Shown here piece by piece: positions 1 through 64,000 of a stretch of 64,000 bases of DNA (its first letter is position 1; each line of letters begins with the position of its first letter). Origin of the DNA: Pseudomonadota bacterium (GTDB taxonomy: Bacteria > Myxococcota > JACRCW01 > JAFGSX01). A program made the translations under genes and the position numbers. The stretch covers positions 32,001-96,000 of the forward strand of contig JBDRCO010000052.1 of the NCBI GenBank assembly GCA_043821645.1, given 5' to 3'. Below the pieces are notes generated by a model. That model made no database searches. It was given only the letters and a program-made list of their open reading frames with translations, and had not been told where the DNA came from.

Positions 1-1147
1 GCTCGCCGAGACGCAGTCGCACCACCCCCTGTGGGTGAAAGGTTCGAACCACCTCGGCCCAGGCGGCCTTCCACACCACAACGATGCGCGAGACCTTGAT
101 GCCTCCAGCGGTGCTGCCCGCGGATGCTCCGACGAACATCAGCGCCACCAGGATGATCTTGCTCATGGCCGGATAGGTGTCGAAGTTGTCGGTGCCGAAG
201 CCGGTGGTGGTCACGATGGACACCGTCTGAAAGACCGCGGCGCGAATGGTGTCGTGCCAGGAGGCATGGCGCCCCCAGATGTCGACGGTGATGAGCACAC
301 TGGCCACGGCTGTCAGGGCCAGGTAGGTGCGCAGCTCGACGTCGCGCCGGGCCGGGATCCACCTGCCCCGCAGCACGGCGAAGTAGAGCGAGAAGTTCAC
401 GCCGGCGGCCAGCATGAAGACCACGATGACCCACTCGGCAGCGGGATTCTGAAAGGCGGCCACGCTGGCATTGCGCGTCGAGAAGCCGCCGGTGGCCATG
501 GTGGCGAAAGCGTGGTTGACCGCCTCGAAGAGATCCAGTCCACAGGCCCACAGCGCGAGGGTCTCGATGACCGTGAGGCCCAGGTAGATACGCCACAGCA
601 CGCTGGAGGTCTCGCGGATCTTGGGTCGTAGCCCCTCGGTGATGGGTCCAGGAACCTCGGCGCCGAACAGCCGTCGCGCGCCGACCCCGAGCTGCGGAAA
701 GATCGCCACGAACAGCACGATGATGCCCATGCCGCCCAGCCAGTGGGTCATCGAGCGCCACAACAGCAGGGCGTGGCTGAGCTTCTCGATGTCGACCAGG
801 ATGGTGGCGCCCGTCGTGGTGAAGCCCGAAGCCGCTTCGAAGGTCGAATCCACCAGGCTGTCGACGGATCCATCCAGCAAGAAGGGCAAACCACCCAGGA
901 CCGCGATGGCGATCCAGCTCAGTCCGACCACTGCGACAGCCTCGCGCCTGTAGACCGTGGGCGGCCTGCCCCGCGCCCACCAGCGCAGACCACCGGCGAT
1001 GCCCCCGGTGAGGGCCACGCTGCCCAGGAGTGCCCACAGGCTGTGATGTTCGCCGTACGCTGCCGCCACGGCGGCGGGCACCCCCATGGCCGCCGCGGTG
1101 ATCGCCAGGAGCAAACTCATCAGGTAGGCGACAGTTTTCAGGTGCAC
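1..1147 (-). CDS. trkH: TrkH-family potassium uptake membrane subunit (3' end runs off the window)
   Basis: Not in the ORF track. Read manually from GTG at 1147: MHLKTVAYLMSLLLAITAAAMG..., with FEAASGFTTTGAT, WLGGMGIIVLFVAIFP, FATMATGGFST and VVTTTGFGT pore motifs. Lies directly downstream of trkA. Confidence 0.95.
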   Translation of the reverse strand, partial: MHLKTVAYLMSLLLAITAAAMGVPAAVAAAYGEHHSLWALLGSVALTGGIAGGLRWWARGRPPTVYRREAVAVVGLSWIAIAVLGGLPFLLDGSVDSLVDSTFEAASGFTTTGATILVDIEKLSHALLLWRSMTHWLGGMGIIVLFVAIFPQLGVGARRLFGAEVPGPITEGLRPKIRETSSVLWRIYLGLTVIETLALWACGLDLFEAVNHAFATMATGGFSTRNASVAAFQNPAAEWVIVVFMLAAGVNFSLYFAVLRGRWIPARRDVELRTYLALTAVASVLITVDIWGRHASWHDTIRAAVFQTVSIVTTTGFGTDNFDTYPAMSKIILVALMFVGASAGSTAGGIKVSRIVVVWKAAWAEVVRTFHPQGVVRLRLGE

Positions 1148-1156
1148 GCTGCGACC

Positions 1157-2512
1157 TCAGCCTATGAACCAGTGACGCTCACCGAATAGACGGGTCACTT
1201 CGTCACGCACCTTTGGGAGTGCGAATACCACCACCAGATCGTCTGGCTGGATGGCGTCGTCGCCGGAGGGAACGAAGGCGTCGTCGTTGCGGGCCACGGC
1301 GCCGATGATGGCGCCGCGCGGGAAGTCGAGTTTTTTAAGTGGCGTCCCGATGATGCGGCTACGTCCCTGCGCGCGGAATTCCAGCACCTCGCCCTTGCCA
1401 CCTTCGAGCAGAGAGATGCTGACCAGCTCGCTGGGGCGGACATAGCGCAGGATCTGGTTGGCGACGAGGAGCCAGGGGCAGATGGTGGCGTCGATGCCCA
1501 GGCGCCTGTAGATGGCCGTGTACTCGGTCTTTTGCACCAGGGCCACAGTGCGGCGCGCCTTGAGTTGCCGGGCCAGCAGCGTCGATAGCAGGTTCAGGTC
1601 GTCCTCCCGGGTCAGCGCCGCGAACAGGTCGGCGTTCTCGATGCCCTCCTCCTTGAGGAGATCGCCGTCGGTGGCGTCGCCCTGCACCACATTGACCGCG
1701 ACGTCCTCGGCCAGCTGGCTGCACGCCTCCGGGTCCTTGTCGATGACCGTGACCCTGGCCTTTTCACCGCGAAGGCCGCGGATCACGCTGCGCGCCAGCA
1801 TGCCTGCGCCGACCAGGATGATGTGGCGGTTGTCGGCCAGGCGCTTTTTACCAAAAATGGATTCGATCTTCTTGATGACGTCGGTCCGGCCGATGATGAA
1901 GGCCTCGTCGCCCTCGTGGAGCATGTCGTTGCCGGTGGGGATGAGCAGCTCGTCATCTCGCAGCAGGGCTGCGATGAGCGCGCCTCGCGGCAGGCGCAGG
2001 TCCTTGAGTGGTCGCTTGGTCGGCGTCGTGCCCTCCTGGACCGCAAGCTGGATCATCTCGACGCGGTTCTGGGCAAAACGCTCGATGGCCACGGCGCCTC
2101 GCGAGCGCACGACCTGGGTCAGCTCCGCGGCGGTCAGGATCTCGGGGCACACCACCAGATCCACGCCCAGTACGTCGGTCGAGAAGCCAACTGCGAGGTC
2201 CACGTGATCCGGATCGCTGGTGCGCGCCACCGCCGTGCGCACCCCCAGCTGCTTGGCCATGATGGCGCAAAGCAGGTTCACCTCATCATTGTTGCTGACC
2301 GCGATCACTAGGTCGGCGTTCGCCACCCCGACCTCGCGCAGGACCCGGGTCGAGGCCCCGCTTCCAGTGTAGGTCATCACGTCAATGGACTCGGAGATCT
2401 TGGCGATGCGCTCGGCGTCACGATCGATCACAGTGACATCATGGCTCTCGCGCACGAGGTGGCGCGCCACGCTGGTCCCGACCTCCCCGGCGCCGACGAT
2501 GATGATGTTCAT
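1157..2512 (-). CDS. trkA: Trk system potassium uptake regulatory subunit TrkA
   Basis: 451 aa with two RCK_N/RCK_C pairs (IIIVGAGEVG and IILVGAGMLA); adjacent to trkH. Confidence 0.96.
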   Translation of the reverse strand: MNIIIVGAGEVGTSVARHLVRESHDVTVIDRDAERIAKISESIDVMTYTGSGASTRVLREVGVANADLVIAVSNNDEVNLLCAIMAKQLGVRTAVARTSDPDHVDLAVGFSTDVLGVDLVVCPEILTAAELTQVVRSRGAVAIERFAQNRVEMIQLAVQEGTTPTKRPLKDLRLPRGALIAALLRDDELLIPTGNDMLHEGDEAFIIGRTDVIKKIESIFGKKRLADNRHIILVGAGMLARSVIRGLRGEKARVTVIDKDPEACSQLAEDVAVNVVQGDATDGDLLKEEGIENADLFAALTREDDLNLLSTLLARQLKARRTVALVQKTEYTAIYRRLGIDATICPWLLVANQILRYVRPSELVSISLLEGGKGEVLEFRAQGRSRIIGTPLKKLDFPRGAIIGAVARNDDAFVPSGDDAIQPDDLVVVFALPKVRDEVTRLFGERHWFIG

Positions 2513-2630
2513 GGGCGCGCTTTATAGCCCGGGTCGGTGGACCCGTCGAGCCGCGTGGTGGCGCCCATCGCTCGCGTTGTCAAGCGCCAGGGCCTCTGCT
2601 AGGGAACAGGTTCCTTTCGCCGAGGTCCAC

Positions 2631-3275
2631 ATGGGTCAGCTCATCGATCGCGAGAACTTCGAACGCGGCATTCGTCGCAGCCAGTTCCTGGTCAAGACAG
2701 GGCAGGTGCTCAGCCCGGCAGCACTGGAGCTCGCGCGAGAACGTGGCATCGAGATCGTGCGCGAGGGCACCGGACGGCAATTGATGCCGAGGCAGGCCCA
2801 GGAGATCGAAAGCCTCAGCGAGCGCATCCTCAAGCGTTTCGTCGAAGCCGGCATGACACCGGGACCCGAGCTCATCGACGCCGTCGCTGCCGAGGTGGCA
2901 GCCATCGCCCGGGGAGACAAACCTGCCGAGGTTCCCGGGACGCATCAGGATAGCCAGATGGCCGGCTGCTTGACCTGTGGTGCGCAGCGTGTGGAATCCG
3001 GGCGCGAGCGTGTGGTGGTCACGTCGGCGGGGCGCAACACCTTTGGCATCGTGGCGGGGCTCGCCTCGGCCATCGCCGAAGCTCAGGCTGACATCCTTGA
3101 CCTGTCACAGACCCTGGTCGGCGACTACTTCACGATGATCATCGTCGTCGATATCGCACATGCCAGTCAGCCCTTCGAAGGTTTTCGCGAACGCCTGGCG
3201 GCGGTGGGTGCGCGCCTCGGCGTGCATGTCGCGGTGATGCACGACGAACTGTTGAGGTCCATGCACCGTGTCTGA
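2631..3275 (+). CDS. ACT-domain protein (UPF0237-like) with a ~120 aa N-terminal extension
   Basis: ATG at 2631 after GAGG. C-terminus VVVTSAGRNTFGIVAGLASAIAE...ILDLSQTL...FTMIIVVD...MHRV is typical of UPF0237 ACT proteins. Confidence 0.85.
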   Translation: MGQLIDRENFERGIRRSQFLVKTGQVLSPAALELARERGIEIVREGTGRQLMPRQAQEIESLSERILKRFVEAGMTPGPELIDAVAAEVAAIARGDKPAEVPGTHQDSQMAGCLTCGAQRVESGRERVVVTSAGRNTFGIVAGLASAIAEAQADILDLSQTLVGDYFTMIIVVDIAHASQPFEGFRERLAAVGARLGVHVAVMHDELLRSMHRV

Positions 3276-3690
3276 GCGAGCCGCTCGCCGCATCCGGCCT
3301 GCCCTTCTCGGTGCCGTGCTCCTGGGGTCCAGCCTGACAGCCTGCGACGGTGACACCGTGGCCGAACTACAGGGGCGCTGGGTCGCCGAGCGCGTGCTGT
3401 ACGACGTGGCCGGAGGGGATGCATTCAAGGCTGTCAGCGACCGCCTGGGTGACATCGCCCTGGCCTTCGAGGGAGACCGCGTCGAGCTCTCCTTTCTGGG
3501 CACGCACTCCACGCACGAGTTCTCGGTCGAGAAACGCTGGCGTGGGGATCACGTTCTGCACCTCTACCAGGTGGGGTCGCTCCGCTTCGTCGATCTCAAG
3601 ATCGCGTTAATTAAGGGTGGGCGCCTGCGGGTCGACCTGCCAGGCCCAGAGGGATCCCGGATCACTGGCTTCGTGTACCGCCGACCATGA
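3268..3690 (+). CDS. Hypothetical lipoprotein (small beta-rich, lipocalin-like)
   Basis: Signal peptide with lipobox LTAC followed by LQGRW; overlaps the stop of the upstream gene. Confidence 0.65.
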   Translation: MSERAARRIRPALLGAVLLGSSLTACDGDTVAELQGRWVAERVLYDVAGGDAFKAVSDRLGDIALAFEGDRVELSFLGTHSTHEFSVEKRWRGDHVLHLYQVGSLRFVDLKIALIKGGRLRVDLPGPEGSRITGFVYRRP

Positions 3691-3700
3691 GCAGCTCCCG

Positions 3701-5449
3701 CTAGCTTACACGCTGAACGCTGGCCCGCTCGAAGGTCGCCAGGTCCGCGAACAGGGGCGCAAAGCCACCGCTGTTCGCCTCGGCGAGCGGAAACAGCAGG
3801 CGTGCCCGGGATACGGCCTGGAGTTCCTCGACAAGAGCGCGATGGGCGAGCAGGGCCCCGGTCCCTGGCGCGAAGAGTGCCCGCAGCCCCATGACATGAC
3901 TGTGGAAGCGCAGGATGCCCAGTTCTCCGGTGGTCCGGCGCACGTAGATGTCGGTGATCACCACGTTCTCGCGCTGCTCGTAGCCCAGCGTCAGCTCGGC
4001 CACGATACCCAGGGCAATGGCGACGACGTTCTCCAGGGGCAACACAAAGGCTGCCACGCCCTCGCCAGTACACAGCAGGCCCGCCGGGTCACGTCCGATG
4101 AAGCTGCAGCAGCGCACCTGCGGCAACACATGATCCGGACCCGGGGGGGGCGGCACGATGGCCTTCGAGCCAGGCAAGGGGGACCCGGTGACGACGGGCG
4201 CTGCCTGTAGCGTGCCATAGAGCGAGGCCAGGTGGGGATCTGCCTGGACCAGGGCCGTGGCAATGCGCGGTCGAACCGAGGCCAGATCGAGATGATCGCG
4301 GTACTGGAACAGGTAGTCGCTGACCGCACCCGAGTCGTCCAGTCCAATGCAACGATCGAGCAGCCACTCGAACCAGCGCGTGGCGTCGCTTCGATCGTCC
4401 GCGGCGAGGGCGGTGTCGATGAGACCCAGGGCGGCGGCGACGTTTCGCTGATCGCGATGCAGTGCGTCGTGGAAAGCCAGGCGCGCGGTGCCAAGTTCAC
4501 CATGGGCCAGGGCCTCGCGTCCGCGCACCACCGAGGGATCCTCCGGCGACACCTCGAGGGCGGCGGCGAGCGCGGCGGCGGGTCCCAGGCGCTGCTCCAG
4601 GCCGGTTCGCGCCACCACGATCGCGAACAGCGCCCCGAAGCCAAAGCCACCCACGTGGGCGGCAAATGCCACGTTGCTCTGCTCTCCGCGAAACAGCAGG
4701 TACAGGACGTCCTGGCCAAAGAAGAACACGCCCCAGACCCAGGCCGGCAGGCTGAACGAACCCGCACGGATCAGGATCCAGTAAAAGAACCGGACCCGGC
4801 GCCGCGCGAAGCGAAAGCAGAAAGCACCCACGCAGGCCGAGATGGCTCCCGATGCGCCGATGAGGGGCAGACCCGGCGAGGGCGTCATCGCCGCGTGGAG
4901 TCCGCCCGCCGCCACACCACCGAGGAGGTAGAGCAGAGCGAACAGCAGGATCCCCCACACCTCCTCGAGAAACGGCCCGGCCACGAGGGCAAACAGCACC
5001 ATGTTGCCCACGAGATGCCACACGTCGGCATGCACGAAGAGGTGGCTGACCCAGCCGACCTGCAGCAGACCTTCGGCAGGGATCAGCCCCCAGCGCCGGG
5101 CGTTCTGATCCATCGAACGCCTCAGCACCTGGCATCGCGCGTCGAGGAGCTGTTGCTCGTCGCGTTGCAGCGTTGGTCCCGGAGATTCGGCACGGGCGTG
5201 CAGCGTCTCCACCCGATCGCGCAGGTGCGCGGGCAGCATGGCACTCACGTCGTCGGGGAGATCGAGGTACTGCCGCTGGTCCCAGTAGCCAAGGATCTCC
5301 TCGAGCTGCGAGGAGGCCACCCGGGGGTCCGCATCGCCCTGCCGGAGGGCGCCCCCGACATGCACCAGCACGCTCACCAGCAGCACGATGATGGAGACCA
5401 GAGGTATACGTCGCAGCCACCCGTCGTCGAGGCCGTAGGGGAAGATCAT
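3701..5449 (-). CDS. Rhomboid-family intramembrane serine protease with C-terminal TPR-like extension
   Basis: HLFVHADVWHLVGNM, catalytic GASG and AHVGG motifs. Start MIFPYG at 5449 overlaps the upstream stop (ATGA). Confidence 0.9.
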   Translation of the reverse strand: MIFPYGLDDGWLRRIPLVSIIVLLVSVLVHVGGALRQGDADPRVASSQLEEILGYWDQRQYLDLPDDVSAMLPAHLRDRVETLHARAESPGPTLQRDEQQLLDARCQVLRRSMDQNARRWGLIPAEGLLQVGWVSHLFVHADVWHLVGNMVLFALVAGPFLEEVWGILLFALLYLLGGVAAGGLHAAMTPSPGLPLIGASGAISACVGAFCFRFARRRVRFFYWILIRAGSFSLPAWVWGVFFFGQDVLYLLFRGEQSNVAFAAHVGGFGFGALFAIVVARTGLEQRLGPAAALAAALEVSPEDPSVVRGREALAHGELGTARLAFHDALHRDQRNVAAALGLIDTALAADDRSDATRWFEWLLDRCIGLDDSGAVSDYLFQYRDHLDLASVRPRIATALVQADPHLASLYGTLQAAPVVTGSPLPGSKAIVPPPPGPDHVLPQVRCCSFIGRDPAGLLCTGEGVAAFVLPLENVVAIALGIVAELTLGYEQRENVVITDIYVRRTTGELGILRFHSHVMGLRALFAPGTGALLAHRALVEELQAVSRARLLFPLAEANSGGFAPLFADLATFERASVQRVS

Positions 5450-6762
5450 GGCGCGCTCCCGCGGTTCGTGGGCACCGCGATCCGCGGTCTGACCTCCTCC
5501 ACTTCGACTTGGGCGCGTCCCGCATCGGTCAGGAAAAGCATGCGAATGTTGACCGCCAGGAGAACGACGAGGAGTGCGGTCAGGGCTCGGATATCGACAC
5601 CGAAAGCACGCCCCACCGCCAGCAGAGCGATCACCTGTCCCGCCACTGCACCCATCTTGAGCCAGAAAACCAGACCGGCGCGCGGCCGTGCTGCGACGTC
5701 GGCCGCTCCCCCCGGCTGGAATGCGGTGGCGCAGGAATCGCACCAGGGTCGCAGGTTGATCCGGAAGTGGTGGCAGGCATCGCACAGTGGCCGACCACAG
5801 GACACGCAGCGCTGCCGCGAGTTCAGTTGGTGGTCCGGACAGGGCAAGCCGACGGCGACCGCACTGCGGTCCTCGTGCGCCGCCGGCAGCCCGGACGCCG
5901 TGCCCCGTGTGCCCCCGCCGATCACCAGCAGCGGTCGGCGAGGTGAGGCCAGCTCTGGTGTGTCCGCAGCCGCAGTGGAGGGGAGAGGTGACGCCGTCTC
6001 GGCACTCTGTCCCGGCTGTCGCTCCCCTAGAGAGCCTGGTGCAGGCGCACCCGTCGCGGCATCGGACGCCAGCTGGAGACGGGGGTTGGACGCCAGCTCC
6101 AGCTCGAAATCGCGGTGCCCGCGACCTTCTGTCACCAGCTGTGGCGGCAGTGCCGCGCGTTCCAGGTCGAGTTCAAGGCTCTTCTCGACGCGAACCAGAG
6201 GGTGCTCGCCATCCCCGGAATAATCGAGCCTGCGGAGTTCGCCGCTGACCATGGCCGCAGGAGGCTCCTGTGTGTGCGCGCTGGTCTCGGACTCGACAGG
6301 GCGCTGCGGCCGAAGCGGAACCGGTTGCAGCGCCGGTTCGGTGGCCTGGTATCTCGGATCAGCGGCGGGCAGCGGCGGGGGTGGGATGCGCGTCACGGGT
6401 CGGGCGGCGGACGGTGGTAGCGTGTCTATCCCCGAGATCGGTGCCGGTGTCCGCGGTCGTGTCACCTCCTCGCCAAGGGCCGGCACCTGCGTACGCGTTG
6501 CGCTGAGCACCTCGACCAGTTGATCGGCGCGCGACAGGTCGCCCGCCGTCGGATCGGTGAGATCCACGGTGGTGTCCTCGTCACCGAACACCACTCCCGT
6601 CCTGGGAACGGCAAAGGGATCCCCCGCACCTGGCGGCACAGAGATCGGTGCCGGGCGGATGGTGACGCCGGTGATCTCCACCAGCGGCACACCGCAGGTA
6701 TCGCACACACCGCTCCCTCCAAAGGCGTAGCTCTGCATGCAGCGCGGGCACTGTCGCGGCAC
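5446..6762 (-). CDS. Zinc-ribbon / Pro-rich linker / B-box-type zinc finger membrane protein
   Basis: N-terminal CPRC...CDTC, then [16 protein letters not shown]...CDSC, then two hydrophobic helices. GGAGG precedes the GTG start. Confidence 0.75.
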
Positions 6763-6915
6763 CAGGACCTCCGGGGAACGACGTCCCAGGATAACCCCAC
6801 GCTGACGGGGGCAGCAACGCGACGACCTGGTGATGGAGATTGCCCGGGCACCGATGCACCGTTAGTCTGCGACGCCATCGATTCCCGGGTGACCCCGGAG
6901 AATGAGGGAGCGTGC

Positions 6916-8307
6916 ATGTTCTGGCAACACGGGGAAGTGCTCGAGACCTTGCGGATGATAGAGGTTGAGAGCCTGGACATCCGCACAGTGACCATGGGGA
7001 TCTCGCTGCGCGGTGCCGCCTGTGACGACGCCGGGCGGCTGTGCGACCGCATCTACGACACCGTGGTGCGGCGGGCGTCAAAGCTCAAGGCCACGGTGCA
7101 ACAGGTGCAGGCCGAGCTCGGGGTGCCCATCGTCAACTGCCGTGTGTCGGTCACACCCGTGGCCATCGTCAGCGAGGGGGTCGAGCCCACACCCGACGCT
7201 CTGGTTGCGGTCGCCCGCACCCTGGATCGTGCTGCCCAGGAGGTGGGGGTCGACTACATCGCGGGTTTCACCGCCCTGGTCGAGAAGGGATCCACACCAG
7301 GGGACCGCGCTCTCATCGATGCCATCCCCGAGGCCATTGCCTCGACCCAGCGTGTGTGCGCCTCGGTCAACCTGGCGTCGAGCCAGGCGGGCATCAACAT
7401 GGACGCTGTGCGGCGCATGGGGCAGGTCATCCTGGATCTGGCCAACCGCACCGCGGATCGCGATGGCATCGGCTGCGCCAAGCTCGTGGTTTTCGCCAAC
7501 GCGGTCAGTGACAACCCCTTCATCGCGGGCGCCTTTCACGGCGTGGGCGAGGCCGAGAACGTGATCAACGTCGGCGTGTCGGGTCCCGGCGTGGTGCTCG
7601 CCGCGCTCAAGCGCCTGCGTGCCCAGACCCCGGAGAGCGCCATCGACTTCTCGCTGCTCGCCGAGACCATCAAGCGCATGGCCTTCAAGGTCACCCGCGC
7701 CGGAGAGCTTGTCGGCAGAGAAGTGGTGCGCCGTCTGGGGCCACCCCTGTGCTTCGGTGTGGTCGACCTGTCCCTGGCACCGACGCCGGCTGTGGGCGAC
7801 TCGGTGGCCGAGATCATCGAGTTGCTGGGTCTCGAGTGCATCGGTGCGCCCGGAACCACGGCGGCCCTGGCTCTGCTCACGGACGCCGTCAAGCGCGGCG
7901 GCATGATGGCATCGTCGTCGGTGGGCGGCCTGTCGGGGGCATTCATCCCGCTCAGCGAGGACGCCGCCATGGCGCGCGCAGCCGAAGTCGGGGCATTGAC
8001 CATCGAGAAGCTCGAGGCGATGACGGCCATCTGCTCGGTGGGCCTGGACATGGTCACCATCCCTGGTGACACACCGGCGACCACCATCTCCGGCATCATC
8101 GCCGACGAGTGCGCCATCGGTGTGATGAACCACAAGACCACGGCCTGCCGGTTGATCCCGGTACCCGGAAAGAAAGCGGGCGAGCGCGCGGTCTTTGGAG
8201 GCCTGCTCGGCGAGTCACCGGTGATGCCGGTCAACACGTTCTCATCGGCAGGCTTCGTGCGCATTCCGGGTCGCATTCCGGCACCCCTCCACGCCCTGCG
8301 CAACTGA
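6916..8307 (+). CDS. UPF0210 / DUF711 'PFL family' protein
   Basis: [43 protein letters not shown] and KLEAMT..CSVGLDM motifs. ATG at 6916 after GAGGGAG. Confidence 0.93.
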
Positions 8308-8341
8308 AGGGAGCACAGCTCCCATCGTCGAGGGAGACCTC

Positions 8342-8761
8342 ATGCCTCGCTTCGAGTTGATGTATCGCACCACCACCGGCACCGATCTCCTCGATGTCAC
8401 GGACGACGTGCAAGGTTGCGTGCGCGAGGCTGGCGTCGCCGAGGGTCTGGTTGCGTGTTTTGTACCCGGCTCCACAGCCGCCTTGACCACCATCGAATAC
8501 GAAAGTGGCGCCCTCGAGGACCTGCAGCGCGCCCTCGAACAGCTGGCACCGGTCGATGGCCGATACGCCCACAATGCCCGCTGGCACGACGGCAACGGCT
8601 ACAGTCATCTGCGCGCGGCCCTGCTCGGTCCGTCGCTGAGCGTGCCCGTCGCCGGCGGGCAGCTCGAGCTCGGCACCTGGCAGCAGATCCTGCTGTGCGA
8701 CTTCGACAACAAGCCCAGGCAGCGGCGGCTGGTTGTTCGGGTACTGGGCGATCCGGCCTGA
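8342..8761 (+). CDS. yjbQ: YjbQ/UPF0047 family protein
   Basis: GSTAALTTIEYE, GNGYSHLRAALLGPS and LGTWQQI motifs. Confidence 0.92.
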   Translation: MPRFELMYRTTTGTDLLDVTDDVQGCVREAGVAEGLVACFVPGSTAALTTIEYESGALEDLQRALEQLAPVDGRYAHNARWHDGNGYSHLRAALLGPSLSVPVAGGQLELGTWQQILLCDFDNKPRQRRLVVRVLGDPA

Positions 8762-8772
8762 GGACCCAGGGA

Positions 8773-10464
8773 TCAGGCTCGACGCTGCAAGATGGTTTCA
8801 TGGCGGCGACGCAGGACACCCAGCATCAACAGTCCCAGCACGAGGGTCGCAGGTGTCGTCCGGGTCGCCTGGTGGCACTGGCACCCAGCCTCGGGCACGA
8901 CCTCGAGGACGTCGAGGCTGGTGGTTTGGGCTCCGCATTCCAGGCCCAGGGAAAGATCCCGCGCACCTGGTGTCGCCCCGGCGTCAACGCGGATGGTCGC
9001 CCGCAGCTCGGTGTCCGACAGGCGCTCGACGTCGACGACCCGGGCACCGGTCCCTGACAACGCGAGTACCATCTCCTGGTCAGACCAGAAGCCCTGGCCC
9101 TGGATGGTGAGGGTGGTGTCCTGGCCTGGCGTCAGGGTCGACGGACTGGACGAACTCAGGCTGGGTTCCGCGCAGTTCAGCATGGCGAGGTCCAGGGTGA
9201 ACTCGCCTCCCTGCACCCGGAAGCTCTCTGGGTCGGGCTCCTCGCTCCCCAGGTTGGCGACCGCCACCACCACGCGCTGAAGCAGGTCGACGTCCTCGAT
9301 GAGTACCTGGCCATGTCCCTGGGCATCGACGTCGACAGGCAGGGCCTGGTTGGGGGGATGGCCCAGGGTGAGCAACTGCGGCCGCCACTGCATCTGTGGA
9401 TCACCGTCGAAGCGAACCCGCAACACGTGCTGGGCAGGCGCCCCGGCGAGGTCGAGGCTCAGGAAGCTGGTACCCAGGATCTGCGGGGCCCGGTGCGGCG
9501 CCAGCTTGGACAGGGGCAGCTGGTCCAGCGCGAGGTCGGTGTCGATCGCGACCTCGGCACCTCGCCACTGAGCTGCTCCCCGGATGTGCTTGCCGTCGTC
9601 GTTGCGACCGATGAAGTAGCGGGCCTCGGAGAAGCGCGTAAAGGCGTCCGCGAAGACCACAGCTTCCTCGGCCAGGACCGTGGTCATGGCGTCGATGAGA
9701 TCCGGTTCATTCGGAGCCGTGGTGTAGGGCAGCCCGTCGCGGTCGAACAGAACCTCGCCAGGCTGGGCCGTGGCGTCCCAGATGCGGGCAAGCAGTCGCC
9801 CGTCACCAGCGCCGTAGGTCTGATCCAAGAAGTACGAGAACAGGCTGGCGCCGTAGTGGTAGTAGCTGCCCCAGTCGACATAGAACAGGGGACGCTCGGG
9901 CTCGCGCTGGAAGTCAGCAAAAACAGTGTCGAGGAAGCTGTCCTCTGGATAGAGGGTCGTCGTCACAGCGACCGTGATCTGCTCGAAGGCGAAGTTGCTG
10001 TCGGTGCATTCGACGGCGAACTGGCAAGCATGGTTGAACTCGTGGGCGAGCAGGTTGGGGAGGTACCACGACGGCATGCTATCGCTGACAAGGGTGATGG
10101 CAGCGCAGTCGGTTCGCGGTGTGCCGGGAATGTCGCCCAGAGCCACCACATGGCCCGCGATGTTGGAGTCGCGCACCAGGTAGATGCGCATGCCGGGGAC
10201 AGGCGCGCCCTGGTCGTCAACGGTGACAGGCACTGCGAAGCCCATGCCATCGATCTCGGCGGTCCACGCCGCCTCGGCTGCGTCGAGCATGTGCTGGGCC
10301 AGGGCCGCGTTGTCCTGCGTGTTGTAGTAGACGCGCAGAGGGCGCTGGCTCGACTCCACGAAACCCACGGATTCGGGCACCTGGGCGCGGGCAGGCACAC
10401 TGGATGCGACCAGGGCCATCGTACTCAGGACTGGCAGGATGCTGTTTCGCAGGGCGGCTCGCAT
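8773..10464 (-). CDS. Secreted zincin-type metallopeptidase with Ig/IPT-like domain and MYXO-CTERM-like anchor
   Basis: AAGGAGG RBS, signal peptide, HEFNH zinc motif with a downstream Glu (FEQ). C-terminus GCQC...LVLGLLMLGVLRRR. Confidence 0.8.
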   Translation of the reverse strand: MRAALRNSILPVLSTMALVASSVPARAQVPESVGFVESSQRPLRVYYNTQDNAALAQHMLDAAEAAWTAEIDGMGFAVPVTVDDQGAPVPGMRIYLVRDSNIAGHVVALGDIPGTPRTDCAAITLVSDSMPSWYLPNLLAHEFNHACQFAVECTDSNFAFEQITVAVTTTLYPEDSFLDTVFADFQREPERPLFYVDWGSYYHYGASLFSYFLDQTYGAGDGRLLARIWDATAQPGEVLFDRDGLPYTTAPNEPDLIDAMTTVLAEEAVVFADAFTRFSEARYFIGRNDDGKHIRGAAQWRGAEVAIDTDLALDQLPLSKLAPHRAPQILGTSFLSLDLAGAPAQHVLRVRFDGDPQMQWRPQLLTLGHPPNQALPVDVDAQGHGQVLIEDVDLLQRVVVAVANLGSEEPDPESFRVQGGEFTLDLAMLNCAEPSLSSSSPSTLTPGQDTTLTIQGQGFWSDQEMVLALSGTGARVVDVERLSDTELRATIRVDAGATPGARDLSLGLECGAQTTSLDVLEVVPEAGCQCHQATRTTPATLVLGLLMLGVLRRRHETILQRRA

Positions 10465-10755
10465 GATGACCTCCTTGGGGGGCACGCCCGGTGGTCCCGC
10501 GGCGCGGTCACAGCGCGTCCAGGCCGGCACCTGCAGCCGGTCCGCACCCGTCGAGAAGGACCTGAGCGTGTTGCCAGGGAGAGAGAGCAAGGGCGGTGCC
10601 AGCACTGGTTCGGCGTGACCGGGGCGCGTCCTGACGGAGCAGGACCCTTCGAGGGCAGGTTTGACCGCCAGGTCAGACGGACGATTTGAGCCACAGGTTG
10701 GCGTATAAGCGCCGCCACACCCTCACAGATCCGCAGCGGTGTTCAGTGAACCGCG

Positions 10756-11637
10756 TCAGCGGGCCATCAGGGGGTCGACCTTCTTGTCCCTGGGGATGAA
10801 CTCGCTGAGATAGTGATTCGAGTGGTACACGGTGAACAGCTTCTCGAAGAACAGCGCCACCGCGAACAACGCCACCGCGAACTCCGCACCCGCCTCACCA
10901 CGGATCATCGACGACACCGAGACCAGGAGCAGGATGATGATCCAGCCCTCGGCCAGCACGTCGAGCACGCCGAGACCGGTGTGGCGCGTGTAGAAGTAGC
11001 CACCGCCCGGGAACAGCAGGGACAGGCGCAGGGCCTCCTTCTTGTTCTTGAATTCGAGCTGGCAGCCCGGGCACCGGACCAGGCCGGCCTCGAGGGCATG
11101 GCCGCAGCGCGGGCAGAGGTGCCGGCGACCCACCGGCGCAGCCACCGGCGCCACCGACGACAGGCGCGGTATCAGCGCCTTGAGCTGGGCGCGTTCCTTG
11201 CCGTGCACGTAGTAGAAGCGCTCGGTCTTGCCGGTGCGGTATTTGAGCTCGAACCGACCCCAGCCGAGCTTGATCTTCTCGCAGTCCCCCCAGCGGACCT
11301 GGGCGATGCTGTCGCGCCAGCCGTAGTTCGTGGTGGTGGGGACGTGGATCATGCGACGGTCGGTGAACACCAGCAGCGCGCGCTTGATGTAGTAGATCAT
11401 CCAGCCGCTGGTGTACTGCTCCCAGAAGGTCATCGGTGAGCAGGCGGTGGTGACGAGCAGCACCTTCTCCTCGGGCTCCAGAAATCGAGGCAGGTAGCTT
11501 GACAGCTTGCCCAGCAACTCGCGCTGGCGCTTCTCGAACCCCTTCTTGGGATTGCCCTTCTTGTCGACGAAGGCCACGCTGGTGTCGACGAGAATGCCGT
11601 CAATGAGCTGCACGGCGGCAGCGGGCGAGGTGCTCAT
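10756..11637 (-). CDS. Hypothetical membrane protein (PH-like domain, zinc ribbon, C-terminal TM helices)
   Basis: LLVFTDRRMI, CPRCG...CPGC and LSLLFPGGGYFY; strongly coding codon usage. Confidence 0.8.
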   Translation of the reverse strand: MSTSPAAAVQLIDGILVDTSVAFVDKKGNPKKGFEKRQRELLGKLSSYLPRFLEPEEKVLLVTTACSPMTFWEQYTSGWMIYYIKRALLVFTDRRMIHVPTTTNYGWRDSIAQVRWGDCEKIKLGWGRFELKYRTGKTERFYYVHGKERAQLKALIPRLSSVAPVAAPVGRRHLCPRCGHALEAGLVRCPGCQLEFKNKKEALRLSLLFPGGGYFYTRHTGLGVLDVLAEGWIIILLLVSVSSMIRGEAGAEFAVALFAVALFFEKLFTVYHSNHYLSEFIPRDKKVDPLMAR

Positions 11638-11709
11638 CCCTGTACCTCTGTGGATGTCTGGTGGGGGGAGAATAATGCGAGCGGGTGCCGCACACCAGGC
11701 CTGGAGCGC

Positions 11710-13803
<2,094 letters not shown>

Positions 13804-14060
13804 CGCTTCAATCCTCGGTGGAGTCCTCGCGAACGCACGGCGATCCGGGTCATTCCGGCAGCTTGCCGGTTCGCGAGGGGGCCCAACAAAACCTGGCCAG
13901 GTGGCGCTGTCAAGCCCGCACCATCCGAACGGAGTGCTCCACGACCCTTGTCCAGCAGGAGCCCGGGTGTCGGGCTGCACGCCGCGGGTCGCCACCTGCC
14001 GCCAAAAACGCTATACGGCAGCACTCGCCCGATGTTCAACGCGACTGCAAGGAGGAACTC

Positions 14061-15260
14061 ATGTCGTCGAGCAAGGTGGTGATCGTCGAAGCCCTGCGAA
14101 CCCCCATCGGTGCCATCGGCGGCGGCCTGGCCAGCCTGCAGGCGCGCGAGCTGGCAACCCGCATCATCCGCGCGCTGCTCGAGCGCAGCGGCCTCAAGCC
14201 CGAGCTGGTCGAGTACACCTGCATGGGATGGGTGATGCAGGATCCGCGCTCACCCAACCTGGCCAAGGTCGCGGCCGAGTTCGCGGGCGTGCCCAACACC
14301 TCACCGGGCACCACCTTTCACGAGAACTGCGCCTCGGGAGGCGCCGCCATCCACAGTCTGGCCCGGCGCATCAAGCTGGGCGAGGTCAAGCTGGGAATCG
14401 CCGGTGGCGTCGAGAGCATGAGCAACGTGGCGCGCTATCTCTATGCGGGTCGTACCAAGGGTCAGCTCTACGGTGACATGACCCTGGTCGACGGCCTGTT
14501 CGGCGCTCTCACCGACAGCAATGTTGGCAAGGACGGGGAACTGATGGGGCTGATGACCGAGCGCCTCGTCGACAAGTACGGTGTGACGAGGGAAGAACAA
14601 GATCAGGTCGCCCTGCGCAGTCACCAGAATGCACTCAAGGCCTGGGACGAGGGCGCCTTTGCAGACTACGTGGTGCCCGTCGAGCTGACCCAGAAGAAGG
14701 GCGATCCCGTCGTCGTTCAGAAGGACGAGGGTCCCAGGGCCATCACGATGGAACAGCTCGCCAAGGCAAGGCCCTATTTCAAGCCCGACGGAGGTACCAT
14801 CACCAGCCTCAACGCCAGCAGCCTCAACGATGGTGCGGCCGCGCTGATCCTGGCCGACGAGGACTACGCCAGGAGCCAGGGCCTGACGCCGCTGGCGGAG
14901 CTGCACAGCTTTCACAACGTTGGTGTGCCCCGCGAGCTCATGGGCGAGGGCGCTTTCAAGGTGGTGCCGCCCCTGCTCGAGAAGAACAAGCTGTCCCTCG
15001 GCGACGTGGACCTGTTCGAACTCAACGAGGCCTTCGCCGCGGTGCTTGCGGCGGCCTTCCACGATCTCAAGGATCTGCCCGTCGACAGGACCAATCCCTG
15101 GGGCAGTGGCATCTCGCTCGGACACCCGGTGGGTTGCACCGGCGCGCGCCAGGTCGTGGACATGGTCCACCAGCTGCGTCGCCGCGACAAGCAGGTCGGG
15201 CTGACCAGCCGCTGCGTTGGTGGTGGCATCGGTTCGGCCGAGCTGCTGTTCCGCATGTGA
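14061..15260 (+). CDS. Thiolase (acetyl-CoA C-acyltransferase)
   Basis: AAGGAGG RBS; catalytic ENCASG, NEAFA, GHPVG and CVGGG motifs. Confidence 0.95.
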   Translation: MSSSKVVIVEALRTPIGAIGGGLASLQARELATRIIRALLERSGLKPELVEYTCMGWVMQDPRSPNLAKVAAEFAGVPNTSPGTTFHENCASGGAAIHSLARRIKLGEVKLGIAGGVESMSNVARYLYAGRTKGQLYGDMTLVDGLFGALTDSNVGKDGELMGLMTERLVDKYGVTREEQDQVALRSHQNALKAWDEGAFADYVVPVELTQKKGDPVVVQKDEGPRAITMEQLAKARPYFKPDGGTITSLNASSLNDGAAALILADEDYARSQGLTPLAELHSFHNVGVPRELMGEGAFKVVPPLLEKNKLSLGDVDLFELNEAFAAVLAAAFHDLKDLPVDRTNPWGSGISLGHPVGCTGARQVVDMVHQLRRRDKQVGLTSRCVGGGIGSAELLFRM

Positions 15261-15264
15261 CGCC

Positions 15265-15915
15265 ATGCCGGAGCGCGATCCCCGCCGCCAGTTTCTCGAG
15301 CGCATGACGGTGTTTCCGTCGGGCGAGGCCATGCTCGAGGGTCTGTTTCATACCGGCGACCGCACGCCACCCTGTCTTGTCGCGCCGCCCCACCCGCAGC
15401 TCGGTGGCAGCATGGACTCGCCGGTCTGCGCGGAGCTGTGCTGGACCCTGAGCCAGCAACGCTTGCCCACCCTGCGCTTCAACTATCAGGGGGTGGGAGC
15501 CTCGACCGGGCAGTCCCACGGCGACCAGCGTGACGTCGAGGATCTGCGTGCAGCACTCGGTCAGCTGCGCGAGACCACGGCGGTCAACGAGGTGGCCGTG
15601 GTGGGCTACTCCTTTGGCGCTTTTCTGGCTGCCCAGCTCGCACAGCGCGATCACCTGCTCGCGGCCTGCGTGCTGGTGGCACCGCCCGGGGCACTCTTCC
15701 CCTTTGACTGGGAGGCCCTGGGGCGCGCCACGTGCCCTGTTCTCGTACTGCTGGCCGAACACGACGTGTACTGCGACGCCACCGTGGCGACGAAGATGGC
15801 CCAGGCCGCGGGCCTGACCGTGCGCACCATCCGCAACGCGGATCACTTCTTCAGCCGGGGCCTGTTCGAGGTGGGCAGGCTCACTGCCGAGGTACTGAGC
15901 GAGAGTGCCGGCTGA
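15265..15915 (+). CDS. Alpha/beta hydrolase (PHPxxGG subfamily)
   Basis: PPHPQLGGSMD, LRFNYQGVG, GYSFG nucleophile elbow and ADHFF. Confidence 0.9.
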   Translation: MPERDPRRQFLERMTVFPSGEAMLEGLFHTGDRTPPCLVAPPHPQLGGSMDSPVCAELCWTLSQQRLPTLRFNYQGVGASTGQSHGDQRDVEDLRAALGQLRETTAVNEVAVVGYSFGAFLAAQLAQRDHLLAACVLVAPPGALFPFDWEALGRATCPVLVLLAEHDVYCDATVATKMAQAAGLTVRTIRNADHFFSRGLFEVGRLTAEVLSESAG

Positions 15916-15995
15916 CCACCCGGGGCGTCGCCTTCTTGACCGCGCTGGCTCTGGCCAGGTCTTAAGTGGGCTCTCGCGCCTCGACGAGAATCCCT

Positions 15996-16187
15996 CTAGC
16001 GCGAGGGGGGCGTGGCCGGCGTCGGGATCACGTCGGCGGGGCGCTTCTCGGCGGACTTCTTGCCGAGCTTGGCGAGCAGCGCGTCCTGGCCGCCGTATGC
16101 GAGGTCTGCACGATCTTGTGCCTCGAAGCTGGTGAAGCGCCCCAGGGGTTTGCGGGTGGCAGCGACGCGGGGCTCGGTGAAAAGCAT
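15996..16187 (-). CDS. Possible small protein (63 aa)
   Basis: GAGG lies 6 nt before ATG at 16187; fills an intergenic gap with GC3-rich codons. No recognisable domain. Confidence 0.45.
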   Translation of the reverse strand: MLFTEPRVAATRKPLGRFTSFEAQDRADLAYGGQDALLAKLGKKSAEKRPADVIPTPATPPSR

Positions 16188-16378
16188 GTCAGACCTCGCA
16201 CAGGTGTTTGGCACTGGGTCCATGCGCACGCGATATATTACACTCCGGGTTGCGCAGGCGAGACAGAGAATACTGCGGAGCGACGAAGGGAGCGGTGTGC
16301 TGGTCAGGCCGGAGCCCTGTCGAAACCACCTCCTGGTGGTGGGTGCTGGCTGCCAGATCCTCGGAAAGGGCATCCCAC

Positions 16379-18244
16379 ATGCGTATTCTTGTTATTGAGA
16401 ACATCGAGGCCTCCGCGCAGTGGCTGCGCACGGTGCTCACGGCGCAGCACTGTGAGGTCATTGTTCAGGCCGATGCCGGGACCGCCATCGGGAACGTCGT
16501 GGGGGGAGCATTCGATCTGGTCGTGGCAGATTCCATGCTGCCCGGGCTGCGCGGCGAAGATGTGATCGAACGCCTGCGCACACTGGGGACATTAGTACCG
16601 ATCATCCTGCTGTTTCCCCTCGTCGGTGCAGCGCCGCAGCTGCCCCCGGGCGTTGTGGCCCTGGAAAGACCTTTCTCACGCCAGCAGCTGCTCGACACCG
16701 TGCAGCGTGTCGTCAGCGGTGTTGCTGCCGCCGAGGATGGGGTGGTGGAGGCACTCCCCGACCAGCTCCCCGAGGCCCTACTGCAGCTCGCCCGTCGCGG
16801 TGTCAGCGGCGTGCTGCAGGTCACCCACGAGGCGTCCCAGCGTCGGGTCACCATGCGCGGCGGCGTGCCTACCTATGTGTGGGCCGAGTACTCCAGCGAC
16901 AATTTCGGGCGTTTCCTGGTGCGGCGGAAGGTGATCACCGAGGAGGTTCTCGAGCAGAGTCACGCTGCCATGGTGAGCAAGGGGGTCGCCCAGGGTGAGG
17001 CCTTGATCCTGCTCGGAATCCTGCAGCAGGCCCAGCTCTACGCGCTGCTCAAGGCCTATCATCGCGAGCGGCTGCTGACGATGTTCACCTGGCCCTCACC
17101 CTCCCTGGAATTTGCCGAGGGCCGGGAGATTCCACGTGGTGAGCCTGTGTATGCCATCGATCCCATCCCGCTGGTGTTCGAAGGCTACCAGCGGCATGGC
17201 AGCACCGACGATCTGTTCCACTGGCCCGAGAAGCACGGGGACAGCTATGTGCGGCGCTGCCCCAACTTCGATGTGTACTTCCCGATGCTCCAGTCGCAGT
17301 GGCCGCGCTTGCCCCTGACGCAGCTGACCGCCGGCGGTGAGCCTTTGCACATGATCCTTCGCGCCCTGCCCGTCGACGTGATCTTCGCGGTACGCACCCT
17401 GAGCGCCCTGATCAGTCTCGAGATGATCGAGCTGGTCGACGCGCCCGTGGCCGAGTCCTCCGAGGTTTTTGTCATCGAGGTCGAGGACAGCCAGATCATC
17501 GGCGAGTACAACCTGGATCGGGGCCGTGGTGATTTCGACGTCGATCTGGATGAACAGATCGATCCCCGGGTCAACCAGGTCTTCGAGACCTACCTGTCCC
17601 TGCAGTTTGTTTCCTACTACGAGCTGCTCGCGGTGCCTGCCAATGCCACGGCCAGCATCGTGGCGACGGCGTACGAAAGTTTACGTGGCCACTACGAGGA
17701 GCTGCTGGAGGGTCTGGGATCGCAGCCCGAGGCCGTGGCCAAGGCGCAGGAGATCCTGGTGCACCTGCAGTTCGCGTGGGCCGTGCTCAACCAGCCCGAT
17801 ACGCGTCTGGCCTACGACAAGAAGCTGCTCGAAAAGCAGAACGCGACGGTGAAGCGTCGAGCCAGCCTCGGGGCCGAGGCGCGTTTCAAAAGTGGGCTTC
17901 ACGCGCTGCGCGCAGGGCGTTTCCAGGTGGCCCGGATCGAGTTCGAGGCCGCCCGGGCCCTGCGTGCAGGCGATGCCCTGTGCAACCTGTACACCTTGTG
18001 GGCCAGCTACCTTCAGCAACGCGAGGCCGTGCGCAAGATGGGTGAACTCCGCCGCGATCTCGACGCGCAGGCGCGCTTGCTCGGAGACGCCGAAGGCTAC
18101 GCCTTCCACGCCTGGATCTGCCTCGACCTGGGCTTCGTGGACAATGCCCGCCAGGCCGCGGCCCAGGCTCTCAACATCGATGAGGCCAGCGTCGAGGCCA
18201 ACAACGTGTGGCGTGCTCTCGAGGACCTCGAGAAGGCCACCTGA
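16379..18244 (+). CDS. Atypical receiver + DUF4388/PATAN-like + degenerate J domain + TPR protein
   Basis: MRILVIEN...DLVVADSMLPG, SGVLQV...FGRFLVRRKVIT, SYYELLAV...RLAYD and a C-terminal TPR. This is a myxobacterial-type architecture. Confidence 0.82.
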   Translation: MRILVIENIEASAQWLRTVLTAQHCEVIVQADAGTAIGNVVGGAFDLVVADSMLPGLRGEDVIERLRTLGTLVPIILLFPLVGAAPQLPPGVVALERPFSRQQLLDTVQRVVSGVAAAEDGVVEALPDQLPEALLQLARRGVSGVLQVTHEASQRRVTMRGGVPTYVWAEYSSDNFGRFLVRRKVITEEVLEQSHAAMVSKGVAQGEALILLGILQQAQLYALLKAYHRERLLTMFTWPSPSLEFAEGREIPRGEPVYAIDPIPLVFEGYQRHGSTDDLFHWPEKHGDSYVRRCPNFDVYFPMLQSQWPRLPLTQLTAGGEPLHMILRALPVDVIFAVRTLSALISLEMIELVDAPVAESSEVFVIEVEDSQIIGEYNLDRGRGDFDVDLDEQIDPRVNQVFETYLSLQFVSYYELLAVPANATASIVATAYESLRGHYEELLEGLGSQPEAVAKAQEILVHLQFAWAVLNQPDTRLAYDKKLLEKQNATVKRRASLGAEARFKSGLHALRAGRFQVARIEFEAARALRAGDALCNLYTLWASYLQQREAVRKMGELRRDLDAQARLLGDAEGYAFHAWICLDLGFVDNARQAAAQALNIDEASVEANNVWRALEDLEKAT

Positions 18245-18378
18245 CCGGAGCGTGACGGAACGCGCATCGGCGCTCCACCTTTGAGCCATCGCATGGTAGG
18301 CACTGCCGGCGGGTTCAGCCGACAGCCCGCGATCACCGACTGCCGGGGCGCGCCACCTGCGCCCCAACGAGGGCAACC

Positions 18379-19890
18379 ATGGAAGCCATCCTGAAGGAGC
18401 TGGGAATTGCCAAGATCAACTCGGGCGCCTGCGGCGAACGCTGGATCGAGAAGCCCGGCGGCCGCGAGCTGAAAAGCATCAATCCCACCACCGGCGAGAC
18501 CATCGCCACCATTCTTCAGGCCAGCCGGGACGACTACGAGAAGGTCATGGCCGATGCCGTCCAGGCCTTCGAGACCTGGCGCATGTGGCCGGCTCCTCGC
18601 CGCGGCGAGGTGGTGCGCCAGATTGGCCATGCCCTGCGCGAGAAGAAGGATGCCCTGGCCGCACTGGTCTCCCTCGAGATGGGCAAGATCAAGGCCGAGG
18701 GCCTGGGTGAGGTCCAGGAGATGATCGACATCTGCGACTTCGCCGTGGGCCTGTCGCGCCAGCTCTATGGCCTGGCCATGCACTCCGAAAGGCCCATGCA
18801 CCGCATGTACGAGCAGTGGCACCCCCTGGGCGTGGTCGGGATCATCAGTGCCTTCAATTTCCCGGTGGCCGTGTGGTCCTGGAACGCAGCCATCGCGGCG
18901 GTGTGCGGCGATAGCATGATCTGGAAGCCGTCGTCGGACACACCCCTGACCGCGCTCGCGGTGCAGAAGATCGTGCAGCCCGTGCTCGAGCGCAATGGCT
19001 GCGCCGGGATCATGACCCTGGTGATCGGCAAGGGCAGCGAGATAGGCGAGACCCTGATCAACGACCCCCGCATTCCGCTCATCTCGGCCACCGGCTCCAA
19101 CACGATGGGCGAGCGTATCGCCAAAGCCGTGGCGTCGAGATTCACCCGCCTCATCCTCGAGCTCGGCGGCAACAATGCCATCACCGTGATGGACGATGCC
19201 GACCTGGACCTGGTGACCCGGGCCGTGCTGTTCGCTGCCATTGGCACCTCGGGTCAGCGCTGCACCTCGCTGCGCCGGCTGATCGTGCAAAAGGGTGTCG
19301 CCCCCGAGCTGACACGGCGCTTGCTGGCCGGTTACAAGCAGGTGCGCATCGGTGATCCCCTCGACGACAAGACCCTGATGGGGCCACTGGTCAACGAGGC
19401 GGCGGTGGCCGACATGATGGCTGCTCTTGACGTCATCCAGAAGCAGGGCGGCGAGATCCTGTGCGGCGGGAATAAGATAGACCGTCCTGGTTTCTTCGTC
19501 GAGCCTGCCATCGTCAAGGCCCGGGCAGACATGCCCATCGTGCAGGAGGAGACCTTCGCGCCCGTGCTGTACATCATCGAGTGCGAGGACCTCGAGGATG
19601 CCATCCGCATCCAGAATGGCGTGCCCCAGGGTCTGTCGTCGGCAATCTTCACGCGCAATCTGCTGGCCGCCGAGACCTTCCTGAGCGCCCGCGGGTCCGA
19701 CTGCGGCATCGCCAACGTCAACATCGGCACCTCGGGCGCCGAGATCGGTGGTGCCTTCGGTGGCGAGAAGGCCACCGGGGGTGGTCGCGAGGCGGGCAGC
19801 GACAGCTGGAAGCAGTACATGCGACGCCAGACCTGCACCATCAACTGGTCCAGCGATCTGCCCCTGGCGCAGGGATTGACGTTCGGTTGA
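18379..19890 (+). CDS. Aldehyde dehydrogenase family 7 (piperideine-6-carboxylate / aminoadipate-semialdehyde dehydrogenase-like)
   Basis: GEVQEMIDICDFAVGLSRQL, LELGGNN, GQRCT, SDCGIANVNIGTSGAEIGGAFGGEK and GSDSWKQYMRRQT. Confidence 0.95.
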   Translation: MEAILKELGIAKINSGACGERWIEKPGGRELKSINPTTGETIATILQASRDDYEKVMADAVQAFETWRMWPAPRRGEVVRQIGHALREKKDALAALVSLEMGKIKAEGLGEVQEMIDICDFAVGLSRQLYGLAMHSERPMHRMYEQWHPLGVVGIISAFNFPVAVWSWNAAIAAVCGDSMIWKPSSDTPLTALAVQKIVQPVLERNGCAGIMTLVIGKGSEIGETLINDPRIPLISATGSNTMGERIAKAVASRFTRLILELGGNNAITVMDDADLDLVTRAVLFAAIGTSGQRCTSLRRLIVQKGVAPELTRRLLAGYKQVRIGDPLDDKTLMGPLVNEAAVADMMAALDVIQKQGGEILCGGNKIDRPGFFVEPAIVKARADMPIVQEETFAPVLYIIECEDLEDAIRIQNGVPQGLSSAIFTRNLLAAETFLSARGSDCGIANVNIGTSGAEIGGAFGGEKATGGGREAGSDSWKQYMRRQTCTINWSSDLPLAQGLTFG

Positions 19891-19926
19891 GCTTTCGAGC
19901 GGGCGCGCTGCGCACCCCCGGGCAGG

Positions 19927-20949
19927 TCACTTCTTCTCTTCGACCAGGGCCACCGAGCATGCCGAGACCTTGCCGTCTGCCTCGACGGTGAGGGTGTAAC
20001 GCACCTTGTCCGGCACCAGCACGAGTTCGACCGCCGTGGCCTCGCCTTCGGCGCGGGAGAAGCGCCACTTGTTGGCCACCTCGCACACGCAGCGCTCGAG
20101 CCCGGCCTGGTCGACACTGCGCTGGCGGCGCTGGCCCAGGCGCTCGCGACAGTGACCGAGCTGGAAGTCGCGGGTTGTGGCGACCCGGGCCAGGTCTGCA
20201 GCCCGGTTTGCCACCGCCGGGCGATCCGGCGCGCTGCTCGGGCCCACTCCGGGGGACTTGTGCTGGACGTCAACCAGCGAGGAGCGTCCCGCCTCGACGT
20301 CGAGGAAACAGCCCCGGGCGTACAGCGATCGCTGCGTGTCATTGTGTAGGAGGTCCGACGGCGGAACGAAGGCGGCACCTGCCATGTCGACCGCGGTGCT
20401 GGCGCAGCTGCAGACCACATCCTTCATCGACTTCTGATCCAGTGGCTTTGGCAGGCTGGGCTGGCTGTGCAGCATCGCCGCCGAGGGATGATCCGCGGGC
20501 AGCGCATTGAGGGTGTCGAAGAGCTCACCCAGGGGCTGGCAGGCCAGAGCCATCGTCTCGAAGCGCAGTCGGTCCAATCCCTCGATCCTGTTGACCGGGC
20601 TGTAGTCCGCCACCGCCTGTCCCAGCGCGAGGGCCGCCAGGGACAACTCGACACGCTTGCGCGTGGCCTTGTCCCGGGCCTTTTCTTCCGTCGCCCCGAC
20701 GTCGAGAGCCTTGGCCGCTTGATGCAGCATGAGGATCTGGCAACGGTACGCTGCCACGTCGTACCCCTTGAGGACGCGGCGCGTGCATTCCGGAGCCTTC
20801 TTGGTCAGCTCCTCGACAGCGACCTGGGGCTGTTGCCGCGCCAGCTGCGCGGCCCGGGTCTCCTTGCGCAGAACGCGATCCGTGGCCTGGCTGGGGACCG
20901 CCAGAGTTGGCAAGGCGAGGAGCACGAGACTGGCAGTGACGCGGTGCAT
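19927..20949 (-). CDS. Hypothetical secreted Cys-rich protein
   Basis: Signal peptide MHRVTASLVLLALPTLAVPSQA and many Cys. The C-terminal C...CVCEVANKWRF loosely resembles AgmX/PglI-type C-terminal domains. Confidence 0.65.
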   Translation of the reverse strand: MHRVTASLVLLALPTLAVPSQATDRVLRKETRAAQLARQQPQVAVEELTKKAPECTRRVLKGYDVAAYRCQILMLHQAAKALDVGATEEKARDKATRKRVELSLAALALGQAVADYSPVNRIEGLDRLRFETMALACQPLGELFDTLNALPADHPSAAMLHSQPSLPKPLDQKSMKDVVCSCASTAVDMAGAAFVPPSDLLHNDTQRSLYARGCFLDVEAGRSSLVDVQHKSPGVGPSSAPDRPAVANRAADLARVATTRDFQLGHCRERLGQRRQRSVDQAGLERCVCEVANKWRFSRAEGEATAVELVLVPDKVRYTLTVEADGKVSACSVALVEEKK

Positions 20950-21358
20950 GCAAGACACCCCGGTTCGGATGTGATAAAAATTACAGAGCTGATTTTGACA
21001 CATACCGAGCTCCTCGGGTACCCCCGCCTCCTTCACAGCACAGGCAGTCAGAAAAACAGTGCGGTGTCGGGGTGATGGCGACGGGGCACGAACTTGACGG
21101 GTCACTGGCGCTGACGTACCTTCGATTTGAATGGGCGGTGCCTGCCCCCGTTTTGGGGCCTGCACCTCTGGTCGAGAAGAGGGCACTGGGTCGCGAGCAG
21201 ATCAGCTCGCCAGACCAGTGTTATGCGATTCCGTGCGGTAGAGGCACCGCGTCCTGGCATCACACGCTCCTGGCGTGGGTGAGGATCTGCGGCGCGACGT
21301 TGCTTGCCGGGGGAGCGAGCGCGCTGTCTCCGCACGGGGTCATCACGGAAGGGCGCCG

Positions 21359-24300
21359 GTGACGGTCAACAAGAACAAGATCATCGCAGCCGCCCAGAAG
21401 TTCCAGCAGAAGGGGCAGCTCGACAAAGCGATCAAGGAGCTGCAGCGCCTTGTGGACGACGACCCCAAGGACGTCCGCACGCTCCTCAAGATCGGCGATC
21501 TGTATTCGAAGAAGGGGGATCGCAAGGACGCCACGTCGACCTACCTGCGCGTGGCCGAGTTCTATAGCCAGCAGGGTTTCTTTCTCAAGGCCGTCGCCGT
21601 CTACAAGCAGATCCTGCGCGTTGACCAGGGCATCACCGAGGTCAATCTCAAGCTGGCGGAGCTGTACAACCAGCTTGGTCTCATCTCCGACGCCATGACC
21701 CAGTTCCAGCAGGTCGTGGCCACCTACGAGCGCCAGGGGCAGACCCACGAATCGCTGATGGTGCTGCGCAAGATGGTCGAGCTCGACCCCGACAACATTG
21801 CCAGCCGCATCAAGCTGGCGGAGCTGTGCTCGTCGCAGGGTCTCATGGCGGACGCGGTGCGCGAGTTCGAGGCGGCGGCGGCCTACCTCAAGGAGCAGCA
21901 GCGGCAGGACGACTGGATCAAGGTGGCCGAGCGCCTGGTGTTCCACGACGCTTCGCGCCTCGACGTGCTCAAAGAACTGGCGACCCTGTACCTGCAGCGC
22001 GGGGACACCAAGCGCGCGCTGGCCAAGCTCCAGATCTGCTTCAAGACCTCCTCGCGTGACCTGGAGACCCTGGGGCTGCTGGCCGGGGCTTTCGGCGCGC
22101 TGGGCCAGACCGTCAAGTCCGTCTCCGTGTACAAGGAGATGGCCAAGATCCACGAGGAGGAGGGCCAGAGCGCGGACGCGGCTCAGGTCTGGGACACCAT
22201 TGGCCAGATGGCGCCGGACGACGTGGACTACCTGGCGCGCCAAGGCGCAAGCAGCCATCCAGGTTTCGAACCAGCAGCACCTCTGTCTTTTCCGTCGTTC
22301 CCACCGACCCACGCTGGTGAGACCCCGGGCCAGCCACCGAGCTTGGTCCCGGTCCCGCTGGCTCCCGCGCAGATCGCTCCGGCGGCAAGCGGGTCGCCCA
22401 CCGGCATCGCCGAGCAGGCAGCCAAGCTGCTGAGCGAGACGGACGTCTACGTCAAGTATGGGCTCAAGGACCGGGCCGTCGACCATCTGCGCAAGATCTT
22501 CGAACTCGACCCGAACTTCGAGCCGGCCTACGTCAAGCAGAAGAGCATCGCACTGGCGATGGGGGATCGCGCCCTGGCCGCGCGTGCCGTCGAGAACCTG
22601 GTTCGCATCGCGATGACGCGTGACGACGTGGATGCGGCCGCAGGCTACGTCGGCGAACTCGAGGGATTCCTGCCCGGCTATGCGGGTCTGCCGGCACTGC
22701 GCGGAGCACTCCGGGGCGGCCCCTTGCCCAGCTCGGCGGCCGGGGGTGGCGACGACTTCGATGAGGTGTCGGTGGACATCACCCTCGGCACCGAGGACGA
22801 GGCGCAGGAGGTCGAGGCCGCGGCGGTCGAAGAGTCCGAGGACGCGTTCCAGCCCGTCGCCACGGGGGACATTCTCGATCTTTCTGCCGCCGATGCGCTG
22901 GATGACGATGCGTCGGCTGCCCTGCTGGCGGCGACCGTGGACGCGGACGCGCTGTACCAGATGGAGGAGCTCGAGACCGCAGCGGCGGCGTACGGTGATG
23001 ACGACGAGCCGGTCTTCGGTCGTTCGACGGACGACCTCCTGGAGCAGGTCGCGGGCATGGCGGACGAGGCGGTGCAGAGCGTCGTCACCGAGGACCTGGA
23101 CGAGCTGGTGGGAGAGGAGCCTGCACTGGGCATCCCGGTTGCCAGCCTTGATGTCGAGCAGGAGGTCGCGGACGATCTCATCCTCGGTGCCCAGGACAGC
23201 GATGGATCTGCGCTCCTGCAGGAGATCGAGGACGATGTCGAGGACTTCGAGGAAGTCCTGCCCACGACCATGATGTCGGCCTCCGAGATGGCCGCGATGC
23301 GCGCGACCTATGGCGTACCGAAATCCGACAGCGCCCCTGCAGCACCCGCGATACCCTTCGTGGCGGCCGAACCGGAGCTGCTGGACGACGACATTGCCGG
23401 GGTGACGGACGACCTGGTGCTCGGAGCTGAAGACGAGGGTGCCATCGTCGAGGACAGCGAGGTCGAGTTGCTCGACGAGGCTGGCGGCATTCTCGATCAC
23501 AGACAGGACGTCCTCGCCGCGAGCGGGCTTCTCGGTAGCCATGATCTCCCCACGGACGACAACCTGGACACAGACGATGCCCTGCTGGGCGGGGACGGCG
23601 ACATCCTGGAGGCTGATGCCGCGTTGCTTGATGCCGGCGGTGGGCTGGACAGCTTCTCGGATGCCGGTTCCTTGTTTGCGGGAGAGGCTGGATCGCTCGA
23701 CGCGGACGCCGGGCTTCTGGATGCCGACGATGCCATCCTGGGCGCTGACGACGCCATCCTGGGCGCTGCGGATGCCATCCTGGGACCTGACGACGAAGTG
23801 TACGAGGACGATCTCGACCGCGTGCCCGACGACCCAGCCATGTCGCTCTCGGACGACGTCGTGGCCACCGCGATGGTCGTCAACGCCTCGGATCTCTATC
23901 TGGCGGATGCGGCTGCAGACCGGGAGCACGCGCCGCACCAGGAGCCTGAGCAGAGCGCCTTTGCCGAGGTCTGGAGCACCGACCCGGGCCCGCCTCAGCT
24001 CCCCGCGCCGGTCTTCGACGAGATCGAGGACACCGTTCCACCCGTCAGCAGTTCCGGATCGGATGCCTGGGCGGCACCCGACCACGTGGGAGCAGCGGAT
24101 GCTCTCCTGGCTGATGACGAGCTGCCGGCTGGTGCCAGGTCCGTTCCCAGCAGCGGGGTCGAGGACGAGGCTTTCATCCCCACGACGCAGTTCAAGGCAC
24201 CCACCGACCAGCTGGCCGGTCTGGATCTGGCCGACGACGAGCAGGGTGCCTTCGGCGGCGACGCACCGAGCCCCGAGGTGCAGCTGCAGCAGGCGATCGC

Positions 24301-25348
24301 CAGGGCCTCGGATCCCTTCCAGGACAGCGTCGAGGAAGAGGTCGGGATCGGAACCGCCACCGAGATCATGGGTCTCTCCGACACCGAACTGGAGGAGATC
24401 CGGGCTTTTGCTACCGGGGCGCCGCAGCGCCTGTCGACGTCGCTGGCCAGGAAGGGCCTCCCCGCCGTGGCGACACCCGTGGAGTCCGTGCCCGACGTCC
24501 CCAATGTCTTCGACGAGGCTGCAGTCACCGATCCGGGTTCCTCTCCCGTGGTCCCGCCAGATCCCGATGACGAGAGCGATCCTGCCCAGGAATTCTTCGC
24601 GGACGAGCTGGGGGAGGCGGACTTCTTCGTGCGCCAGGGCCTGCTCGACGAGGCTCGCGACATCCTGCACGCCATCCTCGAGGACGTCCCGGAGTCACGG
24701 AAGGCCCGAGCGTTGCTGGATCGCATCGGTGCCCTCGAGTCCGGGGACAATGGCGAGGCGTCGGAGAGCGCCGGGGAGGGGGCCTTTGACCTCGCCTCCG
24801 AGCTGCTCAGCGAACTCGAGGACCTGGGTGTTCCAGACGCCCCCTCCGAGGACTTCCAGTACTCCGTCGAAGAGGTGTTCAGCGAGTTCAAGCGCGGTGT
24901 CGAGAAGTCGGTCAGTTCCGACGACGCGGATACCCACTACGACCTCGGTATCGCCTACAAGGAGATGGGCCTGGTCGAGGACTCGATTCACGAGTTCGAG
25001 ATCGCTACCCAGGGCGCAGGGCGGAAGGCCGACGCGCTGTACATGATGGGCCTGTGCGAGGTCGAGCTGGGCCGCCATGCCAGCGCGGTCAAGCGCTTCA
25101 AGGACGCCATGCACGTCGAGAACATCAACCCGGGTCAGAAGCTGGCGGTGATGTTCGAACTTGGCGTTGCCCACCAATCCCTGGGTCAGAGCGACGAGGC
25201 GCTGCACATCCTGGAGAAGGTGTTCAAGAAGAACCCCAAGTTCAAGGATGTGGCCGAACGTGTACAGACCCTGGGCGGGGGCGACGGAGGCGCCACCTCA
25301 GGGACCCGAGCATCCGTAAAAAAAGGTAAAAATATCAGTTATTTGTAG
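21359..25348 (+). CDS. Large TPR protein, SgmX-like, with long acidic linker
   Basis: N-terminus NKNKIIAAAQKFQQKGQLDKAIKE...GFFLKAVAVYKQIL; C-terminal VFSEFKRGV...THYDLGIAYKEMGL and KNISYL tail. Followed by an ExeA ATPase. Confidence 0.85.
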   Translation: MTVNKNKIIAAAQKFQQKGQLDKAIKELQRLVDDDPKDVRTLLKIGDLYSKKGDRKDATSTYLRVAEFYSQQGFFLKAVAVYKQILRVDQGITEVNLKLAELYNQLGLISDAMTQFQQVVATYERQGQTHESLMVLRKMVELDPDNIASRIKLAELCSSQGLMADAVREFEAAAAYLKEQQRQDDWIKVAERLVFHDASRLDVLKELATLYLQRGDTKRALAKLQICFKTSSRDLETLGLLAGAFGALGQTVKSVSVYKEMAKIHEEEGQSADAAQVWDTIGQMAPDDVDYLARQGASSHPGFEPAAPLSFPSFPPTHAGETPGQPPSLVPVPLAPAQIAPAASGSPTGIAEQAAKLLSETDVYVKYGLKDRAVDHLRKIFELDPNFEPAYVKQKSIALAMGDRALAARAVENLVRIAMTRDDVDAAAGYVGELEGFLPGYAGLPALRGALRGGPLPSSAAGGGDDFDEVSVDITLGTEDEAQEVEAAAVEESEDAFQPVATGDILDLSAADALDDDASAALLAATVDADALYQMEELETAAAAYGDDDEPVFGRSTDDLLEQVAGMADEAVQSVVTEDLDELVGEEPALGIPVASLDVEQEVADDLILGAQDSDGSALLQEIEDDVEDFEEVLPTTMMSASEMAAMRATYGVPKSDSAPAAPAIPFVAAEPELLDDDIAGVTDDLVLGAEDEGAIVEDSEVELLDEAGGILDHRQDVLAASGLLGSHDLPTDDNLDTDDALLGGDGDILEADAALLDAGGGLDSFSDAGSLFAGEAGSLDADAGLLDADDAILGADDAILGAADAILGPDDEVYEDDLDRVPDDPAMSLSDDVVATAMVVNASDLYLADAAADREHAPHQEPEQSAFAEVWSTDPGPPQLPAPVFDEIEDTVPPVSSSGSDAWAAPDHVGAADALLADDELPAGARSVPSSGVEDEAFIPTTQFKAPTDQLAGLDLADDEQGAFGGDAPSPEVQLQQAIARASDPFQDSVEEEVGIGTATEIMGLSDTELEEIRAFATGAPQRLSTSLARKGLPAVATPVESVPDVPNVFDEAAVTDPGSSPVVPPDPDDESDPAQEFFADELGEADFFVRQGLLDEARDILHAILEDVPESRKARALLDRIGALESGDNGEASESAGEGAFDLASELLSELEDLGVPDAPSEDFQYSVEEVFSEFKRGVEKSVSSDDADTHYDLGIAYKEMGLVEDSIHEFEIATQGAGRKADALYMMGLCEVELGRHASAVKRFKDAMHVENINPGQKLAVMFELGVAHQSLGQSDEALHILEKVFKKNPKFKDVAERVQTLGGGDGGATSGTRASVKKGKNISYL
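23702..23785 (+). repeat. 21-bp tandem repeat encoding ADDAILG-type heptads
   Basis: gccgacgatgccatcctgggc / gctgacgacgccatcctgggc / gctgcggatgccatcctggga at 23723-23785, preceded by a degenerate copy. Confidence 0.85.
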
Positions 25349-25375
25349 TTGGAGCACGTTCGGCGGAAACAAAGC

Positions 25376-26317
25376 ATGCGCTACCTCGAGCACTTCGAGC
25401 TGACCCAGGAGCCGTTCTCCAACGCGCCGGTCAGCCGCTTCTACTACAACAGCACCCAGCACCAGCAGGCGCTGACGAGGTTGATGTACGCCGTCGAGAG
25501 CATGAAGGGCCTGGCCTTGCTGGTGGGCCGCATCGGCGCTGGCAAGACCACCCTGGCCCGACGCATGCTCGACAGCCTGCCGGACCAGGAGTACGAGGCC
25601 GCCCTGCTGGTCATCGTGCACTCTGGCATCACTGCCAACTGGTTGCTCAAGCGCATCGCGGGCCAGCTCGGAGTGGTCAATCCCCACAACGAGAAGCTCG
25701 CCCTGCTGTCGCAGCTCTACCAGCGGCTGGTTCAGATCTATGAGTCGGGCAAGAAGGCGGTGCTGCTCATCGACGAGGCTCAGATGCTGCAGACCCGGGA
25801 ACTGATGGAGGAGTTCCGGGGGCTGCTGAACCTCGAGGTGCCAGAGCGCAAGCTCATCACCTTCGTGTTCTTCGGCTTGCCCGAGATCGAGGACAATTTG
25901 CGCCTGGACCCTCCGCTGGCGCAGCGCGTGGCCCTGCGGCACGTGCTGGAAACCTTCGACCGGGGGGACACCGAGAGCTACATCAAGCACAGGCTTCGCC
26001 TCGCTGGCGCCAAGCAGATGCTGTTTGACGACGGGGCCATCGACGCGGTCCATGGGGCCGTGCGTGGTGTGCCGCGTCTCATCAACACCCTGTGCGACAA
26101 CGCGTTGCTGGAGACCTACCTGGCGCGCCAGCCCACGGTCAGCCGCGCCATGGTCGAGGTCGCCGCCCGAACGCTCAATCTCGATGCTGAGGGCTTCTCG
26201 GATCTGCCTGCCACGCCGCGCCTGTCCCAGGCCGCCCCCCTGCGCGCTGCGCCGCGACAGCGACGGCGGGTGGCCCTGTCGGACATTGACGCCTTGCTCG
26301 AGGGGCTCAAGTCCTAG
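25376..26317 (+). CDS. ExeA/GspA-family AAA ATPase
   Basis: YLEHFELTQEPFS, Walker A GRIGAGKTT, Walker B LLIDEAQ, and GVPRLINTLCDNALL. Confidence 0.93.
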   Translation: MRYLEHFELTQEPFSNAPVSRFYYNSTQHQQALTRLMYAVESMKGLALLVGRIGAGKTTLARRMLDSLPDQEYEAALLVIVHSGITANWLLKRIAGQLGVVNPHNEKLALLSQLYQRLVQIYESGKKAVLLIDEAQMLQTRELMEEFRGLLNLEVPERKLITFVFFGLPEIEDNLRLDPPLAQRVALRHVLETFDRGDTESYIKHRLRLAGAKQMLFDDGAIDAVHGAVRGVPRLINTLCDNALLETYLARQPTVSRAMVEVAARTLNLDAEGFSDLPATPRLSQAAPLRAAPRQRRRVALSDIDALLEGLKS

Positions 26318-26330
26318 GCCGCACCCCTGT

Positions 26331-27554
26331 TCAAGGGGAGGTGCCGTGGCCGGCTGCTCCGCTCGCTGGCCGCGGCCCGGAGGGCGGAAGCGGCAGGGCG
26401 CCGCGCAGCTTGTCCAGCCAACCTCTCATGGCGCCACCGAGGTCGGGGAGCACGGGAGCCGCCGCGCTGCCAGGCGCACCTGCATCGAGTCCAAACATCT
26501 GCAGCACACCGCCGAGGGCGAGAGCCGAGGCCAGCGCCACGGCCGTCATCGCCAGCGCATTGGGCTGCTCGAGATCCCGCGCCAGCCGCGCCAGGTCCGC
26601 GGGCCTGGCCACCGACCGGGCACGGAGCAGGTGCTCGTCGCGCGTCAGTTGCATGCTCGTCGCGAGCGCACGCAGGTGCTCGGGCAGTGCGGCCCCCGCG
26701 CCTCCCTGCAGGTTCTTGCCCAGGCTCCGGCTGCGAAGTTCCAGGGCATCCAGACCCGCCGGGCTCGACGGCCCCAGGACCAGCTCGACACGGAGGTCCT
26801 GTTCTCCCTCCGCGTCCAGCGTCAAGGCCGCGGCCTCGAGCCTGTCCGCGTCACCCGTGGCGATCTCGCCCAGGGAGGCCTGTCCCGCGGGGTTCACACG
26901 CATGGCCAGTGCAGCGTGCCGCCGCCCCACGCGATCCAGCCACCGCTCCCAGACCTCCGAGGCCTCGAGGTTTCCGCTGCCGTCGCGCGCTCGTTCCAGG
27001 GCCCGTCGCACGTCGGTCTCGGTGCCCTGCAGCAGCACCGAGCGGCCGACCACTGCCACGGCTTCTCGCGAGGCGCCGTGGACCAGGATGAGCGGGCCTT
27101 CGGCGTCGCCCTGCGGGGTGTAGCCCCGGGGCTCGAGGGCAGCGCGCACCCGCGCGGGAATGAAACGACCGCGGGTGACCACCAGGGGAACCGTGCTGCC
27201 GCGAGCCTGCAGCCACATCACCTGCAACACATCCCGCCGCGGATTCACGTCGAGGGCCGCTGCCACCGCATCGACCCTCTTCTGCAGGGCGCCACCACTG
27301 AACACCGGTGCCAGGCGGGACGCCTGGGGTCGGCACAGGTCCAGTAAAACCAGCACCCGGGCGTCCTCCGGAGCGTATTCGATCAGAGGCGTGCCAAAGG
27401 GCCACAGACGCCACCACAGATAGCGCGCACCCAGCCCCAGATGGCCCGTGTAGGTGGCGCCGGCAAGGATCAGCACGAGACCCAGGGTGAACCAGCGCAG
27501 CACCGGCCGAAACGGCAGGGTGAGCAGACGGACGGCGAAGGAACGCTGTGCCAC
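26331..27554 (-). CDS. Hypothetical protein with N-terminal membrane anchor
   Basis: GGAGG precedes GTG at 27554; N-terminal hydrophobic segment; fills the gap between convergent and divergent neighbours. Confidence 0.6.
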   Translation of the reverse strand: MAQRSFAVRLLTLPFRPVLRWFTLGLVLILAGATYTGHLGLGARYLWWRLWPFGTPLIEYAPEDARVLVLLDLCRPQASRLAPVFSGGALQKRVDAVAAALDVNPRRDVLQVMWLQARGSTVPLVVTRGRFIPARVRAALEPRGYTPQGDAEGPLILVHGASREAVAVVGRSVLLQGTETDVRRALERARDGSGNLEASEVWERWLDRVGRRHAALAMRVNPAGQASLGEIATGDADRLEAAALTLDAEGEQDLRVELVLGPSSPAGLDALELRSRSLGKNLQGGAGAALPEHLRALATSMQLTRDEHLLRARSVARPADLARLARDLEQPNALAMTAVALASALALGGVLQMFGLDAGAPGSAAAPVLPDLGGAMRGWLDKLRGALPLPPSGPRPASGAAGHGTSP

Positions 27555-27659
27555 GGTACACCTCCGGCAACGCGGGCGGATAATCCCACACCCTGGCAAC
27601 GCATGCATCCTTCGTACGATCTGCGCTCGTCCTCGACGGAATCAAGGCCCCGGGCAGTC

Positions 27660-27688
27660 TTGACGCCCGCAATTCGACAGCATAGGTT
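27660..27688 (+). promoter_or_regulatory. Sigma70-like promoter of the skp-lpx operon
   Basis: TTGACG-N17-TAGGTT about 90 nt upstream of skp. Confidence 0.55.
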
Positions 27689-27778
27689 CAGCGCGCCGCG
27701 CTCGATGGTGAAGACGGGCGTGAACAAGTTGCGACGCTGCTGCGTCCCCTGCACAACACGATTTTGCCTGGAGAGAGC

Positions 27779-28348
27779 ATGACACCCCGACACCTCGCGC
27801 TCGTCCTGGCCAGCCTGATGCTGGGCCAGCTCGCCTGGGCCCAGACACCCAAGATCGCCACGGTCGACATGATGCGTGCCTTCACCGAGGTCGAAGAAGG
27901 GCGCAAGGGTCTCAAGGACCTTGAAAAGTTCAAGGATGACAAACAGCGCATGCTGGACGAGAAGCAGAACACCCTCAAGGCTGCCAAGGAGGACCTGGAT
28001 CGCCAGGGCATGCTGATCAAGCCAGAGGTCAAGCAGCAGAAGCTCGAGGATCTGCAGCGGCAGCTGGTCGAGACGCAGCAGGTGTTCATGAACATGCAGC
28101 AGGAGTTGAGCAAGAAGGAGATGGAGTTCAAGGTCTCGATCTCCCGCAAGCTGCAGGTGGTGATCCAGGAGATCGCCGAGCGGGAGGGCTACACCCTCGT
28201 GCTCGACTCGACCATGGGTGGGCCCGTGATCTACGGCCGTGCCGCGGACGACATCACCAGCGAGGTGATCCGCGCCTTCAACAAGCGCAACGTGGCCCCA
28301 ACGGCCAAACCCAAGAAGAAGGCCGACAAGGCCGCGGAGGGTCAGTGA
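27779..28348 (+). CDS. skp: OmpH/Skp periplasmic chaperone
   Basis: Signal peptide, KIATVDM, coiled-coil body, GYTLVLD and DITSEVI; upstream of lpxD. Confidence 0.9.
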   Translation: MTPRHLALVLASLMLGQLAWAQTPKIATVDMMRAFTEVEEGRKGLKDLEKFKDDKQRMLDEKQNTLKAAKEDLDRQGMLIKPEVKQQKLEDLQRQLVETQQVFMNMQQELSKKEMEFKVSISRKLQVVIQEIAEREGYTLVLDSTMGGPVIYGRAADDITSEVIRAFNKRNVAPTAKPKKKADKAAEGQ

Positions 28349-28403
28349 GGCACGCCGAGCTGCGTGTGCCACTGCTGCCGGACCGGGAGAGGGGACGGAT
28401 CGC

Positions 28404-29489
28404 ATGAGGCTGGGTGATATCGCCAGCGCCCTCGGAGGTCGCCTGCTCGGTGACGCCGAGGTGGACATCGAGCGCGCCGCCAGCCTGGAAAGCGCCGACG
28501 CCCACTGCCTGGCCATCCTGGCCAATCCCCGCTATCGCGCGCGCGCCATGCAGACGCGAGCCGCTGCCCTGGTCATGAGCGAGAGCATGGCCGCGGATCA
28601 CGCGCACGAGTTTCCCTGTCCGGTCATCGCCGTGACCAATCCCCTGCTCGCCATGGCCGAGGCCGTGCGCCTGCTGTGGAGCCCGCCGCAGCGCGAGATC
28701 GGGATCAGTGAGCTGGCCTACGTGCATCCCGAGGCCGAGCTCGGCGACAACGTGGCCATCATGCCCTTTGCCCACGTCGGGCGGGCGCGCATAGGCGCCG
28801 GAAGCCGGATCTTTCCCTACGCTTTTGTCGACGACGAGGTGGTCCTGGGGTCTGGATGCGAGATCCGGCCTGGCTGTGTGCTCATGTACGGCACGCGACT
28901 GGGCGATCGGGTGATCCTGCAGCCAGGGGCGGTGCTCGGGGCCGACGGCTTTGGCTACGCTTCCGACGGTGTGCACCACGCCAAGATTCCGCAGATCGGT
29001 CACGTCGAGATCGGTGACGACGTCGAGATAGGCGCCCTGACGGCCATCGATCGCGGCAGCATGGATCCCACCCGGGTTGGCCGCGGCAGCAAGTTCGACA
29101 ACCTGGTGCAGATCGGTCACAACGTGCAGATCGGCCAGGATGTGATCCTGGTGTCCCAGGTTGGCATCGCGGGCTCGACCACGGTCAAGGACCGCGCGGT
29201 GATCGCGGGCAAGGTCGGGATCAAGGACCACGTGACCATCGGCGAGGACGCGCGCATCGGCGCATTCTCGGCGGTGGGCACGGACATTCCCGACCAGGGT
29301 GCGTACTCGGGAATCCCTGCCATGCCGCACGGCGCGTGGTTGCGCATCGCCCTGCACCTGAAGAATCTCGAGAAGACCGTGCGTCGCCTGCGCGAGGTCG
29401 AGCGACGGCTCGATCGAATGGAGGCGCAGGGCGGCGACAGCCTGGAAACGGGCTCGCCGGTGCCGCCCGCGGAGGTGTTGACACCATGA
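28404..29489 (+). CDS. lpxD: UDP-3-O-acylglucosamine N-acyltransferase
   Basis: Hexapeptide repeats, GADGFGY, KIPQIG and KFDNLVQIGHNV. Confidence 0.96.
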   Translation: MRLGDIASALGGRLLGDAEVDIERAASLESADAHCLAILANPRYRARAMQTRAAALVMSESMAADHAHEFPCPVIAVTNPLLAMAEAVRLLWSPPQREIGISELAYVHPEAELGDNVAIMPFAHVGRARIGAGSRIFPYAFVDDEVVLGSGCEIRPGCVLMYGTRLGDRVILQPGAVLGADGFGYASDGVHHAKIPQIGHVEIGDDVEIGALTAIDRGSMDPTRVGRGSKFDNLVQIGHNVQIGQDVILVSQVGIAGSTTVKDRAVIAGKVGIKDHVTIGEDARIGAFSAVGTDIPDQGAYSGIPAMPHGAWLRIALHLKNLEKTVRRLREVERRLDRMEAQGGDSLETGSPVPPAEVLTP

Positions 29490-30307
29490 CCACCATTCAT
29501 GCCACTGCCATCGTCGACAGTGGCGCCGAGATAGACCCCAGCGCCGAGATCGGCCCCTACTGCGTCATCGGGCCTCACGTGAAGATCGGTGCCGGCTGCC
29601 GCATCGGTCCTCACGCCGTGGTCCGCGGCTACACCACCCTGGGCACGGGTGTTCGCGTGTTCCAGTTCGCGTCGGTGGGCGAGGACCCTCAGGACCTCAA
29701 GTTCAAGGGAGAGGCCGGTCGGCTGGAGGTGGGGGAACGCACCGTGATCCGCGAGGGCGCGACCCTGCACGTGGGGACGGTCGACGGCGGATTGCTCACC
29801 CGGGTCGGCTCGGGCTGTCTGTTCATGGCGTACTCCCACGTGGCGCACGACTGCATTGTCGGTAACAACATCATCATGGCCAACTGCTCGGCCCTGGCGG
29901 GTCACGTCACCGTCGAGGACAACGCGATCTTCAGCGGCCACGTCGGTGTGCACCAGTTCACCCGCGTCGGCATGCACGCCATGGTGTCGGCCGGCGGCGT
30001 GGTGACCAAGGACCTGGCGCCCTTCTGCGTGGCCCAGGGCGACCGTGCGGGGGTGGTGGGCATCAACGTCATAGGGCTCAGGCGCCACGGCTTCGATGCG
30101 GCGCGCATCCGCGCCATCAAGCAGGCTTTCCGGACCTTGTTTCGCGAGGGGCGCCAGCTCAGCGACGCCCTGGTCACCCTGGAACGCGACCTGGCACCCA
30201 GCTCTGCCGACGTTGCCCACATGATCGCCTTCGCGCGAGGCACCAAGCGTGGTCTGTGCTCGGCCCGCCATCGCCACGGCTCCGATGACGAGAGCGTCGA
30301 CGCATAA
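29486..30307 (+). CDS. lpxA: UDP-N-acetylglucosamine O-acyltransferase
   Basis: IHATAIV, PQDLKF, HVAHDC, LAGHV and VHQF; ATGA overlap with lpxD. Confidence 0.96.
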   Translation: MTTIHATAIVDSGAEIDPSAEIGPYCVIGPHVKIGAGCRIGPHAVVRGYTTLGTGVRVFQFASVGEDPQDLKFKGEAGRLEVGERTVIREGATLHVGTVDGGLLTRVGSGCLFMAYSHVAHDCIVGNNIIMANCSALAGHVTVEDNAIFSGHVGVHQFTRVGMHAMVSAGGVVTKDLAPFCVAQGDRAGVVGINVIGLRRHGFDAARIRAIKQAFRTLFREGRQLSDALVTLERDLAPSSADVAHMIAFARGTKRGLCSARHRHGSDDESVDA

Positions 30308-31154
30308 CACCGCCCCCCTGGGGATCCTCGCCGGCAACGGCGTGCTACCGGGTATGGTGGCGCGGGGCGCGCGTGCCCTCGGGCGGCCCGTGGTGGTGGC
30401 CGGCCTCAAGGGCGAGGTGGATCTGGCCCTGCGCGACGAGGTGGAGCTGTTCCGCGAGGTGCCCATCGGCAGTCTGGGCGCGGTGCTCAAGACTTTTCAC
30501 GACGGCGGAGCGCGCGAGGCGGTGATGGTGGGCGGCGTGAGCAAGCGCCGCCTGTTCAGCCGCGTCCGCCCGGACCGGCTGGCCGCCAAGCTGCTACTGC
30601 GTCTGCGTCACTTCAAGGACGATCACGCCCTGCGCGCCCTGGCGGATCTCCTCGCCGAGCACGGCGTCCAGGTGGTGGACGCCAGCGCCTTCGTTCCCGA
30701 CGCGCTGGCCCCGGTGGGGGTGATGACCAGGCGCCAGCCCAGCGAGGGGGAGTGGCAGGACATCCGCTTCGGTTTCGATGTGTTGCGTGACCTGGCCCCC
30801 GTCGACGTCGGGCAAACCGTGGTGGTGCGCTCCGGCGTCATCCTGGCGGTCGAGGCCATCGAGGGAACGGATGCCTGTATCCGTCGTGGCGCCGAACTGG
30901 GCAAGGGGCGGTCCGTGATCACGCGCGGTGGCGCCGTGGTGTGCAAGCGGGTCAAGCCGCACCAGGACAGGCGCTTCGATCTTCCGGCGGTGGGGCCGCG
31001 CACCGTCGAGGTCTGTGCCGAGGTCGGCGTCCAGGTCCTGGCCGTGGAGGCGGGAGGCACCTTGATGCTCGACCGCGTCGCTCTGCAGCAGCAGGCAGAT
31101 CGGTCCCGGCTGACCCTGGTCGGCGTCGACGTCGGCGAGGGGGGAGCCGCATGA
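30285..31154 (+). CDS. lpxI: UDP-2,3-diacylglucosamine pyrophosphatase LpxI
   Basis: GILAGNG.LP, DVGQTVVV, AVEAIEGTD and QDRRFDLPAVG. Confidence 0.93.
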   Translation: MTRASTHNTAPLGILAGNGVLPGMVARGARALGRPVVVAGLKGEVDLALRDEVELFREVPIGSLGAVLKTFHDGGAREAVMVGGVSKRRLFSRVRPDRLAAKLLLRLRHFKDDHALRALADLLAEHGVQVVDASAFVPDALAPVGVMTRRQPSEGEWQDIRFGFDVLRDLAPVDVGQTVVVRSGVILAVEAIEGTDACIRRGAELGKGRSVITRGGAVVCKRVKPHQDRRFDLPAVGPRTVEVCAEVGVQVLAVEAGGTLMLDRVALQQQADRSRLTLVGVDVGEGGAA

Positions 31155-32305
31155 GCGAGATCGGGCCGACCTTTCTCATCGTGGCCTGCGAGGCCTCGGC
31201 GGACCTGCACGGAGCGCGCGTCATCGAGGCGGTTCGCCAGCGCTTGCCCGGGGCGCGCTTCGTCGGTGTCGGGGGAGACGCCTGCGAGGCCGCCGGCGCC
31301 ATCCTGGTGGCCCATGCCCGCGAGCTGGGTCTCATGGGCTTCAGTGATGTGATTTTCGCCCTGCCGCGGGTGCTGCGCATCCTGCGTCGCGTCGTCGACA
31401 CCGCCGAGGTCGAGCAAGTGAGCGCGGCCCTGCTCATCGATGCGCCGGACTTCAACCTGCGGGTGGCGCGCCGCCTGGCCCCCAGTGGTGTCCCGGTGGT
31501 CTACTTCATCAGCCCCAAGCTATGGGCCACCCGGCAGGGCCGCTCCGAGCTGGTCAAGCGCTTCGTGCGGCGCATGCTGGTGATCTTCCCCTTCGAGGTC
31601 GAGTTCTACCGTCAGCGCGGGGTCCAGGCCGAGTACGTGGGCAATCCCGTGGTCGAGCAAATGGCGGATCGCTATGACCGCGCGTCGGCTCGAGCCCTGC
31701 TCGGCGTCGGGCCCGACGAGAAGATGGTTGCGATGCTCCCCGGGAGCCGGCGGGGTGAGATCCGGCGCATCGCGCCGGCGCTGGGTGAGGCCGCGCGCGT
31801 GCTGCAGCAGGATGGCGTGCGCATCCTGGTGCCGCGCGCCCCCACTGTCGAGCGGGACCTGCTGGAGAAGGCCCTGGGCAACGCGCCCGTCGAGATCGTG
31901 GAGGGCAAGGCGCGCGAGGTGCTGGCGGCTGCGGACGCGGCGGCGGTGGCGGCGGGTACCGCGACCCTCGAGGCCGCCATGGTCGATGTGCCCACGGTCA
32001 TGGTCTATCGCGTGTCCTGGTTCTCACACCTGATCTACCGCCTGATCCTGCGCACGCCCTTCCTGTCGCTGATCAACATCATCGCGCGACGCCAGGTGAT
32101 CGTGGAGTTGTGGCAGAAGGCCCTGCGTGGCGTCGAGGTGGCCGGGCAGCTGCGACGTCTGCTCGGTGGCGAGGACAGGACCAAGATGCTCGAGGCCTAC
32201 GCCCAGATCCGCAACGAGCTGGGCAGGCGCGACACGGCGGCGCGCGTGGCCTCCGTCCTGATCGAGGAAGGGTCGCGCAAGACCGGGAACGTGCCCCGGA
32301 CCTGA
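31151..32305 (+). CDS. lpxB: Lipid A disaccharide synthase
   Basis: EASADLHG, IDAPDFN, YVGNP, LPGSRRGE and GTATLE. Confidence 0.95.
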   Translation: MSEIGPTFLIVACEASADLHGARVIEAVRQRLPGARFVGVGGDACEAAGAILVAHARELGLMGFSDVIFALPRVLRILRRVVDTAEVEQVSAALLIDAPDFNLRVARRLAPSGVPVVYFISPKLWATRQGRSELVKRFVRRMLVIFPFEVEFYRQRGVQAEYVGNPVVEQMADRYDRASARALLGVGPDEKMVAMLPGSRRGEIRRIAPALGEAARVLQQDGVRILVPRAPTVERDLLEKALGNAPVEIVEGKAREVLAAADAAAVAAGTATLEAAMVDVPTVMVYRVSWFSHLIYRLILRTPFLSLINIIARRQVIVELWQKALRGVEVAGQLRRLLGGEDRTKMLEAYAQIRNELGRRDTAARVASVLIEEGSRKTGNVPRT

Positions 32306-32337
32306 GCTTGGCTGCAGCGCCTGTCTTTCGGAAGTGC

Positions 32338-34629
32338 TCAGGGTGATAGCAGATCCGGCAGAGGAACCACGCCGCTGCCCAGGCGCGTGCCGTTGCGCTC
32401 GAACACCGTGTCTGTTGTGACCACCACCTCCAGCGGGCCCAGGGTCCCGGGCACCGCCTCCTGCTCGCGCACCGTGCTACCATCCTGCACGTGTAGACCG
32501 ACGGCATTGTCGAGGATCTCGCCCTTCGACACGGTGCCGCGGGCGGCCGCAAAGACCAGCCCCAGGCTGGCACTACGAGCGATCCGCGTGGCCACGAGAT
32601 CCAGGCGTCCACTCTCGATGGCGCCCAGGCCCCAGCCGAGCTGGCCATCCACCTCCCGGGGCAGGGAATCGACGATGGTACAGCCCGTGAGCTCGGCATG
32701 GCTGTCCGCCTGTCCGACGAACAGGCTGACCTCTCGGTTGCGCGCGAGCAGGCAGTCCGTGAGCAGCAAAGCGCCGCCGCTCTGCACGTTGATGCCGCGC
32801 CCGAAGCTGCGGTTTCCGTCGGTCTGGGTATCCCGCACGACGCTGGCCGCCATGTTCACGACGGTCCCGGGCTCGCGCACCACCACGGCGACCTCGCGAT
32901 TGAACACGATGGCGCTGTGCGAGATTTCCGCGGTCAAGCCACCGCCCAGATCGAGTCCACGGCCGAAGCTGCCGTCGACGTAGCCACGGCCCCGGGCGAT
33001 GACGGCGCCTTCCAGGGTCAGGTGCCCGGCGGGCTGGTTGTCGACGACGGAGCGGCCCGCGATCACGGCGATGCCGGCGCAGCCGATGATGGCGCTGCGG
33101 TCCAGGCTGGCCTCTGCCTGGCCTCCGAGCACCAGACCATTGCCGTCCCGGGTCGTCCCCGAGCGCCGGATGTCCGTGATCAGCGAGTCGACCAGCTGCA
33201 GGCGTGAGTTCGCATCGTAGAGCACGACGCCGTTGCCCGCGCCGCGCCCCAGCGCCGAGCGCTCGAGCTCCAGCACGCCGGTCTGCTGAACCGCCGCGCA
33301 GGTGGTTGAATCGCCGTTGGGGAAGACCTCGGTGTCAAAGACAATGCTGTCGTGCAGACGCACCACGGAACCGAGGGCGGAGACGACGGCGGCTCCGCTG
33401 GCGCGCCGGATGGAGCTGTTGTGAAGGTCGACCGTGGCATAGCCCTGGACCATGAGGTTGCGGCCAAAGTACTCGACATAGCCTCCAGGCCTGACCACAC
33501 CCACGGCGCGAGGGAGCGTGTCGCGCAGCACCGAGTCGCGCATCGTCACCTGTGTCGGCTGCGTGGCGAGCTGGCTATCCACGTAGAGCCCGCTCTCGCT
33601 GTTGCGCGCCAGCACGCAGTGGTTCAGCTCGGCGCTGGGGCCACCGCTGATGACGACGCCCATGCCAAAGGATCCGTCTCCCGCGGGAAAGGTGTCCGTG
33701 ACCACCACGCCATCGAGCGCGGCCTGCGTCCCGCCGTCCTGGATCACCACGCCAGCCTGGCGGTTGCCGACGACGGAGCTCGTCTCCATCTGCAGAGAGC
33801 CTCCCTGCTCGACGAAGACGCCGTAGCCAAAGCGGCCGCTGGCATTCGCGAGGCTGTCGCGCACCACCGACCCGCTCACCACCAGGGTGCCGCCGATCGC
33901 GCGCAAGCCGGAGATGGCGTTGCCGGTCACCACCACCTGCCGCAGCTGTAGCGTGGCGCCGGAGCGCACGATGGCGCCGTTGAAGTGCCCGCGCAGGGTC
34001 AGCCCTCGCAGCTCGCTCTGTCCGCCGAGCACCTCCACTCCTGTGATGCCGCTGTCCACGGGCGCCTGCAGGATGACCTGCTCGGCACAGCGCCCGGCCA
34101 CGGTCACGGCACCGGTGAGGCGCAAGGCCTCGACATAGGTTCCGCTCTCGACGGCGATGACGGCACCGGCGGGTGCCCGGGTCACGGCCGCGGCGATGCT
34201 CGCAAAGTGTGTGGCGTCGAGCTGCGACGCGGCATAGCTCACATCGACGAAGATCGTGGCCGCCGGGTCCAGGGGACGTTCACAGTCCCCCACCGGCTGG
34301 CACTCGATCTGACCGATGACCTCGCGGCGCGCACCGCTGCAGGGTGTTGCGGGCAACACGTCCTGGCAGCCCCAGCCGTCGCGGTCTGCGCGGGTGCCTT
34401 CGGGGCAGGATGTGGTGCCCACGGGCTGGCACTGCGCGAGGCCCAGGCGAGGCATGAAACCCGCGGGACACTCCTGGTCCGGGAGCACCGCGTCGCAGGC
34501 CAGCCCTTCCTCAACCTCGACCCAGCCCTGGGCACACCTGCTCTCGGTGGGCTCGGGTCGTGGCGGACCGGGCTGTGGACAGCTCGAGAGAAGCAGGACC
34601 GCGGGAAGCAGCAACGACAGGTCGCGCAT
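32338..34629 (-). CDS. Lipoprotein with Cys-rich N-terminus and right-handed parallel beta-helix repeats
   Basis: Lipobox LSSC, Cys-rich repeats, SIAAAV..A..GAVIAVESGTY.E cap, and repeated VRDT...G.FG.G units. Confidence 0.8.
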   Translation of the reverse strand: MRDLSLLLPAVLLLSSCPQPGPPRPEPTESRCAQGWVEVEEGLACDAVLPDQECPAGFMPRLGLAQCQPVGTTSCPEGTRADRDGWGCQDVLPATPCSGARREVIGQIECQPVGDCERPLDPAATIFVDVSYAASQLDATHFASIAAAVTRAPAGAVIAVESGTYVEALRLTGAVTVAGRCAEQVILQAPVDSGITGVEVLGGQSELRGLTLRGHFNGAIVRSGATLQLRQVVVTGNAISGLRAIGGTLVVSGSVVRDSLANASGRFGYGVFVEQGGSLQMETSSVVGNRQAGVVIQDGGTQAALDGVVVTDTFPAGDGSFGMGVVISGGPSAELNHCVLARNSESGLYVDSQLATQPTQVTMRDSVLRDTLPRAVGVVRPGGYVEYFGRNLMVQGYATVDLHNSSIRRASGAAVVSALGSVVRLHDSIVFDTEVFPNGDSTTCAAVQQTGVLELERSALGRGAGNGVVLYDANSRLQLVDSLITDIRRSGTTRDGNGLVLGGQAEASLDRSAIIGCAGIAVIAGRSVVDNQPAGHLTLEGAVIARGRGYVDGSFGRGLDLGGGLTAEISHSAIVFNREVAVVVREPGTVVNMAASVVRDTQTDGNRSFGRGINVQSGGALLLTDCLLARNREVSLFVGQADSHAELTGCTIVDSLPREVDGQLGWGLGAIESGRLDLVATRIARSASLGLVFAAARGTVSKGEILDNAVGLHVQDGSTVREQEAVPGTLGPLEVVVTTDTVFERNGTRLGSGVVPLPDLLSP

Positions 34630-34789
34630 CTCGACATCACCTCGCGAGCGCCGGATGCCCCATTCTCATCGAAGGCGTGTCGCCTGTCACCCGCCCGTCG
34701 AGCGCCGCGCGAAGGTCTTTCTGCGGACCGCAAAAGCAACTATCGTAGGCCGCTGCTGCGACGGGCACAGGGGCGAGGGAGCTTCGAAC

Positions 34790-35497
34790 ATGCCGCACGA
34801 TGCCGTGGTGCTGATGCCGACCTACAACGAGCGCGAGAACCTGCCGTCCATGGTGGCGGAGGTTCTGCGCACCGCACCCGTCGACATGCTGATCATCGAC
34901 GACAACTCGCCAGATGGCACAGGTTCCGTGGCCGACGCCCTGGCCGACCAGGAGCCGCGGGTGCAGGTGATGCACCGCCCGGGCAAACAGGGTCTGGGCC
35001 GCGCCTACCTCGACGGCTTTCGCTGGGCGCTGGACCAAGGCTACAAGGTCATCTTCGAGATGGATGCGGACTTCTCGCACCAGCCTCGCTACCTCCCGGA
35101 GTTCCTGCGCGAGATCAAGCACTACGACCTCGTCCTCGGCTCCCGCTATGTCCGCGACGGAGGCGTGTCCAACTGGCCTCTGCACCGCCAGGTCATCAGC
35201 CGGGGCGGCAGCCTGTATGCCCGCTCCATCCTCGGGGTGACGGTCAAGGACCTGACCGGCGGTTTCAAGTGCTTCAGGCGCGAGGTGCTCGAGAGCCTGA
35301 ACCTCGACGGTATCCGCTCCACCGGTTACGCCTTTCAGATCGAGATGACCTACCGCACGCTGCAGGCGGGCTTCAAGGTCAAGGAGATCCCCATCATCTT
35401 CTACGAGCGCAACGCGGGGAAATCCAAGATGAGCCGCAAGATCTTCGTCGAGGCCATAGGCACCGTGTGGAAGCTCAAGCTGGGCGGGCCTGTGTGA
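34790..35497 (+). CDS. Polyprenol-monophosphomannose synthase (GT2, DPM1-like)
   Basis: MPTYNERENL, DDNSPDGTG, MDADFSH, DLTGGFKCFRR and GYAFQIE. Confidence 0.93.
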   Translation: MPHDAVVLMPTYNERENLPSMVAEVLRTAPVDMLIIDDNSPDGTGSVADALADQEPRVQVMHRPGKQGLGRAYLDGFRWALDQGYKVIFEMDADFSHQPRYLPEFLREIKHYDLVLGSRYVRDGGVSNWPLHRQVISRGGSLYARSILGVTVKDLTGGFKCFRREVLESLNLDGIRSTGYAFQIEMTYRTLQAGFKVKEIPIIFYERNAGKSKMSRKIFVEAIGTVWKLKLGGPV

Positions 35498-36978
35498 GTT
35501 CGACGGGGGAGGGCACCTCGGGTGCAGCGCGCGCTGGCCGCATCGCCGGTCCTCTGGGTGGCCTCGCGATTCTGCTGCTGGTTCACGTCGTCACCGGTGC
35601 GGTACCTCCGGCGGCCCGCGTCGCTGCTCTGGCGTTCACCATGGCCGTGCTGTGGATGACAGAGGCCATCCCCCTGGCTGCGACGGCCTTGTTCCCGCTG
35701 GTGGCGTTCCCTCTCCTTGGCATCACGAACACGTCGGGCGTGGCCACCGCCTACGCCGATCCCGCCATCTTTCTGTTCCTGGGAGGCTTCTTGCTCGCCC
35801 GCTGCGTCGAGGACAGCGGATTGCACCGGCGCATCGCGGTGGCGGTGCTGGGCGCCCTGGGCGATAGACCCCGACGCCAGGTCCTGGGCTTCATGATCAC
35901 CTCGGCACTGCTGTCTATGTGGATCTCAAACACTGCTACCGCCCTGGTCCTGCTTCCCGTGGCCCTGGCCGTGGCCGCGCCCGTCATCGCGAACGACGCC
36001 GAGCGGGGTCGGGTGTTCGCCACCTCGCTGCTCCTCGGAGTGGCCTACGGCGCATCCATCGGTGGAGTGGGCACTCCCGTGGGGAGCCCTCCCAACGTGA
36101 TCTTCCTGTCACAGCTCGCGGCCGCCTTCCCCGAGCAGCGCATTGGCTTTGCGCGCTGGCTCCTGGTCGGGTTGCCCTTCGTCGCCCTGTTCGTACCCGT
36201 GGCGGCCTGGTGGTTGTGCCGTCCGCTGGGCACGGATCCCTTGCCGGGTTGCCGCGAGGTGCTGGCCTCGCAGCGCGCCGGGCAGGGACGCATGGACCGC
36301 GATCAGTGGATCGTGGCTGCGCTTTTTGCGACGGCGGCCCTGGGCTGGGTGTTCCGGGCGCCCATCGTCGTGGGCAGCGTCGAGATCCCGGGGTGGTCGA
36401 GCCTGGTCGGCGGCTCAGCAGCGGTGCACGACGCGGTGGTGGCGGTGGGCGTGGCGCTGATCGCGTTCTTCGTGCCGTCGTCGCAGCGGCCTGGTCAGCG
36501 ACTGCTCACCTGGGCCAGCGCCTCGCGCATCGCCTGGGGGCTTCTGATCCTTTTCGGTGGCGGCATCGCCCTGGCGCGCGGCTTCAGCCTAAGTGGTCTG
36601 TCCTCGACCCTGGGCGGGCTGTTTGCAGGACTCCAGGGCGTACCCCTGATCCTTGTGATCGCGGCGATCACGACGCTGGTCATCTTCCTGACCGAGCTGA
36701 CCAGCAACACCGCGACGACCACGGTGATGATGCCCATCCTGGCCTCGCTGGCCCTGGCCCTGCAGGTTCCTGCGGTAGCGATCATGTTGCCGGCCGCCAT
36801 CGCCGCGAGCTGCGCCTTCATGCTGCCGGTGGCCACGCCACCCAATGCCGTGGTCTTCAGCAGCGGGCAGGTGCCACTGCGTGACATGATGCGCGCCGGC
36901 TTCTTTCTCAACCTGATCGGCGTGGTCCTCATCACCCTGCTGGCGCTGGGGCCAGGGCGCTGGCTCGTCACCCCGTAG
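35494..36978 (+). CDS. SLC13/DASS sodium-coupled anion transporter
   Basis: WMTEAIP, SMWISNTAT, GTPVGSPPN, TELTSNTAT and MLPVATPPN; GTGA overlap with the upstream gene. Confidence 0.93.
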   Translation: MSSTGEGTSGAARAGRIAGPLGGLAILLLVHVVTGAVPPAARVAALAFTMAVLWMTEAIPLAATALFPLVAFPLLGITNTSGVATAYADPAIFLFLGGFLLARCVEDSGLHRRIAVAVLGALGDRPRRQVLGFMITSALLSMWISNTATALVLLPVALAVAAPVIANDAERGRVFATSLLLGVAYGASIGGVGTPVGSPPNVIFLSQLAAAFPEQRIGFARWLLVGLPFVALFVPVAAWWLCRPLGTDPLPGCREVLASQRAGQGRMDRDQWIVAALFATAALGWVFRAPIVVGSVEIPGWSSLVGGSAAVHDAVVAVGVALIAFFVPSSQRPGQRLLTWASASRIAWGLLILFGGGIALARGFSLSGLSSTLGGLFAGLQGVPLILVIAAITTLVIFLTELTSNTATTTVMMPILASLALALQVPAVAIMLPAAIAASCAFMLPVATPPNAVVFSSGQVPLRDMMRAGFFLNLIGVVLITLLALGPGRWLVTP

Positions 36979-37000
36979 TGGCGACGAGAGGAGAGCATCG

Positions 37001-37720
37001 ATGCGACCGTGCCTGATCCTGCGCGCCGCCCCACAGGCGCTCATGTCGTTGCTGCTGGCGCTGCCCCAGACTGCCTCCGCGAGCCCCCCGCCCAGCAGCC
37101 AGCCCGCGCGTGGCGTCGAGCTGGACCTGGCCGCGCATCCCGAGCTGGTGGACATGCAGTCGCTGATTCCGGACCTCCAGCTCGATATCAAGTACGCCAC
37201 CACCGACAACTTCACCGGCCAGAACCTATACGGAGATTTCCGGCGCTGTGTGCTGCACCGCGAGGCAGCGGATCGGCTTCTCGAGGCAGATCGCTGGCTC
37301 CGGCAGCACCACCCGGAGCTGCGCCTGCTGGTCCATGACTGTCTCAGACCGCGCTCGGTGCAGTGGCGCATGTGGAATGTGGTGAAGGGCACGCCCATGC
37401 AGGGCTACGTCGCGGATCCCAGCACGCGCACAGGATCGCTTCACAACTATGGCGTGGCGGTGGACCTGAGTCTGGCCGGGGTCGAGGGCACGCCCGTCGA
37501 CATGGGCACCCCCTATGATTTTCTGGGCAAGAAAGCCGAACCGAGACACGAGAACCGTTTTCTCGCCGACGGCACCTTGAGTCCCGAGCAGGTACGCAAC
37601 CGGCTGATCCTGCGAACGGCCATGGTGCACGCCGGTTTCCGGCCCATCAACAGTGAGTGGTGGCACTTCGAGGCGATGTCCGCACGCCAGGTCCACAAGC
37701 GCGCACGTCTCGTCGAGTGA
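37001..37720 (+). CDS. D-Ala-D-Ala dipeptidase (peptidase M15D, VanX/DdpX-like), probably exported
   Basis: YATTDNFTG, SLHNYGVAVD (SxHxxGxAxD) and EWWHF. Confidence 0.92.
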   Translation: MRPCLILRAAPQALMSLLLALPQTASASPPPSSQPARGVELDLAAHPELVDMQSLIPDLQLDIKYATTDNFTGQNLYGDFRRCVLHREAADRLLEADRWLRQHHPELRLLVHDCLRPRSVQWRMWNVVKGTPMQGYVADPSTRTGSLHNYGVAVDLSLAGVEGTPVDMGTPYDFLGKKAEPRHENRFLADGTLSPEQVRNRLILRTAMVHAGFRPINSEWWHFEAMSARQVHKRARLVE

Positions 37721-37753
37721 GTGGCCCCCGGGCGACAGGCCCGGTGAATCAGT

Positions 37754-38710
37754 TCAGCGCGTCGCGGCCGCCGCGACCTGGGTCAAAGCCATGTCGAGCT
37801 GTTCATAGCTTTCGAACAGTCGGGCGTCGCTCCCGGAGAGGTCGAACCAGTCGCTCGAGGGAACACCGATCCAGGTCGTCACCTGGCTCGCCATCCGGCG
37901 CAGGCTCTGGCTCAGAGCGAGCCGCTCGTCAGACCCCAGATCTCGTACCACCGACAGCAGCAACAGGTGCGCGTGTGTTGTCTCAACGGCGCGCAGGATC
38001 TCCTCCTCGGGCAGGTTGGGGCCCAGGTAGATGGGCTCGAGCCCGCGACTGGCCGCCAGAATGGCGCCGACCAGCGTACCGAACTCGTGCAGGTGTCCCG
38101 CCGGGGTGGTGACGACGATCTTGGGAGCTCCGGGCTGCGGTGTGCTCCAGTTGAGCACCGAGGTCAGCAGGCCGCGCATCTGCGCCGACACCAGGTGTTC
38201 GTGCGCGATGCTGACCTCGCGTCGGTGCCAGCGCTCCCCCACTTCGAGCAGGATGGGCCGCACCACCTGCAGGGCGAGGTCCTCTGCCCGCAGCAGCATG
38301 GCGGCGCGGCTGAGCAGATCCGCCGCGCGGCGAACATCGAAACGTTCGATGGCCTCGAGATAGTCCGAGCGCACGCGGGCGTAGCTGCGATCGGCATCTG
38401 TGGAACCGTCCGCGGCGGTCCCGCTCTCGTCGTCGAGTTCGGCAAGCAGGGCCTCGAGTCTGGCATTCTCGAGGGCCGCCACGTCCATGATGTGGTGACC
38501 GCGCAAGGTCAGTTCTCGCAGCAAGGAGAGCCGATGGATGTCCAGCGACGAGAACTTTCGCGTGTTGCCGTCGGTGCGGTGGGGCTCCACGGCGGCATAG
38601 CGCTGCTCCCATTTGCGAATTGTGTCCGCGGAGAGCCCGGTGAGTCGGGTCGCGACTCGCATCGAGTAGGTGGCTTGCTCGCCTGCCTTTTCTAGTCTCG
38701 AAGAAGACAT
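37754..38710 (-). CDS. CarH/CarA/LitR-like MerR regulator with cobalamin-binding domain
   Basis: MerR HTH (TIRKWEQRY..P.RT), W-x9-EH motif (WHRREVSIAHEH), GHLHEFG and YLGPNLP. Confidence 0.9.
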   Translation of the reverse strand: MSSSRLEKAGEQATYSMRVATRLTGLSADTIRKWEQRYAAVEPHRTDGNTRKFSSLDIHRLSLLRELTLRGHHIMDVAALENARLEALLAELDDESGTAADGSTDADRSYARVRSDYLEAIERFDVRRAADLLSRAAMLLRAEDLALQVVRPILLEVGERWHRREVSIAHEHLVSAQMRGLLTSVLNWSTPQPGAPKIVVTTPAGHLHEFGTLVGAILAASRGLEPIYLGPNLPEEEILRAVETTHAHLLLLSVVRDLGSDERLALSQSLRRMASQVTTWIGVPSSDWFDLSGSDARLFESYEQLDMALTQVAAAATR

Positions 38711-38854
38711 GTCAAGATCCTGTCGCGATGTTGCCCTGGAACAATATAGACAGTTTCTTGTCCCGTGCAGTCGAGATCGGACCTGACCTGAGCTGCAGGC
38801 GCCTGTCGGCTCCCGGAGAGAGGTCGCGCTGGTACCATACAGAGGGGAGGGAGC

Positions 38855-39079
38855 ATGGCCAGGATCATAGATCTCGACGAAAAGCGTCAGGAACAGCAGT
38901 TGCGGCGAAGGATGCTCGAGCACATGTCGCGACTGGTTCGCGTGACGGGGCGTGTTCGGGATGCCCTGGCTGACCACGACGCCAACGCCGGCACAGAGGC
39001 AACGTCCACTCCGGATAGCCAGGGGAACCCCGAAGAAGACCCTCCGGACCCTGAACCCTGTGGGATGTCCAGGCTCTGA
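38855..39079 (+). CDS. Small hypothetical protein (74 aa)
   Basis: Strong GAGGGGAGGGAG RBS; starts MARIIDLDEKR; divergent from the CarH-like gene. Confidence 0.6.
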   Translation: MARIIDLDEKRQEQQLRRRMLEHMSRLVRVTGRVRDALADHDANAGTEATSTPDSQGNPEEDPPDPEPCGMSRL

Positions 39080-39260
39080 AGCGGAGCGTGGTGCCCTTTC
39101 CGTGAAGCCTCCCGCCTCGGGCACCGGGCCCGCAACACCACATCTTAAAGCGCAAGACACGAGGGCTCGAGCGCTCGGCTGACGTCGACGCCAGGATGCG
39201 CCAGGCGGTTGCACCAGCACCTTGTTTCTGCTGTCGTGCGGCCGCAAGGAGCAGCCCAAG

Positions 39261-40472
39261 ATGCAGCGACGACGAATCCAGACCGTGGCCCTGTGGGCGC
39301 TGACTTCACTGTGCTCCAGCCCGGGTCTGGCGGGCCCGCTCGACCCTTCGGGCCAGGTCGGGGAGGTGGCCGCCGACATGGCAGGTGCTGCAAGCCCGGC
39401 AGTCACCGAAGGCGCAGGCACCCAGGAAGAGGAGGTGCTCGATTTCGCAGCCGAGGAGGCCGCAGCGGATCAGAAGACCGCGCAGATCCTGCAGGCGGTC
39501 GCCGGGGCCGCGGGAGCCTTGAGCCAGCGTACGGGTTTCAAGCTCTACGCGGACCTGCTCGTCGACTACGGGGTGGGTCAGGAGTCTTTTGAGTTCAGGC
39601 CCAACCACATCGTGGTCATCTTGCAGATGCAGATCCTGGACAACCTGCTCTTTGCCACCCACATCAGCGATGACCCCGTGTTCTTCGAGCTCAACTGGAT
39701 GATCACACCCCGCCTCACGCTGAAGGCGGGCAAGCTGTTCATCCCCTTCGGCACCAACGAGTTTCACCACATCGTGGGCGGTCGCGTCGACGAGCTGTCG
39801 CAGTTCTTACCCGAGACCTGGAGCGACTACGGTGTGGGCTTGAGCTACCAGCTCCTCGACACGGACTGGTTCAGTGCGGACTACGATCTGTACCTGGTCA
39901 ACGGTTTTCAGGGGGAGGACAGGCCCCTGATCGGTGCGGCGACCACCAGCGACAACAACATGGCCAAGGGCTATGGCGCGCGTCTCAAGCTCACGGTGTT
40001 GAACCGGGTGCTGGTGACCGGGAGCCTGTACCACGACGTGTGGAGCCGTGATCAGCGGAACAACCTGCTGTTCTACTCGGTGGGCCTGGAACTCCGGCCA
40101 GGGCTCATTCCCCTGCCCGTGGTCGACCGCCTGCGTCTTCGCGGAGAGTGGGCGCGGGGCGAGTTCAAGCTGCCCCAGAGAAACTACCAGCAGGGTGTGC
40201 TGCGTCACGCCTACGCCCGCGCCGGTTTCTATGGCGAGGCGCTGCTGCCGCTGTGGGAGTGGGTCGGCGTGCGCTTGCGCGGTGGCCGGATCAATCCAGA
40301 TAACACCGTCACGGACGACGGCGACCTGTGGGTGCTGGAGCCCGCGGTGATCCTGGGCAAGGGCAAGGTCACCGTCCTGCTGGCATATCAGGCCCTGCTC
40401 CAGGACGGGCGGGCCTACTCACCGACGGAGCCAGCGGACATCGTCTACGGAAAGTTCTTCATACAGTTCTGA
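39261..40472 (+). CDS. Outer-membrane beta-barrel (porin-like) protein
   Basis: Signal peptide, amphipathic strands, LTLKAGKLFIPFG, YLVNG, and C-terminal aromatic signature YGKFFIQF. Confidence 0.8.
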   Translation: MQRRRIQTVALWALTSLCSSPGLAGPLDPSGQVGEVAADMAGAASPAVTEGAGTQEEEVLDFAAEEAAADQKTAQILQAVAGAAGALSQRTGFKLYADLLVDYGVGQESFEFRPNHIVVILQMQILDNLLFATHISDDPVFFELNWMITPRLTLKAGKLFIPFGTNEFHHIVGGRVDELSQFLPETWSDYGVGLSYQLLDTDWFSADYDLYLVNGFQGEDRPLIGAATTSDNNMAKGYGARLKLTVLNRVLVTGSLYHDVWSRDQRNNLLFYSVGLELRPGLIPLPVVDRLRLRGEWARGEFKLPQRNYQQGVLRHAYARAGFYGEALLPLWEWVGVRLRGGRINPDNTVTDDGDLWVLEPAVILGKGKVTVLLAYQALLQDGRAYSPTEPADIVYGKFFIQF

Positions 40473-40489
40473 TGATCCCGGGGTGTCGC

Positions 40490-41536
40490 ATGCAGAGGTG
40501 GTGGATCCTGGTCGTGCTGTCGACGTGGCTGCTCGCCTGCCCACGCCAGCAGGCCGCTCCCGAGGAGCTGCACGTGGTCACGCGCAGCGAAGAACACATG
40601 TCGACCTACGTGACCATCTCGGTGGCGGCGCCGAGGGGCGCCTCACCCGACGAGGCCATCACCGCCGCCTTTGCCGAGGTGGCGCGGCTGTCGGACACGC
40701 TCAGCGAGTGGCGTGAGCACAGTGAGATCTCCACGGTCAACGCTCAGGCCGGGGGTGCCCCGGTGGTGGTCAGCGCCGAGCTGTACCGGGTCATCCAGGC
40801 CGCGCACGCGGTCTCCGTCGACACCGAGGGCGCCTTCGATATCACCTTCAACGCCCTGTGGGGCCTGTGGGACTTCAAGGCTCCCAACCCCCGGGTGCCC
40901 ACACCCGAGGAGATCGCTCCACGCGTCGCCCTTGTCGACTATCGCCAGGTCACTCTCGACGACACCACCCACAGCGTGCGCCTCGGGAAACCTGGCATGA
41001 AAATGGGGCTCGGCGGCATCGCCAAGGGGTACATCGTGGACCGCGCCAGTGCCCTGCTCAGGGCCCGCGGCTTCACCAACCATCTCGTGAACGCCGGCGG
41101 CGATCTCTACGCCTCGGGGACCCGGGGGGACCGCAAGTGGCGGATCGGCGTCCGGGACCCCGGCACCAAGCAGATCTATGCCACGCTCGAGGTTCAGGAC
41201 CGAGGGCTTGCCACCAGCGGCAACTACGAGCGCTTCTTCATCAAGGACGGCCTGCGCTATCACCACATCCTGGACCCGAAGACGGGCATGCCCACGCGGG
41301 GCATCGCGTCGTCGACGGTGCTGGCGCCGGATGCCATGACCGCGGACGCCTATGCCACCGCGGTGTTCGTCCTGGGTGTTGACCGCTCACTGGCCCTGGC
41401 ACCCCGCAAGGGACTCGAGTTGCTGCTGTTCGACGAGGCCTTCCACACGCGCAGCACACCGGGCATGCCGGCGTTGCTCACTCTCATCGCCGAGGACGCC
41501 GGCTCGCCCGACCAGGACGAGAACAGGGCGCATTAG
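40490..41536 (+). CDS. apbE: FAD:protein FMN transferase (lipoprotein)
   Basis: Lipobox LLAC, GAFDIT, LGGIAKGY, VNAGGD, ATSGNYERF, YHHILDPKTG and ADAYATA. Confidence 0.96.
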   Translation: MQRWWILVVLSTWLLACPRQQAAPEELHVVTRSEEHMSTYVTISVAAPRGASPDEAITAAFAEVARLSDTLSEWREHSEISTVNAQAGGAPVVVSAELYRVIQAAHAVSVDTEGAFDITFNALWGLWDFKAPNPRVPTPEEIAPRVALVDYRQVTLDDTTHSVRLGKPGMKMGLGGIAKGYIVDRASALLRARGFTNHLVNAGGDLYASGTRGDRKWRIGVRDPGTKQIYATLEVQDRGLATSGNYERFFIKDGLRYHHILDPKTGMPTRGIASSTVLAPDAMTADAYATAVFVLGVDRSLALAPRKGLELLLFDEAFHTRSTPGMPALLTLIAEDAGSPDQDENRAH

Positions 41537-41596
41537 AAAACCCCTCCTCGACAATCCTCTGCGCGGCCCCGGGTGAGCTGCGATAAGCTCGTCGTC

Positions 41597-43291
41597 ATGG
41601 CTGCCACCGCTCTCCCGGGCTGCTCGACACCACATGCCGATGAGGAGCGCCAGCGCTCGCCGGGCGCTGCTCCCTGGTGGCTGTGGTTGCTGGGTCTAGG
41701 TCTGGGCGCCGTGCACCTGCTGGCCCACCTCGGAGCGCAGGCCACCGAGGCTCCACCCGCGCTCGTGTATGTGGGCTTCGTGCACATGGTGCCGGATCAC
41801 GCCAGCTATCTGGGCTTCGCGGACCAGGCTCGGCGGACCGGGGACCTCGCCCTGCGGGACCCCTTCACCACCTTGCCCCAGCACGGGCGCTTCGTGATGG
41901 CCTTCTTCTGGCTGGTGGGTCTGCTGGCGCGCCTCACCGCTGGCGACGTGCTCCTGGCCTGGTATCTGCTCGTTCCCCTGTGTTCGCTGGCCCTGGTGTG
42001 GGTGCTGTGGTGGCTGACCGGCCTGCTGTTCCAGGATCCTGGCTGGCGGCGCGTGGCTGTTCTTCTGTGCAGTCTCGGCGGGGGGCTGGGCTGGCTGGGC
42101 AAGCTGCTGAGTGCCGGGCTGGCCTCCCGGGAGGTCGTGGCCTTCGAGTGGAACTGGTCGCTGTTCGGCGCGGCCCTGGTTCCCACCTGGACCCTGGCAC
42201 ACGCCCTGCTCGCTGCTGCAGCGGGGTTGGTGCTGCAGGGGTGGACAACGCCTGACGCGGGGCCGTCGACGCGGCGTGCGTTGCTGCGCTGGCTGCGCAT
42301 TCCTGTACTTCTGCTCTGTGCCTTTCTGGTTCACCCCTACACGGGGCTCGCCGGCCTCGCGATCGTGGGGACGCTAGCGCTCACCGGATGCCTGGCCACG
42401 AATCGGCAGCGCTCCTTGCTGCAACAGCTCGAACCCCTGGCTGCCGTGCTCATCGCAGGCGGATTTATCGCGGTGCTGGGGCTGTGGGCCCGCGGTGACG
42501 ACGTGTACCGCGCCACCACGGGGAATCTCTTCACCTGGACGGAACACTACTCCCCGGTCTGGTATCCCCTGATGTACGGGGTGCCGCTGCTGCTGGCGGT
42601 GCTCGGTGGGCACAGCGCGCTTTGGGATCCCACGGCGTGGACGCTTCGCGGTGTACTGGTGTGGTGCCTGGTCGCGATGGCGCTCTCCAACATGTGGTTC
42701 CTTCCCGGGGTGAAGTTCCAGTTTCTCGTATTCCTGCCTCTCGGCCTGCTGGCGACCCAGGGTCTGCGTGTCGTCGTCGGTCGCTGGCCCTGGCTGGCGA
42801 CGGGAGAACGTCGCCACGTGCTGGCTCTTGGTCTGGCGCTCGGCATCGCCGGCGGACCACTCCCCGACGCCCTGCGCGGGATCATTCCGGCGCCGGGCAT
42901 GCGCATCCACGTCAGTCAACCCCAGCTCGATCTCCTCGCAGCCTTGCAGCAGCTGCCCGACGGCGGAGTACTGGCCCCCCCCGCGGCCGCCATCCTGGTG
43001 CCCTGGAAGGCGAGTAAGCCGGTGTTCGACGGACACTGGTTCCTGAGTCCGCATCACGAGCGCAATCTCGACGACCTGCGGCGCTTCTACCAGGCCGACA
43101 CCCCTGTGGCCTGGAAGGTGGAGTTCCTGGCCCGCGCGCACGTGCGCTACCTGCTCGAAGACCCCTGGAGCACTGGTTCCATCCCGTCGCGCATCGGTCC
43201 CTACGCGGTCCGCGAGCATTTTCGCAATGCCTTCGGACGGGTGCTCGAGCTGGTGGTGGATGAAGGTTCGCACGAGGGTGTGCAACCATGA
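41597..43291 (+). CDS. Polytopic membrane protein, probable GT-C-fold glycosyltransferase
   Basis: More than 10 TM segments; loop D..SY...DPFT; HPY; C-terminal GHW and VRYLL. Confidence 0.65.
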   Translation: MAATALPGCSTPHADEERQRSPGAAPWWLWLLGLGLGAVHLLAHLGAQATEAPPALVYVGFVHMVPDHASYLGFADQARRTGDLALRDPFTTLPQHGRFVMAFFWLVGLLARLTAGDVLLAWYLLVPLCSLALVWVLWWLTGLLFQDPGWRRVAVLLCSLGGGLGWLGKLLSAGLASREVVAFEWNWSLFGAALVPTWTLAHALLAAAAGLVLQGWTTPDAGPSTRRALLRWLRIPVLLLCAFLVHPYTGLAGLAIVGTLALTGCLATNRQRSLLQQLEPLAAVLIAGGFIAVLGLWARGDDVYRATTGNLFTWTEHYSPVWYPLMYGVPLLLAVLGGHSALWDPTAWTLRGVLVWCLVAMALSNMWFLPGVKFQFLVFLPLGLLATQGLRVVVGRWPWLATGERRHVLALGLALGIAGGPLPDALRGIIPAPGMRIHVSQPQLDLLAALQQLPDGGVLAPPAAAILVPWKASKPVFDGHWFLSPHHERNLDDLRRFYQADTPVAWKVEFLARAHVRYLLEDPWSTGSIPSRIGPYAVREHFRNAFGRVLELVVDEGSHEGVQP

Positions 43292-45597
43292 CGTCTTCAG
43301 CAACGCGCCCGGGTGGTGGCTGGATCCGTCGCGCACTCCTCGTTGCGGGGATAGGTCTCGCAACCAGCGCTGGCATGGCCCTCGCGCAGTGGTGGTTCGG
43401 GTGGGCTCGTCAACCGGGTGCGCTGCAGCAGAGCGTCCCTCTCGAGGCTTCGACGCTCCTTGCCCAGCCCCTGGTCCTGCCAGGGTCCGGGCTCGACAGG
43501 CTGGGTCTGGTCGTGAGCAAGCAGGGCGATCCCTGGCCTGCCACCCTGCAGCTCATCCTCCTCGACGGTGATTCCATCCCTCGCGACCAGCGGGAACTCA
43601 CCCGGCGCACCCGTGCCGAGTTCCTGCTGCGCGTCGGCGGCGATGCAGACCGTCGTCCCATCTGGCGGCCCCTGGAGAACGCCCTGAGCACGGACCTCAA
43701 CCAGCACATGCTGCTCCTCGTGGTGCGCAGGGACGCGCGGAGCTCCTCGGTGAGGCTCTGGCTGGGAGATGGCCAGCAGACCACTCCGTCGACGGCAAGC
43801 CTGCTGAGAGCCGGGCCAGGTGGCGAACTGCAAGCGACGGCGCTCGGGTCGGGCCTCGCACTGAGCGCGGGGTCTGTACCTTCGAGGGGACTGCGACAGC
43901 TGGCCTGGCTGGGCCTGTGGGTGTACGGGGCACTGGTGCTGGTGCTGGTGTGGCTGGGCAGGGCGCCGGCTGAAAAGGTGTCAGGGGCGACGGACGTGGC
44001 GTCCCCCGGGGATCGAAGGCTAGAGCGGCTGGCGGATCTGGTGGTGCTGCTTGCCCTGGTACTGGTGGTGGTGGGCACCGCCCGCACCGGTGTGGCCTGG
44101 GACGAGCAGGGGCTGGCAGCCTACGGTGGTTTCCTGGTCGAGTACTACGCGCGCTGGTTCCCCGATGCGGCCATCGTCGACCACTATCCCCTGTTCAACC
44201 TGCACCTGTACGGAGGTGCCTTCGAGCTCCTGCTCGCCGCGCTCGACCCGCAGATGCCCGGGTCGCCCTATGACATCCGTCACCTGCTGACAGGCTTGTG
44301 TGGGGTCGCCGGTCTCCTCGTCACGCGGGGCCTGGCGCGGCGCCTGGGCGGTCCTCGCGTGGCACTCTGGGCCGTGATCCTGCTGGCGATGCTGCCGTCG
44401 TGGAACGGACACTGGCTCAACAACACCAAGGATCTCCCCTTCGCCGTGGGCTGCACCTGGTCGCTGCTGGTGCTGGTCGACCTCGTGCAGAGCCTTCCCG
44501 AGGCGCCACCGCGCAGGGTCCTGCACCTCGGGCTCGCCATGGGCCTCAGCATGGGTGTGCGGGTGGCGGGGCTCATGCTCCCGGGGCTGTTGTTCCTCGT
44601 CATCCTGGGCTGGTGCCTGGTGTCCTGTTGGAAGCGGCGTGAACTGGGGTCGGCCGTCCGCCTGCTCGGTCGCCTTGCGGGGACGACCCTGCTGCCTGCC
44701 ACGCTCCTCGCCTATGCGTTGATGGTGTTTCTCTGGCCGTGGGCGCAGCAGGCAGTGCTGAGTCATCCCCTGCAGGCCCTGTTCACCTTCGGCGGCTTCT
44801 CGGACTACACCGACCGCGTGCTGGTGGCGGGGCAGTCCGTTCTCGCCACCGAGGTTCCTCGCAGCTACCAGTTGCTGTACCTGGTGGCCAAGCTGCCGGA
44901 GCTTCATCTGGCGCTGCTGGTGGCCACACTCCTCGTGGGCGGACTGGTGTTCTGGCGCGATCGAACGACTCTGGACCGTCGACATGGCGCCTGGGCGGTG
45001 GTGGCGGGTCTGGTCGTGCTCCCACTGCTCGCGGCGTGGCTGCTGCGGCCCACCATGTACGATGGCCTCCGGCAGTCGCTGTTCGTGCTTCCGGCCAGTT
45101 GCGTCCTCGCGGCGGGAACCCTGGACGGGCTGCTGGTCAGGCTGTGGAGTCGATCGAGGTCCGCATGCATTGCCCCGGCGCTGCTGCTCCTCGTCGCTGT
45201 CGGAGACCTGGGCCTGGCGACGGCGCGCTTGTTCCCCTACCAGTACATCTATTACAACCACCTCGTGGGCGGTGTGGAGGGTGCGCAGGATCGCTACGAA
45301 CTCGACTACTGGGGCCTGTGCTACCGGGAAGCCGTGCAGGACCTGCAGCAGGTTCTCGAGCAGCGCGCCGTTGCTCTCGACCCGCAGCGACCCGTGCGGG
45401 TGGCCAGCTGTGGTGAACGCAGCTCCTCGGAGGTCTTCTTCCCGACCTCCCTGGCCTGGGTTCGCACTCCGGAGTCTGCGGATTTCGTGCTCACGCACCG
45501 TCGACAGAACTGTCCGTGGCAGGACCTCGGTCACAGCGTTGGCACGGTTCAGCGCATGGGTGTGCGGCTGTGCGACCTGCGCGAGGTGACCCCGTGA
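43288..45597 (+). CDS. GT39/ArnT-PMT-like membrane glycosyltransferase with N-terminal periplasmic domain
   Basis: WDE in the first loop, NNTKDLPFA, MYDGLR and YELDYWG; ATGA overlap. Confidence 0.8.
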   Translation: MTSSATRPGGGWIRRALLVAGIGLATSAGMALAQWWFGWARQPGALQQSVPLEASTLLAQPLVLPGSGLDRLGLVVSKQGDPWPATLQLILLDGDSIPRDQRELTRRTRAEFLLRVGGDADRRPIWRPLENALSTDLNQHMLLLVVRRDARSSSVRLWLGDGQQTTPSTASLLRAGPGGELQATALGSGLALSAGSVPSRGLRQLAWLGLWVYGALVLVLVWLGRAPAEKVSGATDVASPGDRRLERLADLVVLLALVLVVVGTARTGVAWDEQGLAAYGGFLVEYYARWFPDAAIVDHYPLFNLHLYGGAFELLLAALDPQMPGSPYDIRHLLTGLCGVAGLLVTRGLARRLGGPRVALWAVILLAMLPSWNGHWLNNTKDLPFAVGCTWSLLVLVDLVQSLPEAPPRRVLHLGLAMGLSMGVRVAGLMLPGLLFLVILGWCLVSCWKRRELGSAVRLLGRLAGTTLLPATLLAYALMVFLWPWAQQAVLSHPLQALFTFGGFSDYTDRVLVAGQSVLATEVPRSYQLLYLVAKLPELHLALLVATLLVGGLVFWRDRTTLDRRHGAWAVVAGLVVLPLLAAWLLRPTMYDGLRQSLFVLPASCVLAAGTLDGLLVRLWSRSRSACIAPALLLLVAVGDLGLATARLFPYQYIYYNHLVGGVEGAQDRYELDYWGLCYREAVQDLQQVLEQRAVALDPQRPVRVASCGERSSSEVFFPTSLAWVRTPESADFVLTHRRQNCPWQDLGHSVGTVQRMGVRLCDLREVTP

Positions 45598-47396
45598 GCG
45601 TGGCGAACTCCGTCCTGCGGCCGAGCTGGAGCGCGCGCCTCCTGTGGTGGCTCATCCCCCTCGTCGTGGCGCTGTGGGCTGGCTGGGATCTGCTGGCACC
45701 CTGGGACGTCAACGGGCACAGCGTCTACCTCAACCACATCCGTCTGGTGGCTCTCGAGGCGACCCTGCGCGAGGGCGGTCTCTCCCTGCGCTGGCTGCCC
45801 CAGCTGTACTTCGGCCACGGCTCGCCGCTGTTCAACTACGTCGCGCCCTTGCCGACCCTGCTGGCCCTGGTCCTCGTGTGGATGGGCCTCAGCGCCAGCA
45901 TGGCCATCAAGCTCGTCTACCTCGGGGCCTTGCTCGGAGCGGCCCTCTCCACGGCCTGGCTGGCCCGCATCCTTGCTGGACCCTGGGCGGGCCTCGGTGC
46001 GGGCGTTCTCGTCGTGCTGGCTCCCTACGCGCTGGTCAACGTGTATGTCCGCGCGCAATTTGGCGAGCCCGTGGCTCTGGCACTGGCCCCACTGGCTCTC
46101 GTCGCCGTGCATCGTCTCGACGGCCCCAGACCCTGGCGCAGCGTCGCCCTGGGGGCGTGCGCGGTCGGCCTGCTCGTGCTCAGTCACAACATCGCCGCCC
46201 TCATGCTCTTCGCACTGGTTGCGGCCGCGGTGGCCGCCAAGATCTGGGCACATCCTCGTCGTGAACTCGTGCTGCGGGGGGCCGTTTTCCTGGGCCTCGG
46301 GCTCGGGCTCTCGGCCTGGCTGTGGCTTCCGGCCCTGGCGGAGACCTCGGCGGTGCAGGCCCGGGCCGCTCTCACCTCGGGACCCTTTGCCTATGACCTC
46401 CACTTCGTCACCTTCGGCCAGCTGCTCGGCGACAGCTGGGGTTACGGTGTCAGCGGACCCGGGGATCAGGACTCCATGCCCTTGCAAGCCGGGCGTGCGC
46501 TGCTCCTGCTGTGGGCTGCGGGCGCCCTGCTGACCGCGCGACGCTGGCGAGAGACGCCGGCGCTGGCACGCGTGATGGTGCTGGCGGCGCCCGTGGCGCT
46601 GTTCCTGACCACGGCGGCCTCGGCACCGTTGTGGCGCCATGTCCCCTTGCTGCCCTTCATGCAGTTTCCGTGGCGGTTTCTCCTGCTGTTCTGTCTGGCC
46701 GCGGCGGTCACCGCCGGTCTGGCGCTCGGGGATCTGGCCGGGCGTCTGCATCCCCCCTGGCGCGAGATCGTGCTTGGCCTCACGGTAGTTCTGATCGTCG
46801 TCATGAGTCAGCACCAGGTCAACGCGATGTACCTTCGCTTCAACCTGGCCACCCATGAGTCCGCCATCTTCGTCAAAAACAATGGTCCCAGCATCGACCA
46901 GGACCCAAACCTCGTTCCCATCGGCGAGGTGTACACCGCTTCGAACATCGTGCGGCTCGGAGTCTCGGCCACCATCGGTGACGACTACTTGCCGCGCGCC
47001 GTCGAGGACAAGCCCAGGGCACCTTCGTCGCAACCTGTCGAGGTGATCGCGGGTGCCTTGCAGGTCATTTCGGGGAATTCGGCGCCCCAGCGACACAGCG
47101 CGGTGCTGCGTGTCGACCAGGATGCGCGCCTGCGCTTTCCGCTGTTTTACTTCCCGGGCTGGATCGCACGTCTCGACGGCACCGAGATTCCCGTCGAGGT
47201 CGAGCCGCGCTCCGGGTGCATCGTGATCGACGTTCCCCGAGGTGAGCACGAGCTGGTGCTGCAGTTTGCGAGCACACCGCTGCGCTCGGTCTCGACGCTG
47301 CTGTCGCTGCTAGCTGGGATGGCGGTGCTGGTGCTGCTGCTGGGCTCCTGGTGGGCATGCAGGCGTCGAGCGATCACTCCCGCACCGGTGGCGTGA
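45594..47396 (+). CDS. PTPS-related/YfhO-like membrane protein (GT-C-like)
   Basis: RWLPQLYFGHGSPLFNY, LSHN, WLPA, QFPWRFL and YFPGW.A.LDG; GTGA overlap. Confidence 0.8.
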   Translation: MSVANSVLRPSWSARLLWWLIPLVVALWAGWDLLAPWDVNGHSVYLNHIRLVALEATLREGGLSLRWLPQLYFGHGSPLFNYVAPLPTLLALVLVWMGLSASMAIKLVYLGALLGAALSTAWLARILAGPWAGLGAGVLVVLAPYALVNVYVRAQFGEPVALALAPLALVAVHRLDGPRPWRSVALGACAVGLLVLSHNIAALMLFALVAAAVAAKIWAHPRRELVLRGAVFLGLGLGLSAWLWLPALAETSAVQARAALTSGPFAYDLHFVTFGQLLGDSWGYGVSGPGDQDSMPLQAGRALLLLWAAGALLTARRWRETPALARVMVLAAPVALFLTTAASAPLWRHVPLLPFMQFPWRFLLLFCLAAAVTAGLALGDLAGRLHPPWREIVLGLTVVLIVVMSQHQVNAMYLRFNLATHESAIFVKNNGPSIDQDPNLVPIGEVYTASNIVRLGVSATIGDDYLPRAVEDKPRAPSSQPVEVIAGALQVISGNSAPQRHSAVLRVDQDARLRFPLFYFPGWIARLDGTEIPVEVEPRSGCIVIDVPRGEHELVLQFASTPLRSVSTLLSLLAGMAVLVLLLGSWWACRRRAITPAPVA

Positions 47397-48945
47397 AGCT
47401 GGGCGTTGGCCGCTCGCGCAGCACCGTGGGCTGGCCCCGGCCATGAGCAAATGTCTTGAGCGCCGGCTCGCCGTACACGATCTTGCGGCAGGCGTTCTCG
47501 CACAGGCCACACCCCATGCAGCGCACGTAGTCCACGGCGGCAGGCCGGAGCGGGCGATCCGGGCGTGCAGCCTCGATGACGAAGGCCTTGGTCGGGCAGA
47601 TCTCGATGCACTTGCGGCAGGCCAGGTTGTCCGTGTACGAGATGCAGCGATCCTTCTCGAGAACGGCCGTGCCCATCTTGACCGACCACTTGTCGGTCTC
47701 GCGCTTGTCGAAGCGCGGGATGGCATCGCTGGGGCAGACTTCGCCGCAGGCATTGCAGTCCGCCCGGCATCCCCCCACCTCGGGTGTGATGGCAGGGGTC
47801 CACAGACCGGCCAGGCCAGCCTCCAGATGCGTGAGCTGCAGGGTCTGGGTCGGGCAGGCCTGCACACACATGCCACAGCGCACGCACTGGTCCAGGAAGG
47901 TGTCCTCGTCGAGCACGCGCGGTGGTCGCACCAGGGTGTTGGGATCCCCACGGTGGTAAGCCGCGAACGCGGTCAAGGGAGCCAGCGCCACGCCCGTGGC
48001 TCCGGCCACCAGAAAGGAGCGGCGGCCAAGCTCGAGCGGGCGGTCGACCTTGTGGCGCCCTGGACTCATCCAGTCGAAGCGGATGGCCTGCACGTGACAG
48101 AAGTCGCGGCCGCTCATGCAGCGGATGCACTCGTGGTTGAGTGTGAATTGGGGGTTCGAGGGCACCGCACCCATGCGGCATTCGCGAATGCATTGCTTGC
48201 CCGCGGCAAGCGCGTGGCATCCGTCGCAGCCCTTGACGCGCCGACGGAGCAAGGGGACGCGCGCGAGCAGGCCGTAGAAGGCCCCCAGCGGACACAGGTA
48301 GCGACAGTAGAAGCGGGGGCTGAGCGCGGTCAGGCCGAGCACGGTGAGCAGCAAGGCCAGGGGCAGGAAGGCGATGCCGTGGTACGGCGTGTGCCAGGTC
48401 CCGGGCAGCGCGTCGTCGGGCAGCACGGCAGTGAACGCTGGCCACAAGCCCCCTGCGGTGGCGCGAAAGAGCAGCACCAGCGGATCCAGCAGGTAGATCC
48501 ACTGCGACGACAGCAGGGCGCCGATCACCACGACCGTGAGCAGCACATACTTCCAGTGCTGCATGCGCTGGTGCTGGGCGAGGCTGAAGCGGGACTCGGG
48601 GGGGCGCAGGACCCTGGCCATGCCGTCGAGCAGGGTTCCCAGCGGACACAGCCAGCCGCAAAAAGCGCGACCCACGACCAGGGTCATGACGACGAGGACC
48701 AGCGAGCCCAGCAAGGTCGGGACCCACACCAGGGCCGAACCCATGGTGAGCAACGCGACCAGCGGATCGCTGATCAGAAACAGGTCTGTGCGCAGCGGCG
48801 AGGCGACGGGATCCCGCACCCAGAGGAACAGTGCGATCCACAGCAGCAGACTCAGCACTTGCGACAGGCGGCGCACCTGGCGCCATCCGGATCGGGTGGT
48901 CACCGTCGGCGGCGGATGGGGGCGGGCCTGGGCAGCAGCGGCCAT
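47374..48945 (-). CDS. NapH/MauN-like membrane Fe-S domain fused to NapG/MauM-like polyferredoxin
   Basis: FCGWLCPLG, YCRYLCPLG, CVRCGMCVQACP, CNACGEVCP, CRKCIEICP and CMGCGLCENAC. Confidence 0.9.
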   Translation of the reverse strand: MAAAAQARPHPPPTVTTRSGWRQVRRLSQVLSLLLWIALFLWVRDPVASPLRTDLFLISDPLVALLTMGSALVWVPTLLGSLVLVVMTLVVGRAFCGWLCPLGTLLDGMARVLRPPESRFSLAQHQRMQHWKYVLLTVVVIGALLSSQWIYLLDPLVLLFRATAGGLWPAFTAVLPDDALPGTWHTPYHGIAFLPLALLLTVLGLTALSPRFYCRYLCPLGAFYGLLARVPLLRRRVKGCDGCHALAAGKQCIRECRMGAVPSNPQFTLNHECIRCMSGRDFCHVQAIRFDWMSPGRHKVDRPLELGRRSFLVAGATGVALAPLTAFAAYHRGDPNTLVRPPRVLDEDTFLDQCVRCGMCVQACPTQTLQLTHLEAGLAGLWTPAITPEVGGCRADCNACGEVCPSDAIPRFDKRETDKWSVKMGTAVLEKDRCISYTDNLACRKCIEICPTKAFVIEAARPDRPLRPAAVDYVRCMGCGLCENACRKIVYGEPALKTFAHGRGQPTVLRERPTPSFTPPVRE

Positions 48946-49632
48946 CTACTTGCCGCCGGCCTTGGCTGCCTTTTCCTCGTCGGTGAGCAGTTCTCCACTC
49001 TCGATGGCCTTCTGGATCTGGGCCTGCACGGCAGCCCTGGCCTTCCGCACATCCTCGGACACGGCCACGGGTGCACCGCCGCCAAAGAACAGGTTATGCA
49101 GTGAGACGGCCTTGCGGGTGGCTGTGGCCGTGGCTTCCGCCGAGTAGGTGGCGCCGGTGACACTGTCGACGTCGGCCTTGACGGTCAGCGGGTCCTGGTG
49201 CGTCTTCTTCCGGAACTGCTTGAGAAAGCCCTTCTTGTTGATGGGGAAGGATCGCGGGCACGACAGCTCGACGATCACCGTCTCCTGAACCACGCCCGCC
49301 GCATCCATGCCGATGGCGTACTTGTGAAAGCACGTTCCGAACACCTCGGGTACCACGAAGACGTAGGCCAGATCCTCACCGCCCGAGCTGCGTCCGACGT
49401 AGAACACGTAGCTCGGTTCCTCGGCCTTCCAGCCATAGTCCTCGAGCAGGCGTTGCCGCTGTGCCGCGCTGGGCGTCTTGGTGACCTTGACGATCTTGGA
49501 ACCCTTGGGTGTGAAGGTCTTGACGGCTTGTTCCAGTGACATGTACTTGACCGCGGCTGCCGTCGACGACAGATGCACGCCAACCAGGGCCGTGACAGCG
49601 CACAGCGCTCCGCGAAGAACGTTCGAATTCAT
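48946..49632 (-). CDS. Exported FMN-binding (flavinylated) protein
   Basis: Signal peptide; FLKQF and VDSVTGATYS (TGAT flavinylation motif). Confidence 0.9.
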   Translation of the reverse strand: MNSNVLRGALCAVTALVGVHLSSTAAAVKYMSLEQAVKTFTPKGSKIVKVTKTPSAAQRQRLLEDYGWKAEEPSYVFYVGRSSGGEDLAYVFVVPEVFGTCFHKYAIGMDAAGVVQETVIVELSCPRSFPINKKGFLKQFRKKTHQDPLTVKADVDSVTGATYSAEATATATRKAVSLHNLFFGGGAPVAVSEDVRKARAAVQAQIQKAIESGELLTDEEKAAKAGGK

Positions 49633-50018
49633 CTCTTCTCCTCGACCTTGCCTCGCCAGCGCACCTGGCCGGCGATGAGCACGAGACCGAGCGCGGGTAG
49701 CACCAGCAGCCAGGGCCTGGTCACGTTCTCGGGAAATCCCGCGTTCGGTCCAGCCTCCACCGGGGCCGGGTCATCGGCAAAGACGACTTCTTCCTCGCTG
49801 TCCTTGCCCGGGACCGGGTCCGCCTGACCTTGCGCCGTGCCCTCGTCGTCGAACACCGCTTCTTCTTCGACGGTCTCCTCGACGGCCTGTGCGGGAGAGG
49901 CTCCCCCCGTCGTCGCCGGCTCGGCGTCCTGGCTCCAGGCAGGTGCAGCCAGCAGGATGGCGCACAGCACGAGCCCATCGGCGGTGTAAAGGGTGGTCTG
50001 ATGACGACGAGAATTCAT
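49629..50018 (-). CDS. Small exported acidic protein with C-terminal membrane anchor
   Basis: Signal peptide ending AWSQ, D/E-rich middle, PWLLVLPALGLVLIAG plus basic tail; ATGA overlap with the FMN-binding gene. Confidence 0.75.
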   Translation of the reverse strand: MNSRRHQTTLYTADGLVLCAILLAAPAWSQDAEPATTGGASPAQAVEETVEEEAVFDDEGTAQGQADPVPGKDSEEEVVFADDPAPVEAGPNAGFPENVTRPWLLVLPALGLVLIAGQVRWRGKVEEKR

Positions 50019-50024
50019 GTTCCC

Positions 50025-50053
50025 ACGCTACCCGCGCCTCGGTGTCCCGTCAA
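50025..50053 (-). promoter_or_regulatory. Sigma70-like promoter, probably leaderless transcript
   Basis: TTGACG-N17-TAGCGT ends 6 nt before ATG at 50018; no SD sequence. Confidence 0.5.
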
Positions 50054-50127
50054 TGTGAACACAGACCCGCTCGAACACGGGATGACACAAGTCAGACCCT
50101 GGCCGTGCCCCGGATCCCGGGAGCCCG

Positions 50128-52419
50128 CTACGGCGCCTTTACCCAGCGGAAGGTGATGCCGCCGGGGTCCAGGTAGCGCAGCTGGGAGGCGCCTCGCTCG
50201 ACGTCGGGAGCGGATTCCTCTGTGGCCTGGCCGAGAGTCACATTGAAGCCAGTGCTGCCGAGGCCCAGACGCTTGACGATGCGGTGCTGGCCGCGCGCAC
50301 TGAAGCTGGTGTCGCCCCAGCAGGTCTCGGTATCGGCCGAGGCCACCCACCCGGGGTCCCTATCCAGGCTCAGCAGGATGTGCACCAGGTATTCACCCTG
50401 GGGTATGCGCTGCAGGTTGCGATCCAGGGGCAACCACTCCAGAACCTTGAGCCCGGGCAAGGTGGTGGCCTCGGTGACACCGTCGATGAGGTCCAGGTCC
50501 TCGTTGCTGATGCGAACGCGTCCTGTGCCGTCGACCAGATCCCCGCCCTGGCTGCCACTCTGGTCATTGCGGCGGTCCGCGTTGCGGCCCAGGCCCACGC
50601 TCTCGAACACGCCACCTGTGACGAGGGCAGCGAGGTAGTCTGGAGCCCGGTAGTCCAGGTCCCAGAAGGGGTTCTGGTGACCTTGCTTCTGGCCCACGTA
50701 GTGCACCAGCGTGGCCACGTAGTCGATGCCCCTGCGTTCCTTGCTCGCTGCGTCAAAGGAGCAGCTCTCACCCGGCTGCAGCGGCCCCTCGATCCAGGCA
50801 TCCACCGCATACCTGTTGGCGCCGGTGTCGAAGCTGCTGGCCACGGGCTGTGCGGTGCTCAGATCGCGCAGATTGAACGACACGAGCAACTTGAAGCCCG
50901 CCGGCACAGGACCCTGGTAGGTCTGGGTGTAGTCCACCAGCACACGCAGGGGCTCGCTCAGGTTGCCCAGGGCATCGCGACAGCGCAGCTCCAGGTCGTT
51001 GACGCCGGGGATGAGATCCGCGTTGTAGACCCAGCTCGTGTCAGGACCGCGGGGCACCACCACCAGACCGTTGAGCAGCACCGAGGTGCTGGGGTCCCGC
51101 GTGCCCTCGAGCACCACCAGGGCTTCGTTCACGGTTGCCGGCGGGGCTGGGAACAGCGTCGGCGGTGCGGGTTGCACAGCGTCGCGCTGCACCATCAAGG
51201 TCACCGGTGCACTCGAGAAACCGTTGCGCCCGCGTGCCACGATCTCCAGATCGTTGACGCCGAGGTTGAGTGTCCAGCTCGCGTGCCAGGTGGTGCTACC
51301 GTCGATGGCAACGACCTCATTGCCGTTGATCCACACCGAGGATGGCGCGGGTTTGGTGCCGGACAGTGCCAGTTCGGTGGCGCGCGTTCGATGGCTCGAG
51401 GGGTCCACCTCGGCAGGGAGCTCCACTGTCGGGGGGAGTGGAGTGTTTCCATCCTCACCCGGGCCCGTGTCAAAGCTCCACACCCAGTCCGCCGGGGCTG
51501 GCACTGTCTGGTTCCCGGCGCTGTCCGCAAAGCGCCCGGCGTCGAGGGTCGCGGTGTAGCGCGTCCCGGGCTGCAGCGGCACCGCCAGGGACAGGGTGTG
51601 GCTGAGAGCCTGGTAGGTCAGCACGCCGCCAGGGCGCGTGCCGGCCGTATCGCGCACTACGAGAATGTCGGGATCGAGGCTATCGAACGAGAGCGCCAGG
51701 GCGTCATCGAGAGCAACCTGGATCAAAGCGTTGGTCGGCACGTCGACCTCGCCCACGGCGGGATAGCGCGAGACAAGCTGCGCAGGCACGCGATCCAGCT
51801 CCACCTCGAAGTCCACGGGCTCGCTCGACCGCCCGCGGGTGTCGCGCGCCACCAGCGAGAAGTGAAACAGACCATCGACGGCGCCCAGATCGAGCTGCGC
51901 GGTCCAGTCTGTGGATTCCCCTGCCTGCACAAACTCGGAAGAACTCAGCACGGCCCCCGTGCCATCGACGCGGCTCAGCCACAGTGCGGACCCAGTAGGT
52001 CGCGCGCCCTGCAAGTTCTGCAAGGGCTCCCGGGTGGGTGAGAGGACAGGCTGCAGCGTCGGCGCAGCCGGGAAATTAGGTTCGTAAAAAATCAGCCCCG
52101 GTGTGTGCTCGACGCTGGCGAGTCCGCTCTTGCGCTGAGAGGTCAGGTCGAGAGCGTTGTCGCCGGGTTGCAGCGCCACCTCCGCACTCCAGCCCTCCTG
52201 GGCGTCGTGGGCAACCAGGACCTCGCCGTGATTGAGCACGGCCGTGCCCGCGGGCTTGGTACCCTCGACGCGCTGCCGGGCGCGGCGCGTGGGAGACTCC
52301 ACCGGGAACAGACCAGGGGGGTCGGGCGGGACCTCGACGTCGCCCAGGCAGGCCGAGCCCAGGCCAAGCACCAGTGGCAGAGCCAGGATGCGGTAACGAG
52401 CAGAGAAAAAGACTGTCAT
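50128..52419 (-). CDS. Lipoprotein with tandem Ig-like repeats and C-terminal DUF2271-like domain
   Basis: Lipobox GSAC; four GT(K/R)P...NG...W...L..G.N.L repeats plus a Big_5-like unit (YP...DVPTNA.I...LQPGTRYT...WSFDT). C-terminal AWIE...VATL...IDGVTEAT...W..LD...GEY. Confidence 0.8.
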   Translation of the reverse strand: MTVFFSARYRILALPLVLGLGSACLGDVEVPPDPPGLFPVESPTRRARQRVEGTKPAGTAVLNHGEVLVAHDAQEGWSAEVALQPGDNALDLTSQRKSGLASVEHTPGLIFYEPNFPAAPTLQPVLSPTREPLQNLQGARPTGSALWLSRVDGTGAVLSSSEFVQAGESTDWTAQLDLGAVDGLFHFSLVARDTRGRSSEPVDFEVELDRVPAQLVSRYPAVGEVDVPTNALIQVALDDALALSFDSLDPDILVVRDTAGTRPGGVLTYQALSHTLSLAVPLQPGTRYTATLDAGRFADSAGNQTVPAPADWVWSFDTGPGEDGNTPLPPTVELPAEVDPSSHRTRATELALSGTKPAPSSVWINGNEVVAIDGSTTWHASWTLNLGVNDLEIVARGRNGFSSAPVTLMVQRDAVQPAPPTLFPAPPATVNEALVVLEGTRDPSTSVLLNGLVVVPRGPDTSWVYNADLIPGVNDLELRCRDALGNLSEPLRVLVDYTQTYQGPVPAGFKLLVSFNLRDLSTAQPVASSFDTGANRYAVDAWIEGPLQPGESCSFDAASKERRGIDYVATLVHYVGQKQGHQNPFWDLDYRAPDYLAALVTGGVFESVGLGRNADRRNDQSGSQGGDLVDGTGRVRISNEDLDLIDGVTEATTLPGLKVLEWLPLDRNLQRIPQGEYLVHILLSLDRDPGWVASADTETCWGDTSFSARGQHRIVKRLGLGSTGFNVTLGQATEESAPDVERGASQLRYLDPGGITFRWVKAP

Positions 52420-52544
52420 GCAGACCTCGGCATGCGGTTCACCATCCTGGTTAGCAAGAACCGGAGGTGCTGTCAGCGCCCGTGGAAGCCACGGCCTTGA
52501 GCGAGGGCCTCGGCTACGTTAGGGTCCTGACGACGAGGTGGGGA

Positions 52545-53462
52545 GTGACCATCCATCGCCAGCGCTGTGTTGTCGTCGGAGCAGGGCCAGCGGGCCTGTC
52601 CGCGGCCCTGTGGATGGACAAACTTGGTGTGCCCTTCGTGCTCCTCGAGGCGGGTGCGCAGCTCGGCGGGGAGCTTGCGCGTATCCACCTCCCGATCCGC
52701 GATCTTCTCGGCGTGCAGGTTGGTGATGGTCGCGATTTCCTGCGCCGGGTGCAGGAACAGCTCGCAGGAAAGCGCTGGGACCTCCGCTTTGGAACGGCGG
52801 CGCGCCGCGTCGATATCCGGAACCATCGACTGGAGACCAGTACGGGATGCTTCGAGGCCGAGGCCATCCTGCTGACCATGGGTCTCCGCCGCCGCCGTCT
52901 GTCGATTCCCGGCGCAGAGGCCTTTCTGGGTCGCGGCCTTTCCTATTCCGCGACCACGGATCTCGAGGCCTTGACGGGCCAGCCTACCGTTGTGCTCGGT
53001 GGTGGCGACGGCGCCTTCGAGAATGCACTGATCCTCGCAGATCACTGTCCGCGGGTCTGGATCGCGCACCGGGGTCCGCAGGCCACCGCCAGGCTCGAGT
53101 TCGCCCGGCGTGCCAGCGCGCACCCACACATCACCATTGTGCCCGACGCCGAGCTGTCACGGCTGCTGCCCGGGCCTGGCTCGCTGTCCGGCGTTGAGCT
53201 GGCCACGCCGAGTGGTGTGACGGTCATCGACGCCAGCTGGGTGGTGGTCAAGATTGGCTTCGATCCCCGCACCGAGGCCCTCGTTGACGACGATCTGCAG
53301 CGCGATGCACACGGATATATCGTCGTGGATCGCAGGTTGCGCACGTCGGCCGACGGCGTCTTCGCCGCCGGGGACCTGTGCAACCCCCACGCGCCCAGCC
53401 TGGCCGCAGCCATCGGTGATGGTGCGGTGGCAGCAGCGTCCATTCATCGCTATCTGAGCTAG
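52545..53462 (+). CDS. Thioredoxin-reductase-fold NAD(P)/FAD oxidoreductase lacking CxxC
   Basis: VVGAGPAG, GRGLSYSATTD, GGGDGAFE and GVFAAGD. Confidence 0.88.
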   Translation: MTIHRQRCVVVGAGPAGLSAALWMDKLGVPFVLLEAGAQLGGELARIHLPIRDLLGVQVGDGRDFLRRVQEQLAGKRWDLRFGTAARRVDIRNHRLETSTGCFEAEAILLTMGLRRRRLSIPGAEAFLGRGLSYSATTDLEALTGQPTVVLGGGDGAFENALILADHCPRVWIAHRGPQATARLEFARRASAHPHITIVPDAELSRLLPGPGSLSGVELATPSGVTVIDASWVVVKIGFDPRTEALVDDDLQRDAHGYIVVDRRLRTSADGVFAAGDLCNPHAPSLAAAIGDGAVAAASIHRYLS

Positions 53463-53534
53463 TCAGTTTCCCGCACCGATCGTAGAAGACGGAGCGGCCA
53501 AGCGCAGGAACGTCGAGGCGGATTCGGAGGCGGC

Positions 53535-54551
53535 ATGATCTGGGATGTGGTCGTGATCGGCGCCGGGGTCAGTGGTTTGCAGTGCGCCCGTGATCTCCAG
53601 ACCGGAGGCCGTCGTGTCCGGGTGCTGGAGCGAGCGCGTGGGGTCGGAGGCCGCTGTGCCACTCGGCGCTTCGACGGTCAGTCTGTCGACTTCGGGCCGA
53701 TGTTCCTGCACGGGCATGTCGAGGCCTTCCTCGAAGCTGTCGACCGGGTCGATGGCGCCACCGTCGATGGCTGGCCCCGGCGCGTCACCGGCCAGGGACC
53801 GGTCTGCCAGCCCGATGCCTTCGCGCCCTTCGAGCGACGTGTGGCACTTGTCGACGGGCTGAGCCTGTTTCCCAAGACCCTGGCCCGCGACCTTGAGGTG
53901 GTACTCCAGACGCAGGTCCTGCGCATCGCTGGCAGCGACGAGGGCTTTGTTGTCCACGTCGAGGGTGGCGAGCCGACGCGAACGCGCGATCTGGTCCTGG
54001 CGCTCCCCATCGAGTCCTGCCTGTCCCTGCTGGCGGATCTCCCTGACGACCAGGCCTTGCGCAGTGCGCGCTCGTTGCTTGGCATGTTCGCCAGCGTGCC
54101 CTCGCTGACCGTGGTCGCGGGCTATCCTCTCGACACACCGCAGCCGGGCTGGGATCTCCGCTACCCCGAGGACTCGGATCTGATCCAGCTCATCGGCCAG
54201 GATTCGACCAAGCGCATCGATCCCCGGTGGCTGGTGATGGTGTACCAGGCCCGGCCAGCGTGGTCGCGCCAGCAGCTCGCATCGGATTCCGGGGTCTGGC
54301 AGCAGTCCATGCTCGACGAAGCCTCGCGCCTACTCGGGCCGTGGGCTGCCACGCCCAGCTGGACCCATCCCCATCGCTGGCGCCATGCTCGCGTCGACCG
54401 CGGCAATGAACTCAGCCAGCCCCTGCTATTGCAGGGACAGGGGAAGGGGCGACTCGGCCTGTGTGGAGACATCTACGCGCCTGGTGGCGGGGTTCAGGCC
54501 TCGTGGCTCTCGGGACAACGCCTGGCGCAGCGCCTGATGAAAGAGGAGTGA
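53535..54551 (+). CDS. Renalase-like FAD-dependent oxidoreductase
   Basis: IGAGVSG, ERARGVGGRCATRR, DFG, HRWRHA, CGD and SWLSG. Confidence 0.87.
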   Translation: MIWDVVVIGAGVSGLQCARDLQTGGRRVRVLERARGVGGRCATRRFDGQSVDFGPMFLHGHVEAFLEAVDRVDGATVDGWPRRVTGQGPVCQPDAFAPFERRVALVDGLSLFPKTLARDLEVVLQTQVLRIAGSDEGFVVHVEGGEPTRTRDLVLALPIESCLSLLADLPDDQALRSARSLLGMFASVPSLTVVAGYPLDTPQPGWDLRYPEDSDLIQLIGQDSTKRIDPRWLVMVYQARPAWSRQQLASDSGVWQQSMLDEASRLLGPWAATPSWTHPHRWRHARVDRGNELSQPLLLQGQGKGRLGLCGDIYAPGGGVQASWLSGQRLAQRLMKEE

Positions 54552-54553
54552 AA

Positions 54554-55288
54554 ATGGACGCAGCGAGCGGAACGCTGGCCGATCTGGTCGAGCGCGACAG
54601 GGAACACGAGTGCGCAGGTGTGGGGCCGTCGCAGGTCTGCGTCCGCATCGTGGCCGTCGCACAGTTGCCGAGCCGTTTCGGAGATTTTCAGATCGTCGCG
54701 TTCTGGAACAACCGCGATCAGAAGGACCACATCGCCATCGTGCACGGTGACGTGGTGGGCGCCACCGATGTGCCGACTCGGCTGCACTCCGAGTGCCTCA
54801 CCGGTGATGTGATGGGATCCCTGCGCTGTGATTGCCGTGACCAGCTCGAGGCCGCGCTGCGCAAGATCGGGAGTCTCAAGCAGGGTGTGGTGCTCTACTT
54901 GCGTCAGGAGGGTCGAGGAATAGGTCTGGCCAACAAGATTCGAGCTTATGCCCTCCAGGACCAGGGGCTGGACACCGTCGAGGCCAACCTGGCCCTTGGA
55001 TTCCGTGACGACGAGAGGGATTACGCCGTCGCCGCGCACATGCTGCACAGTCTGGGGATTGGCTCGGTGAAGTTGATGACCAACAATCCCAACAAGGTGG
55101 CGCAGCTCGAGGGCTATGGCGTCAAGGTCAGCAGCCGCCTGCCTCACCTGCTGCCCCCCAATCCTCACAATCGCTTCTATCTCGAGACCAAGGCCAAGCG
55201 CTCCGGCCACTACATCGATTTTTCGGGGAAGCCCAGGTTGCAGGAGCAAAGCGATCCCGTGGTGGTCGAGGGCATGGAAGGTCACTGA
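54554..55288 (+). CDS. ribA: GTP cyclohydrolase II
   Basis: RLHSECLTGD, SLRCDC, YLRQEGRGIGL and LMTNNPNK. Confidence 0.96.
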   Translation: MDAASGTLADLVERDREHECAGVGPSQVCVRIVAVAQLPSRFGDFQIVAFWNNRDQKDHIAIVHGDVVGATDVPTRLHSECLTGDVMGSLRCDCRDQLEAALRKIGSLKQGVVLYLRQEGRGIGLANKIRAYALQDQGLDTVEANLALGFRDDERDYAVAAHMLHSLGIGSVKLMTNNPNKVAQLEGYGVKVSSRLPHLLPPNPHNRFYLETKAKRSGHYIDFSGKPRLQEQSDPVVVEGMEGH

Positions 55289-55836
55289 TCGCCTACCCGT
55301 TTTTCTGCGCAGATCGCAGCGAAGACTCCGCCCTCGCGAAGATCTTCTCGGGCGCAGTGCGGCGCTCCTGATTGACCTCCCGCGATTTCCGATAGTTGCC
55401 CTGACACTGCAAGGGCCGCGCCGCAAAAATGAACTGTCGACGTCAGACCCTCTATCTTTTCGAGAGAGTGATCGCTTATACTGACGACGAGCAGATGGGG
55501 TGACGGAGGTGATTGAAGGCTCGTTTCAGTAAGGCATAGAGGGGTGCTCTGCTACTCGGTGGGGAGTGTCGCTTCGCAGGCTGCCTGCGCTTGTGACCAC
55601 GAAGCCGAGACAGGGCCGAAAGCTTGGGCCAACTCCAAACGGAACGGCTTTCGATTGCCTCTGCCACCCTATCTGCATGAAAAGGCGCGTTCATCGCGTC
55701 TTTTCGCTTTTCTGGGATCAAGATTCGGTGCGGAGCATGCTTTCTTCGAGCAGACTTGCCCTGACCAGCCAATCAGCATAGGTGTCTCGGAGCAGGAAGG
55801 GCACATCGTGAGCACTCGACCCGATCAGGAGGCTCC

Positions 55837-56190
55837 ATGACAGGGCAACAGCGCCCGCCCCGATACAGTGTGGAGCGATTCAACATCGTTTACGACACTG
55901 GCGAGGGGTTTTGGTGCGGTCCAGTGATCGATGTGTCCGAGGGTGGTCTTTTTGTCGAGACCACACACGAGCTGCCAGTTGGCACTGTGGTGACCATCGT
56001 ACCCGACACCCCGGATCAGGGCGCATTGCCCTTCGAGATCCGCGCCGAGGTGGTGCGTGTGCACCAGCTGGATCTGGACGCTCACGCAGATCGCACACCG
56101 GGTCTCGCTTTTCGGTGGCAGGGGCTGAACGCCGAGCAGATTGGCCAGTTCCGGGCCTTCATCACCAGCCACGGAACCGACAAGCGCTGA
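55837..56190 (+). CDS. PilZ-domain protein
   Basis: AGGAGG RBS; QRPPR (RxxR-like) and DVSEGG (DxSxGG) motifs. Confidence 0.85.
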   Translation: MTGQQRPPRYSVERFNIVYDTGEGFWCGPVIDVSEGGLFVETTHELPVGTVVTIVPDTPDQGALPFEIRAEVVRVHQLDLDAHADRTPGLAFRWQGLNAEQIGQFRAFITSHGTDKR

Positions 56191-56236
56191 TCGGTCGACG
56201 CCGTCGCTTCCCTCGCTTGGACCTTTTTTTTCTCGG

Positions 56237-56962
56237 TCAGGTTCGCCAACCCGAAAGCGCCCGAATCGCTCGGTCGCGCTGCGGTCCAGAGCCTTGCCCT
56301 GTGGCCCGCGCACTCAGGTAGGGGGCGAGTCCGTGCACCAGGGCCTCGAAGGTTGGCACCGGGCGCCGCGCCGCGCGCCGGCAGTCGCCGAGTTCCGCAC
56401 GCAGGGTGGGCTCGGCAGCTGCTCCACGCCGGATTCTATCCATCACGAAGGCCAGGCGAGCCGGTGGGATCTCTGCCAGGTGGCGGCGCCCGAACCAGAC
56501 CGCGAGCACGATCATGGGCAGGGCTGCCAGGTCGGTCGGGTCCTGGACGACGCGTGCAGACGACAGGAGACCGGTGACGTCCAGACGTTCGAGGAGCTGC
56601 AGGTAGAACCGGGCTGCGCCGGCGCTGAGCTTGATCGAGGTGAACAGAGCGGCAGTGAAGACACCCGCAGCGATCAGCTTGGCCATGCGTAGCGAGGCAT
56701 CGAGGCGATGGCGGCGCAGGATGACGTTGATGCCGTAGATCAACACGTCGCTGCAGGCCGTGAGCAGCAAGGGAAAGAAAAACAAGCCAGCGAAGTCCGA
56801 GATCTTCCCCGTGATCACCCCGGGCAGCCATCCGGATCCCTTGAACAGGTGATCGTTGACCGCAAGCACGAGCAGGGCTCCCAGCGGCAGGGGATGAACG
56901 AACTCGGTCGCCGGAAGTTCCCCACCCTCGGGCGGATCCGGATGGATCAGGCGCCAGCTCAC
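56237..56962 (-). CDS. Conserved hypothetical membrane protein
   Basis: LAVNDHLFKG...TGKISDFAGL and DPTDLAAL; GTGA overlap with the upstream hydrolase. Confidence 0.75.
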   Translation of the reverse strand: MSWRLIHPDPPEGGELPATEFVHPLPLGALLVLAVNDHLFKGSGWLPGVITGKISDFAGLFFFPLLLTACSDVLIYGINVILRRHRLDASLRMAKLIAAGVFTAALFTSIKLSAGAARFYLQLLERLDVTGLLSSARVVQDPTDLAALPMIVLAVWFGRRHLAEIPPARLAFVMDRIRRGAAAEPTLRAELGDCRRAARRPVPTFEALVHGLAPYLSARATGQGSGPQRDRAIRALSGWRT

Positions 56963-57879
56963 GGCGCGCTGGCAGCGCTGAACACGCGATCGTCGAGGAA
57001 GCGCGCCACGTGCCCGTTGATCTCGTCGGCAAATTCGATGGGTGCGTAGTGCGAGGCGGTCTCAAAGGTGAACACCTCGCAGTCCGGGATGTCGCTGGCC
57101 ATGGCCCGGGTTGCGAAACCTGGGGTGAACACGTCGCGATCGCTGGCCGTGACCATGCACGGGCACTGTATCGTCGGCAGTACATCAGCGGCGTCATGTG
57201 TGCCGAGGACCTCGAGCTGGACAAAGTACAGCTGCTGGTCCAGCTCGCCGAAGGCTTGGAGCACGCGTCCAGCTGCCTCGCGGTCGATGTTGCGGTGCAC
57301 GATGCCGAGGGTGGTGGCGAGGTCGAGGGCGTGCGACCAGCCCGTGGCGGTCTCGACCACCTTCTGGGCGACCGGATGAATGACGCGGAGGACTCGCAAC
57401 AAGGGCGTCACCCACTGCCTCGCACCTGGAAGCCCCCCGAAGACGGTGTCGTAGATCCGACCCGAGATCCCATTGAGCAAGGCCATGCCGGTCACCCGCG
57501 CGCCGATGCGCCGGTACAGCTCCAGGGCAACCTGCACGCCCATGCTCCAGGCGATGATCGGAAAGCGCCCGGTGTAGCCCTCGAGGGCAAGCAACTCCAG
57601 CCCATCGGCCGCATGCTGCTCGACCTGGAGCCGCTCCGCGCTCAGACTCGGTGGCCACGTGCCCCGGGGCGGGGCTGAGGTGAAGAGGCCGCGATAGTCC
57701 CACACCAGGAAGCGGAAGCGATCGCCCAGGTGGTTGACCAGAGGCTGGTAGGCGTGGTGGTTCCCGCCGAGGCCGTTGCACAGCAAGATCTTGGGCGCGT
57801 CGTCGGGACCCGCGACCTGGTAGCCGATGGTTGCGCCGTCGCGCGTGGTGAAGAACCGTTGCTCGAAGGCGATACCCAT
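56959..57879 (-). CDS. Alpha/beta fold hydrolase
   Basis: NGLGG, WDYRG, AWSMG nucleophile, D..T and SHYAPIE. Confidence 0.9.
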   Translation of the reverse strand: MGIAFEQRFFTTRDGATIGYQVAGPDDAPKILLCNGLGGNHHAYQPLVNHLGDRFRFLVWDYRGLFTSAPPRGTWPPSLSAERLQVEQHAADGLELLALEGYTGRFPIIAWSMGVQVALELYRRIGARVTGMALLNGISGRIYDTVFGGLPGARQWVTPLLRVLRVIHPVAQKVVETATGWSHALDLATTLGIVHRNIDREAAGRVLQAFGELDQQLYFVQLEVLGTHDAADVLPTIQCPCMVTASDRDVFTPGFATRAMASDIPDCEVFTFETASHYAPIEFADEINGHVARFLDDRVFSAASAP

Positions 57880-57907
57880 GCTGGCTCCGTGGGGTCTGTG
57901 ATCCGTC

Positions 57908-59422
57908 TCAGTTCTGCTTGGCTGCGAGCAGATCGGCATAGGTCAAGATGGGCTGTCGGGCGGCCCGGGTCTCGTCGAGACGGGCCATGAAGGTGCGGTG
58001 CGGTGCCTGCTGCACGGTCTCCGGATCGCTCTCGACTTCGTCGGCGATGGCGAGGAAGGCCTGGCACAGCGCCTCGATGGACTCCGGACTCTCGGTCTCG
58101 GTGGGCTCGATCATCAACGCACCCTTGACGATGAGCGGGAAGGACACCGTGGGCGGATGGAATCCGTGATCGATGAGCCGCTTGGCGATGGCCATGTTAT
58201 CGACGCCGCTGCCCGCCTTCTGGTTGCGATCCGAGAACACCACCTCGTGCAGGGTCGGAGAGCTGTAGGGGAGGTGGTAGCGCTCCTGCAGGCGCGTGCG
58301 GATGTAGTTGGCGTTCAGCACGGCCAGCTCGGTGGCGCGGGACAGGCCCGGCGCACCCAGCTCGCGGAGGTAGGTGTACGCGCGCACCAGCACGCCGAAG
58401 TTCCCTGTGAACGACCGAACGCGACCTATGCTCTGCGGCCGGTCGAGATCGAGTGCGTAGCCACCACTACGCTGCACGACGAGCGGCGCAGGCAAGAAGG
58501 GCTCGAGCCCGCGCACTACAGCCACCGGTCCGGCCCCAGGACCTCCTCCTCCATGGGGGGTGGAGAAGGTCTTGTGCAGGTTGAGGTGCATGACGTCGAC
58601 GCCGAGCCGCGCTGGCTGCACCTTGCCCAGGAGGGCGTTCATGTTGGCGCCGTCGCAATACAGGTAGCTGCCGCGGGCGTGCACCAGATCTGCGATGTCG
58701 ACCAATCGCGGTTCGTACACGCCCAGGGTGTTGGGGTTGGTCAGCATGACCGCGGCCACGCTGGCGTCGATGGCCCGGGCCATGGCCTCGACGTCACAGG
58801 TGCCGTCCGCACCACTGGGCACGGACACCACCTTGTACCCATTGAGCGCCGCCGTGGCCGGATTGGTGCCGTGGGAGCTGTCGGTGACGACGATGGTGCT
58901 GCGCTGCTCGCCGCGAGCGTTCAAGGCGGCGCGGACCATCATGATACCTGTGAGTTCGCCGTGGGCACCCGCCGCGGGCTGCAAGGTGATGGCCTCGAAA
59001 CCGGTGATGGCCTTGAGGCCCTCGGCCAGGCGGTACATCAACTCGAGCGCGCCCTGGGCCAGGGTCTCCGGAGTGTAGGGATGCAGCCCCGCGAACCCGG
59101 GCAGGCGGGCCGCCCACTCGTTGATCTTGGGGTTGTACTTCATGGTGCACGAGCCCAGCGGATAGCAGGCCAGGTCGACGGCATGGTTCCACGTCGACAG
59201 GCGTGTGTAGTGTCGTGCCACCTCGACCTCGCTGACTTCGGGCAGGGCCGGGGGGGCCGTCCGTCGCAGGGCGTCTGGCCATAGCGACGCAGGATCCACG
59301 TCGTCAACGTCGAGAGGCTCCAGATCGTAGCCTCGGCGCCCGGGTGTCGAGCGCTCGCACAGCAGGGGCTCGGTCAGAACGCGGCCACTGCGACCTGGAC
59401 TCTTGAGGGGACTGCTCGGCAT
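57908..59422 (-). CDS. gcvPB: Glycine dehydrogenase (decarboxylating) subunit 2
   Basis: PLGSCTMKYNP, QPAAGAHGE, HGTNPA, HLNLHKTFSTPHGGGGPG and EPTETE; start at 59422 after AAGAGG. Confidence 0.96.
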   Translation of the reverse strand: MPSSPLKSPGRSGRVLTEPLLCERSTPGRRGYDLEPLDVDDVDPASLWPDALRRTAPPALPEVSEVEVARHYTRLSTWNHAVDLACYPLGSCTMKYNPKINEWAARLPGFAGLHPYTPETLAQGALELMYRLAEGLKAITGFEAITLQPAAGAHGELTGIMMVRAALNARGEQRSTIVVTDSSHGTNPATAALNGYKVVSVPSGADGTCDVEAMARAIDASVAAVMLTNPNTLGVYEPRLVDIADLVHARGSYLYCDGANMNALLGKVQPARLGVDVMHLNLHKTFSTPHGGGGPGAGPVAVVRGLEPFLPAPLVVQRSGGYALDLDRPQSIGRVRSFTGNFGVLVRAYTYLRELGAPGLSRATELAVLNANYIRTRLQERYHLPYSSPTLHEVVFSDRNQKAGSGVDNMAIAKRLIDHGFHPPTVSFPLIVKGALMIEPTETESPESIEALCQAFLAIADEVESDPETVQQAPHRTFMARLDETRAARQPILTYADLLAAKQN

Positions 59423-59481
59423 GGGGTTTCCTCTTATCGGGGCGCCGTTGCCACTGCGGAGTGTCGAGCTGCGCTCGAGGC

Positions 59482-60828
59482 TCACAGCGGTTGTGCGCGC
59501 CCGGCCAGCCCGTCGACCACGAGGTCGATGAGCGAGCGTTCGTGCAGCTCGGTGGTGCAGACCAGGACCTGGCCCTGCCGCGCAGGATCGAAGCGCCCGA
59601 GGTCCAGCCCGCCGACGATGCCTCGGCGCTCGAGCTTTGCCAGGCGGTCCGTGGCGTCGGGGCCGATGTCGAGCAGGAACTCGTTGAAAGTTGGTCCGTC
59701 GTAGACCAGACGCAGTCCCGCGCCCCGGGCACGGCGCTTGGCGTGCTCGGCCTTGGCCAGGTTGTGTCGTGCCAGCTCGGCCAGGCCCCGTGGTCCCAGC
59801 AACGACAGCGCGATGGAACCGGCCAGGGCCATCAGCCCCTGGTTGGTGCAGATGTTCGACGTGGCCTTCTCGCGTCGGATGTGCTGTTCCCTCGTCGACA
59901 GGGTGAGCACGAAGCCGCGCTCGCCGCGGCGGTCGACGGTGGCCCCGGCCAGTCGCCCTGGCATCTGCCGCATGTGGTCGCGGCGGCAGGCAAAGAAGCC
60001 GAAACCCGGACCACCGAAGCTCAGGGCGCCGGTCAGACCAAGGCCCTCGCCGAAGACGATGTCCGCGCCTGCGGTTCCCGGTGCCTGCATCAGCCCCAGA
60101 GCCACGGGCTCGGGCACGGCCACGGCCACCAGAGCTCCGGCCTGGTGGGAAGCCTTGGCCACGGGGGCCGGGTCCTCGACCACGCCGAAGAAGTTGGGTG
60201 TCTGCGGCACCACGACCAGCACCGTGGCGTCGAGAAGATTTCCCAGGGCGTGCTGATCCATGGCGCCATGGCCGTCCACGGGCACGATCTCGACCGTCAG
60301 CGCGGTGGCCGCCAGATAGGTGGTCAGCACGTCGCGGTACTCGGGGTGCAGACCGGCGCTCACCAGTACGCGGGTACGCGCCTCGCGGGTCAGCCGCTGC
60401 GCCATGAGCACGGCCTCGGCGCAGGCCGTGGCACCGTCGTACATCGACGCATTGGAGACTTCGAGACCGGTGAGCTGCGTGATCAGCGTCTGGTACTCGA
60501 AGATGGCCTGGAGCGTGCCCTGGCTGACCTCTGGCTGGTAGGGAGTGTAGGCGCTGTACCATTCGGCGCGGGAGATCAGATGGTCCACCAGCGAGGGCAC
60601 GTGGTGCAGGTAGGCACCGGCTCCGACCAGGGTCTGCGGTGCTGGAGCACCCCCCAGCGCAGACAGATGCTTGCGCAGCTCGCGTTCGCTCAACGCAGGT
60701 GGCAGGTCGAGGGCACCCGTCAGGCGTTGCGCGGCCGGGATCGACGCGAACAGAGCGTCGAGGCTCTCCGCTCCGATGACGTCGAGCATGCGGCGCACAT
60801 CGGCATCCGTGTGGGGTAGATATCTCAT
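59482..60828 (-). CDS. gcvPA: Glycine dehydrogenase (decarboxylating) subunit 1
   Basis: MRYLPHT, YTPYQPEVSQG, NASMYDG and REQHIRREKATSNICTNQ. Confidence 0.96.
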   Translation of the reverse strand: MRYLPHTDADVRRMLDVIGAESLDALFASIPAAQRLTGALDLPPALSERELRKHLSALGGAPAPQTLVGAGAYLHHVPSLVDHLISRAEWYSAYTPYQPEVSQGTLQAIFEYQTLITQLTGLEVSNASMYDGATACAEAVLMAQRLTREARTRVLVSAGLHPEYRDVLTTYLAATALTVEIVPVDGHGAMDQHALGNLLDATVLVVVPQTPNFFGVVEDPAPVAKASHQAGALVAVAVPEPVALGLMQAPGTAGADIVFGEGLGLTGALSFGGPGFGFFACRRDHMRQMPGRLAGATVDRRGERGFVLTLSTREQHIRREKATSNICTNQGLMALAGSIALSLLGPRGLAELARHNLAKAEHAKRRARGAGLRLVYDGPTFNEFLLDIGPDATDRLAKLERRGIVGGLDLGRFDPARQGQVLVCTTELHERSLIDLVVDGLAGRAQPL

Positions 60829-60864
60829 CGTGGCTCCGTGGCGCAGCGCGCGCCGAACCGGGAA

Positions 60865-61254
60865 CTACTTGGCTTCTTCTGCCAGCAGCTTCTGGTAGCC
60901 CGTGACGTCGAACAAGGCGCCGATCTCGTCGGGCTTGTCGAGGGACATGCGTGCGATCCAGCCTTCACCGTAGGGGTCCTTGTTGAGGGTCTCGGGAGCG
61001 CCGTTGAGCGCCTCGTTGACCTCGCTCACGGTGCCGCTCAGGGGGGCGAACAGATCGCTCACGGCCTTGACGGACTCGACGACGCCAAAGGTCTCGCCCT
61101 GGCTCAGGGTGCGACCGACCTCCGGAAGCTCGACGAACACGATGTCGCCCAGAGCCTCCTGCGCGTGGTGCGTGATGCCTATGGTCGCCACGTCACCGTC
61201 GATGCGAGCCCACTCGTGTTCCTTGGTGTACCTGAGGTCGCTGGGAATGCTCAC
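60865..61254 (-). CDS. gcvH: Glycine cleavage system H protein
   Basis: YTKEHEW, VESVKA (lipoyl-Lys) and DPYGEGW; AAGGAGG before GTG at 61254. Confidence 0.96.
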   Translation of the reverse strand: MSIPSDLRYTKEHEWARIDGDVATIGITHHAQEALGDIVFVELPEVGRTLSQGETFGVVESVKAVSDLFAPLSGTVSEVNEALNGAPETLNKDPYGEGWIARMSLDKPDEIGALFDVTGYQKLLAEEAK

Positions 61255-61395
61255 GGAGTCCTCCTTGTCATTGAGGGGCCATCGCGCAGCCCCACTCCCG
61301 TCGACGGGCTGGCGACGGGGCTCCATCGTGATCCGCGTTTTTTGGAAAGGCACCTCGCTCCTTGCATCGTGCACCGCCGACGGGTGTTGCCGATG

Positions 61396-62502
61396 CTAGC
61401 GCTTGTAGAATGGGGTCTTGATCACCCGAGCTGCCACGGGTTTTCCGCGAATCTCGACGCGGTGCTCGGTGCCCAGCTTGCTGAGCGCCGCGGGCACGTA
61501 ACCCAGGGCGATGGGCTTGCCCAGCGTCGGGCTCTGGGTCCCGCTGGTGATGATGCCAATGCTCTGGCCCGCCTTGTCGACGACGGGGTAGCCATGGCGT
61601 GGGATGCCGCGCTCCAGCATCTCGAAGCCGACCAGCTTGCGCGGGATGCCCTGCGTTTTCTGCGCCAGGAGGGCGGCATGGCCGCAGAACTCACCCTTGT
61701 CCCAGCTCACGATCCAGCCCAGGCTGGCCTCGAGGGGGCTGTGGTCATCGTCGATGTCATTGCCATAGAGCATCAGCTTGGATTCGAGGCGGAGGGTATC
61801 GCGCGCGCCGAGCCCGCACGGTTGCACGTCGTGGTCTCGGCCGGCCTCGAGCAGGCCACCCCAGATGGCCGGAGCATCTGCAGGTGCGCAGTAGAACTCG
61901 AAACCGTCCTCGCCGGTGTAGCCCGTGGCGGCGATCAGGGTGTCCCGTCCGCAGATCTGACCCTGCACGAAGCGGAAGAACGGAAGGTGCTCGCTGTCGA
62001 CGGGAATGCTGGCTACCCGTGCCGCGATCTCGCGAGCCCGAGGGCCCTGGAAGGCGATCTGGGCATAGGCGTCGCCCACGTCCTCGGCCCGGGCGTCGTC
62101 GCCGGCGGCATGGCGGACCTGTTCCTGGATCCAGGCCACGTCCTTGGGGCGGTTGGCAGCGTTGATCACCAGAAAGAAGCGCTCGGGCGAGTGGCGATAC
62201 ACGATGAGATCATCGACGAAGCCACCGCGCGGGTTGAGCATGCCGGTGTACAGGGCCTGACCGTCGACCACGCCGCGGACATCACCGCACACCAGCCATT
62301 GCACCGCCTCGAGCGCCCGCGAACCGCGCAGTTCGACCTCGCCCATGTGGCTCACGTCGAACAGCCCGGCGCGCTCGCGCACGCAGCGATGCTCCTCGAG
62401 GACGCCGCGATATTGCACCGGCATGTCGAAGCCCGCGAACTCGACCAGGCGGCCGCCGGCAGCCAGGTGGGCATCGTGCAAGGGAGTATGTCGTGCGCTC
62501 AT
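61396..62502 (-). CDS. gcvT: Glycine cleavage system aminomethyltransferase T
   Basis: TPLH, GLFDVSHMG, TGYTGEDGFE and GLGARDTLRLE. Confidence 0.96.
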   Translation of the reverse strand: MSARHTPLHDAHLAAGGRLVEFAGFDMPVQYRGVLEEHRCVRERAGLFDVSHMGEVELRGSRALEAVQWLVCGDVRGVVDGQALYTGMLNPRGGFVDDLIVYRHSPERFFLVINAANRPKDVAWIQEQVRHAAGDDARAEDVGDAYAQIAFQGPRAREIAARVASIPVDSEHLPFFRFVQGQICGRDTLIAATGYTGEDGFEFYCAPADAPAIWGGLLEAGRDHDVQPCGLGARDTLRLESKLMLYGNDIDDDHSPLEASLGWIVSWDKGEFCGHAALLAQKTQGIPRKLVGFEMLERGIPRHGYPVVDKAGQSIGIITSGTQSPTLGKPIALGYVPAALSKLGTEHRVEIRGKPVAARVIKTPFYKR

Positions 62503-62762
62503 GGTGCGCTCCTCGTCAGCCAGCTCGTCCCACCCCCGAGTCCGGCGTCGCGACGATAGCGCCGCGGCGAGGGCGGTCAAGCACCGTGTGGCCTGGGTAC
62601 GGGGTCCATGGCAGGAAGTGGACGATCCGCCGTACGAGGAGGGCAGGTCCGGTGCTCTCCGGTCAGGCTCGCGCAGGGCTGCGTCCGTTCACCAGTACCT
62701 TCTCGCCAAACTGAGCAGCACGGTCCTGGCGGACGCGGGTTCCGCATCGTCGAGCGCGACGG

Positions 62763-63890
62763 TCAGGGCTGCACGTGCCGGTCTTCCCAGCTGCGGATGC
62801 GTCCGACGAGGTCCCTGTACAGGGCGAGGTGGTCAAAGCCGCTGAGCAGATGGGGCAGGAGGTCGGCGATCTGCCCCACCTCATCAAAGTGGTCCGCAGG
62901 GACGCAGCCGAGGAACTCGCCCCACACCATGCTCCCGGTCGGCACCACGCCGTCGTTGGGTATGGGGTCGAAGGGGTTCCAGCCCGAAAGGACGGCTGCC
63001 GTTGCCACCAGCAGCGGTTCCATGCTGTCGACGCGGCGCAGCGGACCCCACTCCCCTTGATCGCAGATGGAGTTGGCTCGCCGCAGGTTGGACACCGCGG
63101 CCACCGAGAAGATGGGCACACCTGGCGCATCCGGGTGCTGGTGGTTGTAGGTCTCGCGGGTGACCGAGGCCAGGCTCAGGGCCGACGCGTCCATGTCATT
63201 TCGCCAGCCTGGGTTGTCGTCGCCACCACCGGCCTGGGCATCCGGACTGTCGAGGGCGCCGATGAGCCAGGCCAGCACCACAGCCACCGGATCCAGAGAG
63301 TTTTCGGGCAGGTCGAGCACGTAGTCGGCGAGCGGAGTCCCGCGATGCGGGGTGGCCACCGTTGTCAGGGTGGCCACACGGTCGTCGTAGCCGAGCACGC
63401 TGATCACGTAACGGGCATCGAGGCCGCCCTGGGAATGGGCGATGAGATGAACCTTGGCAGCGTTGGTGCGTGCCAGGACGTCGTCGATGGCCAGGGCCAG
63501 AAAAGGCGCACGATCCTCGACGCTGTTGTAGGGCGGGATCGCAGGTGCATACACCTGCGTCTCACCCTGGTCCGCCAGGGTGTCCAGCACGCGGAAGAAG
63601 TAGTCGAGTGGCCCGAGACTGTTGAAGCCGGAGAAACCGTGCACCAGGATCACGGGCCACGGTGGTCCGAGCTTTGGCTCGGCCGAGCCTGCGTCCTCGA
63701 GGGCGTCCTCAACTCCTGCATCGACGGTGGGCGGCGGGATGAAAACCTGGGTGGCTCCGGCGTCCTCGGTGCCCAGGCGTGCCAGCGCGGCGTCGCCGTC
63801 GCAGGCGGTGCTGCAGCCGAACACCAGCAGCAGGCAAGTTGCCCAGGCCGGGGCTGTGACCCAGCGGATGGTCGGAGCTTGGTTCGACAC
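62763..63890 (-). CDS. Triacylglycerol lipase-family lipoprotein (start uncertain)
   Basis: PVILVHG, AHSQGG, TPHRGT, NDGVV and ADHFDEVGQ; possible lipobox VFGC. Confidence 0.88.
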   Translation of the reverse strand: MSNQAPTIRWVTAPAWATCLLLVFGCSTACDGDAALARLGTEDAGATQVFIPPPTVDAGVEDALEDAGSAEPKLGPPWPVILVHGFSGFNSLGPLDYFFRVLDTLADQGETQVYAPAIPPYNSVEDRAPFLALAIDDVLARTNAAKVHLIAHSQGGLDARYVISVLGYDDRVATLTTVATPHRGTPLADYVLDLPENSLDPVAVVLAWLIGALDSPDAQAGGGDDNPGWRNDMDASALSLASVTRETYNHQHPDAPGVPIFSVAAVSNLRRANSICDQGEWGPLRRVDSMEPLLVATAAVLSGWNPFDPIPNDGVVPTGSMVWGEFLGCVPADHFDEVGQIADLLPHLLSGFDHLALYRDLVGRIRSWEDRHVQP

Positions 63891-64000
63891 GCGCGGCACT
63901 CCAGGCACCCCACCGACGGTGTGCCCGGGATAGCATAGCACGCTGGACGAGGCCCGCACTCGCGTGTCCAGCGTGGCATGCTAACCTGCCCTAGGAATCC

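Follow-up and report, generated by a model that had tools for sequence, protein, structure and literature searches.

A rare myxobacterial module of porin, flavoproteins and polyferredoxin as a candidate flavin-based conduit to the outer membrane

Can a diderm bacterium pass electrons from its inner membrane to its surface by means of covalently bound flavins instead of haems? The question is raised by a locus of a groundwater myxobacterium, in which genes for a porin-like barrel and an ApbE flavin transferase converge on genes for a NapH-NapG polyferredoxin, an FMN-binding protein, a small anchored protein and an Ig-repeat lipoprotein. We have analyzed the locus within a stretch of 64 kb (hereafter the window) and compared it with related genomes and with known systems for electron transfer and flavinylation.

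Gene content of the locus

The plus-strand part of the module consists of two genes. The first (39261-40472) encodes a porin-like outer membrane barrel with a signal peptide and the C-terminal end ...FFIQF. The second (40472-41536), the start of which overlaps the porin stop codon, encodes an ApbE-type FAD:protein FMN transferase that matches PF02424 over its full length (295.4 bits, profile positions 1-264 of 266) and carries an N-terminal lipoprotein signal (...LLAC). The minus strand holds the genes for the NapH-NapG fusion polyferredoxin (napHG, 47374-48945), the secreted FMN_bind protein (fmn, 48946-49632), the small anchored protein (49629-50018) and the Ig-repeat lipoprotein of 763 aa (50128-52419). 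The genes napHG and fmn abut exactly, whereas fmn shares 4 nt with the small gene. An earlier note on the same DNA had described a barrel and apbE that converge on a minus-strand set whose last three genes abut or overlap, and all the genes it named were recovered in that arrangement. It had overlooked, however, that the 5.8 kb separating apbE from napHG is occupied by three unrelated plus-strand genes (41573-47396), which encode polytopic membrane proteins according to Pfam and transmembrane predictions. These proteins comprise 572 aa (41573-43291, without family), 769 aa (43288-45597, PMT_2-like) and 626 aa (45516-47396, PTPS_related/YfhO-like). None of the three gave a tblastn match in five related loci (L015-L035, L049-L052); they are not members of the module and appear to have been inserted between apbE and napHG in this lineage only.

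The polyferredoxin matches Fer4_5 (71.5 bits) and the NapG and NapH models of NCBIfam (E 1e-27), in line with its earlier description as NapH-NapG-like. Hydropathy places its transmembrane segments at about residues 30-48, 73-91, 134-152, 190-208 and 311-329. The NapH part has four transmembrane helices with two CX3CP motifs (at 96 and 214) and, on the cytoplasmic side, a cluster of Cys residues. The twin-arginine motif (RRSFL, 307-311) directly precedes the fifth segment, and the predicted periplasmic domain contains four 4Fe-4S motifs between residues 354 and 486. This fits the layout of a polyferredoxin that is dual-targeted by Sec and Tat, with four NapH-type segments, a twin-arginine motif before the fifth and a NapG-like domain. 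The orthologues in the five other module loci share 57-61% identity with it.

The secreted FMN_bind protein carries the motif SVTGATYS, in which DSVTGAT conforms to D-x-x-[S/T]-G-A-[S/T]. The TGAT motif pointed out before holds up well among its relatives, as G160 and A161 are invariant and [ST]GA[ST] is present in 10/10 sequences of the alignment (A6), which also includes an AxA cleavage site after the signal peptide. Two profile scores fell short of their cut-offs. FMN_bind (PF04205) stayed just below on the window protein (21.6 bits versus 22; orthologues 28.2 and 24.5, distant relatives 23.8-44), and DUF2271 (PF10029) was sub-threshold on the window lipoprotein (22.2 bits versus 27.3).

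The lipoprotein itself has a conserved N-terminal C-LGDVEVPP..PP sequence, followed by Ig-like domains, about five in number (Big_5 matches residues 209-318 with 45.8 bits). Its C-terminal domain (window positions 50131-50937) is a beta-sandwich of 269 aa that was modelled by AF2 with a pLDDT of 94.9 and a pTM of 0.92. It contains the sequences DGVTEAT and ETCW, and two of its Cys are invariant (alignments A1 and A5). The domain is rare, its profile matching only 47 cluster representatives among 1.84 billion. Hydropathy indicates a signal peptide and a C-terminal transmembrane helix in the small protein, which also contains acidic repeats of the form EE-V-x-[FL]-[AD] and matched no family in Pfam or NCBIfam.

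No haem-c gene is present within the 64-kb window, in agreement with the earlier note, which had noticed no c-type cytochrome gene. The sole CXXCH in its coding-like frames belongs to the cytoplasmic Fe-S part of NapHG, and the motif is absent from the porin, the FMN protein, the small protein and the lipoprotein.

Conservation of the module and relatives of its porin

A profile search for the lipoprotein domain in 401 Myxococcota genomes retrieved only six, and in all six the porin, the lipoprotein, the FMN protein and NapHG are encoded on one contig. Co-occurrence in relatives had been set beforehand as a test of the module, which survived it. ApbE adjoins the porin in five of the six genomes, and a counterpart of the small protein with a like layout is found between the lipoprotein and fmn in every one of these loci. 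Three distinct gene arrangements could be discerned. In G027, G068 and G119 there is a single operon with the order porin, apbE, lipoprotein, second lipoprotein, small gene, fmn and napHG. Two convergent units are found in the window and in G235, the latter having apbE directly adjacent to napHG, and in G037 the genes are spread over 24 kb. The flanking genes vary among the six genomes, and no reductase gene is conserved alongside the module. Judged from gene content and gene order, the six genes belong together as one rare, self-contained module.

The barrel has 16 strands in the AF2 model (alignment A7, barrel blocks with a pLDDT of about 70-93) and is preceded by a disordered acidic N-terminal extension, which includes a helix (residues 62-82) and the motif EEEVLDF..EE. 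A short motif is common to this extension and the small acidic protein and, speculatively, the two may act as docking sites. The porin family is represented by a single copy in the host genome. The best Foldseek matches of the model were OmpC, VhChiP and OprO/OprP (E about 1e-8). No Pfam family matched the window barrel, even at E<=10, and when the PDB, which holds MtrB, was searched with a profile, no sequence match was obtained at E<=1. A relative in G028 scores 41.9 bits with Porin_O_P (PF07396) and the nearest Atlas clusters are Porin_O_P at 0.96; the window barrel is at most a distant relative of that family.

A tree of 58 barrels (IQ-TREE, with a midpoint root only) contained one clade (100/99) with the six module barrels, 16 barrels of cytochrome clusters, the barrel G042a of a hybrid cluster and one orphan, and another clade (100/99) with 21 porins of FMN_bind cassettes. 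Moreover, the module porin and the cytochrome-cluster barrels could be aligned over their full length (hhalign 99.7%, E 2.7e-26, 285 columns). On sequence grounds, the module porin thus groups with the porins of myxobacterial multihaem clusters and not with those of the common porin/FMN_bind/ApbE cassettes, an affiliation that is new here. Some barrel relatives are fused to haem, with one haem in L034 and two in the L028-type, and recall the fused cytochrome-porins that occur in iron oxidisers.

The sister clusters encode a NapC/NirT protein with four haems, a c7 cytochrome with three haems, a two-haem domain fused to the barrel, a one-haem lipoprotein and a ten-haem lipoprotein with a Big_2 Ig domain. 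By annotation, they match the module part for part, and the Pfam families involved (MtrC/MtrF-like and NapC/NirT) suggest that these clusters are conduits across the outer membrane. The hybrid cluster of G042 combines a barrel of the same clade (clade I) with FMN_bind, a one-haem lipoprotein and a divergent ten-haem MtrC/MtrF-like protein.

A possible electron route and its rivals

In the reading that we favour, and to which we would give about an even chance, the module is a flavin version of the porin-cytochrome conduit, in which Fe-S clusters and covalent flavins carry electrons out from the inner membrane as far as the outer membrane or the cell surface. The NapH part would be fed by quinol or a cytoplasmic donor and would deliver the electrons to its own NapG-like periplasmic domain with four clusters, which is predicted from the sequence topology to be exported by Tat. 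The secreted FMN_bind protein, flavinylated by the ApbE of the module, would act as periplasmic carrier and take the place held by the trihaem c7-type cytochromes in the sister clusters. At the outer membrane, the porin would act together with the Ig-stalked lipoprotein or lipoproteins, whose C-terminal domain should bear a second ApbE-attached FMN at DGVT-x-AT and which would take the place held by the decahaem Ig-domain lipoproteins. The acceptor would be located outside the module and would probably be extracellular or surface-bound. A more specific version, which we regard as tentative and rather somewhat less probable than its opposite, takes the module for the first porin-flavoprotein conduit in a diderm. 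In this haem-free system the cytochromes would be replaced, component by component, by Fe-S clusters and by ApbE-flavinylated proteins of two kinds, which would bring electrons to the surface; the lipoprotein would have a new T-x-A-T site, and the G042 hybrid would be an evolutionary intermediate. If true, it would constitute a new way of passing electrons across the outer membrane, i.e. a flavin counterpart of the haem "wires".

There is also evidence against a conduit. Two single flavins are few for bridging the outer membrane; MtrA has ten haems. A porin of 16 strands is too narrow for a folded FMN domain. In addition, many multihaem genes are found elsewhere in the host genome, so that the organism has no need for a haem-free route. 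The earlier note had drawn the electrons from the inner-membrane Fe-S protein to a periplasmic FMN protein and on to a stalked flavinylated lipoprotein and/or the porin. This route is partly supported. It agrees with the predicted topologies and gains weight from the position of the porin in the clade of the multihaem clusters, whereas the non-canonical site of the lipoprotein and the narrow barrel speak against it.

The main rival, which we consider unlikely though by no means negligible, keeps the redox chemistry within the periplasm. NapHG would then reduce the FMN protein, and perhaps a periplasm-facing lipoprotein, and these would in turn reduce a solute that enters by the porin, such as ferric chelates for iron uptake. 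The barrel has the fold of an OprO/OprP-type solute porin, and the commonest setting within the wider porin family is one with FMN_bind and without haems, seen in 17 of 40 sampled loci, 14 of these 17 together with ApbE. The genomic context points in the same direction in G027, where a gene for a TonB-dependent receptor is divergent to the operon, and in G030, where an FMN_bind gene is grouped with genes for a di-haem oxidoreductase and imelysin. Moreover, many flavinylation clusters have been linked to iron assimilation (Meheust et al. 2021, PMC8238504). However, the six genomes share no iron transporter next to the module, no AT-rich repressor-like box was seen by eye upstream of either unit, and the barrel belongs to the cytochrome-cluster clade and not to that of the cassette porins. 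A protein with about six Fe-S clusters such as NapHG would also be an odd choice under iron starvation and would fit a respiratory role better. Finally, type IX secretion tails occur in 8 of 14 distant members of the lipoprotein-domain family (at E<=0.01, two of them above the Pfam cut-off), which points to the cell surface as the location of this family.

Another explanation, quite improbable in our view, restricts the redox unit to NapHG, the FMN protein and ApbE. The lipoprotein would be a non-redox surface protein or adhesin with a decayed site, and the porin would be linked by co-regulation only. Domains of the Ig-like Big_5 type are a typical feature of adhesin-like proteins, and a structural comparison of the C-terminal domain gave generic C2-type sandwiches as best matches (Z<=6.0). 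The DUF2271 match is confined to profile positions 62-100 of 136 (39 positions), where scores of 22.2-24.1 bits remain under the cut-off; of 50 family members, 22 show it at E<=0.01, the best reaching 7.9e-7. The lipoprotein had previously been called flavinylated, and with regard to its site a correction is needed. The window lipoprotein lacks [S/T]GA[S/T] and reads DGVTEAT, i.e. T-E-A-T instead. Among 39 members with the 7-residue pattern the Gly position is occupied by Gly in four, by Ser in four and by E, Q, A, H or K in the remaining 31. The lipoprotein may thus not be flavinylated, since the site is without the conserved Gly and the DUF2271 match is sub-threshold and partial. Nevertheless, the D, T, A and T/S of DGVT-x-AT are invariant or nearly so, and a single varying position across paralogues of 26-60% identity is unlike decay. 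One paralogue has DGTTGAT, and the distant members have DG[VI]SGAT or SSAT, canonical SGAT being kept. In another substrate, a change of the motif Gly to Ala still gave about 50% flavinylation (PMC12052999). The linkage in 6/6 genomes despite three rearrangements, and the dedicated apbE that immediately precedes the lipoprotein gene where there is a single operon (three genomes), also speak against this explanation.

A reverse flow, from an extracellular or periplasmic donor such as Fe(II) through the porin and flavoproteins to NapHG and the quinone pool, is suggested by the haem-fused barrel relatives, the groundwater origin of the organism and the notion that the direction in such systems could reverse (Meheust et al. 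2021, PMC8238504), but is very improbable considering that the known role of NapGH is that of a quinol dehydrogenase (Tooke et al. 2017, PMC5449189), that low-potential Fe-S clusters and FMN should be poor acceptors for electrons from Fe(II), and that the module contains no cupredoxin or high-potential carrier.

Comparison with known systems

The proposed outward conduit can be compared with several described systems. Meheust et al. (2021, eLife, PMC8238504) defined their clusters by a PF12801 (Fer4_5) protein within five genes of ApbE, FMN_bind or DUF2271 and by at least one target gene with a signal peptide or lipidation site. In the window, Fer4_5 matches in two stretches of NapHG, fmn directly abuts napHG, and export signals were read by eye on ApbE, on the lipoprotein (...GSAC) and on the FMN protein, which makes the locus a NapH-like cluster in the sense of that study. 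The 539 NapH-like clusters reported there with the FMN-binding protein as a separate gene share with the module a Fer4_5/NapH-type protein that is clustered with ApbE. In contrast, NapH is here fused to a NapG-like periplasmic domain, and the module includes a porin of its own as well as Ig-stalked lipoproteins that bear a DUF2271-like site. In the main text of that paper the words 'porin' and 'barrel' have 0 occurrences and no outer membrane step is proposed, although its supplementary tables may list such clusters.

The fusion itself has a precedent in the MLMS-1 polyferredoxin, which was shown to be dual-targeted by Sec and Tat (Tooke et al. 2017, eLife, PMC5449189). Like NapHG, it links a NapH part (four transmembrane domains, cytoplasmic Fe-S) to a NapG part (four periplasmic 4Fe-4S clusters), with the twin-arginine motif immediately before the fifth transmembrane domain. 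That study addressed membrane insertion alone, and neither partner proteins nor function. The lipoprotein resembles the ApbE-linked DUF2271 proteins of the PepSY-like systems (Meheust et al. 2021, PMC8238504) in the segment of the flavinylation site and the following strands, which match PF10029. It differs in the size of its domain (269 aa), in the two invariant Cys and the ETCW sequence of that domain, in the replacement of the motif Gly and in having NapHG as partner instead of a PepSY-like protein. The porin/FMN_bind/ApbE cassettes, considered here together with the DUF4405 cytochromes (Huang et al. 2024, 10.1101/2024.03.13.584918), have a porin of the other clade, a small haem-b-type membrane protein in place of NapHG and no Ig-stalked lipoprotein. 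They share the porin superfamily with the module, as well as the placement of the porin beside a secreted FMN_bind protein and ApbE.

MtrB has 26 strands, whereas the module barrel has 16, and the porin homology established here concerns uncharacterised myxobacterial multihaem clusters only. Unlike the Pcc and MtrCAB systems, the module is without multihaem c-type cytochromes on either side of the porin. The overall plan, nevertheless, is predicted to be that of Geobacter Pcc and Shewanella MtrCAB (Shi et al. 2014, PMC4245776), with a quinol dehydrogenase in the inner membrane, a periplasmic carrier, a barrel in the outer membrane and a redox lipoprotein at the surface.

Gene content and linkage of the module

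The earlier note had proposed a flavinylation-based electron-transfer system across the cell envelope, and its list of genes was borne out by an ORF listing combined with Pfam and NCBIfam searches, on which our gene map is based. On the forward strand, an exported protein without family match and with the C-terminus FFIQF (the barrel, 39261-40472) is followed by an ApbE with a lipoprotein signal (40472-41536; PF02424, 295 bits). The reverse strand encodes a NapH-NapG fusion (NapHG, 47374-48945), an FMN_bind protein (48946-49632), a small protein (49629-50018) and a lipoprotein of 763 aa (50128-52419), the last of which matches Big_5 and, below threshold, DUF2271. Of the span described in the note these genes stand, and three forward-strand genes had been passed over, which encode polytopic membrane proteins of 572 aa (no family, 41573-43291), 769 aa (PMT_2-like, 43288-45597) and 626 aa (PTPS_related/YfhO-like, 45516-47396). 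These GT-C-like genes were excluded as parts of the module because tblastn gave no match to them in five related loci; they are possibly an insertion devoted to glycosylation or polymer export. The statement that no c-type cytochrome is encoded holds, because the sole CXXCH in coding-like frames of the 64-kb window sits in the Fe-S part of NapHG. The DNA has a G+C content of 65-70%, and the sequencing runs with matching DNA are groundwater, biofilm and aquatic metagenomes, no RNA run being among those listed.

A profile of the lipoprotein domain matched six of the 401 Myxococcota genomes, namely that of the window (G000), G027, G037, G068, G119 and G235. The co-occurrence on which the earlier proposal depended was found in all of them, with porin, lipoprotein, FMN protein and NapHG on one contig (tblastn), and in all six a small protein of the same layout is encoded upstream of fmn. 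The arrangement varies (gene starts in the related loci were assigned with our own simple GC3-based caller). In G027, G068 (locus L027) and G119 a single co-directional operon comprises porin, apbE, lipoprotein, second lipoprotein, small gene, fmn and napHG. In G235 the set lipoprotein-fmn-napHG converges directly onto apbE-porin, an arrangement that is shared by the window with the three foreign genes inserted. In G037 the porin gene is divergent from that of the lipoprotein, napHG-fmn-small lies 24 kb off and its three ApbE genes are found on other contigs. For so rare a set of genes, linkage that outlasts three rearrangements is in our view good evidence that the six genes form one functional module.

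The flanking genes vary between the module genomes and no conserved neighbour naming a terminal enzyme was found around the module loci; in the six genomes no dedicated terminal enzyme accompanies the module. The window itself has a MerR/B12-binding (CarH-like) regulator gene on one flank (37754-39421, reverse strand), and on the other, both on the forward strand, a gene for a thioredoxin-reductase-like flavoprotein (52467-53462), divergent to the lipoprotein gene, and an amine-oxidase/phytoene-desaturase-like gene (53535-54551); none of these is kept beside the module in the other genomes. Inspection of the upstream regions by eye revealed no convincing iron-repressor-like or Sigma-54-like box.

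NapHG, the FMN protein and the lipoprotein

NapHG contains four hydrophobic segments, with CX3CP after two, and then a Cys-rich stretch that is predicted to be cytoplasmic. RRSFL, a fifth hydrophobic segment and four ferredoxin-type Cys motifs follow. The MLMS-1 'polytopic polyferredoxin' described by Tooke et al. 2017 (PMC5449189) is built in the same way: NapH and NapG are fused in it, Fe-S clusters lie on either side of the membrane, and reporter fusions showed its TMD5 to be Tat-dependent. NapHG belongs to the same family.

The FMN protein has a signal peptide with a terminal AxA site (signal peptides and lipoboxes were assigned by eye) and the motif DSVTGAT, of which the Gly and Ala are invariant and the flanking Ser/Thr are kept in all ten aligned sequences (the protein itself and nine relatives). 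From these features it is predicted to be a substrate of ApbE that is soluble in the periplasm, unlike NqrC/RnfG, which are membrane-anchored. Close orthologues (59-62% identity) were present in only two of the 60 relatives searched, and a locus scan with this protein alone gave 526 pattern matches, none of which was confirmed.

The lipoprotein consists of a near-invariant Cys24, a conserved LGDV-x-VPP..PP peptide, Ig-like repeats and a C-terminal domain that starts around residue 495. The latter was modelled by AF2 with 50 aligned sequences at a pLDDT of 94.9 and a pTM of 0.92. Foldseek gave no match to the model in the PDB at E<=0.001 and the highest Z obtained with VIA-align wide was 6.0, for C2 domains as a generic sandwich, so no informative solved relative was obtained. 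A search of 1.84 billion proteins with the domain profile retrieved no more than 47 cluster representatives. At E<=0.01, DUF2271 was hit in 22 of the 50 family members, each time with a score below the gathering score, and by the Pfam cut-off the lipoprotein is not a DUF2271 member.

The site of the lipoprotein departs from the canonical (S/T)GA(S/T) motif named in the earlier note; its actual sequence is DGVTEAT. Three of its residues (D646, T649 and A651) do not differ between orthologues and paralogues, G647 and T652 hardly do, and position 650 is variable; Cys 553, Cys 700 and ETCW are likewise invariant. The pattern D-x-x-[ST]-x-[AS]-[ST] occurs at the equivalent place in 39 of 54 lipoprotein-domain sequences (several of the remaining 15 being fragments), and its fifth position is occupied by Glu (18), Gln (8), Ser (4), Gly (4), Ala (3), His (1) or Lys (1). 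One paralogue in G037 reads DGTTGAT, and in distant relatives of the C-terminal domain, which are about 400 aa long, the site is DG[VI]SGAT or SSAT. The ApbE motif is D-x-x-[S/T]-G-A-[S/T], and about 50% of flavinylation is retained upon a change of its Gly to Ala, according to the section on the motif in a review (PMC12052999). In our reading the lipoprotein has a diverged, DUF2271-like candidate flavinylation site on which selection still acts, and it may represent an ApbE recognition site that tolerates Glu, Gln or Ala where Gly is usual.

Eight of 14 distant relatives scanned matched the C-terminal sorting domains of type IX secretion (E<=0.01; P0044 and P0047 exceed the Pfam cut-off). Those that combine such tails with a canonical DG[VI]S[GS]AT site (proteins P0040, P0042-P0045, P0047, P0050 and P0054) are possibly flavinylated and exposed on the cell surface by the T9SS. 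A second, shorter paralogue (Big_5 and C-terminal domain) is encoded apart from the module in the window's own genome (contig C69, L049 9574-11499, reverse strand), where neighbouring genes encode a response regulator and a protein with a MopE-like metal-binding motif. Extra paralogues occur in G037 as well, at L026 60-1646 and L052 9558-11753.

The barrel family and the haem clusters

The AF2 model of the barrel, made with 16 aligned relatives, has 16 strands and a mean pLDDT of 66.5; the barrel itself reaches about 70-93, and the 89 acidic residues of the N-terminus and some loops stay under 50. The best solved matches by Foldseek were OmpC, chitoporin and OprO/OprP (E ~1e-8), and the ESM Atlas neighbours were Porin_O_P clusters (0.96); the barrel profile matched none of the PDB sequences at E<=1. 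When an alignment of three barrels was used to scan for loci, 96 pattern matches were obtained, of which 11 were confirmed: three modules, seven loci among haem genes and one (L030) too short to judge. The module barrels aligned to those of the haem clusters with 99.7% in hhalign (E 2.7e-26, 285 columns), and with 99.2% when a seven-barrel alignment was used.

The barrel profile matches at least 160 of the 401 Myxococcota genomes (including the unpublished G195). We surveyed 6 kb on each side of 40 barrel loci, hand-picked for spread over genera, with our own HMMs and CXXCH counts. FMN_bind was adjacent in 17 loci (with ApbE in 14 of these), ORFs with three or more haem motifs in nine, one two-haem ORF in a single locus and neither FMN_bind nor haem ORFs in 13, numbers that derive from a profile built from both kinds, from kin that share context and from a set in which L053 is the same locus as L029. 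A napHG or lipoprotein domain was present in none of the 40. In an IQ-TREE analysis of 58 barrels (LG+C20+F+G4, careful search plus a quick version, midpoint root only) two clades emerged, each with support 100/99. Clade I holds the six module barrels, a second G037 barrel (L087), 16 cytochrome-cluster barrels and the barrel of G042a, a cluster in genome G042; clade II holds 21 porins of FMN cassettes, 12 without context and L067. Judged by these sequence comparisons, a single porin family is common to haem-based and flavin-based extracytoplasmic redox modules.

Five of the seven haem loci (L028, L029, L032, L033 and L035) share a common pattern, established by Pfam on L028, L029 and L033 and by motif counts on all five: a NapC/NirT protein with four CXXCH, a c7 cytochrome with three, a barrel-fused protein of 700-740 aa with two (barrel at about 6700-9170 in each), a small lipoprotein with one and a 770-813-aa lipoprotein with a Big_2 Ig domain and ten. 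The cluster recurs in Myxococcota at L053-L059 and L090, and from its gene content looks like a distinct porin-cytochrome system. The cluster G042a (contig C10, L017 5129-10644) is a hybrid that encodes a clade-I barrel, a His-bearing membrane protein of four TM segments with an acidic EEELDLDL loop, an FMN_bind protein and a one-haem lipoprotein resembling those of the haem clusters; a 10-haem MtrC/MtrF-like protein is encoded divergently. Flavin and haem carriers therefore come together here in one putative conduit. The window's own genome has many multihaem ORFs on contigs C106, C51, C76 and C6 (24, 11, 11, 10, 9 and so on CXXCH; five consecutive on C106), and therefore haem-based machinery besides the flavin module; a second barrel of the module's family was not found in it.

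A short acidic motif, EE-x-V-x-[FL]-[DA]-x-[ED], directly precedes the barrel domain of the module porins (in the N-terminal extension, 39261-39530 in the window). The loop of the G042a membrane protein contains a similar motif, and so, in one or two copies, does the small anchored protein (49629-50018 in the window) in each of the six module genomes. These stretches may constitute a common docking peptide, or mere acidic low complexity.

A possible conduit and its relation to known systems

Part by part, the module can be matched with the related haem clusters: NapHG corresponds to NapC/NirT, the FMN protein to the c7 cytochrome, the porin with acidic extension to the porin with dihaem extension, the Ig-stalked putative flavin lipoprotein(s) to the Ig-domain decahaem lipoprotein, and ApbE to cytochrome maturation. 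Because of this correspondence we favour a flavin/Fe-S conduit, by which electrons would leave the quinone pool for the outer membrane or the cell surface, and we give this conduit roughly an even chance. The analysis establishes the gene content, the signals of topology, the linkage and the homology of the barrels; we infer the flavinylation of both substrates, the order of the carriers, the direction of flow, the location of the lipoprotein and the acceptor. More speculatively, the lipoprotein may pass its conserved N-terminal peptide through the pore, as RcsF does in OmpA/C/F, and its five-domain stalk may bridge the periplasm.

The conduit meets difficulties of its own, in that a 16-strand pore cannot accommodate a folded domain, only two flavins are available and the haem sister clusters are themselves uncharacterised. 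The threaded peptide and the stalk suggested above might help to overcome these. The main rival, in which all chemistry is periplasmic and the porin serves the entry of solutes, is somewhat unlikely, though to be reckoned with. A non-redox lipoprotein and electron flow in the reverse direction, along the same carriers, are both improbable.

Multihaem cytochromes are, to our knowledge, the sole route of electrons across the outer membrane of Gram-negatives, and we know of flavin-based extracellular electron transfer in Gram-positives only, which lack that membrane. A porin-linked flavinylated route in a diderm, if real, would join the fields of haem wires and flavin-based transfer, would imply that searches for haem motifs undercount the bacteria able to respire minerals or electrodes, and would offer a compact, haem-independent six-gene module testable in heterologous hosts. 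No description of a porin-flavoprotein conduit was found among the papers listed on ApbE, porins, FMN binding and extracellular electron transfer, judged by title and abstract. The words 'porin' and 'barrel' are absent from the main text of Meheust et al. 2021 (PMC8238504), the supplementary tables of which may list such clusters without comment, and from the Huang 2024 preprint. The module is conceivably, with a probability somewhat short of even, the first conduit in a diderm that combines a porin with flavoproteins. Lacking haems, it does not count as a porin-cytochrome complex. It fits the operational definition of the 'NapH-like' flavinylation clusters with a separate FMN-binding gene, of which 539 were counted according to the main text of Meheust et al. 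2021 (PMC8238504).
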